64,000 bases of DNA from an uncultured Thermoanaerobaculia bacterium (GTDB lineage Bacteria > Acidobacteriota > Thermoanaerobaculia > Multivoradales > SZUA-115). The notes below the pieces were generated by a model, which was not told the DNA's origin, did no database searches, and worked only from the letters and a program-made list of their open reading frames with translations. Location of the stretch: contig CAYQRE010000022.1 in the NCBI GenBank assembly GCA_964420075.1, forward strand, positions 5,825 to 69,824, in the 5' to 3' direction. Within the stretch, counting starts at the first letter, position 1. The number at the start of each line of letters is the position of its first letter. Below, piece by piece: positions 1 to 64,000 of the stretch. The position numbers and the translations under genes are program-made.

Positions 1-449
1 ACCTGCCGCTGGCTCGCGTCCGCACGCTGCGGGAGATCCTCGACCGCTCGCTCGCCCGCACCTCGTTCACTGTCGTGATGCTCACCATCGCCTCGCTGGC
101 GGCGCTCATCTTGGGAGCGGTCGGGACCTACGGCGTGACCTCCTACGCTGCTTCGCAGCGCCTGCGGGAGATTGGCGTGCGAATGGCGCTTGGCGCCCAA
201 CGCACCGACGTGGCGCGGTTGATCCTCGCCCATGGCCTGGTGCTGGCTGGTGTTGGCGTCGCCCTCGGCCTGGCGGCGGCCGCCGCGGCCAGCCGGCTGC
301 TGGGCGCCGAGCTCTACGCGGTGAGCCCGCTCGATCCCCTGACCTTCGGTGCCGTGGGTACCGGCGTGGCTCTCATCGCGGTGCTGGCGAGCTACGCCCC
401 CGCACGCCGCGCCGCCAAGCTGGACCCCTTGGCGACGCTGCGGGGCTGA
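1..449 (+). CDS. ABC transporter permease, FtsX/MacB family (C-terminal fragment; 5' end outside window)
   Basis: The open frame runs from the window edge to the stop at 449. Its C-terminal 124 aa carry the typical FtsX-domain transmembrane helices and a conserved Arg/Gly loop (…SQRLREIGVRMALGA…) that end MacB-type permeases. Confidence 0.7.
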   Translation, partial: LPLARVRTLREILDRSLARTSFTVVMLTIASLAALILGAVGTYGVTSYAASQRLREIGVRMALGAQRTDVARLILAHGLVLAGVGVALGLAAAAAASRLLGAELYAVSPLDPLTFGAVGTGVALIAVLASYAPARRAAKLDPLATLRG

Positions 450-500
450 GCCGGTGGCGCAGGGCCCGATAGGATGGGGCGACGTCCCCGCGAGGTGCCC

Positions 501-2576
501 ATGCCGAATCTCGACCTCCGCCAGCTCGCTCCGGCTCTGCTGATCGCACTCCAGGGAGCGGCGCTGGCCGCTCCCGCCACCGCACAGCCGGCGGGGGAAG
601 CAGCCGCTGCGCCGGCGCCCACGCTTTGTCCCAGCGGCTCCGTGCCGGGCCGCGCCTACGGCTTCTACCTGGTGGGCAACCGGGCCGGCTTCCAGACCAC
701 GTGCACCGCGGCGGACGGCTCATTGTGGGTCGAGCACGCGTTCAACGACCGCGGCCGGGGGCCGTCGGTGCGCTACCAGGCCTGGCTGGACAGCGGTGGG
801 TTGCCCACCAGGGTGACCGTCGCGGGGAGCGACTACCTGAAGGGCCAAGTCGACGAGGCCTTCTCCCGCGAGGGGGAGCGCGCCACCTGGCACAACGCGG
901 TCGAGACCGGTGGGGCCGCGGCCCTCCCGCCGGCCTTCTATCTCGCCCAGGACGGCGTGCCGGCCGAGCTCGGGCTGCTGGCCCGCGCCCTCCTGGCGGC
1001 GCGCGGCGGCCAGCTGGCCCTCTGGCCGCAGGGGCGAGCCCGGATCGAGACCCTGGGTGAGCACAGCCTGGGACCGGCCGCAGCGCCGCGGCGGCTGCGT
1101 CTGGTGGCGATCTCCGGCCTGGGCTTCGACCCGGTGCGCCTGTGGCTCGATGCCGAAGGCCAGCTCTTCGCCCTCCTCGATGACGTCTCGGCCCTGGTCC
1201 CCGAGGGCGAGGAAGACCTCGTCCCGGCGTTGCGCGAGGCGCAGACGGCGGCGGAGGCCCAGCGGCGGCGCCAGCTCGCCGAGCGCTTCTCGCGGCGCCC
1301 GGCCGGTGGCCTGGTGCTCGAACACGCCAACCTCTTCGACAGCACGAGCGGACGCCTGCGACCCGCCACTTCGGTGGTGATCGAGGGCGACCGCATCGTG
1401 GCCGTGGGGGAGGACGGTCAAGTCGTCGTCCCGCCTGGCGCCGAGCGCATCGATGCTGCCGGCTGCACGCTCCTGCCCGGGTTGTGGGACATGCACTCCC
1501 ATCCCCGCCTCGACGACGGCCCGCTCTACCTCGTGGCCGGCGTGACCGGTGCCCGCGACATGGCGGCGGAGCCCGAGAAGGCGGCCAAGCTCGCCGCCTT
1601 CGACCGCGGCGAGGCGCTCGGGCCGCGCATCGCCCTCGCCGGGATCATCGACGGCAAGGGCCCGTACCAGGGGCCCACGCGGATGCTGGTGTCGACCGCG
1701 GCCGAGGCCCGGGCGGCGGTCGCGGAATATGCGCAGGCCGGCTTTCCGCTGATCAAGATCTACAGCTCGGTCAAGCCGGAGCTGATGCCGGTGCTGATCG
1801 AGGAGGCCCACCGGCGGGGGATGCGGGTGGCGGGCCACATCCCCGCTTTCGTCAGCACCGAGCAGGCGATACGCGCGGGCTTCGACGAGGTCACCCACAT
1901 CAACATGGTGTTCCTCAACTTCCTCTTCCCGCAGGTACAGGACACGCGGACCCCGGCCCGCTTCACGGCGGTCGCCGAGCACGCCGCCGAGCTCGACTTG
2001 GGCAGCCAGCCGGTGCGGGACTTCATCGCCCTGCTCCTGGAGCGCGGCGTGCGCGTCGACCCCACGCTGAGCGTCTTCGAGGACCTCTTCGTCGATCGGC
2101 CGGGCCAGGTGGCTCGGGCTTTCGCCGCGGTGGCCGACCGCTTGCCACCGACGGTCCGTCGCGGCCTCCTCGCCGGTGGGCTGCCCGTCCCGGAGGGGGC
2201 GGACGAGCGGTACCGCGCCTCCTTTGCGGCGCTCGAGAGGATGGTCCTGCTGCTCTACCGCTCCGGCGTGCCGCTGGTCGCCGGCACCGACGGCATGGCC
2301 GGCCTGGCCTTGCCGCACGAGCTCGAGCTCTATGTCGAAGCGGGCCTGCCGGCCCCCGAGGTGCTCCGCCTGGCGACCCAGGGAGCGGCGACGGCGGCGG
2401 GTTTCGGTGATCGTCTCGGCGCAGTCACGCCGGGCAAGCTCGCCGACCTGATCCTGGTCGACGGCGACCCCACCGTCCGCATCGGTGCGCTGCGGCAGCT
2501 GCGCTTGGTGATCAAGGACGGTGCTGTGATCGACCCCGCGGCCCTCGGTCGCGAGCTGGGGATCGTCCCGCCGTAG
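501..2576 (+). CDS. amidohydrolase-family protein (secreted/periplasmic)
   Basis: 700-aa ORF. The Met at 501 is followed by a signal-peptide-like stretch (LAPALLIALQGAALAAPATA). An internal HSHP…D metal-binding motif and the …AGTDG… motif are typical of amidohydrolase-superfamily enzymes. Confidence 0.75.
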   Translation: MPNLDLRQLAPALLIALQGAALAAPATAQPAGEAAAAPAPTLCPSGSVPGRAYGFYLVGNRAGFQTTCTAADGSLWVEHAFNDRGRGPSVRYQAWLDSGGLPTRVTVAGSDYLKGQVDEAFSREGERATWHNAVETGGAAALPPAFYLAQDGVPAELGLLARALLAARGGQLALWPQGRARIETLGEHSLGPAAAPRRLRLVAISGLGFDPVRLWLDAEGQLFALLDDVSALVPEGEEDLVPALREAQTAAEAQRRRQLAERFSRRPAGGLVLEHANLFDSTSGRLRPATSVVIEGDRIVAVGEDGQVVVPPGAERIDAAGCTLLPGLWDMHSHPRLDDGPLYLVAGVTGARDMAAEPEKAAKLAAFDRGEALGPRIALAGIIDGKGPYQGPTRMLVSTAAEARAAVAEYAQAGFPLIKIYSSVKPELMPVLIEEAHRRGMRVAGHIPAFVSTEQAIRAGFDEVTHINMVFLNFLFPQVQDTRTPARFTAVAEHAAELDLGSQPVRDFIALLLERGVRVDPTLSVFEDLFVDRPGQVARAFAAVADRLPPTVRRGLLAGGLPVPEGADERYRASFAALERMVLLLYRSGVPLVAGTDGMAGLALPHELELYVEAGLPAPEVLRLATQGAATAAGFGDRLGAVTPGKLADLILVDGDPTVRIGALRQLRLVIKDGAVIDPAALGRELGIVPP

Positions 2577-2581
2577 CGGGC

Positions 2582-3364
2582 TCAGCGTGGCGCGCCGCCG
2601 AGCCGGGCGAGCATCTCGGTTTCGCTGGGTGGGGAGAGCACGTTGCCGGCGGCGAAGGCGGCCGCCTGCGGGTAGGCGCTGGCGCGGAGCCGCGCCGCCG
2701 CTGCTTCGAGGTCATAGACCGTCCGCCGCAGCGCGATTCCGGGTCCCAGCCGCAGCCAGTAGGCGCCCGCTTCACCGAAGGGCATTCCCACGCTGCCGGC
2801 ATTGACCAGCTGGGTCCCTCCTCCGGGTGGCCCCGCCGGCACCCGCCGGGTGAACTGCATGTGGGTGTGGCCGCAAACCACCACCTCGGCCGCCACGGCC
2901 GCGAGCTCGGCACAGAGTACGTCCTCCGGGCTCAGGCAGGTGATGATCGTGGTGTCGCTCGCCGGCGTCGCATGGCAGAAGAGCACGCTGCCGAGGCCCT
3001 CGATCACGAGCTCGAGGCTTGCCGGCCAACTGGCGAGCTGGTCGATCTCCGCGGGCGTCAGGCGCTCGGCGCCCCAGCGGATGACCTCGCGCACCGCGGC
3101 TGGCAGCCCCGCGCCGTCACCGCCGCGGGCCAGCGCCAGGGTCTCGCGGTCGCCGTTGCCGCGCAGGAAGCGCAAGGGGAGCCCGCAGCCGAGCAGGGCT
3201 GTGAGGCACTCGCTGGCGAGGGGGCCGGGGAACACGTCACCTCCCACGACCACCAGCTCCACCCCTTCGTGCCGGACCTCGCCGAGCACCGCCTCGAGCG
3301 CCGGCAGGTTGCCGTGGATGTCGTAGAGCGCGGCGACCCGCCGGCAGCTCTCAGCGTTCACCAC
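2582..3364 (-). CDS. metallophosphoesterase-family protein
   Basis: 260 aa with the calcineurin-like phosphoesterase motifs (D-I-H-G-N, GDvf, GNgD, CGHTH). Confidence 0.75.
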   Translation of the reverse strand: MVNAESCRRVAALYDIHGNLPALEAVLGEVRHEGVELVVVGGDVFPGPLASECLTALLGCGLPLRFLRGNGDRETLALARGGDGAGLPAAVREVIRWGAERLTPAEIDQLASWPASLELVIEGLGSVLFCHATPASDTTIITCLSPEDVLCAELAAVAAEVVVCGHTHMQFTRRVPAGPPGGGTQLVNAGSVGMPFGEAGAYWLRLGPGIALRRTVYDLEAAAARLRASAYPQAAAFAAGNVLSPPSETEMLARLGGAPR

Positions 3365-3796
3365 GCCCGCCGTAGACCGTGGGGTCGTGCCGCTCCATGT
3401 AGCGCTGGGGAGTGGCGAGAGGCGTGAAGCCGAAGCGGGCGTAGAGGCCGTGGGCGTCCTGGGTGACCAGCACCCACCGCCGCAGGCCCTGCAGGGATGG
3501 ATGCGCCACGATGGTCTCCATCAGCTGCTTTCCCAAGCCGCGGCCGCGGTGGGAGGGCAGGATGAAGACATCCGCGAGGTAGGCGAAGGTGGCGCTGTCG
3601 GTGATCACCCGCGCGAAGCCGACCTGGCGCCTGCCGTCGTAGACCCCGAAGCAGAGTGAGCCGGCGACCGCCCGCTCCAGGGTGGCGAGCGGGACCCCCT
3701 TCGCCCAGTACGAGCTGGCGAGAAAGCCGTGGACGGTCACCAGGTCGAGGCGGGTCGGGTCGGAGTCGATGCTGATGCCGTTCTGGGCGGGCATGC
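3351..3796 (-). CDS. GNAT family N-acetyltransferase
   Basis: The C-terminal 148 aa of ORF 3351..4046 carry the acetyl-CoA-binding motif (…HRGRGLGKQLME…). I chose the internal Met (MPAQNG…) as start; the upstream part of the ORF is low-complexity Arg/Pro. Confidence 0.7.
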
Positions 3797-4168
3797 GCGT
3801 GCCCTCCTCGGAGGATGGTGGGAGGAGCATGCCGCCGAGGATACGCCGAACCCAGGCCTGGCGACCGGGGCCGTTTGGGCCGGGGTCGCATGGCCCGGGC
3901 CGGGGCGGACCGCGGCGCCGGGGCGCTGCTGCCCCACGGCTTCGCGTCGCGAGCGGGTGTATTCTCCCTCGAACATTCGTTGAATGGTTGCGGAGTGTCG
4001 CGTCTGGAAGCGATTCGTCTCTCTGGGCGCAACGGGAAGACCACACACTGGCGTTTCGGCGTTGGAGAGATGCTCTTCGGGTGGGCTATATTCTGTTCAC
4101 GCGAAACTCTCTTCGCGAAAAAGCTTTGGTGCTCGCGATGAGCGCCGGGCCGGCTGAAAGGAGCCGCT

Positions 4169-4411
4169 ATGCGCAGCGTTCTGGCTGTCAGTGTCTTGGT
4201 GGGAGTTCTCGCCGCTTCGGGCTTCGGGGCGGTGGAGCCTTCATGGCTGCAGGTCGACGGCATGGGGTTTCTGGCCAGGGTCATAGCCAGGCTCGCCAGC
4301 CTCCACGAGAAGGAGGGTTCGCAGACGGATCCCTGGGGAGTGGCATGCCCGCTCTGCGGCTGCACCCGTGAGGCGCCCGCGACAGGGGCCGGCCCGCAGC
4401 CGATGCGCTGA
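4169..4411 (+). CDS. small hypothetical secreted protein (80 aa)
   Basis: Strong RBS AAAGGAG 6 nt upstream of the ATG. N-terminal signal-peptide-like segment (MRSVLAVSVLVGVLAASGFGA). CPLCGC motif. It sits in an AT-rich intergenic island. Confidence 0.35.
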   Translation: MRSVLAVSVLVGVLAASGFGAVEPSWLQVDGMGFLARVIARLASLHEKEGSQTDPWGVACPLCGCTREAPATGAGPQPMR

Positions 4412-4491
4412 TCGCTCTCTCGGGCGTCGCTGTCCCCGTGGAATGCCTCTTCATGCACTACACTTACAAACAAATTCCGCGTGGAGGAGGC

Positions 4492-5796
4492 ATGGGGGGA
4501 CATCTGTCGCGCTGGCGCGTTCTCGAGCTCGTGGCGCAGGGAGAACCGACCCGGCGCGATCTCGAGGAGGTGCTAGAACATCTTTTCGAGGCGTGTGACG
4601 TCTGCCGGGCCGAGCTCGAGGCGGCCGCCGCGCTCGGGCAGCCTGGCGGCGCGGCGCCGCCGCGGCTGAACCTGCGCCGGCCGCAGCTGGCCGCCTGGGC
4701 GCGCTTCGCCCTGACCGCTCCCGGGGAGGCCGCGGAGATCCTCGCCCTGCCGGCGGCCGAGCGGCACCCGCGGATCTCACGCGCCTTCACCCGCTTCCGC
4801 AACCCGGTGCTGGCGGACCTCCTCCTCGAAGAGAGCCGGCGGCGGATGACCGACGACCCGGCGGAAGCCTACGACCTCGCCGAATGCGCCCAGGAGATTG
4901 CTCTGCGCCTGCCCGAGCGAGAAGTACCGCATGCCCTGGCGATCGCCTGTCTCGCCCGCGCCAACGCCTACCGTGCCAATGCGCTGCGCATCGGAGGACA
5001 GCTCACCCAGGCCGAGAGGCTGCTGCAGAACGCCGTCGCGCTGTTCGCCGAGCAAGGCACGGGAGATCCCCTCATCGAAGCGGAGCTCCTGGAGCTCTCC
5101 GCATCCCTTGCCCGCGGCCAGCGCAAGCTCGCGGACGCGGAGAAGTACCTCGCCGCCGCCGAGAGGTTGTACGTCGACTTCGACGAGCTCGTGGCCTGCA
5201 GCCGCGTCCAGGTCCTCAAGGGCGCCGTCCTCTTCGAGAACGGCGACCTCGAAGGCTCACTGGCGGCGGCGCTCACGGCTCTCGGCCGCCTCGACCCGGC
5301 CGCTGAGCCGTACCTCGCCCTCTGCGCAGCGCACAACGCCGCGGACTGTCTTGCCGAGCTCGGACGGGCCACAGAAGCGCGCCAGATGCTCCGCGACCAC
5401 GACGGTCTCTACGCCGCTTATCCCGGCCACGTGATCGCCGTTCAGCGTCTCTGGGTAGAGGGGAAGCTCGACCGTCTCGAAGAGCGCTGGGAGGCGGCGC
5501 AGGCCCGCTTCGTTGCCGTCAAGGAACGCTTCGAAGCGCTCGCTCGCCCCTATGATGCCGGGCTCGTCTCGGTGGATCTGGCCCACCTCCACCTAGCGCA
5601 GGGCAACCTCGGCGCGGTCCGCGAGCTGGCGGCGGAGATGGTCGAGGTCTTCCTCCAGGCCGACGTGCATCGCGAGGCGCTGGCTGCCGTCTACCTCTTC
5701 CAGGAATCGTTGCGGCAAGAGGCCGTCTCGCTGGTCGTGCTCGGGGAGCTCAAGGCCCGCCTCCGGCAGGTCCGTGGGCTGCGCGGGGACGGCTGA
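4492..5796 (+). CDS. hypothetical regulatory-type protein (Cys-containing N-terminus, helical-repeat body)
   Basis: GGAGGAGG RBS directly upstream of the ATG at 4492. N-terminus HLFEACDVCRAEL is zinc-finger/anti-sigma-like. Long Ala/Leu-rich, TPR-like helical repeats. No family assigned. Confidence 0.55.
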   Translation: MGGHLSRWRVLELVAQGEPTRRDLEEVLEHLFEACDVCRAELEAAAALGQPGGAAPPRLNLRRPQLAAWARFALTAPGEAAEILALPAAERHPRISRAFTRFRNPVLADLLLEESRRRMTDDPAEAYDLAECAQEIALRLPEREVPHALAIACLARANAYRANALRIGGQLTQAERLLQNAVALFAEQGTGDPLIEAELLELSASLARGQRKLADAEKYLAAAERLYVDFDELVACSRVQVLKGAVLFENGDLEGSLAAALTALGRLDPAAEPYLALCAAHNAADCLAELGRATEARQMLRDHDGLYAAYPGHVIAVQRLWVEGKLDRLEERWEAAQARFVAVKERFEALARPYDAGLVSVDLAHLHLAQGNLGAVRELAAEMVEVFLQADVHREALAAVYLFQESLRQEAVSLVVLGELKARLRQVRGLRGDG

Positions 5797-5845
5797 GAGA
5801 GCCGCGGGTCTTGAGCAGCAGACACCACAAACAGGAGGTCGTCCG

Positions 5846-6505
5846 ATGGTCCGTGCCTCGACAGTCGTTCTCGCGGTGGTCCTGGCAGTCCTCGCCGTAG
5901 TCCCGGCGGACGCCGGCACGATCGATCCGTTCACCACGCTGCAGGCCCTGTCGGTGAGCGACAACAAGGCCCAGCAATCGACCGTCAGCGCGCCGCTGGC
6001 CCTGGGCGGCCAGCGCCTGGGCAGCATCATGCTCTTCGGCACGGGCTCGCTGTCGCTCAGCATCGGCAGCGGGGCGGCGACCTATTCGCTGGCGGCCAGT
6101 GCCAGCCAGGGCGGCCGGATCGGCTGGCTCTGGTACGTCAACCCGTCGGCGCCGGTCACCCCCGTCGACCTCACCGCGGGCGGCACGCTCAACGCCTTCC
6201 AGATCGAGGTGCTCGGCACCACGGGGCCGGTTACCGTGCAGGTCGACGCCCTCGATGCCGACATGGTCTTCGACTCGGTGGCGACCGTCGTCACCTCGAA
6301 GCCGGCGCAGCCGCTGGTCTTCGATTTCTCGAGCTTCATCGCTCCGAGCAAGCCGGTGAAGGTCGATTTCACTCGGATCATTGGCGTTCAGTTGGAGTTC
6401 GACCTGCGGGGGAACCAGTCCGGGCTGCTGAAGCTCGGGCCCCTCACCACGGTCAAGAACCCTGCCTCGCCCGCTGCCGACAAGGCTCCAGCCTCACCGC
6501 AGTGA
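5846..6505 (+). CDS. hypothetical secreted protein
   Basis: AGGAGG RBS upstream. Signal peptide (MVRASTVVLAVVLAVLAVVPADA). Ser/Thr/Gly-rich beta-type sequence. Confidence 0.55.
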   Translation: MVRASTVVLAVVLAVLAVVPADAGTIDPFTTLQALSVSDNKAQQSTVSAPLALGGQRLGSIMLFGTGSLSLSIGSGAATYSLAASASQGGRIGWLWYVNPSAPVTPVDLTAGGTLNAFQIEVLGTTGPVTVQVDALDADMVFDSVATVVTSKPAQPLVFDFSSFIAPSKPVKVDFTRIIGVQLEFDLRGNQSGLLKLGPLTTVKNPASPAADKAPASPQ

Positions 6506-6549
6506 CGGCGCCGGGCGACGACGCAGCGAAGCGACGACGGGAGACTGCC

Positions 6550-6939
6550 ATGCAGGCCGAGACAGCTGCCTACAACGCCGCCCTGGCAGCGGAGGAGAGG
6601 GCGATCTGCGATCTCCTCGCCCGCGAGATCGATCAGCACCTCCCGGAGGCGGAGAACAAGATCTGGCACGCCCATCCGGTGTGGTTCCTGGACGGCAACC
6701 CGGTGGTCGGCTACAGCAAGCTGAAGGGCGGCATCCGCCTGCTGTTCTGGAGCGGGCAGTCTTTCGCCGAGGAGGGGCTGCAGAAGGAAGGCAGCTTCAA
6801 GGCGGCGGAAGCGCGCTTCACGGCGCCGGGCCAGGTGGACACCACGAGCCTCGAGCGTTGGCTGGCCAAGGCGCGGGACATCCAGTGGGACTACAAGAAC
6901 CTGGTCCGCCGCAAGGGCGTGCTGGAACGGCTCAAGTAG
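6550..6939 (+). CDS. DUF1801 (YdhG-like) domain protein
   Basis: 130-aa product with the conserved …KIWHAHPVWFLDGNPVVGYSKLKGGIRLLFWSG… block typical of DUF1801. Confidence 0.65.
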   Translation: MQAETAAYNAALAAEERAICDLLAREIDQHLPEAENKIWHAHPVWFLDGNPVVGYSKLKGGIRLLFWSGQSFAEEGLQKEGSFKAAEARFTAPGQVDTTSLERWLAKARDIQWDYKNLVRRKGVLERLK

Positions 6940-7086
6940 GCGCCCGCCGCGGCGTGGTCTGGCGGCCTCGCCACGAAAGACCGCGCCCGGCGCGGGCGTA
7001 TTGACTCCAGAGATCAGCAGAGATCAGCCCGAGGTCCGCCCGTGGCCGGCACGGCCGGCGCGAGCGGCAAGAAAGGCAGAGGGTCG

Positions 7087-7788
7087 ATGGAGATCACCCC
7101 GCAGCAGCGCACCTATGCCCGGCTCGCCGGGGCCCTGTTCCTCCTCAACTACCTCTTCCAGGGGATCGGCGACAGCGTCACCATCCTCAACCGGCGCGGC
7201 GAGACCTTCGCCGAGACGGCGCGCTGGGCAGCGGAGTCGGCCGGGCTCTACCGCCTGGCGTTGGTGCACGTCGGGGCCGCCTGGATCGCCATCGCCGTCC
7301 TGGCCTTCGCGCTCTACGCCGTCCTCGAAGGGGTGGACAGGCGTCTCGCGCAGCTCGCCCTCTGCCTGCGGCTGGGCGCCTCGTTCGTGGGGGCGGCGAG
7401 CTTGATGTTCCGCGTCGCGGAAGGGCGGCTTTACCAGACCTCGGCGACGGAAGGGCCCTTCAATTCCGAGCAGCTGCGGGCCTTGGTGGCGGTGGCCCAG
7501 CGTGCGGCCGGCGCCGGCGTCACCACCGCCTGGATGTTCATGGGCGCCGGCTCGGTCCTCTTCTTCCTCCTCTTCTGGCGCTCGCGCTACCTGCCACGAG
7601 CGCTGGCTGGCTGCGGCGTCGTCGCCTCCGCCCTGGTGATCGTGATGAGCGTCGCAATGTTCGTCGATCCCGCGCACACCAACGCCCTCAAGCTGGTGGG
7701 CGGACCGCTCTTCCTCACCGAGGTGGCGACGGCGCTCTGGCTCCTCGTCAAGGGCCTGCCCACGCCGGCAACGCCCACCGCGGCCTAG
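7087..7788 (+). CDS. DUF4386-like integral membrane protein
   Basis: Several predicted TM helices. C-terminal …ALWLLVKGL. It is a paralog of the minus-strand ORF 21774..22463, with a shared C-terminal LWLL[VA]KG motif. Confidence 0.6.
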   Translation: MEITPQQRTYARLAGALFLLNYLFQGIGDSVTILNRRGETFAETARWAAESAGLYRLALVHVGAAWIAIAVLAFALYAVLEGVDRRLAQLALCLRLGASFVGAASLMFRVAEGRLYQTSATEGPFNSEQLRALVAVAQRAAGAGVTTAWMFMGAGSVLFFLLFWRSRYLPRALAGCGVVASALVIVMSVAMFVDPAHTNALKLVGGPLFLTEVATALWLLVKGLPTPATPTAA

Positions 7789-7879
7789 CTCCGCCCTGTT
7801 TCGCCGTTCTGCCGGACGACGCCGGCCGGCTCTCGGCGGGCCGAGGGCCTTCGGCCGGTGGTCGGGGTCCTGCGAGCGT

Positions 7880-7943
7880 GCTGTCTACTGTCTGTCTAGA
7901 AGATAATATTGACATTAGATGGACGCATCGCTAGTCTCTCGCC
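7880..7943 (+). promoter_or_regulatory. AT-rich promoter/operator region upstream of the CarH-like regulator
   Basis: A local GC drop holding direct TGTCT repeats (ctgtctactgtctgtctag) followed by a TTGACA -35-like hexamer, just 5' of the regulator gene. Confidence 0.35.
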
Positions 7944-8864
7944 ATGGTCGAGCCCGCGGAGCAGGACGTCCCCCGCCATCCGATCGGCGTCGTCACGGCG
8001 CGGACGGGGCTCTCGAGCCATGTGCTGCGAGCCTGGGAGCGGCGTTACGGGGTGGTCCAGCCCGGCCGCGGCGCGACAGGCCGGCGGCTCTACTCTGATG
8101 CGGAAGTCGAGCGGCTGGCCCTCCTCTCGAGCGCGACGCGCTCGGGAAGGCCAGTGGCATCGGTGGTCTCGTTGGACACCAAGGCGCTGCGGGCGTTGGT
8201 CGCCGAGGACGCCGAGCACGCCCGCCAGGGGCCGCCGCCGGCGGCCTGGCACCGCGAGCAGGCGATGCTCGCCGCGCGTGCCCTGGAGCCCGAGCGTCTG
8301 GAGAGGCTCTTGCGGCGCGCGTTGCTGGCGTTGGGAACGGTCGGCTTTCTCGCCGACGTCCTGGCGCCACTGCTGGCCGAGATCGGCAGCGAATGGAACG
8401 CCGGGCAGATCGGGATCGCCGAGGAACACGCTGCAACGGCGACCATCTCGCAGCTGCTCGGTCGGCTGGTCCGCGACCTCGAGCTACCCGAGGCGCAGCC
8501 GCGCTTGTTGCTGGCCACGCCCCAGGGCGAGCGGCACTCGCTCGGTGCGCTGATGGCTGCCGCGGTCGCCGCGCATGACGGCTGGCGGGTGACCTGGCTG
8601 GGCGCGGACCTCCCCGCGGCCGAGATCGCCACGGCGGCGCGGCAGGGCCGCGCGCACGTCGTCGCGCTGAGCGTCGCCACGATGGCGGATGGCCTGGAGA
8701 CAGAGATCGCGGCCTTGCGCCGCGAGCTCGCCCCGCACGTTTGGGTCGTCGTCGGCGGGGCAGGGGCGGCGTCGCTCGGCGAGTCGGCGGGCCTCAGCTG
8801 CGTGCGGGACCTGGCTCACTGGCGGTCGTTGCTGCGCATGCACGCGGCGCGGGGTGGGGAGTAG
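7944..8864 (+). CDS. MerR-family transcriptional regulator with C-terminal cobalamin(B12)-binding domain (CarH/LitR-like light-responsive regulator)
   Basis: N-terminal MerR helix-turn-helix (IGVVTARTGLSSHVLRAWERRYGV). C-terminal B12-binding Rossmann-like region (…LLATPQGERHSLGALMAAAVAAHDGWRVTWLGADLP…). Confidence 0.8.
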   Translation: MVEPAEQDVPRHPIGVVTARTGLSSHVLRAWERRYGVVQPGRGATGRRLYSDAEVERLALLSSATRSGRPVASVVSLDTKALRALVAEDAEHARQGPPPAAWHREQAMLAARALEPERLERLLRRALLALGTVGFLADVLAPLLAEIGSEWNAGQIGIAEEHAATATISQLLGRLVRDLELPEAQPRLLLATPQGERHSLGALMAAAVAAHDGWRVTWLGADLPAAEIATAARQGRAHVVALSVATMADGLETEIAALRRELAPHVWVVVGGAGAASLGESAGLSCVRDLAHWRSLLRMHAARGGE

Positions 8865-8908
8865 GCGGTGTGGGGCGTCGCCCCGGTGCGGCGGGCGGAG
8901 GTGGCCTG

Positions 8909-10159
8909 ATGCGGATCGCGATCGTCGGCAGCGGCGTGGCCGGCCTGGTCGCCGCCCATCGCCTGCATCCCCACCATGCGGTGACGGTGTTCGAGGCGGA
9001 CGCCCGGCTCGGGGGCCACGTCCACACCTGGACGGTCCCTGCCGGCGGCCGGGACTATCAGGTCGATACCGGCTTCATCGTCTGCAACGAGCGCAACTAC
9101 CCGAACTTCCTCGCTCTCCTCGCCGAGCTGGGGGTGCGCACCGTGCCGAGCACGATGAGCTTCAGCGTGCGCCACGACGCCGCGCGCCTGGAGTACAACG
9201 GCTCGACCCTCCGCCAGCTGTTCATCCAGCCGAGCAACGTGCTGAGGCCGCGTTTCCTCCGCATGCTGATCGACGTGCTGCGTTTCAACCGCACGGCCGG
9301 GGCCACCGCGGCGGCCGGTGGGCCGGCCCTGACCCTCGGTGATCTGCTTGCCGGCGGCGGCTATTCGCAGGCCTTCCAGGACTGGTACCTGGTGCCGATG
9401 GGCTCGGCCATCTGGTCCCTGCCGCCGGCTCGTGTCCTCGCGATGCCGGCGCGCTTCTTCGTCGACTTCTTCGCCAACCACGGCCTGCTCACGGTCGACG
9501 ACCGCCCCCTCTGGCGGGTGGTGGAGGGCGGCTCGGCGCGCTACGTCGAGGCGCTCGTCGCCCCGTTCCGGGAGCGCATCCGGCTGCGCCATCGGGTACG
9601 CCGGGTGGCGCGCTTCAGCGGCCACGTCGAGGTGGACGGCGAGCCCTTCGATCGCGTGGTGCTGGCCTGCCACAGCGACCAGGCGCTCGCCGTCCTCGCC
9701 GATCCGTCCGCGGCCGAGCGGGAAGTCCTCGGCGCGCTGCCCTTCCAGGCGAACGACGTCGTCCTGCACACGGACACCTCGTTGCTGCCGCGCCACCGCG
9801 GCGCCTGGGGAGCGTGGAACTACCGGGTCGCGGCCGATCCGGCGGCCCCGGTCGTGGTCACCTACAACATGAACCAGCTGCAATCGCTCGACGCCCCGGA
9901 GACCTTCTGCGTCACGCTCAACGCTGGCGACGCGATCGATCCGGCGCGGGTGCTCGGGCGGGTGACTTACCACCATCCGGTGGTCACCCTGGCGGGGGTG
10001 GCGGCGCGGGCACGGCGCGGCGAGGTGAGCGGCCCAAACCGCACGCACTACTGCGGCGCCTATTGGGGCAACGGCTTCCACGAGGACGGCGTGGTGAGCG
10101 GGCTCGCGGTGGTGGACGAGATCGCGGCGGCAGCCCAGCTGCAGGCGGCGGTGGCGTGA
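8909..10159 (+). CDS. FAD/NAD(P)-binding oxidoreductase (amine-oxidase-like; UfaD-like fatty-acid desaturase candidate)
   Basis: Dinucleotide-binding motif at the chosen start (MRIAIVGSGVAGLVAAHRL). It heads the operon conserved with DUF1365 and CFA-synthase-like genes. Confidence 0.8.
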   Translation: MRIAIVGSGVAGLVAAHRLHPHHAVTVFEADARLGGHVHTWTVPAGGRDYQVDTGFIVCNERNYPNFLALLAELGVRTVPSTMSFSVRHDAARLEYNGSTLRQLFIQPSNVLRPRFLRMLIDVLRFNRTAGATAAAGGPALTLGDLLAGGGYSQAFQDWYLVPMGSAIWSLPPARVLAMPARFFVDFFANHGLLTVDDRPLWRVVEGGSARYVEALVAPFRERIRLRHRVRRVARFSGHVEVDGEPFDRVVLACHSDQALAVLADPSAAEREVLGALPFQANDVVLHTDTSLLPRHRGAWGAWNYRVAADPAAPVVVTYNMNQLQSLDAPETFCVTLNAGDAIDPARVLGRVTYHHPVVTLAGVAARARRGEVSGPNRTHYCGAYWGNGFHEDGVVSGLAVVDEIAAAAQLQAAVA

Positions 10160-10929
10160 ACAGCTGCGTCTACCAGGGGACAGTGCGCCACCGGCGGCGC
10201 GCACCTTTGCGGCACGCCTTCCGCTATCGGCTGTTCATGCTCTACCTCGACCTCGATGAGCTGCCGGAGGCCTTCACCGGGCGCTGGTTGTGGTCCGCCC
10301 GCCACCCGGCCCCCGCCTGGTTCCGCCGCGCCGACTACCTGGGTGATCCCGCCGTGCCGCTCGCCGTGGCGGTGCGCGACCTCGTCGCCGCTCGCACCGG
10401 CCGCCGCCCGGCCGGGCCGATTCGCCTGCTCACGCACCTGCGCTACTGGGGCTACCGGCAGAACCCGGTGAGCTTCTACTACTGCTTCGCCGCTGCCGGC
10501 GAGGGGCTCGAAGCCGTCGTCGCCGAGGTCACCAACACGCCGTGGGGCGAGCGGCACGCCTACGTGGTGCCCGTGGACGGGCCGGCGCGGGTGCACCGGG
10601 CGGTCCTCGACAAGGTCTTCCACGTCTCGCCCTTCATGCCGATGGACCAGCGCTACGCCTGGAGCTTCACCACGCCGGGAGAACGCCTCCACTTCCACAT
10701 GCAGAGCCGCCGCGGCGGCGAGCCTGTGTTCGACGCCACGCTCTCCCTCATCCGCTCGCCGCTCAGCGGCCCGGTGCTCGCCCGCTGCCTGGCACGGCAC
10801 CCCTGGATGACGGCTGCGGTCGTCGCCGGCATCTACTGGCAGGCGCTGCGCCTCTGGCTGCGCCGGGCGCCCTTCCACCCGCACCCCAACCCAAGGAGGC
10901 GCGATGCCACTCCTGTCGTCACTCGCTAG
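10156..10929 (+). CDS. DUF1365 family protein (UfaO-like)
   Basis: GTG start overlapping the upstream stop (GTGA). Conserved DUF1365 N-terminus (…VYQGTVRHRR…FRYRLFMLYLDLDEL…). Confidence 0.7.
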   Translation: MNSCVYQGTVRHRRRAPLRHAFRYRLFMLYLDLDELPEAFTGRWLWSARHPAPAWFRRADYLGDPAVPLAVAVRDLVAARTGRRPAGPIRLLTHLRYWGYRQNPVSFYYCFAAAGEGLEAVVAEVTNTPWGERHAYVVPVDGPARVHRAVLDKVFHVSPFMPMDQRYAWSFTTPGERLHFHMQSRRGGEPVFDATLSLIRSPLSGPVLARCLARHPWMTAAVVAGIYWQALRLWLRRAPFHPHPNPRRRDATPVVTR

Positions 10930-12151
10930 GCGCGCCATCCTCGGGCGCCTGGCGCGGCTGCAACATGGTCGCCTGCTCGTCCGCGAAGGCGGCGAGGAGA
11001 TCACCGCTGGGGACCCGGCGGCGCCGCCGGTGATCATCACGGTGCACGATCCGCGTTTTCACGCTGCCGTCGCCTTCGGTGGCGCCGTCGGGGCCGGCGA
11101 GGCCTACGCGGCCGGCTGGTGGTCGAGTGACGATCTGACCGGGATCGTCCGCCTGCTGCTGCGCAACCGTGAGGCCCTGGAAGGCCTCGAGCGAGGATCG
11201 GCGTCGCTTGCCGGCTGGTTGCGCCGAGTCGCCCACGCCCTCAACGCCAACTCGCGGCGCGGGGCCAGGCGCAACATCCGCGAGCATTACGACCTCGGCA
11301 ACGACTTCTTCCGCCTCTTCCTCGACGAGACTCTGACCTACTCCTGCGCCCTCTTCGAGCGTCCGGTCGCGACGCTGACCGAGGCCTCGCTCGCCAAGTA
11401 CGAGCGGATCGCGCAGCTCCTCGACCTCAGGCCGACAGACCACTTGCTCGAGATCGGCACCGGCTGGGGCGGCTTCGCGCTGCATGCGGCGGCGCGCTAC
11501 GGCTGCCGGGTGACCACCACGACGATCTCGCCGGCACAGCTCGCGGTGGCCCGCGAGCGGGTGGCGGCGGCCGGGGTCGGCGACCGCGTGACACTGCTGG
11601 GCGAGGACTATCGTGACCTCAGCGGTACCTACGACAAGCTCGCCTCGATCGAGATGATCGAGGCAGTGGGGCACGAGTACTACGCGACCTACTACCAGCA
11701 ATGCGCCCGGCTGCTGGTACCGCGCGGCCGCGCCGTGATCCAGGCGATCACCATCCCGGACGAGCGCTACGAGGCGGCGCGCCGCGAGGTCGACTTCATC
11801 AAGCGCTACATCTTCCCCGGCGGCTGCATTCCGTCGCGGGGCGTGCTGGCCGCCGCTGCGGCGACGACCGACCTCGCGCTCGTGCAGGCCGACGAGATCG
11901 GCCTGCACTACGCCGAGACCCTGCGGCGGTGGCGGGCCAACCTGCTGGCGCGTCGCCAGGAGATCAAGGCGCTCGGCTACGACGAGCGCTTCCTGCGCCT
12001 CTGGGAGTTCTACTTCTGCTACTGCGAAGGTGCTTTCCTCGAACGGGCGATCGGCGCGGCGCAGCTGCTCTATGCGCGGGCAGCGGCCGAGCTGGTGCCG
12101 CCACTGCCGGTGGCAGCCGTGCCGCGGGCGCCCGCGGAGCTGGCGGCATGA
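10904..12151 (+). CDS. cyclopropane-fatty-acyl-phospholipid synthase family SAM-dependent methyltransferase
   Basis: SAM-binding motif (LLEIGTGWGGFALHAA) and the CFA-synthase C-terminal region (…FLRLWEFYFCYCEGAF…). Confidence 0.8.
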   Translation: MPLLSSLARRAILGRLARLQHGRLLVREGGEEITAGDPAAPPVIITVHDPRFHAAVAFGGAVGAGEAYAAGWWSSDDLTGIVRLLLRNREALEGLERGSASLAGWLRRVAHALNANSRRGARRNIREHYDLGNDFFRLFLDETLTYSCALFERPVATLTEASLAKYERIAQLLDLRPTDHLLEIGTGWGGFALHAAARYGCRVTTTTISPAQLAVARERVAAAGVGDRVTLLGEDYRDLSGTYDKLASIEMIEAVGHEYYATYYQQCARLLVPRGRAVIQAITIPDERYEAARREVDFIKRYIFPGGCIPSRGVLAAAAATTDLALVQADEIGLHYAETLRRWRANLLARRQEIKALGYDERFLRLWEFYFCYCEGAFLERAIGAAQLLYARAAAELVPPLPVAAVPRAPAELAA

Positions 12152-12918
12152 CGGCTGCGCTGCTCTTCGTGCTGGCAGGGTTCGCGCTGCAGGTCGGCCT
12201 GTGGGCCGGGCAGCAGCGCAGCGGCAACGCCGCCTCCGCCGACCTCGGCTGGACGATCCTGGTGGCCGGCGGCGCGCTAGGGGCGGCGCTGGTGAGTGAC
12301 GGCGAGGTGCCGCGGCGCCTCCTCGTCGCGGGGTTGGCGATCGTCTGGGCCCTGCGCCTCGGGGCCTACCTGCTGCGCGACCGCGTTCGTCAGGCCGCGG
12401 AGGAGGATGGCCGCTATCGTAGCCTCCGCGAACACTGGGGGAGCGCTGCCAGCCGCAACTTCCTCTGGCTCTACCTGGCGCAAGTGCCGGTCGCGGCGCT
12501 CTTCGTCACCCCGCTCGCCTTCGCCATGCGCGGTGGGGAGCTGGATGCCTGGGCCGCCGCTGGCGTCGCCGTCTGGCTGGTCGCCACCGCGGGCGAGTGG
12601 CTCGCCGACCGCCAGCTCGCCCGCTTCCGGGCCACACCTGGCAACCGTGGCCAGGTCTGCCGCGCCGGGCTCTGGCACTATTCCAGGCACCCCAACTACT
12701 TCTGCGAGTGGTTGCACTGGTGGGCCTACGTGCTGATCGGCCATGGCCAGCCGCTGACCTTCCTCGGCCCCCTGGTGATGCTGCTCTTCTTGTTCCGCTT
12801 GACGGGCATCCCGTACACCGAGCGCCAGGCGCTAAGGAGCCGCGGCGAGGCCTATCGCGCCTACCAGCGGTCGACGAGCGCGTTCATCCCCTGGCCGCCG
12901 AAGCGGGAAGCGGAATGA
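12148..12918 (+). CDS. DUF1295 family membrane protein (steroid-5α-reductase/ICMT-like)
   Basis: ATG overlaps the upstream stop (ATGA). Hydrophobic, with the C-terminal …GLWHYSRHPNYFCEW… motif typical of DUF1295. Confidence 0.7.
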   Translation: MTAALLFVLAGFALQVGLWAGQQRSGNAASADLGWTILVAGGALGAALVSDGEVPRRLLVAGLAIVWALRLGAYLLRDRVRQAAEEDGRYRSLREHWGSAASRNFLWLYLAQVPVAALFVTPLAFAMRGGELDAWAAAGVAVWLVATAGEWLADRQLARFRATPGNRGQVCRAGLWHYSRHPNYFCEWLHWWAYVLIGHGQPLTFLGPLVMLLFLFRLTGIPYTERQALRSRGEAYRAYQRSTSAFIPWPPKREAE

Positions 12919-13955
12919 GCCTCGACCTCGGCCTAGCGCTCGCCGAGCGGGGCCGCGTCCCCACGCCGCTCCTGCGTTGGGCGATGCGGCGGCTCTGCGC
13001 CGCACGCCTCGGCGAGGTGCGGGCAGCCACCGACGAGCGGCCCTTCTTCACGCGCCTGGCGGCCGCGCGGATCGCCGAAGTCCCGGAGCTCGCCAACGCC
13101 CAGCACTACGAGCTGCCGAGCGAGTTCTTTGCCCTCGTTCTCGGCCCGCAGCGGAAGTACTCCTGCGCCCTCTGGCCGGCGGCCGGCGGCAGCCTCGACG
13201 AGGCGGAGGAGGCGATGTTGGCGTTGACGTGCGAGCGCGCCGGGCTGGCGGACGGCCAGGAGATCTTGGAGCTCGGCTGCGGTTGGGGGTCGCTCTCGCT
13301 CGCCATGGCGCGCCGCTATCCCGCGTCACGGATCGTCGCTGTCTCGAACTCGGCCACGCAGCGCGCCTTCATCACCTCCCAGGGCCTGCCCAACCTCGAG
13401 GTGCGCACGGCCGACATGAACGATTTCGACCCCGGCCAAGCTTTCGATCGCATCGTCAGCGTCGAGATGTTCGAGCACATGCGAGACTGGCCGCGCCTGC
13501 TCGCGCGGGTCGCGGCTTGGCTGCGCGCGGACGGCCGGCTCTTCCTCCACGTCTTCTGCCACGCCACGCACGCCTACCCCTTCGAGGTCGAAGGCTCCGG
13601 CAACTGGATGGGCCGGTACTTCTTCAGCGGTGGCATCATGCCCAGCTACGGGCTCCTGGCCGAGGCGGCACCGGCGAGCCTGCAGCCGGTCGCCGATTGG
13701 TGGCTCGACGGCAGCCACTACCAGCGCACCGCCGCGGCTTGGCGCCACAACCTCGAGGCGCGTCGCGCGGCGGTGATGCGGGTGCTCCGGGAGCACTACG
13801 GGACTGCCGCCTCCCTGTGGTTCGAGCGCTGGCGCCTCTTCTTCCTGGCCTGCGAGGAGCTCTTCGGCTACGGGGGCGGCCGGCAATGGGGCGTGGGCCA
13901 TTACCTCTTGATGCCATCACCAAGGGCCCGCCCGGGCCGAACGGAGGTCGCCTGA
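12915..13955 (+). CDS. SAM-dependent methyltransferase, CFA-synthase-like (second paralog)
   Basis: ATGA overlap with the previous gene. SAM motif (ILELGCGWGSLSLAMA). C-terminal …WRLFFLACEELFGY… typical of the CFA-synthase family. Confidence 0.8.
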   Translation: MSLDLGLALAERGRVPTPLLRWAMRRLCAARLGEVRAATDERPFFTRLAAARIAEVPELANAQHYELPSEFFALVLGPQRKYSCALWPAAGGSLDEAEEAMLALTCERAGLADGQEILELGCGWGSLSLAMARRYPASRIVAVSNSATQRAFITSQGLPNLEVRTADMNDFDPGQAFDRIVSVEMFEHMRDWPRLLARVAAWLRADGRLFLHVFCHATHAYPFEVEGSGNWMGRYFFSGGIMPSYGLLAEAAPASLQPVADWWLDGSHYQRTAAAWRHNLEARRAAVMRVLREHYGTAASLWFERWRLFFLACEELFGYGGGRQWGVGHYLLMPSPRARPGRTEVA

Positions 13956-13957
13956 CG

Positions 13958-14359
13958 GTGAGCGAGTTCCTCAAGATGTACGCGGTCGGCGTCGTCTCCT
14001 GCTTCGCCCTCGATCTGCTGTGGCTCGGCGTGGTCGCCAAGGGCTTCTACCAACGTCACCTCGGCCTTCTGCTGCGCCCGGACGTCCAGTGGCTGCCGGC
14101 CGTGCTGTTCTACCTGCTCTACGTGGCGGCCCTCGTCGTCTTCGTGGCGGCGCCGGCCGTCGAGCGGCAGTCGCTGGGGCGTGCCGTGGGCCTCGGTGCC
14201 TTCTTCGGCCTGGCCGCCTACGCGGCCTTCGATCTCACCGGCCTGGCGCTGCTCAGGGACTTCTCCCTCGCCGCGGCGCTCGCCGACCTCGCCTGGGGTG
14301 CCTTCCTCTCCGCCACCGTGAGCACCCTCATCGTCCTCGCCGCACGGGCCTGGGCCTGA
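13958..14359 (+). CDS. DUF2177-like small membrane protein
   Basis: GTG at 13958 preceded by GGAGGT; the alternative start is ATG 13976. Four predicted TM helices (…FYLLYVAALVVFVAAPAVERQS…). Confidence 0.55.
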   Translation: MSEFLKMYAVGVVSCFALDLLWLGVVAKGFYQRHLGLLLRPDVQWLPAVLFYLLYVAALVVFVAAPAVERQSLGRAVGLGAFFGLAAYAAFDLTGLALLRDFSLAAALADLAWGAFLSATVSTLIVLAARAWA

Positions 14360-14523
14360 AGCTCAGCGGTTGACCGCGAGGGGGGCACGAGCGCAGGATC
14401 GGCTCGATGGGCGCCGATTCGACGGGCTCGGTGCTGCTCGGGTCTCGCGGCGAAGGAAGTTCGCTCCGCCGTCATCCAATCTCCACGGCCAGGCGGCAGG
14501 ATCGCTGACGGTCCACCGCCGGC

Positions 14524-16134
14524 TTGGAGATCGCGACGATGACGTCCCTCTCGACAGCAGTCCACTCCGCGATCGCGGGCTCTCGCCGCGCCGGCCCTTG
14601 GCGCCTACCCACGGGCACGGCCCTGGCCGGGCTGACTGCCGTTCTGGTCCTGGCCTTCGCCTTCCAGGGGACGCGCGGCATCTGGGAGCCGGACGAGGGC
14701 TTCTACGCCAACGTCGCCGTCGCCATGATGAAGAGCGGCGATTGGCTGGTCCCCCGCCTCAACGGTGAGCCCTTCCTCGACAAGCCGCCGCTGCTCTACT
14801 GGGCGACGGCGGCGGCGATGCGCTGGGGCGGGGTCGATGAGTGGGCCGCCCGGCTGCCCCAGGGGCTGTGGTACTTCGGCAGCGTCGTCCTGGTCGCGGG
14901 GCTGGCCGGGCGGTGGTGGGGGAGGCGGGCAGGCGTCGTCGCGGGCGGCGTCTACGCCACCACGCTGCTGCCGTTCTTCGCTGCCAACATCTTGACGCCG
15001 GACACGCCGCTCGCCTTCGCCGTGGCGCTCGCCTACTTCTTGTTGGCCGGCCTGCACGCGGCCTCGAGTTGGCTGGCGCGCCTGGTCCGCGGGACCTTCC
15101 TCGGCCTGGCGATCGGCCTCGGCCTGCTCGCCAAGGGGCCGGCGATGCTGGTCTTCGTGGCCCCGTTCGCCGTCATTGCCGTGCTGCGCCGGCGCTCGCT
15201 CGCCGGGCTGTTCGACCTTGGGCTGCTCACCGCCGGGCTCGTCGCCCTGGTGGTTGCGGCCCCCTGGTACGCCGCCATCGCCCGTGCCTTGCCCGGGGCC
15301 GGTGGCTACCTCCTCGATAGCCAGGTGCTCGGCCGGCTGGTGAACGCGGACTTCAGCCGCAACGCCGGCCTCTTCGACGGCTTCGCCGTGTACCTGCCGG
15401 TCCTCCTTGTCGGCGGCTTGCCCTGGAGCGTCGTCTGGCTGCGCCAGCTCGCCGCGGCGCTGCGCCGCGGGTGGCGCGGTCGGCGACTGGCGGAATGGCG
15501 GCCCGCCTGGCCCAGCGCGGGGCCCGAGACCCTCCTCCTCGTCGGCATCGCGCTGCCCCTCGCCGTGCTGCTCGCCGCCCGCTCGCGGCTGCCGCTCTAC
15601 GTGCTGCCCCTCTTCGTGCCGCTCTCCCTGCTCACCGCGCGGCTCCTGGAGGAGCGTCTCGCCGGTACCTCTCCCGCCGGCGGCCGCCGCTGGGTGGGCT
15701 GGGGGCTGGTCGGCTGGGTGCTCCTGCTCCTGGCCCTCAAGGCTGCCGCCGGCTGGCTGCCCTACGGTCTCGACGCCCGGCGCCTCGCCGAAGAGCTCAC
15801 CAGCGCCGGGGTGAGGCCCGATCGTCTGCTCGTGATCGTCAACAGCCGCCGCAACGGCCTGGCGTTCTACGGCTTCCAGAACCTCGAAGCGGTCTCCACC
15901 CTCGAGGTCCCGTACCCCTTCTTCGCCGAGACCGAGAGGCTGAAGGTCGAAGCGGAGGAGATCCGTAGCGGCGAGGCGGCGCCGTTGCTGTTGGTGCCGA
16001 AGCGGACGACACCGCGGGTGGAGGCGGCGATGCGCCGCGTCGGGGTGCCGATGCAGGAGCGCGAGCTGGGTTTCGATCTCTCGTTGCTCTCCCCCGAGAC
16101 CGGCGGCGCTCCGCCGGGGCCGCCTCCGAGCTGA
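14524..16134 (+). CDS. GT39/GT83-family glycosyltransferase (ArnT/PMT-like integral membrane protein)
   Basis: N-terminal TM region with the conserved DEGFYAN… and …FLDKPPLLYW… motifs of ArnT/PMT-type transferases. Confidence 0.75.
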   Translation: MEIATMTSLSTAVHSAIAGSRRAGPWRLPTGTALAGLTAVLVLAFAFQGTRGIWEPDEGFYANVAVAMMKSGDWLVPRLNGEPFLDKPPLLYWATAAAMRWGGVDEWAARLPQGLWYFGSVVLVAGLAGRWWGRRAGVVAGGVYATTLLPFFAANILTPDTPLAFAVALAYFLLAGLHAASSWLARLVRGTFLGLAIGLGLLAKGPAMLVFVAPFAVIAVLRRRSLAGLFDLGLLTAGLVALVVAAPWYAAIARALPGAGGYLLDSQVLGRLVNADFSRNAGLFDGFAVYLPVLLVGGLPWSVVWLRQLAAALRRGWRGRRLAEWRPAWPSAGPETLLLVGIALPLAVLLAARSRLPLYVLPLFVPLSLLTARLLEERLAGTSPAGGRRWVGWGLVGWVLLLLALKAAAGWLPYGLDARRLAEELTSAGVRPDRLLVIVNSRRNGLAFYGFQNLEAVSTLEVPYPFFAETERLKVEAEEIRSGEAAPLLLVPKRTTPRVEAAMRRVGVPMQERELGFDLSLLSPETGGAPPGPPPS

Positions 16135-16198
16135 GTCGGCTGGCGCGTTGCGGGCGTACCGCTGCCCGCGACTGCGGGTTCGGAGGTATTCTCCAGAG

Positions 16199-17635
16199 AT
16201 GGTGCCGCGCACCACCGCCTGTCTCGTCGCCGCTGGCCTCCTCACCGCCTGCATCCACGAAGCACCCAAGCCCCTCGACCTCACGGCCACGGCGGCGCGG
16301 CTTGCCGCGCGGAGCCTGGTGAGCCCCGAGGTCGCAGCCCTCAGCGCGCGGCTTGGTCGCCAGGCCCCCGCGGTGGGGGACGCCTGGGGCCCCGACGACC
16401 TGGTGGTCGCCGCCTGGGCGCTGCGCGCGGAGGTGGCGGCGGGCGCGCTGGAGGTCGCGAAGGCCCGCGGTGCCGAGGAGGGCGCGGGCCGCCGGCAGCG
16501 CCCGGCACTCTCCCTGACGCCTGAGTTTGCGACCCACCTCGAGGGAGCGGCCAACCCGTGGACGATCGCCCTCGCCTTGGCCTGGCCGTTCGAGCTGGGG
16601 GGCAAGCGAGAGGCCCGGCAGAACGAGGCTCGGGCGGCGACCGCCGTCGCCCTCGGGCACTTCGCGGAGACGCTCTGGGCCGTGCGCCAGGAGGTCGTCG
16701 GGGCCCGCTTGGAGCTCGAGATCGCCGCCCGCGAGCTGGCCCTCGCCCACGATGAGGTCGCGGCGCGGCGAGAGCTGGCCGCCTGGGTGGAGACCCTCCT
16801 CCGCCTCGGCGCCGCCTCGCAACCGGAGCGCCAGAGCGCCCTTCTCGAGCTGGCGAAGGCCGAGGCGGCACGGCGCGCCGCGGCGACCGCCGAGCTTGCG
16901 GCGCGCGGCCGCCTGGCGACGGCCCTGGCGCTGCCGCTTCCCAGCCTCGACGGCCTGAGCCTGGCCGAGCTCGACCTGGCAGCCTTGCCAGCGGCAGCCG
17001 AGCTCGCGGAGGCAGACCTCGCCGCCGAGGCGGTGGCCAACCGCCTCGACCTCCACCGCGCGGTGGCCGAGTACGCGGTCGCCGAGGCTGCCTTGGCGAG
17101 CGAGCTCGCCCGCCAGGTGCCGGACCTCACCCTCGGCCCCGGGCTGACCTTCGATCAAGACCAGCGCAAGCTGGTCTTCGGTGCCGGGCTCACCCTGCCG
17201 GACCCCGTCGCGCAACGGCTCGCCATCCGCCAGGCGCTGCTCGGCCGCGAGCAGGTCGGCCTTGCCGTCGAGCGGGTGCAGGCCGCCGCTCTCGCCGCGA
17301 CGGCCGCCGCCAGCGCCGGCTATGCCGCCGCCCAGGAGGCGGTCGCCGAGGCCACGGCGGCGCTCGAAGAAGGGCGCCAGGGTGTGGCCCTGGCGGAGAA
17401 GCGCCTGGCCCTCGGCGCGGGCGATCGCGGTGAGGTGCTGACGGCGCGGGCGCTCGCCGGTGAGCAGCAGCGGGCCTTGCTCACCGCCCAGCGCGCGGCC
17501 GTCGACGCTGTCATGGTGCTCGAAGCGGCAGTCGAGCGCCCCGTCTGGCCGCCGTCGACGCTCGATCTCACGGCCGCCGCCACTCGCCTCGGGGGCCCGG
17601 CGCCGCGGGCGACGGAGGGAGGGACCAAGCCTTGA
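16199..17635 (+). CDS. TolC-family outer-membrane efflux protein (CzcC-like), lipoprotein
   Basis: GGAGGT RBS. Lipobox (LLTAC). Long Ala/Leu coiled-coil repeats as in outer-membrane factors. It is the first gene of an OMF-adaptor-RND operon. Confidence 0.7.
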   Translation: MVPRTTACLVAAGLLTACIHEAPKPLDLTATAARLAARSLVSPEVAALSARLGRQAPAVGDAWGPDDLVVAAWALRAEVAAGALEVAKARGAEEGAGRRQRPALSLTPEFATHLEGAANPWTIALALAWPFELGGKREARQNEARAATAVALGHFAETLWAVRQEVVGARLELEIAARELALAHDEVAARRELAAWVETLLRLGAASQPERQSALLELAKAEAARRAAATAELAARGRLATALALPLPSLDGLSLAELDLAALPAAAELAEADLAAEAVANRLDLHRAVAEYAVAEAALASELARQVPDLTLGPGLTFDQDQRKLVFGAGLTLPDPVAQRLAIRQALLGREQVGLAVERVQAAALAATAAASAGYAAAQEAVAEATAALEEGRQGVALAEKRLALGAGDRGEVLTARALAGEQQRALLTAQRAAVDAVMVLEAAVERPVWPPSTLDLTAAATRLGGPAPRATEGGTKP

Positions 17636-18642
17636 TGCTCGAACCGCGATCCCGGGCGCTGGCGCCCTGGTACCACCACGTTGCCCGTTGGCTCCTCACT
17701 GCCGTCCTCGCGGCGGCGCTGGCCTGCTCTTCGCCCCCGCCGTCACCGGCTCCCGGCAGCCCCGAGAGCGCAGCCGAGGCGGCCCCGGGAGTGGCTGCCG
17801 AGCCGGCCCTGCGCGAGCGGCTGGGTATCGCGCTGGAGCCCCTGGCCGCGGCGAGCCTTGCTCCTAGCCTCGAGGGCTTCGGCAGCGTGCTGGCGGCCGA
17901 GCCGCTGGCCGATCTCGACGCCGAGCTGGCCACCGCGCACACGGCCCTCGCCGCCAGCCAGGCGAGCCGCGAGCGGGCCGCTGCCCTCTACGAGGCGGAC
18001 CAGGCCGGGTCGCTCGCCAACCTCGAGGCCGCGCGCCGCCAGGAGGCGACCGATGCTGCCCAGCTCGAGCGCGCCGAGCGGCGGTTGGCCCTCGCCTGGG
18101 GGCCTGCCTCGCCGTTTCGCGACGAGGCAGAGCGCCGGCGCTGGCTCGCGCGGCTGACCGCGGGGCGGGCCGTCCTCGCGCGCCTGCAGCTGCCGCCCGG
18201 GGTGCCGGCCGGGGCCCTACACTTCGCCGTCGAGCCCCTCTCTGGTCAAGCGTCCTGGACGGCTGAGGCGGTGTGGCCGGCACCGGCCGAGGCGGCGACT
18301 GCCTTGCTGCCCGGACCGAGCTACCTTGCCCTGCTGGCGGGGCCGCACCTGCCCCAGCCGGGCGAGCGCCTGCGGGTGCGGGCGAGCGGCGGCCAGGCGG
18401 CGAGCGGCGTGCTGGTGCCCGAGACGGCGGTGGTGATCGCCGAGGGCGCCGCCTGGGCCTACGTCGAGGTAGGCGGGTGCTGGCTGCGCCGGCCGGTCGA
18501 CCTCGCCCAGCCGCTGCCCGGCGGCTACTTCCAGGCCGCGGGCTTCGCGGTGGGTGAGCCGGTCGTCGGCCGCGGGGCCGGCCTGTTGCTCGCCCTGGAG
18601 GCCGGCGCCGCTCAGCCCGAGAGCGGTGGCGAGGAGGACTGA
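17635..18642 (+). CDS. efflux RND periplasmic adaptor subunit (CzcB-like, atypical Ala-rich)
   Basis: Overlaps the upstream stop. Lipoprotein-like N-terminus (LAACSSPPP). Coiled-coil hairpin region. C-terminal beta-rich domain (…RVRASGGQAASGVLVPETAVVIAEGAAWAYVEV…). Confidence 0.6.
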   Translation: MLEPRSRALAPWYHHVARWLLTAVLAAALACSSPPPSPAPGSPESAAEAAPGVAAEPALRERLGIALEPLAAASLAPSLEGFGSVLAAEPLADLDAELATAHTALAASQASRERAAALYEADQAGSLANLEAARRQEATDAAQLERAERRLALAWGPASPFRDEAERRRWLARLTAGRAVLARLQLPPGVPAGALHFAVEPLSGQASWTAEAVWPAPAEAATALLPGPSYLALLAGPHLPQPGERLRVRASGGQAASGVLVPETAVVIAEGAAWAYVEVGGCWLRRPVDLAQPLPGGYFQAAGFAVGEPVVGRGAGLLLALEAGAAQPESGGEED

Positions 18643-18645
18643 GCC

Positions 18646-21600
18646 GTGTTCGGCCGCCTCGTCGAGCTCAGCCTGCGCCGGCCTCTGACCGTCGCCCTCC
18701 TCGCCGGCCTCGGCCTCGTCTTCGGGGCTCGCGAGGCGCTGCGCGCGCCCCTCGACGTGCTCCCCGAGTTCGTGCCGCCGCAGGTCTCGATCCAGACCGA
18801 GGCGCCAGGCCTCTCGTCGCAGCAGGTGGAGGAGCTGGTGACGCGCCCCGTCGAGGCGGCGGTCAACGGCGCGCCCGGCCTCGACTCCCTGCGCTCGGAG
18901 TCGATCCCCGGCCTCTCGGTGGTCAACCTCGGCTTCTCGCCCTCGGCCGACGTGCACGCCGCCCGCCAAGGAGTGGCGGAGCGCCTGGCGACGGTCGCCG
19001 GCAACCTACCGGTCGGCGTCGGTACGCCCAAGCTCTCGCCGCTGACCTCGAGCACGATGGACCTGCTCAAGGTGGGGCTGGTGTCGAAGACCCTCGATCC
19101 CTTTGCCTTGCGCGACGTGGCCGACTGGGAGCTGCGGCCCCGCCTGCTCGCGGTGCCCGGCGTGGCGCGGATCACGGTCTTCGGCGGCGAGGGGCGGCAG
19201 CTGCAGGTGCGCCCGCGGCCGGAGCGCCTGGCAGCCTACGGCCTCACTCTCGCCGATCTCGCCGCCGCCGCCCGCGGTGCCCTCGCCCTCGAAGGGGCCG
19301 GCTTCGTCGACCTCGCCGCCCAGCAGGTGGTGATCGAGACGCCAACACCGCGAGTCGATCCAGCCGCCCTGGCCGCTTCCGTCGTCGCCGTGCGCGGTGG
19401 TGGCAGCGTTCGCCTGGGCGAGGTCGCCACGGTGGAGCTGGGGGCGGCCCTCAAGGCCGGCGACGCCCGCATCCAGGGCCAGCCGGGGGTGCTGCTGACG
19501 ATGTCCGGGCAGTTCGGCGCCAACACCCTCGCCACCACCCGCGCCATCGAGGCGGCGCTCGCCGAGATGGGACCGTCGCTCGCCGCCCGCGGTATCGAGG
19601 TCTACCCGGCGCTGCACCGGCCGGCGAACTTCATCGAGCGCGCTCTCGACAGCCTCGGTCATGCCCTCGCCCTGGGCGCCGTGCTGATCCTCCTCGTCCT
19701 CCTCCTCTTCCTGCGCGACCCGCGGACGGCGTTCATCTCCTTCCTCACCATCCCGCTGTCGCTGCTTGCTGCCGTGGCCGTGCTCGACGGCCTCGGTGAG
19801 ACCCTCAACACGATGGCGCTCGGCGGCTTCGCCGTCGCCCTCGGCGTGCTGGTCGACGACGCCATCATCGACATCGAGAACATCGTCCGCCGGCTGCGCG
19901 AGAACGCCCAGCTGCCGGCACCACGGCCGCGGCTCGCCGTGATGCGCGACGCCTCGCTCGAGATCCGCGGCTCGGTGCTCTACGCCACGGTCGTCGTCCT
20001 GCTCGTCTTCCTGCCGGTGCTCCTCGCGGCCGGCGTCCAGGGCCGCTTCCTGCGCCCCCTGGCCCTCGCCTTCGGCCTCGGCGTGCTGGCCTCGCTGCTG
20101 GTGGCCTTCACGGTGACACCGGCCCTCTGCGCACTCCTGCTGCCGGCGGCCGGTGAGCACCGCCAGCCGCGCTGGATCGCTGCCCTGGCCCGTCTGCAGG
20201 ACCGCGCCCTGGGTTGGGTGGAGCGCCACTTCGCGGCCAGCGTGGCCCTTCTCCTGCTGCTCCTGGCGGGCGCCGCCGCCTGGCTGCCCTTCCTCGGCAG
20301 CGAGCTGATGCCGGCCTTCCGCGAGGGCCACTTCGTGCTTCAGGTGTCGAGCCGCGCCCCCGGTACCTCGCTCGCCGAGATGCTCGCCCTGGGCGAGCGG
20401 GTGAGCCGCGACGTCCTGGCCCTGCCGTTCATCGCCACCATCGAGCAGCAGGTTGGCCGGGCCGAGCTGGGGGAAGACACCTGGGGCCCCCACCGCAGCG
20501 AGTTCCACGTCGAGCTCAAGGCGGACGCCACGGTCGACGAGCGCGCTGCGCAGGAAGCGCTGCGCCAGGTGCTCGCCGCCTACCCGGCGGCGCGCAGCGA
20601 GGTGATGACCTTCCTCGGCGACCGCATCAGCGAAAGCCTCACGGGCGAGATGGCACAGGTGGTGATCAACCTCTTCGGCGACCGCCTCGACGACCTCGAC
20701 CGCGCCGGCCAAGCGGTGGCGGCGGCGATCGCCGGCACGCCGGGCGTCGTCGAGCTACAGCTCAAGCGCGAGAGCGGCGCGCCGTCGGTGGCCGTGGAGC
20801 TCGACCGTGAGGCCCTGGCGGCCTACGGCGTGCGCAGCGAGGAGGTGCTGCAGGCGGTGGCCACGGCCTACGCCGGACAGTCGCTGGGCGAGGCCTACGA
20901 CGGCGCCCGCACGGTCGAGGTGGTGCTCGTCCAGCCACCCGAGGTCCGCAGCAGCCTCGCTGCCCTCGCCGCCCTCCCCGTCGACACCCCCGGCGGGCCC
21001 GTCGCCCTCGGCAAGCTGGCGCGGCTCGAGCCCCGCGACGGCCGCTTTACCATCCAGCACGAGGGGGGCCGGCGGCGGGTGGCAGTGACCTTCAACGTCG
21101 AAGACCGCTCCCTGCAGGCGACGGTCGGCGAAGTGCAGCGCCGCATCGCCAGCCGGGTGCGGCTGCCGGCCGGCGTCGTCCTCGCCTTTGCCGGCGAGGC
21201 GGAGGCCGAGCGGCAGACCCGCCAGCAGCTGCTGCTCGACTCGGCCCTCGCCGCGGCGCTGATCGCCCTCGTGCTGGCCCTCGCCTTCCGCCGCCGGCGC
21301 TTTCCCTGGCTGGTGATGGCGGGCGGCCCGTTCTGCCTGCTGGGGAGCATCTTCGCTATCGGTCTCTCGGGGGTCGGCCTGTCGCTGGGCGCCCTCGTCG
21401 GCCTGGTGACGGTGTTCGGCGTCGGCGCCCGCAACTCGATCCTGCTGCTCGCCCACTACGAGCACCTGCTCGATCACGAGGGGGCCAGCTGGAGCCGCGA
21501 GACCCTGCGGCGGGGTGCCCGCGAGCGGCTGGTGCCGATCCTCATGACGGCCCTGGTGACCGCCCTCGGCCTGGTGCCGCTGGCCCTCGGCCTGCACCGG

Positions 21601-21750
21601 CCGGGCCACGAGATCGAGGGGCCGATGGCCCTGGTGGTGCTGGGTGGCCTGTTGACCTCGACGCTCCTCAACCTGCTGCTGATGCCCGAGGTGGTCTGGC
21701 GTTGGGGCGGCGCCGGTGCGGCGCTCCCGCGCGGCGAAGGCGAGGCCTGA
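18646..21750 (+). CDS. efflux RND transporter permease, CzcA/CusA (heavy-metal efflux) family
   Basis: GTG start after GAGGAGGA. 1034 aa with 12 TM helices and two large periplasmic loops. N-terminus MFGRLVELSLRRPLTVALLAGLGLVFG is typical of HME-RND pumps. Confidence 0.85.
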   Translation: MFGRLVELSLRRPLTVALLAGLGLVFGAREALRAPLDVLPEFVPPQVSIQTEAPGLSSQQVEELVTRPVEAAVNGAPGLDSLRSESIPGLSVVNLGFSPSADVHAARQGVAERLATVAGNLPVGVGTPKLSPLTSSTMDLLKVGLVSKTLDPFALRDVADWELRPRLLAVPGVARITVFGGEGRQLQVRPRPERLAAYGLTLADLAAAARGALALEGAGFVDLAAQQVVIETPTPRVDPAALAASVVAVRGGGSVRLGEVATVELGAALKAGDARIQGQPGVLLTMSGQFGANTLATTRAIEAALAEMGPSLAARGIEVYPALHRPANFIERALDSLGHALALGAVLILLVLLLFLRDPRTAFISFLTIPLSLLAAVAVLDGLGETLNTMALGGFAVALGVLVDDAIIDIENIVRRLRENAQLPAPRPRLAVMRDASLEIRGSVLYATVVVLLVFLPVLLAAGVQGRFLRPLALAFGLGVLASLLVAFTVTPALCALLLPAAGEHRQPRWIAALARLQDRALGWVERHFAASVALLLLLLAGAAAWLPFLGSELMPAFREGHFVLQVSSRAPGTSLAEMLALGERVSRDVLALPFIATIEQQVGRAELGEDTWGPHRSEFHVELKADATVDERAAQEALRQVLAAYPAARSEVMTFLGDRISESLTGEMAQVVINLFGDRLDDLDRAGQAVAAAIAGTPGVVELQLKRESGAPSVAVELDREALAAYGVRSEEVLQAVATAYAGQSLGEAYDGARTVEVVLVQPPEVRSSLAALAALPVDTPGGPVALGKLARLEPRDGRFTIQHEGGRRRVAVTFNVEDRSLQATVGEVQRRIASRVRLPAGVVLAFAGEAEAERQTRQQLLLDSALAAALIALVLALAFRRRRFPWLVMAGGPFCLLGSIFAIGLSGVGLSLGALVGLVTVFGVGARNSILLLAHYEHLLDHEGASWSRETLRRGARERLVPILMTALVTALGLVPLALGLHRPGHEIEGPMALVVLGGLLTSTLLNLLLMPEVVWRWGGAGAALPRGEGEA

Positions 21751-21773
21751 AGGCGGGCGCCGCCCGTGCTGGC

Positions 21774-22463
21774 TCAGCCGGCCGCGGGGACGACCTCGCT
21801 CCTCAAGCCCTCGCCGAAGCCCTTGGCGAGGAGCCAGATCGCCATCGCGAGGTGGCAGAGCCCGAGAGGCGCCAGAAGGGGAAAGAGCACCGGCAGGCCG
21901 AAGAAGGGCCGGGCGATCGCCACCAGCATCAGCACGGCGGCGGCGAGGCCGCAGCCGGCGAGCAGCCGCGGCACGAGGCGGAAGCGGAAGAGCGCGGCGT
22001 ACAGCAGGAAAGTCACCGCGGCGTCAGCGATGCGCCCGAGATAGTGCGCCCAGTTGCGGGCCGCGGCGACGATCACCCGCACCGCTTCGAGGTGCTCGCG
22101 GCCACCGGCCGTGGCCTTGGCGTACTCGCTGCTCACCGAGATCATCGACATCACGCCGGCGGCCTCCGCAACGGCGACCCCGAGGGTGACGGTGGCCAGG
22201 GCGACGAGCCAGACGGCGAGGGCCCGCGAGCGGGGGAGGAGCACACCGAGGGCCGCGATCGCCATGCCCAGCCAGAGCGCCTCGAGGCCGAGACCAAGGA
22301 GGGCGCCAGCGGCGATCTGCCAGGGATGGCCGGCGGCAGCGGCGAGGTAGCCGGGAGTGCCGAAGAGCGGGCCTTCGAGGACGAAGTTCACCAGCGGGCT
22401 CCCCACGACCTGGACCAAGATCAAGGCACCAACGATGCGGCCTGCCCGCTTCGCCTCGTCCAT
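21774..22463 (-). CDS. DUF4386-like integral membrane protein (paralog of 7087..7788)
   Basis: Multi-TM protein with C-terminal …AIWLLAKGF, paralogous to the plus-strand DUF4386-like gene at 7087. Confidence 0.6.
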   Translation of the reverse strand: MDEAKRAGRIVGALILVQVVGSPLVNFVLEGPLFGTPGYLAAAAGHPWQIAAGALLGLGLEALWLGMAIAALGVLLPRSRALAVWLVALATVTLGVAVAEAAGVMSMISVSSEYAKATAGGREHLEAVRVIVAAARNWAHYLGRIADAAVTFLLYAALFRFRLVPRLLAGCGLAAAVLMLVAIARPFFGLPVLFPLLAPLGLCHLAMAIWLLAKGFGEGLRSEVVPAAG

Positions 22464-22591
22464 CTTCTGCTCCTTGCGTCAGCGGTCGGCGGACGACCGC
22501 TGGTCGGGTGAGTTCTCTAGAATCGGCTCCAGGGCCGAGGATGCAGAGGTTGCTCTCTCTCAAGACGCCGCAGCCGGGGCGAGATTGCAGC

Positions 22592-23551
22592 TCAGCTGCC
22601 GCAGAGCGACCGCAATCGCTCGGCCGGGCCGCGGAGGACGTTGTCGAGATAGTAGTCGGCGAGGCCGCGGGCGAGCGCCTGGTCACCGCCGGGAACCAGC
22701 GGGCCGGCGTCGTGCAGCCAGCCGTCGATGCACTCGGCCTTGGGGCGCGCCGCGGCCGCGCAGTCCAGCAGGTTGCCGAAGGCCGTGCGGTACCGCTCGA
22801 AGCCGGCGCGGTCGAGCGGTGCCCCGTGGCCGGGGACGAGGGTCTTGAACTCCGCCGCCGCGAGGTGCCCCAGGCCATCGCGCCAGCGCGCCGGGCAGGC
22901 GGTGTCGAAAAGCGGGAAGGGCAGGGTGACGAGGTCGCCGGCGATGACGATGCCGCTCGCCGTATCGCGCAGCCAGAGGTCGCCGGCGGTCACGGCGTAG
23001 CTCTCCAGGTGGATTTCGAGCTCACGGCCGGCGAGCGTCCGGCTGCCCGAGGCCGTCACCACCTCGTCCGGCCGCAGGGCGGCGGCCGCGTCCAGGATGG
23101 TGAGCTCGCCGCGGTACGGCGCCGCTTCTTCGGGCGTCTTCGCCGCGGCCACCAGCGCTTCGAGCTGCCGGCGGTAGTTGGCGAGGAACCCATTCAGGGC
23201 ACCTTCGATGGCGCTGCTCGCCAGCACCTTCAGCTGAGGGTACTCCTGGCGCAGCCGTGGGTTGCCGCCCACGTGGTCGAGGTGCCAATGGGTGTTGATC
23301 AGCACGGCGATCGGCAGCTGGGCGGCGTGCGCAGCGTCGAGGATCGCCTGGCTGTGCTCGGCGTGACGACCGCTGTCGACCACCACGAGCCCGCTCGTGC
23401 CGCGCAGGACCACGCTGTTGCCGTCTGGCTGCGTGCCGGCCACGAAGCTGCCGGCAATCAGCTCGACGCCTGGCGCCAGCGTCACCGGCGCTGCCTGTGC
23501 GGCCGAGGCGAAGAGCAACGTCGCGGCAACGACCCAACCTGAACGGACCAT
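22592..23551 (-). CDS. MBL-fold metallo-hydrolase, secreted
   Basis: GAGGAGG RBS. Signal peptide (MVRSGWVVAATLLFASAAQA). HxHxDH metal-binding motif (INTHWHLDHVGGN). Confidence 0.75.
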   Translation of the reverse strand: MVRSGWVVAATLLFASAAQAAPVTLAPGVELIAGSFVAGTQPDGNSVVLRGTSGLVVVDSGRHAEHSQAILDAAHAAQLPIAVLINTHWHLDHVGGNPRLRQEYPQLKVLASSAIEGALNGFLANYRRQLEALVAAAKTPEEAAPYRGELTILDAAAALRPDEVVTASGSRTLAGRELEIHLESYAVTAGDLWLRDTASGIVIAGDLVTLPFPLFDTACPARWRDGLGHLAAAEFKTLVPGHGAPLDRAGFERYRTAFGNLLDCAAAARPKAECIDGWLHDAGPLVPGGDQALARGLADYYLDNVLRGPAERLRSLCGS

Positions 23552-23662
23552 CGGCTTCCTCCTCGAAACGACCTGAGGCCTCCTGCCGGGTCGGCATCGG
23601 GCGGTACCTCGGCGTCTCCCTGACGGAAGTACGGTTCGCCTGGGTAGGGGTTCTGGGGTCTC

Positions 23663-23735
23663 CGCCCCCGCCCCGGGTTTCCACCCCCGCCCCGGGTTTC
23701 CACCCCCGCCCCGGGTTTCCACCCGGGGCCATGGG
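23663..23735. repeat. 19-bp tandem direct repeat, about 3.5 copies (ccacccccgccccgggttt)
   Basis: Read directly from the sequence: the unit is repeated head-to-tail three times, then a partial copy. It lies in the intergenic region upstream of the MBL hydrolase gene. Confidence 0.8.
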
Positions 23736-23834
23736 TAGGGCTCACGCGGGCCAGCGCGGGACAGCGCGGCGGTAGGGACGGTGGTGGAGAAGGCGTTGAG
23801 GCCGCGGTGGGACGGGTGTGGATGGGGCGAGAGC

Positions 23835-24500
23835 CTAGTTTGGCTTGCCGAGCTGGATCGCCAGGCCGAGGCGGACGGCGGTGAGCGCGCTCGCGAGGGA
23901 GATCTTGGCCGGGTCGTCGGCGAGGTGGCCGTCGTAGGAGGTGTCGAGGCGCATCGCCGCGGCGAAGAAGGCGATGCGGGGCGCGAGCGGAAGGTCCACC
24001 CCAGCTTCCACGAGCCAGCCGAAGGCGTCGTCGCTGCGCACCCGCTGGCCACTGAAGAACTGCAAGTCCCCCCAGCGCGTGGCGGCGGCGCCCAGGGCCA
24101 GGTAGGGGGAGAGGCGGCCTGCGGGCAGCGGATGCCAGCTCACGGCAGCGAAGGGCGCGGTGAGCTCGAGACGGTCGTCGGAGGTCTGGCGGCTGCCGGC
24201 GACCTCGATGGTGAGGGTGATGGGCAGGCGGCTGTGGAGGACGCCGGCCGCGAGGCCACAGTGTGGCGTGAGGCGCCAGGCGAGGCTCCCGGCGAGCCCG
24301 CTCGCGCCGTCGAGGTTGGCAGTGGTGCGGCCACCGCCGGGAAGTTCGCGCGCCCAGCGGGCGCCGGTGTCGACGTGGGCCGGGGCCAGGCGCAGGCTCC
24401 AGCCCTCGGCGGCCCGGGCCGGCGGCGCGCCGAGGGTGAGTCCGAGGACAGTGAGGCTGAGGGCGGTGGCGAGCAGGGTTGGGTGGCTTCTCGGTCGCAT
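23835..24500 (-). CDS. hypothetical secreted protein (possible small outer-membrane beta-barrel)
   Basis: Signal peptide (LLATALSLTVLGLTLGAPPARA). Alternating hydrophobic beta-strand pattern. No family assigned. Confidence 0.5.
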   Translation of the reverse strand: MRPRSHPTLLATALSLTVLGLTLGAPPARAAEGWSLRLAPAHVDTGARWARELPGGGRTTANLDGASGLAGSLAWRLTPHCGLAAGVLHSRLPITLTIEVAGSRQTSDDRLELTAPFAAVSWHPLPAGRLSPYLALGAAATRWGDLQFFSGQRVRSDDAFGWLVEAGVDLPLAPRIAFFAAAMRLDTSYDGHLADDPAKISLASALTAVRLGLAIQLGKPN

Positions 24501-24504
24501 GGTC

Positions 24505-26844
24505 TTAGCGGAGCCTCCAGGTGAGTCCGAAGGATGGGATGCGTGGCAGCCGGCCTACGAGCTTGGCCGCGAGGGTCGCGCTGCCATCCGGCTGCGGGAC
24601 GACTGCGAACTCGTCGACGCAGCAGGGGTTCTCCCGGTTGAAGAGGTTGAAGACGTCGAAGAAGACCTCCAGGTTGCCGCGCGCGGTGGGCACGCTGCGG
24701 CTGAGGCGGAGGTCCCAGCGGCTGTAGGTGGCGAGCCGCTCGCCATTGCGGGGCCCGCGGACGGCGGCGAGGCGAGGGGCGCCGTCCGGGTCGGGCTGGC
24801 TCGCCAGCTCGAGGCGCGTGGTGGGCCAGCCGCTGTGGAGCGTCGCGGCGAGGTGAACGCGCCAGGCCTGGCGCGGCTGGAGGTCGAGCTCGGCGACCAG
24901 CGCGTGCGGCTGGTCCCAGGCCCGCGGCACCCAGCGGCCGTCGACGCGGTCCTCGGCCCTGGCGTAGGAGTAGCCCAGGGACCAGAGCAGCCTGCCGCGC
25001 TGGCGGCGGAGGAGCAGGTCGATGCCCTGGGCGCGGCCCCGCTGCGGCGCGATGCGCACGCGGTCGGCGCCGAGGCCGGGGAAGAGGTCGAGGGGGTCGA
25101 AGAGGTTCTCATAGCGCGGGCGCAGCCGGCTCAGCCGTTGGTCGTAGGCGGTGAGGCGCAGCGCCAGCGTGCCCGGGAAGCGGTGGTCGAGCGACAGCAG
25201 CCGCTGTTCGGCCCGCTCGGCCGGGTAGACGGCGAGGTCGCCGTCCTCGATCGCCAGCTCGTCGACGCCCTGCGCCTGGTGGTAGAGGCCCCAGGCGGCG
25301 CGCAACGTGGTCGCTTCGCCGAGGGCGTGGGCGAGGCCGAGCCGGGGGCTCCACTGCGCTTCGCCCGTGGCGCTCTGGCGGTCCCAGCGCAGGCCCATCT
25401 CCAGCGTGCTCCGCGCCCCGAGCCCGTAACGCTCGACGACGAAGGCGCCGGCGTCGCCCTCCCGTCGTGCCACCTGGGCGGCGAAGGGCATGTAGCGGGG
25501 TGGTGCGAAGGCGTCCACCTCCTCGTTGCGCACGTGGGCGTGGTCGTAGTCGGCCTGGAAGCGACGCACGGTGAGCCCGGCCGTGGTCTCGGCTCGCGCT
25601 CCCGTGAAGCCAAGGCCGAGGGCCAGGGACTGCGTGTCGCTGTCGCGGCGGTCGAGCTCGTGCGAGGCCCCGCGGTCGATGAAGCCGCGGCGCCGCCGCC
25701 CGGCGTGCGAGGCGGCGAGCTGGACACGGGTCGAGAGCGCGAGGCCCCATTGGCTGTCCAGGCTGAGCCAGCTGGAGAGCCCGGTCTGGCGGCCGCTGAG
25801 GAAGTCCTCGTCGCCGTCTGCGAAGCGCTCGCGGTCCTCGAAAACCAGGCCGTGCGCCGAGAACAGGCTGCGCTCGCCGGCAAGGTACGTCCACTTGGCG
25901 TAGAGGTCGCCGTAGGACGGGCGCAGCTTGCCGTCGAAGTCGACGCTGCCGAACCACCACTCGAGGTTGCTGCGGCGGGCCGCGACGAGCCAGCTGCCGC
26001 CGTCGGGCTGGCGGCCACCGGCGAGGGCCTGGGTGGAGAACAGCGAGAGGCCGGCGATCCACAGCCGCTCGGCCGGCGAGCGGGTGGTGACGTCGACGTA
26101 GCCGGCCAGCTGGTTGCCCTCGGCGGCGGAGAAGCCGCCGGCCACCAGGTCCAGCCGCTGCACAGCCTCCGGGGCAACGACGCTGAACAGCCCTTGCAAG
26201 CCTTCGAGGTGGTAGGGCGCGGCGATCTCCTGGCCATCGAGGCGGAAGCCCACCTGGCGCGGGGTGCTGCCGTGGAGGTGGAGGCGGGAGGCGGTGTCGG
26301 TCGCCGCCACGCCGGGCACCCGGTGCAGCAAGCGCATCGGCTCGTCGCCCACGTGGGGGAGGGCGGCCACGTCCTCGGCGCTCCAGCCCAGCCGGTCCTC
26401 ACCGCCGGCGCCGCCGAAGCGGGTCTGCTGCGGCGTCACCACGATGGCGTCGAAGGTGCGGCCAGCGGGCTCGCTGGCAGTGTCCGCAGCCGGGGGTTGC
26501 CGGGCGCCCGGGCCGGCGGGGTTTGCCGTCCGCGGGGTCGCCGGGCGCTCGGGGGCCCGCACCACCAGCCAGCCGCCCCCAGGCCCGCGGCGGGCGGCGA
26601 GGCCGTGGGGCGCGAGCAGCTGGCGGAGCTGCGCCACGGGGTCGCCCCCCGCCGGTTCGCCCCCATCTGGCTCGCGCTCGACCACCATCTCCGGGCGCAC
26701 CAGCTCCTCGCTCCAGAGCACCTGCAGGCCCGCCCGCACCAGCTCGCGGAGGGCCGCGGCGAGGCTGCACTGCGGCGCGCCGGCGGCGCTCCAGGCACAG
26801 CCGGCGGCGAGCAGGGCGAGCGCCGCCGCCCGGCCCGCTCTCAT
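24505..26844 (-). CDS. TonB-dependent receptor with N-terminal signalling (STN) extension (FecA-type transducer)
   Basis: N-terminal STN-like domain, then a plug domain (…DGQEIAAPYHLEGLQGLFSV…) and a long beta-barrel. It is coupled to the FecR-like gene by an ATGA overlap. Confidence 0.75.
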   Translation of the reverse strand: MRAGRAAALALLAAGCAWSAAGAPQCSLAAALRELVRAGLQVLWSEELVRPEMVVEREPDGGEPAGGDPVAQLRQLLAPHGLAARRGPGGGWLVVRAPERPATPRTANPAGPGARQPPAADTASEPAGRTFDAIVVTPQQTRFGGAGGEDRLGWSAEDVAALPHVGDEPMRLLHRVPGVAATDTASRLHLHGSTPRQVGFRLDGQEIAAPYHLEGLQGLFSVVAPEAVQRLDLVAGGFSAAEGNQLAGYVDVTTRSPAERLWIAGLSLFSTQALAGGRQPDGGSWLVAARRSNLEWWFGSVDFDGKLRPSYGDLYAKWTYLAGERSLFSAHGLVFEDRERFADGDEDFLSGRQTGLSSWLSLDSQWGLALSTRVQLAASHAGRRRRGFIDRGASHELDRRDSDTQSLALGLGFTGARAETTAGLTVRRFQADYDHAHVRNEEVDAFAPPRYMPFAAQVARREGDAGAFVVERYGLGARSTLEMGLRWDRQSATGEAQWSPRLGLAHALGEATTLRAAWGLYHQAQGVDELAIEDGDLAVYPAERAEQRLLSLDHRFPGTLALRLTAYDQRLSRLRPRYENLFDPLDLFPGLGADRVRIAPQRGRAQGIDLLLRRQRGRLLWSLGYSYARAEDRVDGRWVPRAWDQPHALVAELDLQPRQAWRVHLAATLHSGWPTTRLELASQPDPDGAPRLAAVRGPRNGERLATYSRWDLRLSRSVPTARGNLEVFFDVFNLFNRENPCCVDEFAVVPQPDGSATLAAKLVGRLPRIPSFGLTWRLR

Positions 26845-27836
26845 CTGCCCGCCTCGCTGGCGAACCAGGCGCCGCCCGTCGGCTTGACCTCGACGCCGCA
26901 GGTGGCGAGCACGGCCGCCAACAGCTCCGAGGGGCTGGCCTCGGGCGCCGTGCCGTGCAGGCGGATGGACTCCGCGCGAGCGGCGAGGGCGGCCGAGAGC
27001 TCCACCCGCTGGCCGCTCTCGCGCTCGAACCAGGCGAGGAAGCTCGCCAGGCTGGCGCCTTCCAGCGGGAAGCGCGGCGCGGCCTCCCAGGCCCAGCGCC
27101 AGGCTGGATCGGCGGCGGTGAGGGGGGCCGTGCGACGGTCGCCAGCGGCCGTCCAGGCGAGCTCGAAGCCGGCGCCGACCCGCTCGCTCCGGCGCCTGCT
27201 AGTGAGCTCGACGGACCCTTCCCGTACCCGCAGCAGCAGGCCATCCCCGTCGAGGCGTGCCTCGAACTGCGTCCCCTCCTCTCGCACCTCTCCCCACGGA
27301 GTCACGACGACGAAGCCCGCCGGCCCTCCCGGTTTGGTGTCGACGAAGAGCGCACCAGCCAGCAGCTGCACCCGGTCCTCGCTCTCGAAGCGCAGGCGGC
27401 TGCCGTGGTCGAGGCGGAGAGACCGCTTGCCCAAGGCGAGGGCCAGGCGGCCGGTGCCGGAGGTCGCGAGCAGGGCACCCGGCCGCACGGCATCCCCCTC
27501 GGCGAGGGGCACGCCGTCGGCCGTGGCGCCGTCGCCGACGAGTCGCGCGACGGTGGCGAGCCCCGGCGTGGCGAGTGACGCCGACCGCGGCGCCGTTGCT
27601 CTCGGCCCCTCTGCCTGGTACGCCAGCCAACCGAGGATGAGGAGGAGCGAGGCCGCCAGGGCCGCGCCGATGGCGAGGAAGCGCTGCCGCCGCCGGCGCG
27701 CCAGGCTCGCTTGCCAGGCCGCGTGCACGCCCCGGCGAGAGCGCTCCACCCGCCACGCAGCGGGAGTGCGCGGCTCGCCCGCCAGGCGGATGAGGCGGCC
27801 GACGGCGTCGTCGCGGTGGGACGGATCCTGGTTCAT
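26841..27836 (-). CDS. FecR-family anti-sigma factor / transmembrane sensor
   Basis: ATG overlaps the sigma-factor stop. Single TM segment (FLAIGAALAASLLLILGWLAY). FecR-domain periplasmic region. Confidence 0.8.
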   Translation of the reverse strand: MNQDPSHRDDAVGRLIRLAGEPRTPAAWRVERSRRGVHAAWQASLARRRRQRFLAIGAALAASLLLILGWLAYQAEGPRATAPRSASLATPGLATVARLVGDGATADGVPLAEGDAVRPGALLATSGTGRLALALGKRSLRLDHGSRLRFESEDRVQLLAGALFVDTKPGGPAGFVVVTPWGEVREEGTQFEARLDGDGLLLRVREGSVELTSRRRSERVGAGFELAWTAAGDRRTAPLTAADPAWRWAWEAAPRFPLEGASLASFLAWFERESGQRVELSAALAARAESIRLHGTAPEASPSELLAAVLATCGVEVKPTGGAWFASEAGR

Positions 27837-28444
27837 GGCATCTCTCCCGCGGCCTTGGCGGCCGGCCCCTCGAGTGTGCGGAAGGCCTCGCGGAAGGCGG
27901 CCCTCGCCCGCGTCAGCAAGGACTCGGCGGCCTTCTCCGACAGCGCCAGACGGCCCGCGACCGCCGCCGTCGGCAACTCCTCCAGGTACTTCCAGCGCAG
28001 GGCCTGGGCGTAGTGGTCCGGCAGCCAGTCGAGCGCCGCGTGGACCCGCGAGGCGAGCTCGCCGCGCCGGGCATGCTGCTCCGGGCCTTCCTGCTCGCGG
28101 GCGAGCGATTCGAGGGCGGCGCGCACTTCGCCGTCGTCCTCCGAGAGCGCCACGGCGAGGCCAGGCCGCGCCGACAGCCAGGCCCAAAGCTCGTGGCGGC
28201 AGAAGGTGGTCAGCCAGGTAGCGAGGGCGGCTTCGCCGCGGTAGGAGGCGAGGCGGGTCACGGCCTTGGCGAGCGCCGCCTGGGCCGCCTCTTCGGCACC
28301 GTCCTCGTCACCGCCGAGGCGGGCGAGGGCGAAGCGGTAGAGGCGGGGGAAGTAGGTGGAGAAGAAGAGGTCGAACGCCGCTTCCTCGCCGGCCAGCAGG
28401 CGGCGCACGAGGGCGAGGTCGGCGGCGGCGGGGAGCGAGCGCAT
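27833..28444 (-). CDS. ECF (sigma-70 family) RNA polymerase sigma factor
   Basis: Region 2 (…FFSTYFPRLYRFALARLGG…) and region 4 (…YAQALRWKYLEELPTAAVAGRLALSEKAAESLLTRAR…). Confidence 0.85.
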   Translation of the reverse strand: MRSLPAAADLALVRRLLAGEEAAFDLFFSTYFPRLYRFALARLGGDEDGAEEAAQAALAKAVTRLASYRGEAALATWLTTFCRHELWAWLSARPGLAVALSEDDGEVRAALESLAREQEGPEQHARRGELASRVHAALDWLPDHYAQALRWKYLEELPTAAVAGRLALSEKAAESLLTRARAAFREAFRTLEGPAAKAAGEMP

Positions 28445-28681
28445 TCGACTCAGTGAGAGGCCGCCGGCGGCGCCATTCCTTCGCGGACCTTCCTGATGGG
28501 CCTGGTCGATGGCCTCCTGGAAGCCCGTGGAGCTGGTCTGGCCCCCTCGCGCGGCAGCGGTTTGGGCGAAGAGTAACTCCAGGCGAAGGAAGGGCCCCGG
28601 CCCCCACCTCCAACCCTACGTCGCGGCCGCCGCGCCGCCGCTCACTGCGGCGGCCGCGGCTGACCGAGAGGAGGGCGGTGA

Positions 28682-29467
28682 ATGCGCGCAGGCTTCGCTC
28701 GAGGTCTTTGCCGCGGCCGGTGCCGCTGGCGGTTCGTTCTCGCGGTGGCGAGCTGGCTGAGCGCGGCGGCCGGGCTGCTCGGCTGCAACCACGCCTCGCC
28801 CTCCGAGCCGGACGCGCCGGCCCCCGGAGCGAGCGGTTTGGCCGTCGTCTTCGTTGACGACCGCGGCCCCCTCCTGCCGCGCTTCGACGTCATCCGCCGC
28901 CAGCTGGAGGAGACCTACCGGTCGGTCGCCGCCCTGCTGCCGATCGGCGGGATCACGGTCCAGGTCGGCTCCGAGCCGGACCCGTTGGCGACGGGCTGGG
29001 GAGTGACGGGCGGCTTTCGGGGCGGCACGCTGGTCGAGCTCTCGATCCAGCCCGATCTCCCCGACGCCCAGCTGGCCGCGCAGCTGGCCTTCGTGGCGGC
29101 GCACGAGTTTCACCACGTGGCGCGCAGCCGCGGCCCGGGCTACGGCTTCGGGACGCTGCTCGAAGCGATGGTCTCCGAGGGCCTGGCGGACCATTTCGCC
29201 CTCGAGCTGCTGGGCGGCCCCGAGCCGCCGTACTTGCTGGCCTTCAGCGCGGCGCAGCTCGAGCAGTGGCTCGCCAGGGCGCGACCGCTGTTCGACTCGC
29301 GGACCTACGGCCACGACGCCTGGTTTTTTGGCACGGACCCCGAGATTCCGCGCTGGACCGGCTACGCGCTGGGCTTCGAGCTGGTCAGCGGCTACCAGGC
29401 CCGTCACGGCAACCCTTCCGCGGCGTCGCTGTGGAACACGCCGGGGGAGGACTTCCGGCCGGATTGA
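28682..29467 (+). CDS. DUF2268-like putative Zn-dependent protease, lipoprotein
   Basis: Lipobox (LLGC). HEFHH zinc-binding-like motif in …FVAAHEFHHVARS…. Confidence 0.65.
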   Translation: MRAGFARGLCRGRCRWRFVLAVASWLSAAAGLLGCNHASPSEPDAPAPGASGLAVVFVDDRGPLLPRFDVIRRQLEETYRSVAALLPIGGITVQVGSEPDPLATGWGVTGGFRGGTLVELSIQPDLPDAQLAAQLAFVAAHEFHHVARSRGPGYGFGTLLEAMVSEGLADHFALELLGGPEPPYLLAFSAAQLEQWLARARPLFDSRTYGHDAWFFGTDPEIPRWTGYALGFELVSGYQARHGNPSAASLWNTPGEDFRPD

Positions 29468-29574
29468 GGGGCCTTGGGGGCGCCCGGCCCCGGGCTTCCG
29501 CCCGGGGCTAGTGGATTCGCCTGGGTGCGGGCTCCTGTTCTATCGCCGGGCGTCGGCTCGGGGCCGGCGGGGGG

Positions 29575-29826
29575 TCAGATGCACGGGATGATCTTGACGG
29601 TGTAGTAGTCGGTGACCTGACCGGTGCAGGTCCAGGTCTGACAGCAGCCGTGGGTGCACTTCCCGACCTCGGTCGTATGGCTGGCGTCGCTGTAATAGCG
29701 GATCGTCGCGCGGTCGCACGCGGCCTGGGCCTTGGGGTTTGCCCAGACAAAGGAAACGACGAAGGCGGCCACGAATGCCACGAGGAGGGCCAGTCGATTG
29801 CGGAGGGAGGTTCGTGTCTGCTTCAT
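29575..29826 (-). CDS. small cysteine-rich secreted peptide (83 aa)
   Basis: AAGGAGA RBS. Signal peptide (LALLVAFVAAFVVSFVWANPKAQA). The roughly 55-aa mature part carries 7 Cys (CDRAT…GKCTHGCCQTWTCTGQ…IIPCI). Confidence 0.5.
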   Translation of the reverse strand: MKQTRTSLRNRLALLVAFVAAFVVSFVWANPKAQAACDRATIRYYSDASHTTEVGKCTHGCCQTWTCTGQVTDYYTVKIIPCI

Positions 29827-29891
29827 GGCGCATCTCCTTGGTTGGGTGCGGATGAGTCCACGACAATGAAGGTACTTCCCGTCTCCCAGTC

Positions 29892-30182
29892 GTGACATCG
29901 AGTCTGCCGAGCGACCTGCCCGTGGGAGGGGTTCGGAGGGAGCTTGGCCGGGATGACAGCGGCATCCTGTGGCGCACGGTTGGCCGATGGCGTGCGCCCG
30001 GGAGCAGGTTGGTCCGCGCTCGCTGGCGCGCCGACCTCGACGGCGACGGGGACTTCGACTTCCTCGTCGGCCGCTCACCGGGTGAGCTGGTCTACTTACC
30101 CTCCCACGCCCGCGAGGTCTTCGCCGATGGCTTCGAGAGCGGCGACACCTCGGCCTGGACTCTGACGGTGCCAGGCACTTAG
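29892..30182 (+). pseudogene. orphan 96-aa ORF, probable gene remnant with FG-GAP-like DxDGDGD motif and a C-terminal tail shared with the giant DUF11 protein
   Basis: GTG start, no RBS, no signal peptide. The last 20 aa (FADGFESGDTSAWTLTVP) match the C-terminus of ORF 31617..38765 at about 90 % nucleotide identity. Confidence 0.3.
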
Positions 30183-30352
30183 GGCGCCGCAGCCCGCAGC
30201 ACCCTCCTCTCCTGCCCGGGCGGGCTCGCGGTTCCGATCGCGGCCCCGCCCGGCACTCTCTGGACCCGCAATCTGGAACGGCCGGCCGCAAGCTCGGCGT
30301 ACCGAGTTCGCGCGGCGCGCATTAGGATCCACTTTGGAATAATCTTATTAGC

Positions 30353-30381
30353 TTGACAATGAATTATGGAGTCCGTAATAT
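30353..30381 (+). promoter_or_regulatory. sigma70-like promoter (TTGACA-N17-TAATAT) upstream of the secreted protein 30465..31514
   Basis: Hexamers read directly from an AT-rich island (cttgacaatgaattatggagtccgtaatat). Confidence 0.45.
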
Positions 30382-30464
30382 TGCGGCCCGATCCGTCTGA
30401 CGGTTGATCAGTCCCAGGGGCCGGTCATCGTGGCCGGTCTTCCTTGGTCAGAGGAGAGAGCGTG

Positions 30465-31514
30465 ATGAGAACGAGACTCTGGGTGGTGGGCCTGTGTGCG
30501 TTGCTGGTGGGCCTGACGGCCGTGCCGAGCCTGGCGAAGCCGGCCGGCGCCAAGCCCGATCCGTGGGCAGAGTTCCGGGCGGCCAAGGCGCTCGAGGGCT
30601 GGAGCGAGGTGGCGCCGGCGGTGCTCGAGCGTCGGTTGGGCCCGACGAAGGTGGAGCACCTGGCGCTCGGCCGCGACGGGCTGGCCTGGGTGGTGGTGGA
30701 CCTCTACGGCAAGCTGCGCACCCTCGAGAGCGAGTACGACAAGTGGCCTTCGAGCGAGCTGGCAGCGGCGATCGACGAGCTGCACGGGGTGATCGTCCGC
30801 GCCGCGCAGGAGATGCGCAGCATGCCGGAAGGCTTCGGGAGCTCTCTCACCAACGTCATCGGACCGAGCTGCAGCAGCATCTGCTACAGCGCCACGGCGG
30901 ACGCCTACCCGCTGACCAGCAGCCAGGGCGTGGGCGCCGTCGCCGCGGCCACCTTCAACAGCTCCTGCGGCTACACCGGCGAGACCTACGCCTACGCCTA
31001 CGCGCGGGCGACCAGCGGGACGACCACGACCACGATCATCCAGCAGGACCCCAAGACGGGCAGCCCGATCACCAGCTCGGCCGCGGCGACGGTGAGCGGC
31101 GGCAGCATCAGCGGGACGCCCTGCTACTCGTCCGCCAACTCCTACGCGCAGAGCAGCGCCCTGGGCATCGCCTACTCGACGAGCGACGAGAACTTCTCCT
31201 GCCCGGCGGTCCCGGCACCCACGGTGACGATCAGCGGCACGACCTACGAGTCGTTCTTCACCTTCGCGTGCCGCTCTCGCACCTGGACCTCGACGGTCAC
31301 TGGTGGCGCGAGCCCGTTTACCTACCAGTGGAAGTACGACGGCACGGTGGTCGGCAGTGGCAGCAGCTACACCCGGACGCTCTGCCCCGGGGACTACCAG
31401 TTCACGCTGACCCTGACCGTGACCGGCAGCAACAGCGTGTCTGGCGTCGACACCCATGACGTGATCGTCGAGGACTACACCGGCGGCGGCTGTTACGCCA
31501 CGATTTGCCCGTAG
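30465..31514 (+). CDS. hypothetical secreted Ser/Thr/Gly-rich protein
   Basis: RBS GAGGAGAGAG. Signal peptide (MRTRLWVVGLCALLVGLTAVPSLA). The C-terminal half is low-complexity T/S/G-rich with paired Cys residues. Confidence 0.6.
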   Translation: MRTRLWVVGLCALLVGLTAVPSLAKPAGAKPDPWAEFRAAKALEGWSEVAPAVLERRLGPTKVEHLALGRDGLAWVVVDLYGKLRTLESEYDKWPSSELAAAIDELHGVIVRAAQEMRSMPEGFGSSLTNVIGPSCSSICYSATADAYPLTSSQGVGAVAAATFNSSCGYTGETYAYAYARATSGTTTTTIIQQDPKTGSPITSSAAATVSGGSISGTPCYSSANSYAQSSALGIAYSTSDENFSCPAVPAPTVTISGTTYESFFTFACRSRTWTSTVTGGASPFTYQWKYDGTVVGSGSSYTRTLCPGDYQFTLTLTVTGSNSVSGVDTHDVIVEDYTGGGCYATICP

Positions 31515-31616
31515 CGCATCGGGCGGTACCGCGCCGAGGCGCTCGTTCCTGGGCCTCGGCGCTCTTCTCCCTGCTCGACGTTGCGCTCCCACCAGCTCTC
31601 GCGGCCCGTCCTTCCC

Positions 31617-34600
31617 TCACGGCACCGTCAGCGTCCAGCCCGAGGTGTCACCGCTCTCGAAGCCGTCGGCGAAGAGCGGCTCGGCCGGCAGGATGGTGGC
31701 GCTCGCGACATCGTCCCCGGGGTCCGGGTCGCCGGCGCCGGCCGGTGGCGAGACCTCGGCGGTGTTGACGATCGGGCCGCTCGCCGCCGCCAGCACGATG
31801 CCGCGTAGCTCGAAGACCACCGCGCCACCGACCGGCAGATCGACCAGCTGGTCGAGGTTGCCGGCGCCGGCGGCCGCGCAGCTGGCGCCAGCGCTCGCCG
31901 TACAGGTCCAGGTGGTGCTGCCGAGGACGGCCGGCAAGGTGTCGCGCACCCGGGCCCCGGTGAGGCTCGCCGGCCCGCCGTTGCTCGCCGTGACGCGGTA
32001 GGTGACCGGATCGCCGGCCAGGTAGCGGCTGCGGTCGACCGTCTTGCTCACCACGAGGTCGGCGGCGAGGAGCAGGCTGTCGGTGTCGCCGTCGCTGTTG
32101 TTGGCCGGGCTGGGGTCGGTGACGCCGGCGCCGGGAGCAACGCTCGCTGTGTTGACGAGGCTCCCGGTCGCCAGCAGATCGATCCCTGCTGTGGCCTGGA
32201 ACACCACCTGGCCGCCCGCCGGCAGGCTCACCGTCTCGCTCAGGTTTCCGCTGCCACTGGCCGCCCCGCAGCTCGCGCCGCCGCTCGCCGAGCAGGTCCA
32301 GCTGACGGCGGTGATGGCCAGCGGGAAGCTGTCGCTGACGAGAGAGCCCGGCGCGTGGCTGGGGCCGGCGTTGGTGACGGTGAGGGTGTAGACGGTCTGG
32401 CTGCCGGGAAGCGCCGTCGCCGCCCCGTCGTCCTTGGCGAGGGCGAGGTCGGCCATCGGCGTCAGGGTATCGAGGTCGGTGGCGCTGTTGTTGGCGGTCG
32501 CTGGGTCGCTGACCCCGGCCGGAGAGATCACACTCGCCGTGTTGCTGAGGGTGCCGGTGACCTCGGGATGAACCGTCGCTGTGGCGGAGTAGGTCAGCGT
32601 GCCGCCGGCGAGGAGGTTGACGGTGTCGAGGATCTGCAGCGTGCCGCTCGCGGCGCAGCTCGAGCCGGCGCTCGCCGTGCAGGTCCAGCTGACCCCGGCG
32701 AGGATGCTGGCGAAGCTGTCGGTGACAGTGGCGCCAGGGGCGTGGCTCGGCCCGAGGTTGTGGACGGTGATGGTGTAGGCGACCGTCCCACCGGGGACGG
32801 CGGTGACGCTGCCGTCGGTCTTGGTGATCGTGAGGTCGGCCTCCGGCGTCAGGGTGTCGACGTCGGTAGCGCTGTTGTTGCCGGCTACGGGGTCAGGCAC
32901 GCCGGCCGGCGGAGTGATGGTCGCCGTGTTGGTCAGCAGGCCGCTCGCCCCCGGGTCCACCGTGCCGGTGGCCGTGAAGGTGACGCTGCCGCCGGCGGTG
33001 AGCTGGACGAGTCGCGAGATCGTGCCGCTGCCGCCGCTCGTGCCGCAGCTGGCGCCGCCGGTGGCCGTGCAGGTCCAGGGCAGGCCAGCGAGGGCGGCGG
33101 GAAAGGTGTCCTCGACGAGGGCGTTCGGGGCGTCGCTCGGCCCCAGGTTGCTCGCCACGACGGTGTAAGTGATCGGCCGGCCGGGAGCGATCGTCGTCAG
33201 GCCGTCGGTCTTGGTGATCGCGAGGTCCGCCGCGACGGAAAGCAGAGTGGTGGTGCTCACCGTGTTGTTGCCGGGCTGCGGGTCGGGAGAGGGGGACGAG
33301 ACGGTCGCCTGGTTGACGACCGAGGTGCCGGTGGCGAGCGCAGAGGCGGCACGAAAGCGGGCCTGCACCACCACCGAGGAGCCGGCGGCAAGGCTGCCCA
33401 GGTCGCAAGGGAAGCCGCTCGCGCACGGGGCGGTGGCGGCGACGAAGCTGGTGCCGGCCGGGGTCGGGTCGGCGAGTGAGACGGCGGTCGCCAGGCCGGG
33501 GCCGAGGTTGCGCACCAGCAGGGTGTAGGTGAGCACCTCGCCGGCGCGCGCCGTTGCTGGCCCGCGCTTCTCGACGGCGAGGTCGGCGGCCTCGGCACCC
33601 ACGCCGGTGGTGGCCGTGGCGCTGTCGTTGCCGGCCAGGCCATCGAGCTCGTTGGCCTGCGCCGAGGCGGTGTTGGTGATCGGGTTCGGGCCGCTGTAGT
33701 TGGCGGGCACGTTGAACGTCACCCGCACGTTGACGCTCGCTCCCGGCGCCAGGCTGTCGAGGAAGCAAGGGAAGCCGCCGGCGCAGGGGGCCGTGGCGCC
33801 GGCGAAGCTGAGGCCGGGGGGCGTCGGGTCGGCGAGACGGGTGTTGGTGCTCGGCGAAGGGCCGCGGTTGGTCACCGTCAGGTCGTAGCTCACGCTCTGG
33901 CCGGCGGTGGCCGCGGCCGGCCCCCGCTTGCTGACCGCCAGGTCGGCGGCAGCGGCCACCAGGCTGGTGAGCGCCGAGGCTGAGTTGTTGGCGGTGGCCG
34001 GGTCCGCCGTCGCGGCGCTGACGCTCGCCGTGTTGACGATCAGTGACGGGCCGGCGTAGTCCGGCGGGATCGCCAGCACCACCTCGATCGTGCGGCTGGC
34101 GCCGACCGGCAGGCCGCCGAGCGAGCAATCGAAGCTCGTGGCGCAGGGCGGGCTCGCCGAGACGAAGCTGAGGCCGGCCGGGATGGTCTCGCTCAGGTGG
34201 ACGTCAGCGGCATCGTCCGGCCCCAGATTGCTTACCGTGAGGGTGTAGGTGACGGTCGAGGCGAGGGTAGCGACCGAGGGCGCCGTCTTGCTGATCGCGA
34301 GGTCGGCCGTTGCGGCGCGGTCGACGGCGGTCGCCGAGCGGGCGCTGTCGTCCGCCGGCGCGGGATCGGCGGCGTCGCTCGCGATCGCCGCCTGGTTGAC
34401 GATCGGGTCCGGCCCGGCGTAGGCCGCCGGCACGGCGTAGGTCGCCGTGAAGCTGACTGTCGCGCCGGCCGCGAGGGTGCCGAGCGAGCAGGGGAAGCCG
34501 CCACTGCAGGGTGCGTCGGCGCTCGTCAGGGTGAGGCCGGGGGGCGTCGGGTCCGTGAGGTCGACGTGAGCGTCCGATGGGCCGGCGTTGTGGACGGAGA

Positions 34601-37600
34601 AGGCGAAGGTCAGGGCACCGCCACGGGCGACCGAGCCCGGCCCCGTCTTGCCGAGCGAGAGCTGGGCGACGCGGGTGAGGGTGTCCTGGTCGGTGGCGCT
34701 GTTGTTGCCCGAGGTCGGGTCGGTGACGGCGGGGGGCGCCATCACGCTCGCCGTGTTGGCAAGCGTGCCGGTGGCGGCGGGGTCGACGGTACCGCCGAGC
34801 ACGAAGGTGAGGTGGCTGCCGGCGGGGAGGTTGGCGGCGCCGGCGATGGCGCCGCTGCCGCTCGCCGCCGGGCAGCTGGCGCCGCCGGTCGGCGTGCAGG
34901 TCCAGCTCGCGGCGAGGAGGGCTGCCGGCGGCGTGTCACTGATCGTTGCGCCCACCACGTTGCTGGGGCCGGCGTTGCTCACCGTGATCGTGTAGCTCAC
35001 GGCCTCGCCGGGCACGGTGCTGGTGCGGCCGTCCGTCTTGGTGACGGCGAGGTCGGCCAGGGGGGCGAGGCCGCTGGCGTCCGAGGCCAGGTTGTTGCCG
35101 GCCACCGGGTCCGTGGTACCGGCGGAGGGTGCCACGCTCACCTGGTTGACGACCGCCGCCGAGGCCGCCGGGTCGACGGTCGCCGTCAGCAGGTAGGTGA
35201 GGCTGCCGCCGACCGGCAGGTTGACCGTCTGGGCGATGGCGCCGCTGCCGGCGGCCGTGCAGCTGGCACCGCCCGCTGGCGTGCAGGTCCAGCTCGCGGA
35301 GAGCAGCACGGCCGGCGGCGTGTCGGTCACCGTGGCGCCGGTGGCGTGGCTCGGGCCTAGGTTGCTGACCGTGATCGTGTAGGTCACCGGCTGGCCGGGG
35401 ACCACCGTGGCGCGGCCGTCCGTCTTAGTGACGGCGAGGTCGGCCTGGCGGGAGACCGGAGTGACGGCGGTCACCGTGTCGTTCGCCGGGTTGCTGTCCG
35501 GCGTCACGGTGCTGGCGGTCGCCGTGTTGCTGATCGTCGCGCCGCCAAAGCCGGGCGGCACGGCGTAGGTCACCACCAGCTCGACGAAGCCGCTCGGCGC
35601 GAGGTCCGGCAGGCTGCAGGGAAAACCACTCATGCAAGGCGCCGAGGCGCTCAGGAAGGTGATGCCGGGCGGTGTCGGGTCGGCGAGGGAGACGCCGCGG
35701 GCCGTGCCGGCACCCTGGTTGGTCACCCGCACGGTGTAGGCGAGCTGGGTGCCGGCGACGACGGACGCCGGGCCCATCTTGGTGGTGACGAGATCGGCTG
35801 GCGGCACGACGGGGTCGGCGTCGCTGGCGCTGTCGTTGCCCGCCACCGGGTCACTGGCGCCAGCCGGGGGCGCCACCGTCGCCGTGTTGGTGAGCGTGCC
35901 GCTGGCCGCCGGGGCGACCGTCGCCTGCAGGACGTAGGTCAGTGTGCCGCCGGCGCGCAGGTTCACAGTGTCGGCGATCGAGCCGCTGCCGCTCGCCGCG
36001 CAGCTGCTGCCGGCGGAGGCGGTGCAGGCCCAGGTGGCGGCGGTCAGCGCCGGGGGCAAGGTGTCCGTCACCGTGGCGCCGGCGAGGTCGGAGGGCCCCT
36101 GGCTGGTCACCGTCAGCGTGTAGGTCAGGGCCTGCCCGGGCGACACCTCGAGGCGGCCATTGGTCTTGCTGATGCCGAGATCGGCGACGTAACCCACGTG
36201 GGTGGAGGTCGAGCTGCTGTCGTTGCCCAGCGTCGGATCGAGGACGTTGGCGAGCACCATCGCCTGGTTGACGATCGGGTTGGGGCTGACGTGATCGGGC
36301 TCGACGCCGAGGACCAGGCTCAGGGCCCGCGTGAAGCCGACGGGCAGGGTGCCGAGAAGGCAAGGAAAGCCGCTCTCGCAGGGGCTGCTCGCCGCCACGA
36401 AGACGAGGTTCGCCGGGGCCAGGTCGTCGAGGGTCACCGGCACGGCCGCCGGCCCGCGGTTGCTCACCAGCAAGGTGAAGGGCAAGGCCTCGCCGGCGGC
36501 GATCTCGGCCGGGGCGGCCTTGGTCACCGCGACGTCGGCGGCCGGCGTCAGGAGGCCGGTGAGCGCGCTGGCGCTGTTGTCCGCCGCGAAGCCTTCCGGC
36601 TGCGTGGCGACGACCGAGGTCGTGCTGGTGAGCAGGGCGGGGGCACCGCTTGCGGGCGCGACGAAGAAGGCCCGCAGCTCGCGGCGGGCGCCGGGGGCAA
36701 GGGTGCCCAGGTTGCAGGGGAAGCCCAGGCTGCAGGGCGGGTCGCCGGTGCCGGCGGCGAGCCCTGGCGGGGCCGGATCGCTGAGGGTGACGCCGGTCGC
36801 CGTCGCCGGGCCCTGGTTCTCGACGCTGATCAGGTAGGTGAGCGGGCTCGCCAGACCCACTTGTGCCGGCCCGCTCTGCTGCACGCGGAGGTCGACGGTG
36901 TCGGCGCCGAGCGGTACGCCGGTGCTGCCGGAGTTGTTGCCGGCGGCGGGGTCGGTGGCGGTGCTGCTGCTCACGCTTGCCGCGTAGACGATGGGATTGG
37001 GCCCGGCATAGCCACCGGGGATGCCGAAGGTCACCCGCAGGCTGCGCGTGCCGCCCGGGTTGAGGTCCCCGAGGCTGCAGGGGAAGCTGCCGGCGGCGCA
37101 CGGCGCGGTGGCGGCGACGAAGAACAGCCCCGGGGGCGGCGTGTGCGCCAGCTGCAGGCTGCGGGCGTCGTGGGGCCCAGCGTTGCTCACCTGCACCAGG
37201 TAGGTGACCGTCGAGCCGAGGGCTGCCGAGGGTGGCCCGCTGACGCTCACCGCGAGGTCGGCGCTCGGTGTGCCGCCGAGCGGCAGCCGGGAGCGCGCAG
37301 CGTTGTTGCCCGCTTGCGGATCGCTCGCCAGGGTCGAGACGGCGCCGAGGGTGGTGATCGGGTCTGGCCCCAAGTAGGGGGAGGGCCGGTCGAAGAAGAC
37401 GTCCAGGCTCTGCGTCGCGCCGGGGGCGAGGTCGGCGACGGGACAGTCGGTGAGCCCACCGCAGCCGGCACCCGCGCCGAGGTCGGCAGCCAGCCCGGCC
37501 GGCACGGGCACGGTTACCACCAGGCCGGTGGCGGTCGACGGCCCGGCATTGCGCACGGTGATCTGGGCGTGGAAGGGCGCCGAGGGGGGCAGCGCGTGGA

Positions 37601-38765
37601 CGGTCACCAGGTCGATCGCCACGTCGGCCGTCGGGTTGAGCGGGTTGGTGTCGCTCGCCGTGTTGTTGCCGGGGCTGGGGTCCATGCCGGTCGCCGGCTG
37701 GATGGTCGCCGAGAGCGTCAAGGTACCCAGCGCCGTCGGCGCGATGTGGGCCCGCAGGGTGTAGGTCAGCGTTCCGCCGACGCTCAGGTCGACAACGTCG
37801 CTCGGGCTGCCGCTGCCACTCGGCGTGCAGCTGCCACCGCTCGCGACGCAGGTCCAGGTCACGCTGCCGAGGCTCGGCGGCAGGCTGGCGGTGAGCACGG
37901 CGCCGGTCGCGGCACCGATGCCGAAGTTCATCACCGTCAGGCTGTAGGCCACGTCGGTACCGGGCACGCTCGCCGTCCGCTGGTCGTCGAGAGCCACCCC
38001 GAGGTCCGGCACCCCGAGCGCCAGGCGGGCGGCGTAGTCCACCACGTTGGGGGCGTAGATCAGGTTGAAGGCGTCGCGGGGCGGGTTGGCGCCGCCGCCG
38101 GCGAGGAACTGATCGAGGGGCATCGTCGAGTAGTAGACGCCGCCGTCGCCGAAGGGGTAGAGGAAGGCGACGACCTCGGCCGGGTTGGTGCGCGACAGGA
38201 TGCGGCGGGCGAGCGCTGGCAGGCTCGCCGAGGCCGCGAAGCCGTGCGAAGAGAAGCTGCCGTTGTCGAGCGAGGACGCCGTCAGCACGCCACCGGCACC
38301 GCTGGTCACCGAGGTCGAGGTGCTGACGATCTCGATGTTGTTGGGGTCGGCGAAGTCGCGGCTGATGGTGAAACCGCTCCCCCCGGGGAGGATCGTCTTG
38401 GCGCCGCCCGTGCCGTCGGGGTTCGAGACGTAGCGGTCGTGAATGACGAGGATCAAGCCGTTGCTGACCGCCGTCTGGATGTCGGCGAGCCGTGCCAGGT
38501 ACTCGGCGCCGTAGCTGCCGTTCGAGGGGTTCTGCACCATCAGCACGTCGATCCCCGCCAGCTCGGCCGGCGAGAGGTCGAAGATCTGGATCGCCGTCTG
38601 GCCGGCAGCGGTGATCGGCGCCACCTGGCTCGCGCTGCCGGCGCCGAGCGTCATGTCGTAGTAGCCCACGTTGACGGCCGCCGCCGGCTGGGCCGGGAGG
38701 GCGCCGAGGGCGAGCACCACGAGGGCGGGGCGAAGGGCACGGACGGAGCGGGCGTAGGCGGGCAT
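31617..38765 (-). CDS. giant (about 2,380 aa) surface/adhesin-like protein with about 19 DUF11 ('conserved repeat domain') repeats
   Basis: Signal peptide after the Met at 38765 (MPAYARSVRALRPALVVLALGALPAQPAAA). A roughly 300-aa N-terminal domain. Then repeated units of the form …DLAVTKTDG…VTYTITVSNLGPS.ATGATVTD.LPA…TWTCT…GGASC…G.G…NLPAGGSLTF… (DUF11/TIGR01451-like). C-terminus …LFADGFESGDTSGWTLTVP. Confidence 0.8.
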   Translation of the reverse strand: MPAYARSVRALRPALVVLALGALPAQPAAAVNVGYYDMTLGAGSASQVAPITAAGQTAIQIFDLSPAELAGIDVLMVQNPSNGSYGAEYLARLADIQTAVSNGLILVIHDRYVSNPDGTGGAKTILPGGSGFTISRDFADPNNIEIVSTSTSVTSGAGGVLTASSLDNGSFSSHGFAASASLPALARRILSRTNPAEVVAFLYPFGDGGVYYSTMPLDQFLAGGGANPPRDAFNLIYAPNVVDYAARLALGVPDLGVALDDQRTASVPGTDVAYSLTVMNFGIGAATGAVLTASLPPSLGSVTWTCVASGGSCTPSGSGSPSDVVDLSVGGTLTYTLRAHIAPTALGTLTLSATIQPATGMDPSPGNNTASDTNPLNPTADVAIDLVTVHALPPSAPFHAQITVRNAGPSTATGLVVTVPVPAGLAADLGAGAGCGGLTDCPVADLAPGATQSLDVFFDRPSPYLGPDPITTLGAVSTLASDPQAGNNAARSRLPLGGTPSADLAVSVSGPPSAALGSTVTYLVQVSNAGPHDARSLQLAHTPPPGLFFVAATAPCAAGSFPCSLGDLNPGGTRSLRVTFGIPGGYAGPNPIVYAASVSSSTATDPAAGNNSGSTGVPLGADTVDLRVQQSGPAQVGLASPLTYLISVENQGPATATGVTLSDPAPPGLAAGTGDPPCSLGFPCNLGTLAPGARRELRAFFVAPASGAPALLTSTTSVVATQPEGFAADNSASALTGLLTPAADVAVTKAAPAEIAAGEALPFTLLVSNRGPAAVPVTLDDLAPANLVFVAASSPCESGFPCLLGTLPVGFTRALSLVLGVEPDHVSPNPIVNQAMVLANVLDPTLGNDSSSTSTHVGYVADLGISKTNGRLEVSPGQALTYTLTVTSQGPSDLAGATVTDTLPPALTAATWACTASAGSSCAASGSGSIADTVNLRAGGTLTYVLQATVAPAASGTLTNTATVAPPAGASDPVAGNDSASDADPVVPPADLVTTKMGPASVVAGTQLAYTVRVTNQGAGTARGVSLADPTPPGITFLSASAPCMSGFPCSLPDLAPSGFVELVVTYAVPPGFGGATISNTATASTVTPDSNPANDTVTAVTPVSRQADLAVTKTDGRATVVPGQPVTYTITVSNLGPSHATGATVTDTPPAVLLSASWTCTPAGGASCTAAGSGAIAQTVNLPVGGSLTYLLTATVDPAASAAVVNQVSVAPSAGTTDPVAGNNLASDASGLAPLADLAVTKTDGRTSTVPGEAVSYTITVSNAGPSNVVGATISDTPPAALLAASWTCTPTGGASCPAASGSGAIAGAANLPAGSHLTFVLGGTVDPAATGTLANTASVMAPPAVTDPTSGNNSATDQDTLTRVAQLSLGKTGPGSVARGGALTFAFSVHNAGPSDAHVDLTDPTPPGLTLTSADAPCSGGFPCSLGTLAAGATVSFTATYAVPAAYAGPDPIVNQAAIASDAADPAPADDSARSATAVDRAATADLAISKTAPSVATLASTVTYTLTVSNLGPDDAADVHLSETIPAGLSFVSASPPCATSFDCSLGGLPVGASRTIEVVLAIPPDYAGPSLIVNTASVSAATADPATANNSASALTSLVAAAADLAVSKRGPAAATAGQSVSYDLTVTNRGPSPSTNTRLADPTPPGLSFAGATAPCAGGFPCFLDSLAPGASVNVRVTFNVPANYSGPNPITNTASAQANELDGLAGNDSATATTGVGAEAADLAVEKRGPATARAGEVLTYTLLVRNLGPGLATAVSLADPTPAGTSFVAATAPCASGFPCDLGSLAAGSSVVVQARFRAASALATGTSVVNQATVSSPSPDPQPGNNTVSTTTLLSVAADLAITKTDGLTTIAPGRPITYTVVASNLGPSDAPNALVEDTFPAALAGLPWTCTATGGASCGTSGGSGTISRLVQLTAGGSVTFTATGTVDPGASGLLTNTATITPPAGVPDPVAGNNSATDVDTLTPEADLTITKTDGSVTAVPGGTVAYTITVHNLGPSHAPGATVTDSFASILAGVSWTCTASAGSSCAASGTLQILDTVNLLAGGTLTYSATATVHPEVTGTLSNTASVISPAGVSDPATANNSATDLDTLTPMADLALAKDDGAATALPGSQTVYTLTVTNAGPSHAPGSLVSDSFPLAITAVSWTCSASGGASCGAASGSGNLSETVSLPAGGQVVFQATAGIDLLATGSLVNTASVAPGAGVTDPSPANNSDGDTDSLLLAADLVVSKTVDRSRYLAGDPVTYRVTASNGGPASLTGARVRDTLPAVLGSTTWTCTASAGASCAAAGAGNLDQLVDLPVGGAVVFELRGIVLAAASGPIVNTAEVSPPAGAGDPDPGDDVASATILPAEPLFADGFESGDTSGWTLTVP
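31700..37700. repeat. intragenic tandem repeats (about 330-375 nt period) encoding the DUF11 units of the giant protein
   Basis: Protein-level periodicity of about 110-125 aa recurs about 19 times. The boundaries are approximate. Confidence 0.6.
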
Positions 38766-38850
38766 CAACGCGGACCTTTCTCGGTCGAGACCAGGGCTCG
38801 GAATACGTTTGCTAGCCGGAAGCGAACCATCGTGATGCGCAGATGGTTCT

Positions 38851-38879
38851 TTGACAGCAATCCGTGCTTTGGATATGCT
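38851..38879 (+). promoter_or_regulatory. candidate sigma70-like promoter of the eCIS operon (TTGACA-N17-TATGCT), with a second TTGACAG repeat 40 bp downstream
   Basis: Hexamers read in the AT-rich divergent intergenic region (38766..38997). AGGAGA RBS 8 nt before the sheath ATG. Confidence 0.4.
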
Positions 38880-38997
38880 CGTTTGGTCACTTGACAGTAG
38901 CAAGATAGAGCGATGAGTCGCAACTAGCCGTGAGCGGACAGCTCCAGCGTGGAGCGGTCTGTGCTCTCTTGGCGATGTATTTTCAGGAGATTCGGTT

Positions 38998-40563
38998 ATG
39001 CCTGTGAATCCAACCTATCCGGGCGTGTACATCGAAGAGCTGGCGAGCGGGGTGCGGACGATCACCGGGGTCGCCACTTCGATCACCGCTCTCCTGGGCC
39101 GGACGCTGCGCGGGCCGGTCAACCGGCCTATGACCCTCAACAGCTTCGGGGACTTTGAGCGCGTCTTCGGTGGCCTGTGGGCCGAGAGCACCGTGTCCTT
39201 CGCGGTGCGCGACTTCTTCCTCAACGGTGGCAGCCAGGCGGTCGTCGTGCGGTTGTTCCGCGCCTCGGGCAACGGCAAGGCAAAGCTCGTCTTCGGTACC
39301 GCCCCTGACCTCACCCTCGAAGCCGCCTCCGAGGGCCTGTGGGGCAACGCCCTGACGGCAACGGTCTCTTTGCTCGATGCCGCCTCGGCGGCGCAGGTGG
39401 CGCCCCGCCTCGGGGTCGAGCCCGGCGACCTCTTCAATCTGGCGGTGACCGACACCGCGGCGGGCGTTACCGAGGTCCACCGCAACGTCACGGTGCGCGA
39501 CAGCCCGCGCCGGCTGGACCTCGTGCTGGCTGAGGACTCGGCCCTGGTGCGCGTCGCCGGCGCGCTGCCGACGGCGCCGCCGATTCCCAACCCGCCGGGT
39601 ACACCCGTCACCGTCGTCGTCCTACCCACCAACCAGGGCAACGACGGCAGCGCCCTCACCACGACGCAGTTCCAGGGCAGCCGCGCCGCGAAGACCGGCC
39701 TCTATGCCCTGGAGAACGCCGACCTCTTCAACCTCCTCTGCATCCCGCCCTACGCCCCCGGCACCGACGTCACGGCGAGCTTCTGGGCCGAGGCGGCTGC
39801 CTACGCCAGTGAGCGGCGGGCGATGCTCCTGGTCGACCCGCCGGCGAGCTGGGACGAGGTGAACGACGCGGTGAGCGGCATCGCGGCGATCGCCAACCCG
39901 ATGGGCTCGGCGAAGAAGAACGCGGCGTTCTTCTTCCCGCGTCTGAACGAGGCCAACCCGATCCGGCAGGACATGGTCGAGGTCTTCGTCCCCTGTGGCG
40001 CCGTCGCCGGCGTCTTCGCCCGCACCGACGCCCGCCGCGGCGTCTGGAAGGCACCGGCCGGCCTCGAGGCCAACCTCAACGGCGTGGTGGCGCTCAGCGT
40101 GCCGATGACCGACGCCGAGAACGGCCTGATCAACCCGCTGGGAGTCAACGCGCTGCGCAACCGGCCGGCCGCCGGGCCGGTGGTGTGGGGCGCCCGCACC
40201 CTCGACGGCGACGACCGCCTGGCCTCGGAGTGGAAGTACGTGCCGGTGCGCCGCCTCGCCCTCTACCTCGAGGAGAGCCTCTACCGCGGCACCCAGTGGG
40301 TGGTTTTCGAGCCCAACGACGAGCCTCTGTGGTCGCAGATCCGTCTCAACATCGGCGCCTTCCTGCAGACGCTGTTCCGCCAGGGCGCCTTCCAGGGCCG
40401 CACGCCGCAGGAGGCCTACTTCGTCAAGGTGGACCGCGAGACGACCACTCAGGCGGACATCGACCGCGGCATCGTCAACATCGTCGTCGGGTTCGCGCCG
40501 CTGAAGCCGGCCGAGTTCGTGATCGTGAAGATCCAGCAGATCGCCGGCCAGGTCCCGGCCTAG
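38998..40563 (+). CDS. contractile tail sheath protein (eCIS/phage-tail-like)
   Basis: N-terminus MPVNPTYPGVYIEE… is the signature start of phage/eCIS/T6SS sheath proteins. 521 aa. Confidence 0.9.
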   Translation: MPVNPTYPGVYIEELASGVRTITGVATSITALLGRTLRGPVNRPMTLNSFGDFERVFGGLWAESTVSFAVRDFFLNGGSQAVVVRLFRASGNGKAKLVFGTAPDLTLEAASEGLWGNALTATVSLLDAASAAQVAPRLGVEPGDLFNLAVTDTAAGVTEVHRNVTVRDSPRRLDLVLAEDSALVRVAGALPTAPPIPNPPGTPVTVVVLPTNQGNDGSALTTTQFQGSRAAKTGLYALENADLFNLLCIPPYAPGTDVTASFWAEAAAYASERRAMLLVDPPASWDEVNDAVSGIAAIANPMGSAKKNAAFFFPRLNEANPIRQDMVEVFVPCGAVAGVFARTDARRGVWKAPAGLEANLNGVVALSVPMTDAENGLINPLGVNALRNRPAAGPVVWGARTLDGDDRLASEWKYVPVRRLALYLEESLYRGTQWVVFEPNDEPLWSQIRLNIGAFLQTLFRQGAFQGRTPQEAYFVKVDRETTTQADIDRGIVNIVVGFAPLKPAEFVIVKIQQIAGQVPA

Positions 40564-40576
40564 GGAGGTCTCGAGC

Positions 40577-41086
40577 ATGGAATTCAGCGTCAATGCCCAG
40601 CGCCTCGACCCGTACAAGAACTTCAAGTTCCGGGTGAAGTGGGATGGCCGCTACGTCGCCGGGGTGAGCAAGGTCGGCTCGCTCAAGCGCACCACCGACG
40701 TCGTCGAGCACCGCGCCGGCGGCGACCCTTCGACGGTGCTCAAGTCGCCGGGGCAGAACAAATACGAGGCGATCACCCTCGAGCGTGGCCTGACCCACGA
40801 CCCGGAGTTCGAGGCCTGGGCCACCAAAGTGTGGAACTTCGGTGCCGGCCTGGGCGCCGAGGTGTCGCTCGCCGACTTCCGCAAGGACATCATCATCGAG
40901 GTCTACAACGAGGCCGGCCAGCTCGCCCTCGCCTACAAGGTCTACCGCTGTTGGCCGTCGGAGTACCAGGCGCTGCCGGAGCTCGATGGCTCGGGCAACG
41001 CCGTGGCGATCGAGATGCTCACCCTGCAGAACGAGGGCTGGGAGCGGGACACGGCGGTCACCGAGCCGACGGAGCCCAGCTTCTAG
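40577..41086 (+). CDS. tail tube protein (T4 gp19 / Afp1-like)
   Basis: 169 aa with the motif …DPYKNFKFRVKWDG…VSKV. Directly downstream of the sheath gene. Confidence 0.85.
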   Translation: MEFSVNAQRLDPYKNFKFRVKWDGRYVAGVSKVGSLKRTTDVVEHRAGGDPSTVLKSPGQNKYEAITLERGLTHDPEFEAWATKVWNFGAGLGAEVSLADFRKDIIIEVYNEAGQLALAYKVYRCWPSEYQALPELDGSGNAVAIEMLTLQNEGWERDTAVTEPTEPSF

Positions 41087-41107
41087 GCTCCGGCCCGAGG
41101 GCGGACG

Positions 41108-41809
41108 GTGGTGGGAGCGAGCGAGCTGCTGGCGCTGTGGGAGCGGACCCGGGGGCGGTCGCTGGTCGAGCAGGCCCTGGTCCTGCTCGACGGCGCGGAG
41201 CTGCCTCTCGGCGCCGCCAACCGGCTGCTGCTGCGGCGGTACCAGGCGAGCTTCGGCGACCGGCTGGATCTCTACGCTGCTTGCCCGGCCTGCGGTGAGG
41301 AGCTGGAGGTGGCGGTCGCGATCAGCGAGCTCCTGGCGGCAGAAGCGGTGGAAGCCGCCGCCGAGCCCGAGATCGCCCTGGCGAGCGGTGGGCTCACCAC
41401 CCGGCTGCGCCGGCCGGGCTTCGCCGACCTCGCGAGCGTCGCCGAGCTGGCGCCCGCCGAGGCCGAGGCGGCGCTCCTCGCCCGCTGCCTGGTTGCGGCG
41501 GAGCACGAGGGTGCCGCCGTCGCTGCCGCCGACCTCGACACCGGCGCCCGGGAAGCGATCGCGATGGCCCTCGCCGCTGCTGATCCCCTGGCCGAGATCC
41601 TCCTCTCTCTCACCTGCCCGGCCTGCGAGCACGGCTGGCAGGCCCTCGTCGAGCCGGCGCAGTGCCTGGTGCGCCAGATCGAGGCGGCGGCCCATCGGCT
41701 GTTGCGCGAGGTGGACGCTCTGGCCCACTCCTACGGCTGGAGCGAAGGGGAGATCCTGGCCCTGAGCGCGCCGCGCCGGCAGGCCTACCTCGCCATGGTG
41801 ACGGCATGA
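41108..41809 (+). CDS. hypothetical eCIS-associated protein with two CPAC zinc-ribbon-like motifs
   Basis: 233 aa. CPACGEE and CPACEHG motifs about 90 aa apart. Translationally coupled to the next gene. Confidence 0.5.
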   Translation: MVGASELLALWERTRGRSLVEQALVLLDGAELPLGAANRLLLRRYQASFGDRLDLYAACPACGEELEVAVAISELLAAEAVEAAAEPEIALASGGLTTRLRRPGFADLASVAELAPAEAEAALLARCLVAAEHEGAAVAAADLDTGAREAIAMALAAADPLAEILLSLTCPACEHGWQALVEPAQCLVRQIEAAAHRLLREVDALAHSYGWSEGEILALSAPRRQAYLAMVTA

Positions 41810-42708
41810 GCTACCTGGCACGGCTGGCGGCGCGGGCCCGCGGTGAGGGGCCGGAGCTGGCGCCGCGGCGCCTGTCGCGCTTCGATCCCGCCGCCGGGCC
41901 ATGGGTCGCTGAGGGCCGGCTGGAGGGCGCCGAGGCCGGGTCGCCGGTGGGGGATGGGCCGCCGGCGGTGGCGCCTGGGTGGACGGCGGAGCGGCAGCTC
42001 GCCTCGCCCGCGGACCAACCGGGCGCCACCAACGAGCGCCGCGAGCTCCAGCGCCCGAGCTCTGCACCGGCCGTCACCCTTCCCAGCCTGCCGACGGCCG
42101 CCTCCGTCTCGGCCCCGCCTGTCCAGTCCCTACCCATCCGGCCTGTCGATCTGGCCGTCGACGTTGCGCATCCCGCTCACGCAACGCAGGAGCCGGCGCG
42201 GGAGAGGCTGGCCCGGAGGGCGCCCGCTGCTGCGACCAGGATGGACCCGAATCCCACGGCCGGCCCGGCGGTGGAGGCGGAGGAACGGCCGGCACGCAGG
42301 CCGGCCGCTTCGAGCGTGGACGATCAGGCTCCCGGCAGCGACCACCCGCGGCTGCAGCGGCCTGGCCCGATCCGGGCCGTCACTGCCGCCGACGTGACGA
42401 CTGACTTCACTGTCGCGGCCCAGCCGGTCCGGTCCGGTCTCCGCTCCGCTGCCTCGACCGTCTCCGCCCTCGCCCTCCCGGCCGCTTCCGTGCCGCGGGC
42501 CTATCCACGCCCGCTGGCTGCCGAGCTGGCTCGTGAGCAGCGGGCCGAGCGCGGGGCGAGCGACGGCCCGCCGATCGTCCACGTCACCATCGAGAAGGTC
42601 GAGGTGGAGGCTGTGCCGCGCCCTGGACCGCCGCCGCGGCCGACCCCGGCGAGCGGCCCGCGGCTCGCCCTCGGCGACTACCTCGCGGCCCGGGGCCGCC
42701 GGCGATGA
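41806..42708 (+). CDS. hypothetical Pro/Ala-rich low-complexity protein (candidate tube-length/tape-measure-like component)
   Basis: ATGA overlap on both sides. 300 aa, mostly low-complexity, with a conserved-looking C-terminal …IVHVTIEKVEVEA… segment. Confidence 0.45.
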   Translation: MSYLARLAARARGEGPELAPRRLSRFDPAAGPWVAEGRLEGAEAGSPVGDGPPAVAPGWTAERQLASPADQPGATNERRELQRPSSAPAVTLPSLPTAASVSAPPVQSLPIRPVDLAVDVAHPAHATQEPARERLARRAPAAATRMDPNPTAGPAVEAEERPARRPAASSVDDQAPGSDHPRLQRPGPIRAVTAADVTTDFTVAAQPVRSGLRSAASTVSALALPAASVPRAYPRPLAAELAREQRAERGASDGPPIVHVTIEKVEVEAVPRPGPPPRPTPASGPRLALGDYLAARGRRR

Positions 42709-43987
42709 GCAACTACCTCGCCATCGCCACCGCCACGGCGACCCTGCGGCGCTTCCTCCAGGGCGTCGTCGCCGACGACGTCAGTGGCGCCACGGTCACC
42801 ACGGTGCGGCCCGACGCCGCCGGCAGCGGTCTGCCGGAGACCGGCGTCAACCTCTTCCTCTATCAGGTGACGCCGAACCCCGAGCTACGCAACCGCGACC
42901 TGCCGACGCGCCGCAGCGACGGCAGCGCCGCGGCACGGCCCGAGGCCGCCCTCGACCTCCACTATCTGCTGACCTTCTACGGCAACCACGCAACGCTCGA
43001 GCCCCAGCGCCTGCTCGGCAGCGTGGCGCGGTCCATCCACGCGCGGCCGGTGCTCAGCCGCGAGATGATCCTCGCGACCCTGGCTGATCCGGCCTTCGCT
43101 TACCTCGCCGGTTCGGACCTCGCCGACGCCCCCGACAAGGTCCGCCTGACGCCGCAGCTGCTCAAGCTGGAGGAGCTCTACCAGCTGTGGTCCGGCCTGC
43201 TCTCGAAGGCGGACTTCGCCACTTCGCTCGTCTATCGCGCTGGGGTGGTGCTGCTCACCGCCGAGGAGCCGGCGACGGCCGCCCTGCCGGTGCGCGAGCG
43301 CACGCTCACGGTGCAGCCCATCCGCAGCCCGCGCCTCGCGAGCGTGGTGAGCGCCGCCGGTGACGGCGAGCCGATCGTCGTCGGCAGCACCCTGGTGCTG
43401 CGCGGTGAGCGCCTCGCCGGTGAGCGCACGGAGGTACGGCTGGCCGGGCAGGAGGTCGAGCCCGCGGCGGCGAACGTCTCGGCACGCGAGATCCGTCTGC
43501 CGCTCGCCCCGCCCCTCTTCGACGTCGGCACCCTGCGCGCCGGCCCGCAGGGTGCGCAGGTCCTCCACCCGTTCCTGCTCGGCGACCCGCCGCAGCCGCG
43601 GCCGGGCTTCGCCTCGAACGTCGCAGCCTTCGTGCTGCGGCCACTGCTGAGCGACCTTTCCTACCAGCACGCCTCGGGCACCAAGCAGGCGCTGAGCGGC
43701 ACGGTCACCTGCAACGTCAGCCCGCCGATCGCCGTCGACCAGCGCCTCGTCCTGGAGCTCAACGGCCTGCCGGGCCTGTCGGTCGCCGGCCTCTCCTACG
43801 TCTTCGCGGTGCCGCCGGTCGAGGCGCCGACGACTGCTCTCGAGGCGCCGGTCGCGGGCGTCGCCCCTGGCGTCTACCTCGTGCGACTGAGCGTCGACGG
43901 CGCCGCGAGCCCTCTGGTGGCGGACACCACGCCCGGCAGCGCGACGTTCGGGCTCTACATGGAGCCGGCGGTGGAGATCGGCGCGGA

Positions 43988-43991
<4 letters not shown>
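42705..43991 (+). CDS. DUF4255 domain protein (eCIS tail terminator/cap, Afp16/Pvc16-like)
   Basis: N-terminus MSNYLAIATATATLRRFLQ… is characteristic of DUF4255. Confidence 0.8.
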
Positions 43992-45927
<1,936 letters not shown>

Positions 45928-45931
<4 letters not shown>

Positions 45932-46581
45932 CCAGCTTCCCGCGCTCGCCCCGCCTGCTCAAGGGCGCGATCGTCGCCATCGACCCCTTCAACCCGGTGG
46001 CGAGCGTGATCGTCTTCCAGTACAACCCGGAGACGTTGTCGCGCACGCTGGCGCCGCAGCTCGGCGTCGACGGCGGCGCCCGCGCCGAGATCCTCCGCCT
46101 CAAGGGGGCGCCGAAGGAGACGATCGGCGCCGAGATCGCCATCGACGCTACCGACCAGCTCGAGCGCGCCGATCCGCAGGCCACCCGGCTGGGCATCTAC
46201 CCGCAGCTCTCCGCTCTCGAGATGCTGGTCTACCCGAAGAGCAGCCTGGTGATCACCAACACCGCGCTCGCCGCCCTCGGCACCCTCGAGGTGATCGCCC
46301 CGCAGGCGCCCCTGACCCTCTTCGCCTGGGGGGTGCGGCGGATGGTGCCAGTGGTGATCGAGAGCCTGGCGGTGACCGAGGAGGCATACGACGTCAACCT
46401 CAACCCGATCCGTGCCCGCGTCGGCCTGAGCTTGCGCGTGCTCACTTACGACGACCTGCCGATCCTCCACCCCGGCTACGGCATCTACCTGGCGCACCAG
46501 CTGGTCAAGGAAGCGATGGCGACCCTGGCCAGCCTGGAGAACGTCAACGCGGTGGTCGCCGGCGACGTGCGGGTGCTCTAG
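45928..46581 (+). CDS. phage-tail-like protein, possible second tube / tube-initiator (Afp5/Afp7 tube-domain-like)
   Basis: 217 aa. ATGA-coupled. Beta-rich sequence (…IVAIDPFNPVASVIVFQYNPETLSRT…). Its position between the ATPase and the LysM/hub genes supports this call. Confidence 0.5.
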
Positions 46582-46600
46582 GCCGCGGCGCCGAGGAGAT

Positions 46601-46903
46601 GTGATGCTCGATCCCGAAAGCCGTTACGCCGAGCTCGAGACCGCCACCCTGACCCTGGCGGACGGCCGCCAGGTCTCGTATCTCAAGCGGCGCTTCCTGC
46701 CGCAGGCGGAGGCGCTGTCCCTGCTCACCGAGGTGGCAGTGCGCGACGGCGAGCGGCTGGACCTGATCGCCGCCCGCACCCTCGGCGACCCTCTGCAATG
46801 GTGGCGGGTGGCGGACGCCAACGAGGCGATGCATCCCGACGAGCTGCTGGCCGAGCCCGGGCGCCGGCTGCGGGTGGCGGTGCCGGAGGTGCTGCCGCGG
46901 TGA
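46601..46903 (+). CDS. LysM-like tail protein (P2 gpX / Afp7 LysM-like)
   Basis: 100 aa. …GERLDLIAARTLGDPLQWWRVADAN… resembles LysM peptidoglycan-binding modules found in tail protein X. Confidence 0.55.
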   Translation: MMLDPESRYAELETATLTLADGRQVSYLKRRFLPQAEALSLLTEVAVRDGERLDLIAARTLGDPLQWWRVADANEAMHPDELLAEPGRRLRVAVPEVLPR

Positions 46904-48045
46904 GCGAGCTGGGCGTGCGCCTCACCCTGCTGCTCGGGCCGACGGTCGCCCGGCCGGCCCCCCTCGCCTTCATCGAGAACCTGGCGGCGGTCGAGGTGCG
47001 GCACAGCGACGAGGAGCGCTCGGGCTTCCAGCTCGTTTTCAAGGTGGGGCGGCGCGGGCCGCTCGACCTGCTCGAATACCCGCAGCTGCGCAGCCCTCTC
47101 CTCGCCGCCTTCAACCGGGTGATCCTGATCGTCACCTTCAACGTCCGACCGCGGGTGCTGATGGACGGCATCATCACCCACGTCGAGCTGCAGCCCGGCG
47201 ACGAGGCGGGGGCCGCGACATTGACGGTCACCGGCGAGGACGTCAGCGTGATGATGGACCTCGAGGAGCGGGCCGTCGAGCATCCGGCACTGCCCGATCC
47301 GGCGATCGTCTTCAAGCTTCTCGCCCGCTACGCCCGCTTCGGCATCCTGCCGGCGGTGGTGCCCCCGAAGGTGATCGACCCGCCGATCCCCATCGAGCGC
47401 ATCCCCGTGCAGGTGGGCACGGACCGCGAGTACCTCGAGACGCTCGCCCGCCGCCACGGTCACGTCTTCTACCTCACGGCCGGGCCGGCGCCGTTCACCA
47501 ACACGGCCTATTGGGGGCCGCCGCGCCGCCTCGGCGTGCCGCAGCGGGCACTCTCGGTGAACTTCGGCTCGCAGACCAACGTCACCTCGCTCGCCTTCCA
47601 GCACGACGCCCTGAAGCCGGCCTTCGTCGACGGCGACGCCATCGACGCCCGCTTCAATCGCAAGTTTCCCGTGCGCACCTTCGCCGCCCAGCGAGTGCCG
47701 CCGCTCTCTCTGCGGCCCACCTGGCTGGCGCAGCGGGCGAACACCCGCACGACGCTCTACCGTGGCTGCGCGCCCAGCATCCCCGCCGCCTTCGGTCGCG
47801 CCCAGGCCTACACCGACGCCTCGACCGACGCCACCGTCACCGCCTCCGGCGAGCTCGACGCCGCCCGCTACGGCGAGATCCTGCGCGCTCGCGAGCTAGT
47901 AGGGCTGCGCGGCGCCGGCCTTTCGCACGACGGTCTGTACTACGTCAAGGCGGTGACCCATCGCCTGGGACGGGGCACCTACACGCAGAGCTTCACCTTG
48001 ACCCGCGACGGACTGGGCACCACGGTGCCGGTGGTGCGGCCATGA
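46900..48045 (+). CDS. phage late-control gene D-like baseplate hub protein (gp27/VgrG-N-like)
   Basis: GTG overlapping the upstream stop. 381 aa. Its position immediately before the gpV-like spike supports the hub call. Confidence 0.65.
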   Translation: MSELGVRLTLLLGPTVARPAPLAFIENLAAVEVRHSDEERSGFQLVFKVGRRGPLDLLEYPQLRSPLLAAFNRVILIVTFNVRPRVLMDGIITHVELQPGDEAGAATLTVTGEDVSVMMDLEERAVEHPALPDPAIVFKLLARYARFGILPAVVPPKVIDPPIPIERIPVQVGTDREYLETLARRHGHVFYLTAGPAPFTNTAYWGPPRRLGVPQRALSVNFGSQTNVTSLAFQHDALKPAFVDGDAIDARFNRKFPVRTFAAQRVPPLSLRPTWLAQRANTRTTLYRGCAPSIPAAFGRAQAYTDASTDATVTASGELDAARYGEILRARELVGLRGAGLSHDGLYYVKAVTHRLGRGTYTQSFTLTRDGLGTTVPVVRP

Positions 48046-48560
48046 ACGAAGGCGGGATGTCGAACGGGCCGTTCTACGGCAAGTACCGCGGTAAGGTGAC
48101 CAATAACGTCGACCCGCTGCAGATGGGCCGCATCCAGGTCAGCGTGCCAGCGGTGCTCGGTGACGGCCGTCTGTCCTGGGCGCTGCCCTGCGCGCCGCTG
48201 GCGGGCCCGGGCGTGGGCTTCTACGCCGTGCCGCCCCTCGACGCCAACGTCTGGGTGGAGTTCGAGGCCGGGGACCCCGACTCGCCGATCTGGAGCGGCT
48301 GCTTCTGGGACAAGGGGCAGCTGCCCGTCAAGCCGGCGAACCCGTTCACCACCGTGCTCAAGAGCAAGAGCGTCACCCTCACCCTGGTCGATCTGCCGGG
48401 CGCCGGTGGCTTCACCCTCGAGGTCAAGCCGCCGGCGGTGGCCACACCGCTCAAGCTGGCCTTCACCTCGGCGGGGATCGAGCTCCAGAACGGCAAGAAC
48501 TCGATCAAGCTGTCGCCGGCCTCGGTGAGCATCAACAATGGCGCCCTGGAGGTGATCTAG
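48042..48560 (+). CDS. baseplate spike protein (P2 gpV / gp5-like OB-fold)
   Basis: 172 aa. N-terminal …GPFYGKYRGKVTNNVDPLQMGRIQVSVP… is the gpV/VgrG OB-fold signature. Confidence 0.75.
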   Translation: MNEGGMSNGPFYGKYRGKVTNNVDPLQMGRIQVSVPAVLGDGRLSWALPCAPLAGPGVGFYAVPPLDANVWVEFEAGDPDSPIWSGCFWDKGQLPVKPANPFTTVLKSKSVTLTLVDLPGAGGFTLEVKPPAVATPLKLAFTSAGIELQNGKNSIKLSPASVSINNGALEVI

Positions 48561-48883
48561 TGCCGGGCTTCCTCCTCCACAAGGGTGCCGTGGTGCAATG
48601 CGCCCACCTCGGGCGGGCGGAACCGATCCTCACCAACCCGCGGGTCAAGGTGGGCGGCCAGCCGGTGGTGACCCAGGCCGGCCCCTGGCGGGTCTCGGGC
48701 TGCACACTGCCGGCGCCGACGGCGGGCAACGGCCCCTGCCTCACCGCCCTGTGGAGCACGGCTGCCGTGCGCGTGCGGGCGAGCGGCCTGCCCCTCCTCC
48801 TCTTCGACAGCAAGGCGAGTTGCGTGCCGACGGCAACGCCGCTCACCGTCGTCGTCACGCAGCTGCGGGTACGCGGGCAATGA
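48560..48883 (+). CDS. PAAR-like spike-tip protein (DUF4280/PAAR family)
   Basis: 107 aa, Gly/Val-rich with conserved Cys/His (…VVQCAHLG…). Immediately follows the spike gene with a GTG overlapping the stop. Confidence 0.55.
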   Translation: MPGFLLHKGAVVQCAHLGRAEPILTNPRVKVGGQPVVTQAGPWRVSGCTLPAPTAGNGPCLTALWSTAAVRVRASGLPLLLFDSKASCVPTATPLTVVVTQLRVRGQ

Positions 48884-49245
48884 CCCAGGTCGGCTTCCCC
48901 TTCCGCCCCGATGGCAGCGGTCGCAGCGCTCTCGCGAGCGAGGAGCAGCACGTGCGCGACCTCATCGAGCAGGTGTTGTTCACGGCGCCGGGCGAGCGGG
49001 TGAACCGGCCGGACTTCGGTAGCGGGCTCCACCAGCTGCTCTTCGGCGCCGCGAGCCCGGAGCTCGCGGCGACCGTTCAGGCGGTGGTGCAGGGGGCCCT
49101 GCAGCAATGGCTGGCCGACCGCCTGCGGGTCGAGACGGTCGAGGTGAAGAGCGACGAGGCACGGCTGACGGTCACCGTCGTCTATTCGCCGCTCTCCGGC
49201 CTCGACCGCCGCGCCGTGGTCTTCGAGCGCGAGGTGGGTGGATGA
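48880..49245 (+). CDS. baseplate wedge protein gp25/GPW-like
   Basis: 121 aa with …VRDLIEQVLFTAPGERVNRPDFGSGLHQLLF…, the GPW/gp25 motif. Confidence 0.8.
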   Translation: MTQVGFPFRPDGSGRSALASEEQHVRDLIEQVLFTAPGERVNRPDFGSGLHQLLFGAASPELAATVQAVVQGALQQWLADRLRVETVEVKSDEARLTVTVVYSPLSGLDRRAVVFEREVGG

Positions 49246-51674
49246 GCCAGCCTGGCTTCGATCTCCTCGCCGATCCGACGGCCGACTTCCTGCGTGCGCG
49301 GCGGGCTGCCGTGGCGCAGCACGCGAGCCTGGTCGGCCTCGACCAGGTAGAGATCACAGCCTCGGCCCCCGGCAGCTGGCAGCTCGCCCTGCACTTCCTG
49401 CCGGCGGCGGCGGGCCGCGAGGGCAAGCACGCCGTGCTGGCCACAGTCGGCCCCGCGCAGATCGAGCTCCGCCTCGGCGCCGAGCTCGCCACGCCCTACC
49501 TGCTGGTCAGCAGTGTCAGCCAACCCGCTGGCCCGCCGCCAGCGCCGCGCCTCGACCTCACTGTCGTTCAGCCAGCCGCAGCGGCGGTGGGGCCGGCCGT
49601 CTTGACGCTGAGGGTGAACGGCCTTCCCGCCCTCGATCCGTTCTTTGCCTGCGTGCCCTTCTCGCTGCAACCGGCAGCTCCGGCGGCGAGCGATTGCCAG
49701 TCCGCGGCCGTGGCCAGCGCGCCGGCCGCGGCGCCAGCCGAGGCGGCGATCTCCTACCTCGGCCGCGACTTCCTCTCCTTCCGCCGCTTCCTCCTCGACC
49801 GCCTGGCCGTCAACATGCCGAGCTGGCAGGAGGAGAACCCGGCCGACCCCTGGGTGGCCGTCCTCGAAGTGCTCGCTGACGCCGCCGACCGGGTGAGCTA
49901 CTTCGAGGATGCCGTCGCCACCGAGGCCTATCTCGGCACGGCGAGGCGGCGGATCTCGGTGCGCCGGCACGCTCGCCTGGCGGGCTACCGGTTGGAAGAG
50001 GGGGCCAACGCCCGCACCTGGGTGCGGGTGACGGCGGTGGCCGACGGCGCCACGCTGCCGGCCGGGAGCCAGCTCCTCTCGCGCCTTCCCGGCCTGCCCG
50101 CCGTCCTCGCCCCCGGCTCGGCCGAGCTCGACTTGGCGCGGGCGCGCGGGCCGCTGGTCTTCGAGACCCTGCACGCGCTCGACTTGGTCGTCGCCCACAA
50201 CGTGCTGCCGCTCTACGATTGGGGGGCGCCGACCTACGCCCTGGCCGCGGGGGCCACCGAGGCGGTGCTCGACGGTAGCTTTCTCGACCTTTCCGCGGGG
50301 GACGTGTTGGTGCTGGCCGAGGTGGCCGGCCCGCAGAGCGGCCTCGCCGCCGACGCCGACCCGGCCCACCGCCACGCCGTGCGCCTGACGGAGGTGGCGC
50401 TCGGCAGCGACCCCCTGGCGAGCGGCGGTCCGCGGCCCTTGACCCTCGTGCGCTGGCACCCTGAGGACGCTCTGCCCTTCACCCTCTGTCTGGCGGCGCC
50501 CGTGGGCAGTGCCACCGTCCGCGGCCTGGCCCTTGCCTGGGGCAACGTGGTGCTCGCCGACCACGGGGAGACGATCGCCGCCGAGGCGCTCGGCACGGTG
50601 GCGGACGGCACGCCGTTTCGTCCGACCCTGGTGCGCAGCGGCCTGGCCTTCGTGCGGCCCTACGACGACGCTGCCGCCCGCGCCACGAGCGCCACCGCGG
50701 CGCTTGCGGCGAGCAGCACCGCCGTCCCCGCCCTCGCCCTCGACGACGGGACCGCCAGCTGGCAGCCCCGAGAAGACCTGCTGGCCAGCGGGCCGACGAG
50801 CCGGGACTTCGTGGTCGAGATGGATGACGAGCGGCGGGCCCGCCTGCGCTTCGGCGACGGCAGCAACGGCCTCGCGCCGGCGGCGGGGTCGACCTTCGCC
50901 GCCCGCTACCGGGTGGGCGGAGGTTGCGCCGGCAACCTCGGACGCGGCGGCCTGCGCCACGTGGTGGCGGCGGGCGCCGCGGTCGGCGGTGCCGAGAACC
51001 CGCTCCCCGCCGTGGGGGGGAGCGAGCCCGAGGAGCTGGCGAGCGCCCGCCAGCTCGCCCCCCAGGCGCTCACCGGCGGCGGCCGCTGCGTGAGCGTCGC
51101 CGAGTTCGCCTGCCGCGCCGAGGAGCACGCCGCCGTCGCCCGCGCAGCCGCCGACCTGCGCTTCAATGGCAGCTGGCACCTGCTGACGGTGGCGGTCGAG
51201 CGCCGCGACGGCGCCGCCCTGCCCCCGGCTTTCACGGCGGAGCTCGCCGCCTTCCTCGAAGCCGACCGCCTGGCTGGCTGGGAGCTCGCGGTGGTGCCGG
51301 TGAGCTACGTGGGCCTCGACATCGCGTTCGCCGTGGTGGTCGAGCCGGCCGCCTTCCGTGGCGTCGTCGAGCGCGACCTGCTAGCGGCCCTCGGCCCGGA
51401 GGGCTTCTTCGCCCCCGGCCGCTTGCGCTTCGGCGAGGCGGTGTACCTGGGGCCGCTGGTGGCGGCGGCGCAGGCGGTCCCCGGGGTGCGCGCCGTCGAG
51501 CTCGACCCGGCGCCCGGCGGGCGGGCCCGCTTCCAGCGTTGGGGAGAGCCGCCGCGGGGTGAGCTGTCGCGCGGCGAGATCTCGCTCGGCGGCCTCGAGG
51601 TCGCCCGCCTCGACAACGACGCGGCCCGCCCCGAGCGTGGCCGATTGACGCTCTACCTGGAGGGTGGGCGGTGA
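49242..51674 (+). CDS. large baseplate protein (gp6/gp7-like wedge component, uncharacterised)
   Basis: 810 aa. ATGA-coupled between the gp25-like and J-like genes. No specific motif assigned. Confidence 0.5.
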   Translation: MSQPGFDLLADPTADFLRARRAAVAQHASLVGLDQVEITASAPGSWQLALHFLPAAAGREGKHAVLATVGPAQIELRLGAELATPYLLVSSVSQPAGPPPAPRLDLTVVQPAAAAVGPAVLTLRVNGLPALDPFFACVPFSLQPAAPAASDCQSAAVASAPAAAPAEAAISYLGRDFLSFRRFLLDRLAVNMPSWQEENPADPWVAVLEVLADAADRVSYFEDAVATEAYLGTARRRISVRRHARLAGYRLEEGANARTWVRVTAVADGATLPAGSQLLSRLPGLPAVLAPGSAELDLARARGPLVFETLHALDLVVAHNVLPLYDWGAPTYALAAGATEAVLDGSFLDLSAGDVLVLAEVAGPQSGLAADADPAHRHAVRLTEVALGSDPLASGGPRPLTLVRWHPEDALPFTLCLAAPVGSATVRGLALAWGNVVLADHGETIAAEALGTVADGTPFRPTLVRSGLAFVRPYDDAAARATSATAALAASSTAVPALALDDGTASWQPREDLLASGPTSRDFVVEMDDERRARLRFGDGSNGLAPAAGSTFAARYRVGGGCAGNLGRGGLRHVVAAGAAVGGAENPLPAVGGSEPEELASARQLAPQALTGGGRCVSVAEFACRAEEHAAVARAAADLRFNGSWHLLTVAVERRDGAALPPAFTAELAAFLEADRLAGWELAVVPVSYVGLDIAFAVVVEPAAFRGVVERDLLAALGPEGFFAPGRLRFGEAVYLGPLVAAAQAVPGVRAVELDPAPGGRARFQRWGEPPRGELSRGEISLGGLEVARLDNDAARPERGRLTLYLEGGR

Positions 51675-54265
51675 GCGACCTCCTCGCCAACCTCGCCGGC
51701 AAGCCGCCGGCGACAGCACCGGGGCCGACACTCGGTACGAGCGCAGGAACCCCGGCCGGCCCGGCGAGCCTCGCCTTCCGTACCGGCACGCAGGCGAGCT
51801 TCCGGGCGCGGCTGCTCGCCGCGCTGGCGACGATCGCCATCCCGGACGGTCCCTACGCCGGCAGCCGCCCGCTCGCCGACCTCGCCGTCCTCGACCCCAG
51901 CGACCCGGCGATCGCCCTCGTCGACGCCTGGGCCGCGGCCCTCGACGTGCTCACCTTCTACCAGGAGCGGATCGCCAACGAAGGCTTCCTGCCGACGGCC
52001 GGCGAGCGGCGCTCGCTCCTCGAGCTGGCGAACCTGGTGGGCTACGCGCTGTCACCGGGGCTCGCAGCGAGCGTGTTTCTCGCCTTCACGGTGGAAGAAG
52101 GGGCAGGCGGCCCGGAGTCGGTGGTGGTGCCGGCGGCCACCCAGGTGCAGAGCATCCCCGGCCAGGACGCCCAGCCGCAGACCTTCGAGACGGCGAGCGA
52201 GATCACCGCCCGCGCGGCGTGGAACGCCCTCGCGCCCCGCCTGTCGCGCCCGCAGGTGCTCCCCGGCGCGACCGCCGTCTACCTCGCCGGGACGGCGACC
52301 GGCCTGGCCCCTGCCGACCTCCTCGTGGTGGTGGGCAGCGACGCCGCCGGCGCCTTCTCCGGCGCCAGCGTGGCGCGGGTCCAGGCCCTGGCCACGGACG
52401 ACGCGCTCGGCAGCACCAGGGTGGACCTCGCGGCGCCGCTGGCCGTGGCGCCGGCGGCGAGCTTCGCGGTCTTCGCCCTGCGCACCCAGGCGGACTTCTT
52501 CGGCCACAGCGCTCCCAACTGGGGCAGCCTGCCACGCAGCAGCGTGTTCCGCGACGACCCCTTCGACGAGGCCGTGGCGGCCAGCAACTGGGACACTGGC
52601 CGTACCGTGTGGACGGACTCACAGGGTCGCCTGCTGAGCAGCCTGCGGGGCTTCGAGGCGAACCTCGACGGCCCGGTCGCTGGCCTCGTGGCCGGCGGCT
52701 GGGTGGTGCTCGTGGGGACGACCCTCGATGGCGGCGAGGCGACCGAGGTCTACCGGCTGACCGCGGTGGCGAGCCTCACCCTCGCCGACTACTCGCTCTC
52801 CGGCCCGGCCACCGCCCTCGGGCTCGCCGGCGCCGACGGCTCGGCGCTGCCGGGCGAAGAGCTGCTGCGCACCCGTTTCGATTTCCGGCGCACCCGAGCC
52901 TACCTGGCGAGTGAAGAGCTGGCGCGCGCCGAAGAGCCGATCGTGGCGCCTTTGCCCAACCTCGAGGAGGACGGCGGCTTCGCCAACCTGACCCTCGCCG
53001 GTGAGGTCACGGGCCTCGCTCTCGGCCAGGCCATCGCGCTGCGGGGCGAGCGCAGTGACGGCACGGGGCCGGCGAGCGAGCTCTTCACCCTGCACCGCAT
53101 CGACGCGGTGGCTGCGGCGGGAGGAGCCGGGCCGTGGACGCGGCTGCAGTTCGACCGCCCGTTGGCGGCGAGCTACCAGCGGGAAAGTGTGCGGCTCAAC
53201 GCCAACGTCGTCCTCGCCAGCCACGGCGAGACGGTGAGCGAGACGCTCGGCAGCGGCGACGGTACCCAGGCCCGGCAACGCTTCGCGCTGCAGCGCTCGC
53301 CCCTGACCTACCAGCCGGCGCCGGCTGCCGGTGGCGTTGCCAGCAGCCTCAGCGTGCAGGTGGACGGGGTCGCCTGGCGCGAGGTGAAGACCCTTGCCGC
53401 GGTCGACGGCGCCAGCCGCAGCTTCATGATCGAACGCGATGACGGTGGCGGCGGCGCCGAGCGGGCGAGCGTCGTCTTCGGCGACGGCCAGCACGGCGCC
53501 CGGCTGCCGAGCGGCTTCGAGAACGTGACCGCGGTCTACCGCACCGGCCTCGGCGCGGCGGGAGCGGTACCGGCCGGGGCCCTGTCGTTGCTCGTCACCC
53601 GGCCGCTGGGGGTGAGCGAGGTCACCAACCCGCTGGCCGCCAGCGGGGCGGCGCCGGAGGAGGACGTCGAGGCGGCGCGCCGCAACGCCCCGCTCGCCGC
53701 CCGCACCCTCGGCCGCCTCGTCTCGCAGCGGGACTTCGAGGACTTCAGCCGTGCCTTCGCCGGCATCGCCAAGGTCCAGGCGGCCCCCTTGCTGGGCCTC
53801 CACCTGACCGTGGCGGGCGTCGGCGGCAGCGCCGTCGTCCCCGGCTCGGAGCTCTATCGCAACCTGGTGCAGGCGATCACCGACCTGCGCCTGCCGGGGC
53901 CTCCCGTGCGCGTCGACAGCTACGCCGCGGTGCCCTTCCGGCTGGCGGCGAAGCTGCTGCTCGATCCGGCCTACCTGCCATGCGAGGTCTTCGCTGTCGC
54001 GACCGCGGCCCTCGCCGGCGCTTTCGGTTTCGACCGGCGCGAGCTGGGCCAGGGGGTCGAGGCGTCGGCGGTGATCGCCGTCCTCCAGGCCATCGAGGGC
54101 GTCGTCGCCGTCGACCTCGACGCCCTCTACCTGGAGGGCGAGGAGCCAGCTTTCCAGTCCTCACTGCGGGCACGCCCGGCCCGCCTCGAAGGCGGTCGGG
54201 TCCGCCCGGCCGAGCTGTTGCAGCTGGCCGCGGACGGCGTCCTCCTGCGGAGCCGGACGCCATGA
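51671..54265 (+). CDS. baseplate J-like protein (gp6/P2 gpJ family)
   Basis: GTG overlapping the upstream stop. 864 aa. …LDVLTFYQERIANEGFLPTAGERRSLLELANLVGY… resembles the baseplate-J conserved core. Confidence 0.65.
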   Translation: MSDLLANLAGKPPATAPGPTLGTSAGTPAGPASLAFRTGTQASFRARLLAALATIAIPDGPYAGSRPLADLAVLDPSDPAIALVDAWAAALDVLTFYQERIANEGFLPTAGERRSLLELANLVGYALSPGLAASVFLAFTVEEGAGGPESVVVPAATQVQSIPGQDAQPQTFETASEITARAAWNALAPRLSRPQVLPGATAVYLAGTATGLAPADLLVVVGSDAAGAFSGASVARVQALATDDALGSTRVDLAAPLAVAPAASFAVFALRTQADFFGHSAPNWGSLPRSSVFRDDPFDEAVAASNWDTGRTVWTDSQGRLLSSLRGFEANLDGPVAGLVAGGWVVLVGTTLDGGEATEVYRLTAVASLTLADYSLSGPATALGLAGADGSALPGEELLRTRFDFRRTRAYLASEELARAEEPIVAPLPNLEEDGGFANLTLAGEVTGLALGQAIALRGERSDGTGPASELFTLHRIDAVAAAGGAGPWTRLQFDRPLAASYQRESVRLNANVVLASHGETVSETLGSGDGTQARQRFALQRSPLTYQPAPAAGGVASSLSVQVDGVAWREVKTLAAVDGASRSFMIERDDGGGGAERASVVFGDGQHGARLPSGFENVTAVYRTGLGAAGAVPAGALSLLVTRPLGVSEVTNPLAASGAAPEEDVEAARRNAPLAARTLGRLVSQRDFEDFSRAFAGIAKVQAAPLLGLHLTVAGVGGSAVVPGSELYRNLVQAITDLRLPGPPVRVDSYAAVPFRLAAKLLLDPAYLPCEVFAVATAALAGAFGFDRRELGQGVEASAVIAVLQAIEGVVAVDLDALYLEGEEPAFQSSLRARPARLEGGRVRPAELLQLAADGVLLRSRTP

Positions 54266-56289
54266 GCGAGCGCCTCTACCACCGCTTGCCGGAGGTGATC
54301 CGGCGGCGCGACCACGAGGTCGGCGAGCCGCTGCGCGCCCTCCTCCTCCTTCTCGAGGGCGAGCTCGTCGCCGTCGAGCGGGACGTCGCCGGCCTCTATG
54401 AAAGCTGGTTCCTCGAGACCTGCCCGCCCTGGGCGGTGCCCTACCTCGCGCAGCTCCTCGGGGTGAGCGTGCTGGGCGACCCCGCCTACGCCGAGGCCTC
54501 GCCGCGCACCCAGCTGGCGCGGGCCGTGGCCTACCGCCAGCGCAAGGGCACGGCGGCCGTCCTCGAACGCCTGGCCCGCGAGGTGGTGGGTTGGCCGGCG
54601 CGCGCCGTGGAGTATTACCGGCACCTCGCGCACACCCAGAACCCCACCCTACTTCGCTTCGACCAGGGGCGCCTCTTCGACCTCCGCCGGCCGGGCGACG
54701 CCAGCCTCCAGGGCGGGCCGTTCGAGCCGCCGGAGCGCTTTCGCAGCGTCGACGTGCGGCGCATCACCAGCGGCCGCGGTCGCTACAACGTGCCCAACCT
54801 GGGCCTCTTCCTCTGGCGGCTCAAGGTCAACCCGCTGACCGCCACGGCACGGCGGCTGACCTCCGGCTCCGGCCGCTACACCTTCGACACCTTGGGCCGC
54901 GACGTGGCGCTGTTCAACCCGGCGCCGCCCTTGCCGGCGAACGGCGAGCGCCAGGCCGCCGAGCACCAGCTGCCCGTGGCCCTGCGGCCGGCGGCGCTCG
55001 CCGCCGACCTCGGGCTCTACTACGGCAGCGACCTGGCCTTCGCCGTCGAGGCCGACGGGGCGCTGGTGCCCCTCTCCGCGATCGTGGTGAGCGACCTCGG
55101 CGCCTGGGCCGCACCGCCGGCCGGCAAGGTGGCGGTCGACCCCCTGCTCGGCCGCATCCTGTTCGCGGCCGATCGCCTGCCGGCGGCGGTGGACTCGGTG
55201 CGGGGCCGCTACGCCTACGCCGCGGCGGCCGACCTCGGCGGCGGCCCCTACCCGCGGGCGGCGACGCTCTCCGATCTGGCGAGCGCGCCGTTCACAGCCA
55301 CCGTCAGCAAGGCGGGAGCGGTCACCACCCTGCAGCAGGCGATCAGCCTCTGGCAGGCGGACGGCCGGCGCGACGGGGTGATCCGCGTCGCCGACGCGGA
55401 GAGCTACGGCGGCAGCCTCGCCGTCGCCTTACCGGCCGGTGGGCGTTTGGCGATCGAGGCGGCGGACGGCGTGCGCCCCACCCTCAATCTGGTGGGCGCC
55501 TTCGCCGTCTCGGCCAGCGACCGCGGGGCGACCCTCACCCTCAACGGCCTGCGCCTGGCTGGCGCCATCGAGCTCACCGGCAGCCTCACCCTGCGCCTGC
55601 TCCACACGACGCTCGTCCCCGGGAGCGGGGACAGCCTGCGCGCGGGTGCCGGCGGGGTAGGGGAGCTCGCGGTCGAGATCGAGTGCTCGATCGTCGGTGC
55701 CATCCGCCTGCCGGCGGGGATCGTCGGCCTGCTGGCCCGCGACAGCGTCCTCGACGGCAACGGCCGGCGGGCCCTCGCCGCCAGCGACGCCGACGATCCG
55801 CCGGGCCCGGCGAGCCAGCTCGAGCGGGTGACGGTGCTCGGCGGTGCCGCCCTCGACGCCCTGCCGCTCGCCACGGAGGTGCTCTTCGCGGCCAGCGTGG
55901 TGGTGCGCCACCGCGCCGAAGGTTGCGTGCGCTACAGCGCCGCCCCAGCCGGCTCGCAGCTGCCGCCGTGCTTCCGCTGCCAGCCGGACCTGGCGCTCGT
56001 CCGCGAGGCCGAGGCCCTGGGCCTGGCGAGCCTGCCGGACCCCTCGCCCGACCGCGCGCGGGTGCTCGCCGCCTTGACGCCGCGGTGGACCTCGACGCGC
56101 TACGGCGACCCCGGCTACGCGCAGCTCGCCGCCGGCAGCCATCCGGGCCTCGCCGAGGGAGCGGAGGATGGCGGCGAGATGGGGGCCCTGCACTCCCTGG
56201 CCGAGCCGCTGCGCCGCCGGCAGCTCGCCGAGCTGGTGGCCGAGTACGGCCGCTTCGGCCTCGAAGTGGGGAGTTTCTTCGTCACCTGA
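54262..56289 (+). CDS. phage tail protein, P2 gpI-like (Tail_P2_I family)
   Basis: N-terminus MSERLYHRLPEVIRRRD…PLRALLLLLEGEL… matches the P2 gene I family signature. Confidence 0.7.
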   Translation: MSERLYHRLPEVIRRRDHEVGEPLRALLLLLEGELVAVERDVAGLYESWFLETCPPWAVPYLAQLLGVSVLGDPAYAEASPRTQLARAVAYRQRKGTAAVLERLAREVVGWPARAVEYYRHLAHTQNPTLLRFDQGRLFDLRRPGDASLQGGPFEPPERFRSVDVRRITSGRGRYNVPNLGLFLWRLKVNPLTATARRLTSGSGRYTFDTLGRDVALFNPAPPLPANGERQAAEHQLPVALRPAALAADLGLYYGSDLAFAVEADGALVPLSAIVVSDLGAWAAPPAGKVAVDPLLGRILFAADRLPAAVDSVRGRYAYAAAADLGGGPYPRAATLSDLASAPFTATVSKAGAVTTLQQAISLWQADGRRDGVIRVADAESYGGSLAVALPAGGRLAIEAADGVRPTLNLVGAFAVSASDRGATLTLNGLRLAGAIELTGSLTLRLLHTTLVPGSGDSLRAGAGGVGELAVEIECSIVGAIRLPAGIVGLLARDSVLDGNGRRALAASDADDPPGPASQLERVTVLGGAALDALPLATEVLFAASVVVRHRAEGCVRYSAAPAGSQLPPCFRCQPDLALVREAEALGLASLPDPSPDRARVLAALTPRWTSTRYGDPGYAQLAAGSHPGLAEGAEDGGEMGALHSLAEPLRRRQLAELVAEYGRFGLEVGSFFVT

Positions 56290-56306
56290 GGAGGGTGGAG
56301 ACCGGG

Positions 56307-58652
56307 ATGCAAGGGGATTTGAGCCGCCACAGCCACGACCCTGCGAAGCGCTTCACGGCGGTGCGCTTCGAGCAGGGGCGGATGCTCGCCGACGCCGACC
56401 TCAACGAGGCGATGCTGCTGGCGCTGGCGCGCCTCGACCGCGTGGCAAGCGATCTCGTGGGGCCCAGCGGCGCGCCGGCGGAGCCGCCCGTTCCCTTCAC
56501 CTGGCAGCCCAGCGCTCTCGACCCCCAGCAGGTGGGGGTCGGCGCCATTCTCACCACGGGCACGGCGGTGATCGGTCGCGGCACGAGCTTCTTCGCCGCC
56601 GGTATCGCGGCGGGGGCACGGCTCCATGCCGGTGGGCAGACGCGCACCGTCGCCACCGTGCTCACCGAGACCGTGCTCCTGGTCGACGAGCCCTTCGAGC
56701 CGGACCTGCCGGCGGCCGGCAATTTCCAGATCACGGTGCGCGACGGTGGGGCCGGCCTGCAGGTGCACGCCGGCTGCTACAGCGTCGCGGGCTTGCGCTG
56801 CGAGCTGGCGGCGACGGTGGCGCTCTCTGCCCAGCCGGACCTCCCCGGCTATGCCCTGCCGAGCGCCGACGGCCGCTATCTCGCCTACCTCGAAGCCTGG
56901 GAACGCACCCTCTCGACGCTCGCGGAGCCCCTCCTCGCCGAGCCGGCCCTGCTCGGGCCGGACACCTGCCTGCGCACCCGGGTGGTGGCCCAGGTCAAGC
57001 TCCTCGCCGTCGGCGCGACGGCGACCTGCGGTGGCTTTGCGGCCTGGGAGCCGTTGCCTCCAGCCGTCCAGCTGGCGGCGCGAAGCCTGGGCCGGCCCCC
57101 TGCCGACCGTCTCTACCGGGTCGAGGTCCAGGCCCCGGGCCCGCCGGGCACGGCGACCTTCAAGTGGGCGCGGGACAACGCCAGTGCCGCGGCGCCGATC
57201 GAGGCCCTGGGGCCCGGCGAGATCACCGTCGCACCGCCGATCGGACTGGCGGGGGAGGCGGCCTTCGCTGCCGGGCAGTGGGTGGAGGTGAGCGACGAGC
57301 GGCGCATTCTCGCCGGCGAGCCCGGCGTGCTCGTGCAGCTCGCGCGCGTCGTAGGCCAGGTGCTCAGCGTCGAGAGCTGGCCGGGTGGCACGCCGCCGCT
57401 CCTCGGCGCCGGCGCGAGCGCCCGCCGTTGGGACTCACCGGGTGAGGTGAGCGTCGAGGTGGGGGAGGCCGGGGACCTCTGGCTATCGATCGAGGGCGGC
57501 CTCGAGGTGCGTTTCGCAGCGGCAGCGGCGGCCAGCTGTGCCGTGGGGGACGCCTGGCTCCTGCCGGTGCGGGTGGCGAGCGGTGGGGTGCTCTGGCCGC
57601 AGCTCGCCGGCACCCCGCTGGCGGTGGACCCGCAGTCGCCCCGCCACCGCTTCGCACCCCTCGCCATCGTCGAGCGGAGTGGCGGCCGTTTCCGGGTAGT
57701 GAGCGATTGCCGCCGCCTCTTCGGCTCCCTCGCCGACCCGCCGAGCGACACCAAGCTCGACCGCGTGCCGGACCCGCCGCCGGCCGGGCCGGACCTGATG
57801 GAAGGGCCGTTGGTGATCGCGAGTGACCTCGCGGTGCTGGGCGGTTTGAGCGTCGGGAGCGTCGACCCGCCGGCGCCAGACCTCCGCCTCGAGGTCACCA
57901 ACGGGGACCTGTTGCTTGCTGCGGGTGGGAGCGCAGGCGTGGTCTGGCCGCCTCTCGCGAGCGGCGGGGCTGCGGGCTTTCTGCGCTTCAGCCAGGTCGC
58001 GGGAGCCACTCCCCAGCTGACCCTCGGCAGCCAGGGCGGCGGTAGCGACCGCCTCATCCTCCGCCAGGGCGGTGTCGACCGCCTGGTGATCGACAATGGC
58101 CGCTTGGGGGTCGGGACGGTGCCGGCGGCCGGGTTCGCCCTCGACGTCGCCGGGACGATGCGGGCCCAGAACCTGCGCATCGAGGGCCCGGTGGTGATCG
58201 CCGGCGGCGCACCGAGCCCCGGTGCCCTCTTCATCACCGACGACGCCGGTCGCGGCAGCTGGGTGCAGCCCCCCGTGCTGGCGCGCGGCCGGCCGCTCTT
58301 CTTTCCGGCACCGGTCGCCGTGGCGAGCGGTGTCGGGGCGGCCCCGGAGACGATCTTCACCTTCCCGGCCGGCGTCCTCTCGCCGGGTGCCCTCGCCGTC
58401 ATCCTGGAAGCCGAGGCGGCGGCCAACACCGGCGACGGGGTGATCCAGATCGCGACCGACCCCGGGGGCACCAAACGCCTGCTGCTGCGGGCCCGCTCGG
58501 AGGGTAGCGGCGACAGCCTGGCCTGGGCCGGACAGGGCGCTTTCCCGCTCAACCAGGAGAGCTTCGTCTACGAGGTCCTTGAGATCACCGCCAACGACGG
58601 CCCGGCCTTCTCCCACGGCTGGGTCTTGCGCGCCATCGGCTACTACCCATGA
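56307..58652 (+). CDS. tail-fibre-like protein, paralog 1 of 3 (781 aa)
   Basis: GAGGAGGG RBS. Blocks shared with the two downstream paralogs: N-terminal GDxSR…QGRxLLDADxNE, …GYALPSxDGRYLAYLEAWER…, LYRVEVQAPGPPGTATFKWARDNAS, WPQLAGT, HRFAPLAIVERSGG…, and C-terminal W.LRA.G[YF][YF]. Confidence 0.6.
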   Translation: MQGDLSRHSHDPAKRFTAVRFEQGRMLADADLNEAMLLALARLDRVASDLVGPSGAPAEPPVPFTWQPSALDPQQVGVGAILTTGTAVIGRGTSFFAAGIAAGARLHAGGQTRTVATVLTETVLLVDEPFEPDLPAAGNFQITVRDGGAGLQVHAGCYSVAGLRCELAATVALSAQPDLPGYALPSADGRYLAYLEAWERTLSTLAEPLLAEPALLGPDTCLRTRVVAQVKLLAVGATATCGGFAAWEPLPPAVQLAARSLGRPPADRLYRVEVQAPGPPGTATFKWARDNASAAAPIEALGPGEITVAPPIGLAGEAAFAAGQWVEVSDERRILAGEPGVLVQLARVVGQVLSVESWPGGTPPLLGAGASARRWDSPGEVSVEVGEAGDLWLSIEGGLEVRFAAAAAASCAVGDAWLLPVRVASGGVLWPQLAGTPLAVDPQSPRHRFAPLAIVERSGGRFRVVSDCRRLFGSLADPPSDTKLDRVPDPPPAGPDLMEGPLVIASDLAVLGGLSVGSVDPPAPDLRLEVTNGDLLLAAGGSAGVVWPPLASGGAAGFLRFSQVAGATPQLTLGSQGGGSDRLILRQGGVDRLVIDNGRLGVGTVPAAGFALDVAGTMRAQNLRIEGPVVIAGGAPSPGALFITDDAGRGSWVQPPVLARGRPLFFPAPVAVASGVGAAPETIFTFPAGVLSPGALAVILEAEAAANTGDGVIQIATDPGGTKRLLLRARSEGSGDSLAWAGQGAFPLNQESFVYEVLEITANDGPAFSHGWVLRAIGYYP

Positions 58653-58864
58653 GCGATACCGACACCCCTGCCGTCCCGCAACCCGACCGTGCCCGCTTGG
58701 AGCGCCGGCTCGCCGAGCTCGACGCCGAGCTCGCCAACGGCGAGCGGCTGATGGCCGAGCTGGAGGACCGCCGCCTGCGCCTGCGCGAGTCGATGCTGCG
58801 CATCGGCGGCGCCATCCAGGTGCTGCGCGAGCTGCTCGATCGGCCGCCGGAGGAGGGGGCATGA
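58649..58864 (+). CDS. small coiled-coil protein (71 aa), possible fibre assembly chaperone
   Basis: ATGA-coupled on both sides. Heptad-like …RLERRLAELDAELANGERLMAELEDRRLRLRESMLRIGGAIQVLRELL…. Confidence 0.4.
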   Translation: MSDTDTPAVPQPDRARLERRLAELDAELANGERLMAELEDRRLRLRESMLRIGGAIQVLRELLDRPPEEGA

Positions 58865-60978
58865 GGGGCGACTTCTCGCGTTCAGGGGCCGCTGTGGCCC
58901 GCAGCCGGCGCAGCGTCGTCTGGCAGCGTGGCCGGGTCGTCCTCGACGCCGACTGGAACGAGGCCGTCGAGCTTCAGGCCGCCGCCCTGGAGGCGCTGGC
59001 GAGCGATCTCTTGGGCGCTGCCGGGAGCCCGAGCGGCGCCGCTCTCGACGTCACAGTCACAGCCGGCGTCCCGACGCTCACGGCCGGCCGATCCTACGTG
59101 GACGGCAGCCTGGTCGAGGTCGAGGCCGCCACCCCGCTCACCGCACAGGCCGACCTGCCGGGCTATGCCTTGCCGAGCGTCCCCGGGCGCTACCTCGCCT
59201 ATCTCGACGTCTGGCTGGAAGGCCTCGGCTGGCTCGACAGCCCGGAGCTCCTCGAGCCGGCCCTCGACGGCGAGGAGAGCGCCCTGCGCAGCCGCGCGGT
59301 GGCGCAGGTGCGGCTCCTGGCGGTCGATGCCGCCGCCGGGCCGGAGCTCTTCCGGCCGGGCTGGCAGCCGGCGGCAGCGCCGCGGCCGCGGCTCGCCGCA
59401 CGCCTCGCGGGTAGCCCGGCCAACAATCAGCTCTACCGCCTCGAGGTCCACGCTGCTGGTGGTCTCGGCACCGCCACCTGGAAGTGGTCGCGGGACAACG
59501 CCAGCGTCACGGCCGGCGTGCTGTCGATCACCGGCACCACGCTTGCCGTGCGCCTGCCGCCACGGGCAGACGCCCTTGCCTGGTTCCCGCCGGGCGGTTG
59601 GGTCGAGGCGACCAGCCGCAGGCGGCGGCTGCGCGGCGAGCCGGGGGTGCTGGCCCGTGTCCTCACCACGATCCCCGGTGCGAGCCCCACTGTCACCGTC
59701 GAGGCCTGGCCAGGAGGCGTGGTGCCGGTGGACGTCGACCGCCTGGTGCGTTGGGATTCCCCCGGTGCCCTGCCGCTCGCTCAGGCGACGGCCAACGGGG
59801 GTTTCGTGCCCCTCGAAGAGGGCCTCGAGGTGCGCTTCTCGGGCGAGGCGGCAGCTGTCGCCACCAGTGGTGACGCCTGGCTGCTGCCGCTGCGGGCCAC
59901 CGCCGGGCTGCTCAGCGAGGAGGACGCCGGCGCTCGCGCGGACGCTGCCACCGCCGAGCCGGACGAGGTCCGCCACCACTACGCGCCACTGCGCCTGCTC
60001 GAGCGCACGGCCGGCGGCTGGCAGCTGGTGGCCGACGGCGACTGCCGGGCGCTCTTCGCGGGTGCCGGCACCATCGACCTCGCCGGCAAGGTAGATCGCA
60101 GTGGCGATACGCGCAGCGGACCCCTCACCGTCGACAGCCATCTCTTGGTCAGCGGCCAGACCCGGCTGGGGCCGGTGGCGGCCGACAGCACGGCGCGCCT
60201 CGCGGTCGCCGACGGCGGCAGCCGGCTGGGAGCGAGCTCGCGCCTGCTGTTCCCGGCGCTCGGGGCGGCCGCGGCGTCCTTGAGCGCGAGCGGCAACGAG
60301 CTGCGGTTGGCGGTCGTCGGCGGCTCGCTGCGCGTGGCGCAGGCCGGGGGGGACCGCCTCGTCCTCAGCGGCGGCCGGGTGGGGATCGGCACGGTCGCGC
60401 CGCAGGTCGACGTCGAGATCGCCGGCAGCCTGCGCGCCGGGCAGCTGACGGTGGCGAGCGAGCTGGTGATCGTCGACGGCAACCAGCGGGCTGGCCGCGC
60501 CCTGACGGCGGTCGATGCGAGCGGCCTCGCCACCTGGCAGGCGCTCAGCGAGCAGCAGCTGGTGCGTCCGACCTTTTTCCAGCGGCCGGTGATCGTGGCA
60601 CAGAGCGGGGGCAGCAGCTTCTTGCCGCTGGTCAACTACGTCTTTCCGGCCAACACCCTGCCGGTGGGTGCGACGGCGGTGATCCTCGAAGGGCGGGCGG
60701 CGGCGAACTCGCCCGACAGCGGTGCAATCGACCACTTCCTGCGGGCCCGTCGCGACGACGCCTCGCCCTGGCTGGTGCTGCTGCGGGCGCGCGCCGCCGG
60801 CGGCTCGGACAACGGCAGCTGGGCCGGTGTCGGCGTCTTCCCCCTCAACACCAACCCGGACCTACCCTTCCACTTCCAATACTCCGTCCAGGCCTTCGCC
60901 GGTGGCCAGGACGTGCCGCCCACCGGCGGCGCCTTCCCCCAGGGCTGGCGCATCCGAGCGGTGGGCTTCTTCCTCTGA
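58861..60978 (+). CDS. tail-fibre-like protein, paralog 2 of 3 (705 aa)
   Basis: Shares all conserved blocks with paralogs 1 and 3 (…LYRLEVHAAGGLGTATWKWSRDNAS…; C-terminal WRIRAVGFFL). Confidence 0.6.
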   Translation: MRGDFSRSGAAVARSRRSVVWQRGRVVLDADWNEAVELQAAALEALASDLLGAAGSPSGAALDVTVTAGVPTLTAGRSYVDGSLVEVEAATPLTAQADLPGYALPSVPGRYLAYLDVWLEGLGWLDSPELLEPALDGEESALRSRAVAQVRLLAVDAAAGPELFRPGWQPAAAPRPRLAARLAGSPANNQLYRLEVHAAGGLGTATWKWSRDNASVTAGVLSITGTTLAVRLPPRADALAWFPPGGWVEATSRRRRLRGEPGVLARVLTTIPGASPTVTVEAWPGGVVPVDVDRLVRWDSPGALPLAQATANGGFVPLEEGLEVRFSGEAAAVATSGDAWLLPLRATAGLLSEEDAGARADAATAEPDEVRHHYAPLRLLERTAGGWQLVADGDCRALFAGAGTIDLAGKVDRSGDTRSGPLTVDSHLLVSGQTRLGPVAADSTARLAVADGGSRLGASSRLLFPALGAAAASLSASGNELRLAVVGGSLRVAQAGGDRLVLSGGRVGIGTVAPQVDVEIAGSLRAGQLTVASELVIVDGNQRAGRALTAVDASGLATWQALSEQQLVRPTFFQRPVIVAQSGGSSFLPLVNYVFPANTLPVGATAVILEGRAAANSPDSGAIDHFLRARRDDASPWLVLLRARAAGGSDNGSWAGVGVFPLNTNPDLPFHFQYSVQAFAGGQDVPPTGGAFPQGWRIRAVGFFL

Positions 60979-60985
60979 GGGCGCC

Positions 60986-63067
60986 ATGGGCCTCGACCTC
61001 TCCCGCGACCTCTTCGACCGCCGCCGGCATCACCGCGGCGTGGTGCTGCAGCAGGGCCGCCTCCTGCTCGACGCCGAGTTCAACGAGCAGGCCGACATCC
61101 TCGAGCACCGCCGGCGCACCACCACGGCGGACCTGGTGGGCCCGAGCGGCGCCGCCGGCGACGGCTTCCGCGTCACGGCGGGTAGCGGCACGCTTGCCGT
61201 CGCGCCGGGCCGCCTCTACCGTGACGGCTTCCTCTGCGAGCTGCTAGCGGCCGTTCCCGATCTCGGAGCTCAGCCCGACCTGCCAGGGGTGGCGCTGCCC
61301 ACCGCCAACGGCACCTATCTCGCCTATCTCGAAGCCTGGGAGCGCGAGGTCTCGGCGGCGGTCGATGCCGACCTCCTCGACCCGGCCTTTGCCAGCCAGA
61401 GGACGGCCGGTCGCCACCGCCTGGTCACCCAGGTGCGGCTGCAGGCGGTGCCGGCGGGGGCGGTCTGCAGCTCTTTCGCCCCGCCCTGGACCCCGGACGG
61501 CACGCCGGCACCCGCCGCCGGGACGCTTGCCGCCAGCGCGGCGGCGGGGGCCACGACGTTCGCGGACCAGCTCTACCGCGTCGAGGTCCACGCTCCCGGG
61601 CCAGCGGGCACCGCGACCTGGAAGTGGGCCCGCGACGGCGCCTCCGTGGAGCTCGCCGTGCTGAGCGTGGCCGGGACGACGCTCAACGTCGCGCCGCGGC
61701 CGGGGCTCGCGCCGGGGACGGCCCTGGCGGCCGGGGATCGGGTCGAGGTGACCGACGACGGCCGCGCCCTGCGCGGCGAGCCGGGGGTGCTGGCCACGCT
61801 CGCTGCCGTCGACCTCGCGGCCGGCACCTTGACCGTCGCCGCCTGGCCGGGGGGCGCGCCGGTCCTCGGCAGCGGCGCCGTGGCCCGCAAGTGGGAAGGC
61901 GACGCCCAGCCCCTCAACGCCGGTGCGACCGTCGTGGTCGACGGTGTGCTGGCGCTGCGCTTCGCGGCCGGCGGCCGGCCGTTCCGCAGCGGTGAGCACT
62001 GGCTGGTCCCCACCCGCCGGGCAGCCGGGGTGCTCTGGCCGCAGCTCGCCGGCACTGCCGAGCCCTTGCCTCCACGCGGCCCGGAGCGCCACTTCGCGGC
62101 CCTCGCCCTGGTGCAGCGCGCCGCAGGCAGCTGGACGGTGGCGAGCGATTGCCGCGTGCCGCTGCGGCCGCTCACCGACACCCTCGACCCTAACAAGGTG
62201 GACCGCGGTGGCGACAGCATGACCGGCCCCCTGACGGTGACCGAGGACCTGATGGTCGTCGCCCAGATGCATGCCGGCGGTACCACCCTGCCTCCGGCCG
62301 GCACCCAGCTGCAGGTGAGCGGCGGCCCCCTGGAAGTGGCGAGCGGTGCCAGCCCGGCGGCGGGCTTGCGCTTCGTCGTTGGGGCCGGCGAGGCGGCCCT
62401 GCGGCTGACTGCGGCAGGCTTCGTCTTCGAGGCAGCAACGGGCGGCAGCCTGGTCTTCCGCGAAGGGGCCGCCGACCGCCTGGTGCTGGCGGCGAGCGGC
62501 AACCTCGGCCTCGGTGTGGCGAGCCCCACGGCGAGCCTGCAGACCGGCGGCCAGGCGCGCGCCACGGCTCTCACGGTGAGCGGCGCCGCCCCCAACGGCG
62601 TCCTCACCTTCGAGCCGGGCGCGATCGACGGCTACGTGCTGACCTCCGATGCCGACGGCAAGGCAACCTGGCAGCAGCTGCCGAGCGCGGCGAGCGGCAG
62701 CCCGGTCTACTTCCCGGACCTCGTCGTGGTGGCGAACGGCAGCACGCCGAGCGGCTACCAAACGTTCACCTTCTCCGATGGCGATGTCCCCGAGGGCGCC
62801 TCGGCCGTCCTCGTCCAGGCGCAGACCTTCGTCCACCACGGTTCGGTCGACATCCGGATTCGGCGCAATGCGGGCGCAGCCGAGGTCTCCTTGCTGCGCG
62901 CGCACTCCTTCGACGGTGGCCCGCTGGTCGGCAAGCGGGTGCAGGGGGGCGCCGCCAATCAGGGCATTTTCCCCCTCGACAACGGCAGCTTCCAGTGGGC
63001 CGTGGTCGAGGAGTTCGGGCCGCTCAGCCTGGCCTGGGAGATCCGTGCCGTGGGCTTCTTCCTGTAG
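60986..63067 (+). CDS. tail-fibre-like protein, paralog 3 of 3 (693 aa)
   Basis: Shares conserved blocks (…LYRVEVHAPGPAGTATWKWARDGAS…; C-terminal WEIRAVGFFL). Confidence 0.6.
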   Translation: MGLDLSRDLFDRRRHHRGVVLQQGRLLLDAEFNEQADILEHRRRTTTADLVGPSGAAGDGFRVTAGSGTLAVAPGRLYRDGFLCELLAAVPDLGAQPDLPGVALPTANGTYLAYLEAWEREVSAAVDADLLDPAFASQRTAGRHRLVTQVRLQAVPAGAVCSSFAPPWTPDGTPAPAAGTLAASAAAGATTFADQLYRVEVHAPGPAGTATWKWARDGASVELAVLSVAGTTLNVAPRPGLAPGTALAAGDRVEVTDDGRALRGEPGVLATLAAVDLAAGTLTVAAWPGGAPVLGSGAVARKWEGDAQPLNAGATVVVDGVLALRFAAGGRPFRSGEHWLVPTRRAAGVLWPQLAGTAEPLPPRGPERHFAALALVQRAAGSWTVASDCRVPLRPLTDTLDPNKVDRGGDSMTGPLTVTEDLMVVAQMHAGGTTLPPAGTQLQVSGGPLEVASGASPAAGLRFVVGAGEAALRLTAAGFVFEAATGGSLVFREGAADRLVLAASGNLGLGVASPTASLQTGGQARATALTVSGAAPNGVLTFEPGAIDGYVLTSDADGKATWQQLPSAASGSPVYFPDLVVVANGSTPSGYQTFTFSDGDVPEGASAVLVQAQTFVHHGSVDIRIRRNAGAAEVSLLRAHSFDGGPLVGKRVQGGAANQGIFPLDNGSFQWAVVEEFGPLSLAWEIRAVGFFL

Positions 63068-63078
63068 GAGGGCGCAGC

Positions 63079-64000
63079 GTGCAGACGAGGGCTCGAGCAC
63101 CCCTGCCGACGAGAATCGAGCGTGGCGTCCAGAAGGCGAAAGGGCATGGCGAGCCGCTGTCCCAGGCGGTCGCTGGCGAGCTCGGCAACGCCATCGGCAC
63201 GGACGTCTCACGGGTCCGTGTGCATGCCGACGGCGGCGCTGATCGTCTGAGCCGCGAGGTCGATGCAGCGGCCTTCACGGTGGGGGAGGACGTCTTCTTC
63301 CGCCGCGGCTTTTTCCAACCGCAGACGCCGGAAGGGCGCGGCCTCCTCGCCCATGAGCTCACCCATGTGGCGCAGCAGCGCGCCAGCCGCGGCCTCGATC
63401 TCGGGGTTGCCGCGCCCGCCTCCCTGGCGCCGGACGGGCGGCCTCTGGCGCCGGCCGTCTTGCAGCGCAAGCCCTTCAAGGGGCCCAATCTGACCAGCGT
63501 GAACCGTGTCGCCACCAACTTCGCCGCCCACGCCTTCCAGTTCGTGGGCGCGGCGCGGGCCACCACCGGCTGCGGCACCGACAACAAGATCACCACCGAC
63601 GGCTCGTCGGTCAACAACGCCGTGTCCAGGCCCGGCACTCCCGCGAAGATGGGCACCTACCGGGGAGGCTTCTCGCAGGCCGGCGGCCTGGTGCGCGACA
63701 AGGTCTTGGCGCAGGCTGCCACCCGCATGCACCTGATCAATCATCGCCTGGAGAACAGCGCGAAGACCCAGCGCAACGCCCGTAACATCTTCCTCGGCAC
63801 CCAGAAGAGCAACAACCCAACGCACTTGAACGAGGTCGAGCAGCCGGTGATCGATGCCGTGACCAACCACGGCACGCAGGACAACTTGCGCTATCAGGCG
63901 GCGATGGCGGCGGCCGTCAAGACCACCGACAAAGCGGGGGCCGACATCCTGTTCTGGGCCGCCAAGCCCAACAACCTGGCCGTCAAGCACACGCAGCTCA
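63079..64000 (+). CDS. DUF4157-domain protein (eCIS-associated HExxH putative effector), 5' part; continues beyond the window
   Basis: Not in the ORF track because it has no stop inside the window. GTG at 63079 after AGGAGGG. Hand translation gives …PLPTRIERG…GTDVSRVRVHADGGADRLSREVDAAAFTVGEDVFFRRGFFQPQTPEGRGLLAHELTHVAQQ…, the DUF4157 core with HELTH. Confidence 0.7.
   Translation, partial: MQTRARAPLPTRIERGVQKAKGHGEPLSQAVAGELGNAIGTDVSRVRVHADGGADRLSREVDAAAFTVGEDVFFRRGFFQPQTPEGRGLLAHELTHVAQQRASRGLDLGVAAPASLAPDGRPLAPAVLQRKPFKGPNLTSVNRVATNFAAHAFQFVGAARATTGCGTDNKITTDGSSVNNAVSRPGTPAKMGTYRGGFSQAGGLVRDKVLAQAATRMHLINHRLENSAKTQRNARNIFLGTQKSNNPTHLNEVEQPVIDAVTNHGTQDNLRYQAAMAAAVKTTDKAGADILFWAAKPNNLAVKHTQL

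Follow-up and report, generated by a model that had tools for sequence, protein, structure and literature searches.

Three old, diverged tail-fibre paralogues in an extracellular contractile injection system locus related to Thermoanaerobaculia

What use could a contractile particle make of three diverged copies of one fibre gene? The question is raised by the window, the whole stretch of 64,000 nucleotides analysed here, in which a preliminary description had noticed three consecutive ORFs sharing several sequence blocks and had placed them in a P2 H-like fibre slot. All three ORFs were found intact, on the + strand and at the positions given in that description. Their tandem order is real, but they are not strictly consecutive, as a 71-aa gene that had been missed lies between the first two:

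56307..58652, + strand: g1 (fibre gene a), 781 aa, starting at MQGDLSR; DUF6519, E 3.3e-25
58649..58864, + strand: coiled-coil gene between g1 and g2, 71 aa
58861..60978, + strand: g2 (fibre gene b), 705 aa; Pfam DUF6519, E 7.3e-24
60986..63067, + strand: g3 (fibre gene c), 693 aa

The proposed triplication was borne out by BLASTP (E 1e-93 to 1e-101) and by an all-vs-all alignment, in which the paralogues are 38.6–42.1% identical in pairs over ~670 aligned residues. At the DNA level even the best blocks are 60–80% identical, and therefore no recent duplication or gene conversion has taken place; in fact, a search for DNA repeats that would mark a recent duplication, gene conversion or the template of a diversity-generating retroelement returned nothing other than these coding blocks. 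All three derive from one tail fibre of an extracellular contractile injection system (eCIS) and diverged long ago. The shared motifs quoted for them are present in the set, with small deviations from the consensus: in g1 the QGRxx motif is followed by A instead of L, the PGYALPS...YLAYLExW motif varies internally in g2 and g3, and WPQLAGT occurs in g1 and g3 but not in g2, while the C-terminal W.[LI]RA[IV]G[YF][YF] is common to all three. Identity along the proteins is not uniform, as had been anticipated, yet the pattern is not one of conserved termini around divergent middles. It is a gradient, with identity between the paralogues of this genome declining from 49% in an N-terminal anchor through 39% in a shaft to 36% in a C-terminal tip. 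Identity is highest (45–72%) around g1 residues ~160–350, where the N-terminal domain has its core, the C-terminal halves are ~20–45% identical, and the extreme ends are conserved as short motifs only. Moreover, g1 carries an extra module of ~80 aa (residues ~60–139) that g2 and g3 do not have. When the last 228 residues of g3 were used as a phmmer query, proteins P0001–P0017 were matched strongly.

The machine to which these fibres belong was identified from the surrounding genes, of which those of the structural operon were assigned by Pfam and NCBIfam matches:

39025..54265, + strand: remainder of the eCIS structural operon
39025, + strand: sheath
40577, + strand: tube, gp19-like
41108, + strand: T4_baseplate-like protein
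42705, + strand: Pvc16_N
43988, + strand: AAA ATPase
45928, + strand: CIS_tube
48042, + strand: spike, Phage_base_V
48880, + strand: gp25
49242 and 51671, + strand: two baseplate-J-like proteins
54262..56289, + strand: gpI-like baseplate wedge protein, 675 aa; Tail_P2_I, E 2.7e-6; TIGR02242 and TIGR01634, weak
63079..64000, running past the window end, + strand: eCIS_core (DUF4157), full gene 446 aa; Pfam, E 1.3e-26

Genes for Pvc16_N, an AAA ATPase, CIS_tube and eCIS_core identify the machine as an extracellular contractile injection system and not a P2-type phage tail; all the marker Pfams (Pvc16_N, CIS_tube, DUF4157/eCIS_core, sheath, tube and AAA ATPase) lie at 39–64 kb. The fibre genes do stand directly 3′ of the gpI-like gene, as had been described, with 56289 as the last position of the gpI-like gene and 56307 as the first of g1, and the intergenic gaps from there through g1, the 71-aa gene, g2 and g3 to eCIS_core are 17, −4, −4, 7 and 11 nt. 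The label “P2 H-like” for this slot does not fit, as its surroundings are eCIS genes and P2 gpH is not matched. A P2-like prophage could be read from the Tail_P2_I-like gene upstream and from the gp25, baseplate-J-like, sheath and tube genes, but this is scarcely credible in view of the eCIS markers, the lack of matches to P2 gpH or gpG families in Pfam, NCBIfam or PHROG, and the lack of any capsid, portal, terminase, integrase or lysis domain among the genes scanned at 28.7–64 kb, at 0.6–10.9 kb (first ten genes) and in the 5 kb past the window end, and we rejected a P2 prophage on gene content. No T6SS-specific families were detected among the genes scanned in these three stretches, and the sole shared domain is the OB fold of the Phage_base_V spike. 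The eCIS_core proteins encoded downstream of the fibres are candidate effectors, in which we found no toxin domain that would hint at the target; in L010 the eCIS_core gene is seen at full length, together with a second one and a methyltransferase/TPR gene.

The preliminary description left the fibres without a family. One exists and dates from 2026, when Nachmias et al. (Nat Commun; PMC12923769) gave DUF6519 the name eBAP5, a baseplate anchor of eCIS fibres found in 658 fibre genes, and this bears out the suggestion that the N-terminus is the baseplate-attachment region. PF20129 (DUF6519) scores 89.2, 84.7 and 92.0 bits in g1, g2 and g3 (gathering cutoff 22.4) and is carried by all 113 homologues. 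According to the same survey, fibres lie 3′ of Tail_P2_I or baseplate J in ~90% of eCIS loci, the eBAP5 fold is shoulder-like with an insertion of ~200 residues made of small beta-barrel/beta-sandwich units, and AF3 models dock eBAP5 on the upstream Tail_P2_I-like protein (PMC12923769). The gpI-like protein of the window is thus the probable docking partner of all three anchors. Each chain is predicted to consist of a DUF6519/eBAP5 anchor, a MAT-type beta-helix shaft and a Bd2133-type beta-sandwich tip, with the following boundaries, drawn from alignment:

56307..57740, + strand: g1 anchor, residues 1–478, including the type-a extra module
~56484–56723, + strand: g1 extra module, residues ~60–139
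57741..58268, + strand: g1 shaft, residues 479–654, predicted MAT-type triple beta-helix repeats
58269..58649, + strand: g1 tip, residues 655–781, predicted Bd2133-like beta-sandwich, candidate receptor-binding domain
58861–60075, + strand: g2 anchor, residues 1–405
60076–60543, + strand: g2 shaft, residues 406–561
60544–60975, + strand: g2 tip, residues 562–705
60986–62182, + strand: g3 anchor, residues 1–399
62183–62677, + strand: g3 shaft, residues 400–564
62678–63064, + strand: g3 tip, residues 565–693

The AF2 monomer model of g1 has a mean pLDDT of 81.6, with values above 90 in the anchor outside the insertion, 46–76 within the insertion and ~90–97 in the tip; the pLDDT of the shaft is low in the monomer, as it would be for an obligate trimer. 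The predicted structures contain no enzymatic fold. Pfam, NCBIfam and PHROGs hold no family for the C-terminal halves, and a phmmer comparison of g1 with the sequences in the PDB produced chance antibody matches only. A profile of shaft and tip matched the Bdellovibrio fibre Bd2133 (8ond) with E 3e-12 across three repeat stretches, a match that spans the shaft only, the likeness of the tip coming from the predicted structure; Bd1334 (8oml, E 1e-6) and Bd3182 (8ojn, E 2.7e-5) were matched as well, and g3 alone, as a single sequence, reached a Bdellovibrio MAT fibre with E 3e-4. The C-terminal half, earlier proposed as the receptor-binding region, accordingly looks in the models like the shaft of a trimeric fibre with an adhesin-type tip. 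With a tip-only profile we retrieved 290 representative proteins/clusters in which the domain is nearly always at the extreme C-terminus, preceded by collagen repeats, phage-tail modules, a pilus shufflon/PilX N-terminus, a YadA stalk or DUF6519. In this the domain behaves as an exchangeable adhesin tip, and it is the candidate receptor-binding domain.

Compared with the eBAP5 fibres already catalogued, those of the window have the same DUF6519 anchor and the same slot after a Tail_P2_I-like gene, are likewise duplicated and diverged, and end in a binding region of modular build, whereas the published shafts are mostly macroglobulin-like and end in pectin-lyase, lectin or haemagglutinin domains (PMC12923769), in place of the MAT-type beta-helix and Bd2133-type sandwich predicted here. 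The beta-helix repeat shaft and the C-terminal beta-sandwich tip are likenesses to the MAT fibres of Bdellovibrio bacteriovorus, which crystallise as trimers (Caulton et al., Nat Microbiol 2024; PMC10769870; PDB 8OND, 8OK3). These, however, are ~1000 aa long, have an N-terminal region of their own and reside on the predator surface or vesicle, while in the window the N-terminal 400–480 residues are DUF6519 and the genes are inside an eCIS operon; moreover, the window tip is 19% identical to that of Bd2133, the match coming from predicted structure. The window fibres have modules in common with the MAT fibres yet fall outside the MAT family. Afp13 of the Serratia Afp and Pvc13 of the Photorhabdus PVC occupy the same slot for a target-binding fibre after gp6/gp7-like baseplate genes, but their anchor (eBAP1) is helical and short, ~50 aa, and their fibre domains are of the adenovirus type, and no sequence or fold match to g1, g2 or g3 was found. 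Afp13 and Pvc13 are present in one copy per system.

How long the three copies have been kept can be judged from related genomes. One-to-one orthologues of all three genes are present in L001 and L002 at 45–52% identity, against 38–42% between paralogues; those of g1 are 51–52% identical in both, and those of g2 are 48% (L001) and 45% (L002) identical. Orthologues exceed paralogues in every domain (anchor 59 vs 49%, shaft 54 vs 39%, tip 53 vs 36%), and each paralogue has retained its own tip sequence across genomes. The a-b-c order is kept in at least three other genomes (L001, L002 and L021) and partially in L022. In the tree the a, b and c orthologues each form a monophyletic clade, and their sister is a clade of single-fibre loci, the single-copy state of which was read from three loci (L014, L017 and L019). 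By these sequence comparisons the three-fibre set is ancient and maintained, and the type-specific conservation of the tips fits three maintained specificities. The first 58 residues are also type-specific, with 53–64% identity within a type and 48–50% between types; such signatures could mark distinct docking sites or, alternatively, hetero-oligomers. The extra module of ~80 aa is also present in L001_a, in two copies, and in L002_b, in a single copy, and ~200 anchor residues are missing in frame from L002_c.

The 71-aa gene is part of the conserved cassette. It overlaps both g1 and g2 through ATGA stop/start junctions, and is annotated as a gene in four publicly deposited versions of this contig. 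In L001, L002 and L021 it is kept 3′ of the a-type gene, and in L014, L017 and L019, which have one fibre gene, 3′ of that gene. Its product has 9 homologues at 60–100% identity; no Pfam, NCBIfam or PHROG family was found for it, and homology lends no support to a chaperone role. In P2 the fibre protein gpH goes with gpG (Tfa), whereas the gene downstream of g1 encodes a coiled coil and not a Tfa protein. T4 gp57A is a 79-aa coiled-coil fibre chaperone, and the two proteins are alike in being ~70–80 aa long, in their coiled coil (predicted here) and in their tie to trimeric beta-structured fibres; they differ in that sequence similarity is not detectable and that the 71-aa gene lies within the cassette of fibre genes. 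By this analogy, the 71-aa protein may be a chaperone or accessory protein that aids the trimerisation or folding of the fibres. This conserved partner gene is not mentioned by Nachmias et al. (PMC12923769).

Our preferred reading, to which we assign a probability of about 0.62, is that g1, g2 and g3 encode three paralogous homotrimeric eCIS fibres that are co-expressed and bind more than one surface receptor. The ancestral cassette would have consisted of one fibre gene and a 70-aa coiled-coil gene in an acidobacterial, Thermoanaerobaculia-related eCIS clade. Two duplications would have turned it into fibre a, the coiled-coil gene, fibre b and fibre c, after which all three copies would have been retained in order, each with its own tip. 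In the particle the DUF6519/eBAP5 domain would hold the fibre on the baseplate by way of the gpI-like wedge protein, the MAT-type beta-helix shaft would fold solely as a trimer, most likely aided by the small coiled-coil protein as gp57A aids in T4, and the Bd2133-type tip would touch the target surface. Three distinct homotrimers, made from one tightly packed operon, would then divide the six positions on the baseplate among them or compete for these, assuming that these sites are equivalent. If this is true, the particle or the particle population may be able to use two or more surface receptors before contraction of the sheath delivers the eCIS_core effectors.

Perhaps the three fibres have different duties, as the long and short fibres of T4 do, with reversible contact separated from irreversible binding or the firing signal, and with non-equivalent baseplate sites. 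The anchor signatures conserved between genomes, the position of the type-a extra module next to the anchor helix, the two baseplate-J paralogues which together with gpI could offer several docking surfaces, and the long-term maintenance of a, b and c would all suit such an arrangement. We nevertheless consider it unlikely, as the three have the same anchor fold and near-equal length, unlike long and short fibres, and the published models dock eBAP5 on the gpI-like protein only (PMC12923769). That the “fibres” tether the particle to the membrane or envelope of the producer itself, comparable to the cyanobacterial tCIS and the cytoplasmic CIS of Streptomyces, would agree with the shoulder-like fold that the eBAP3 and eBAP4 anchors have in common with the tCIS crown protein. 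It is a very improbable explanation here, since CIS of the Streptomyces type are devoid of fibres (PMC12923769), eCIS_core effector genes stand 3′ of the fibres, and the tip module is otherwise known from the fibres of phages and of predators, from pili and from collagen-like surface proteins, an indication of outward adhesion.

A further reading is that g1, g2 and g3 together form one obligate a:b:c heterotrimer, so that the locus would encode a single type of fibre. Complement C1q and the heterotrimeric collagens were derived from homotrimers after tandem duplication, and the ancestor here was a single fibre, presumably homotrimeric. In the same direction point the fixed order of a, b and c without loss in every readable genome of the clade, their common three-module architecture, their translational coupling or close spacing, and the N-terminal signature that each type keeps. 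On the other hand, the shafts are of unequal length (176/156/165 residues in the window, 181/162/170 in L001), and the register of a triple beta-helix would thus break in a heterotrimer. Moreover, loops of the tip differ by indels of up to 15–20 residues between paralogues, the ~80-aa module is present in one chain only, being doubled in L001_a and found in the b chain in L002, the c chain of L002 has lost ~200 anchor residues in frame, and the solved relatives are all homotrimers. We therefore hold this reading to be quite unlikely, and its fullest form, in which one obligate a:b:c fibre has an asymmetric, three-faced tip and is helped by the 71-aa protein as a prokaryotic parallel to C1q, to be very unlikely. 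To our knowledge no heterotrimeric fibre has been described for a contractile injection system, and this one, if true, would be the first as far as we know.

These findings leave the current picture of eCIS function unchanged. Loci with several, diverged fibres are already known and were catalogued in 2026, with 2–5 fibres reported in 23.4% of eCIS loci, some of them as “evolved duplicates” (PMC12923769), and the locus of the window is thus a well-preserved, largely ordinary example. It adds a clean and evolutionarily stable three-fibre eCIS from a little-sampled lineage close to Thermoanaerobaculia (Acidobacteriota), which is absent from the text and supplementary tables of that survey in so far as these were accessible. 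It also links the eCIS and Bdellovibrio literatures, hitherto unconnected, as the receptor-binding end of an eCIS appears to use the shaft and tip modules of Bdellovibrio prey recognition. The tip family amounts to at least 290 sequence clusters without a Pfam model. To those who engineer eCIS, the locus provides a single scaffold in three natural versions, along with a small protein that is a candidate helper. Among the PHROGs, the fibres gave a local match to phrog_877, of unknown function, and another to phrog_9942, annotated as “tail fiber” (E 6.6e-5).

From 39 kb to its end, the window encodes an extracellular contractile injection system (eCIS), whose genes run in the order sheath, gp19-type tube, T4_baseplate-like protein, Pvc16_N, AAA ATPase, CIS_tube, Phage_base_V spike, gp25, two baseplate-J-like proteins (TIGR02243), a Tail_P2_I-like (gpI-like) protein, three fibres and an eCIS_core (DUF4157) protein. 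The preliminary description had placed the fibres in the P2-like tail-fibre slot after gpI; the position was right, but the machine is an eCIS and not a P2-like prophage. No head, packaging or integration domains were detected among the genes scanned (0.6-10.9 kb, 28.7-64 kb and 5 kb past the window end), and a prophage origin is extremely improbable. At the start of the window, the first ten genes (0.6-10.9 kb) resemble ordinary chromosomal genes. Those at 7944-10929 (+) encode a MerR-type regulator that carries B12-binding domains and is CarH-like in domain content, then an amine-oxidase-type flavoprotein and a DUF1365 protein; they show that the eCIS lies in a bacterial chromosome. Immediately upstream of the sheath gene and divergent from it, a gene at 31617-38768 (-) encodes a 2383-aa protein with ~17 DUF11 repeats, DUF7507 and CARDB-like domains. 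The baseplate-J-like genes at 49242-51674 and 51671-54265 (+) are tandem paralogues (810 and 864 aa, ~31% identical across ~350 residues), the first having no match at all to Pfam Baseplate_J.

The fibre cassette includes a small gene overlooked by the preliminary description:

56307-58652, + strand: fibre gene g1 (type a), 781 aa, intact
58649-58864, + strand: gene for a 71-aa protein, ATGA overlaps at both ends
58861-60978, + strand: fibre gene g2 (type b), 705 aa, intact
60986-63067, + strand: fibre gene g3 (type c), 693 aa, intact

The ATG of the small gene overlaps the stop of g1 and its stop overlaps the ATG of g2; the other gaps of the cassette are 17, 7 and 11 nt, so that everything from gpI through the three fibre genes and the small gene to the gene after g3 belongs to a single tight operon.

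In this window of ~73% G+C, the proposed triplication is borne out, g1, g2 and g3 being clear paralogues (BLASTP E 1e-93 to 1e-101) with pairwise identities of 38.6-42.1% over ~670 aligned positions. Each protein starts with M-x-G/L-D-x-S-R, and the motifs listed previously are present with small deviations, except WPQLAGT, which is absent from g2. The pattern of conserved termini and divergent middles did not hold: in the alignment, identity is highest in the N-terminal domain core (45-72%) and then drops to ~20-45% in the C-terminal half, with short motifs only at the extreme ends. Since the DNA copies are at most 60-80% identical even in their best blocks, the duplication is old; nothing in their comparison points to gene conversion or a retroelement template.

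All three proteins lie above the Pfam threshold for DUF6519, which Nachmias et al. (Nat Commun 2026, PMC12923769) define as eBAP5, one of the five N-terminal domains by which eCIS tail fibres are anchored to the baseplate. In that study, eBAP5 was present in 658 fibre genes and was docked on the upstream gpI-like protein in AF3 models, fibres followed Tail_P2_I or baseplate J in ~90% of loci, and 23.4% of eCIS loci had between two and five fibre genes, "evolved duplicates" among them. It is very probable that g1-g3 are eCIS fibres. As modelled by AlphaFold2, g3 and g1 (mean pLDDT 83 and 82) each have a confident anchor (residues ~11-400 in g3), a confident C-terminal beta-sandwich and a poorly modelled middle, the last being expected where folding depends on trimerisation; an enzymatic fold, the alternative to a fibre, was absent. 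The sequence profile of shaft and tip matches three solved Bdellovibrio MAT fibres (E 3e-12, 1e-6 and 2.7e-5), the matches falling on their beta-helix repeats. These three fibres are trimeric, their tips are exchangeable, and that of Bd2133 is a new fold without known ligand (PMC10769870). The DUF6519 match, the models and the profile matches therefore predict an architecture of anchor, trimeric shaft and binding tip.

A profile of the tip only, searched against 1.84 billion representative proteins, matched 290 clusters, 106 of them at E <= 1e-10; in nearly all cases the domain lies at the very C-terminal end. Upstream of it, in a sample of 92, lay DUF6519, collagen repeats, phage-tail modules, a shufflon/PilX pilin N-terminus or a YadA stalk; with this C-terminal place behind varied N-termini, the domain behaves as a portable adhesin tip. 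Clustered at 50% identity, the Bd2133-like tip family, which has no Pfam model, amounts to 290 clusters or more; its members (P0123-P0267) are mostly short proteins of 150-450 aa ending in the tip domain, and P0123 (1981 aa) has three stretches matching the tip profile.

The three fibre genes recur in unchanged order, again with the small gene between the first two, in two Thermoanaerobaculia MAGs (loci L001 and L002); for every window gene a single counterpart there matches best, at 45-52% identity, versus 38-42% for the other two. A fourth contig reads a(partial)-small-b-c-eCIS_core and a fifth b(partial)-c-eCIS_core. In a neighbour-joining tree the fibres form three orthologue clades, jointly sister to another fibre clade, and single-copy loci, which the preliminary description had suggested looking for, were found in the latter: the three loci fetched each have one fibre gene, then a 70-aa gene and an eCIS_core gene. 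The ancestral cassette was therefore a fibre plus a small gene; two duplications gave rise to a-small-b-c, and every copy has been retained since.

Mean identity of fibre regions between orthologues and between paralogues within a genome
Anchor: orthologues 59%, paralogues 49%
Shaft: orthologues 54%, paralogues 39%
Tip: orthologues 53%, paralogues 36%

Each fibre type has retained a tip of its own, and the difference among paralogues is greatest where binding would be expected.

The 71-aa protein, annotated in four public copies of the contig, is a predicted coiled coil for which no Pfam family was found and only nine homologues are detectable. Its gene is kept beside a fibre gene in the three-fibre and single-fibre clades alike. 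T4 gp57A resembles it in size and type; no homology between the two was detected. From this constant linkage and likeness, it may be a fibre-folding helper or chaperone.

In our working model, to which we assign a probability of roughly 0.6, one operon would yield three different homotrimeric fibres anchored via eBAP5 on the gpI-like wedge protein, and the particle or particle population would gain more than one binding specificity; the stoichiometry, docking site, targets and function given to the 71-aa protein are all inferred. That the three genes are always retained together would also suit an obligate a:b:c heterotrimer, yet this is unlikely given the unequal shaft lengths within one genome (176/156/165), the loop indels among tips, the in-frame loss of ~200 anchor residues in the c-type fibre of L002 and the mobility of an extra module, which, depending on the genome, is present once, is doubled or sits in a different paralogue. 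This module of ~80-85 aa (consensus ...G.G.V...G..V.G.GT.F......G..I.VGGQ.R.V....) always occupies one insertion site after the N-terminal helix: once in g1 (window ~56484-56723, residues ~60-139, low-confidence in the AlphaFold2 model), twice in tandem in the a-type fibre of L001 and once in the b-type fibre of L002. A division of labour among fibres at non-equivalent sites, with which the type-specific N-terminal signatures agree, is possible though doubtful, and it is very unlikely that the fibres tether the particle inside its producer.

The ~200 residues missing from the shortened c-type fibre of L002 (4717-6216, 486 aa) belong to DUF6519, and the gap approximates the insertion said to set eBAP5 apart from eBAP3/4; what is left may be a naturally minimal anchor, or the gap may be an artefact of assembly. 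In the single-fibre clade, the gpI-like protein reaches 1957-2733 aa (L014 1780-9981; L019 1963-9963; L017 3079-9983, where it is encoded in two pieces); it matches the 675-aa window protein over its first ~530 and its last ~175 residues, and ~1900-2000 unannotated residues lie between. A giant gpI with one fibre versus a short gpI with three looks like alternative baseplate decoration.

DUF6519-anchored eCIS fibres are already known, as are loci that hold multiple diverged fibre genes, both having been catalogued in 2026 (PMC12923769). In the text of that study and the supplementary tables consulted we found neither the acidobacterial host lineage, nor the eBAP5 anchor together with a Bdellovibrio-type shaft and Bd2133-type tip, nor the conserved small partner gene, nor evidence that an orthologous triplet has been maintained one-to-one over a long time; these points refine a known kind.

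After the eCIS_core gene that directly follows the fibres, the contig continues beyond the window with genes for a methyltransferase/TPR protein and another eCIS_core protein. The two eCIS_core (DUF4157) proteins (window 63079-64000, +; 16773-21140 in L010, the record running past the window end) have 446 and 453 aa and flank a Methyltransf_28 and TPR protein of 526 aa; no toxin domain was recognisable in the C-terminal parts of these proteins. In L014, an eCIS_core and methyltransferase/TPR pair likewise follows the single fibre.
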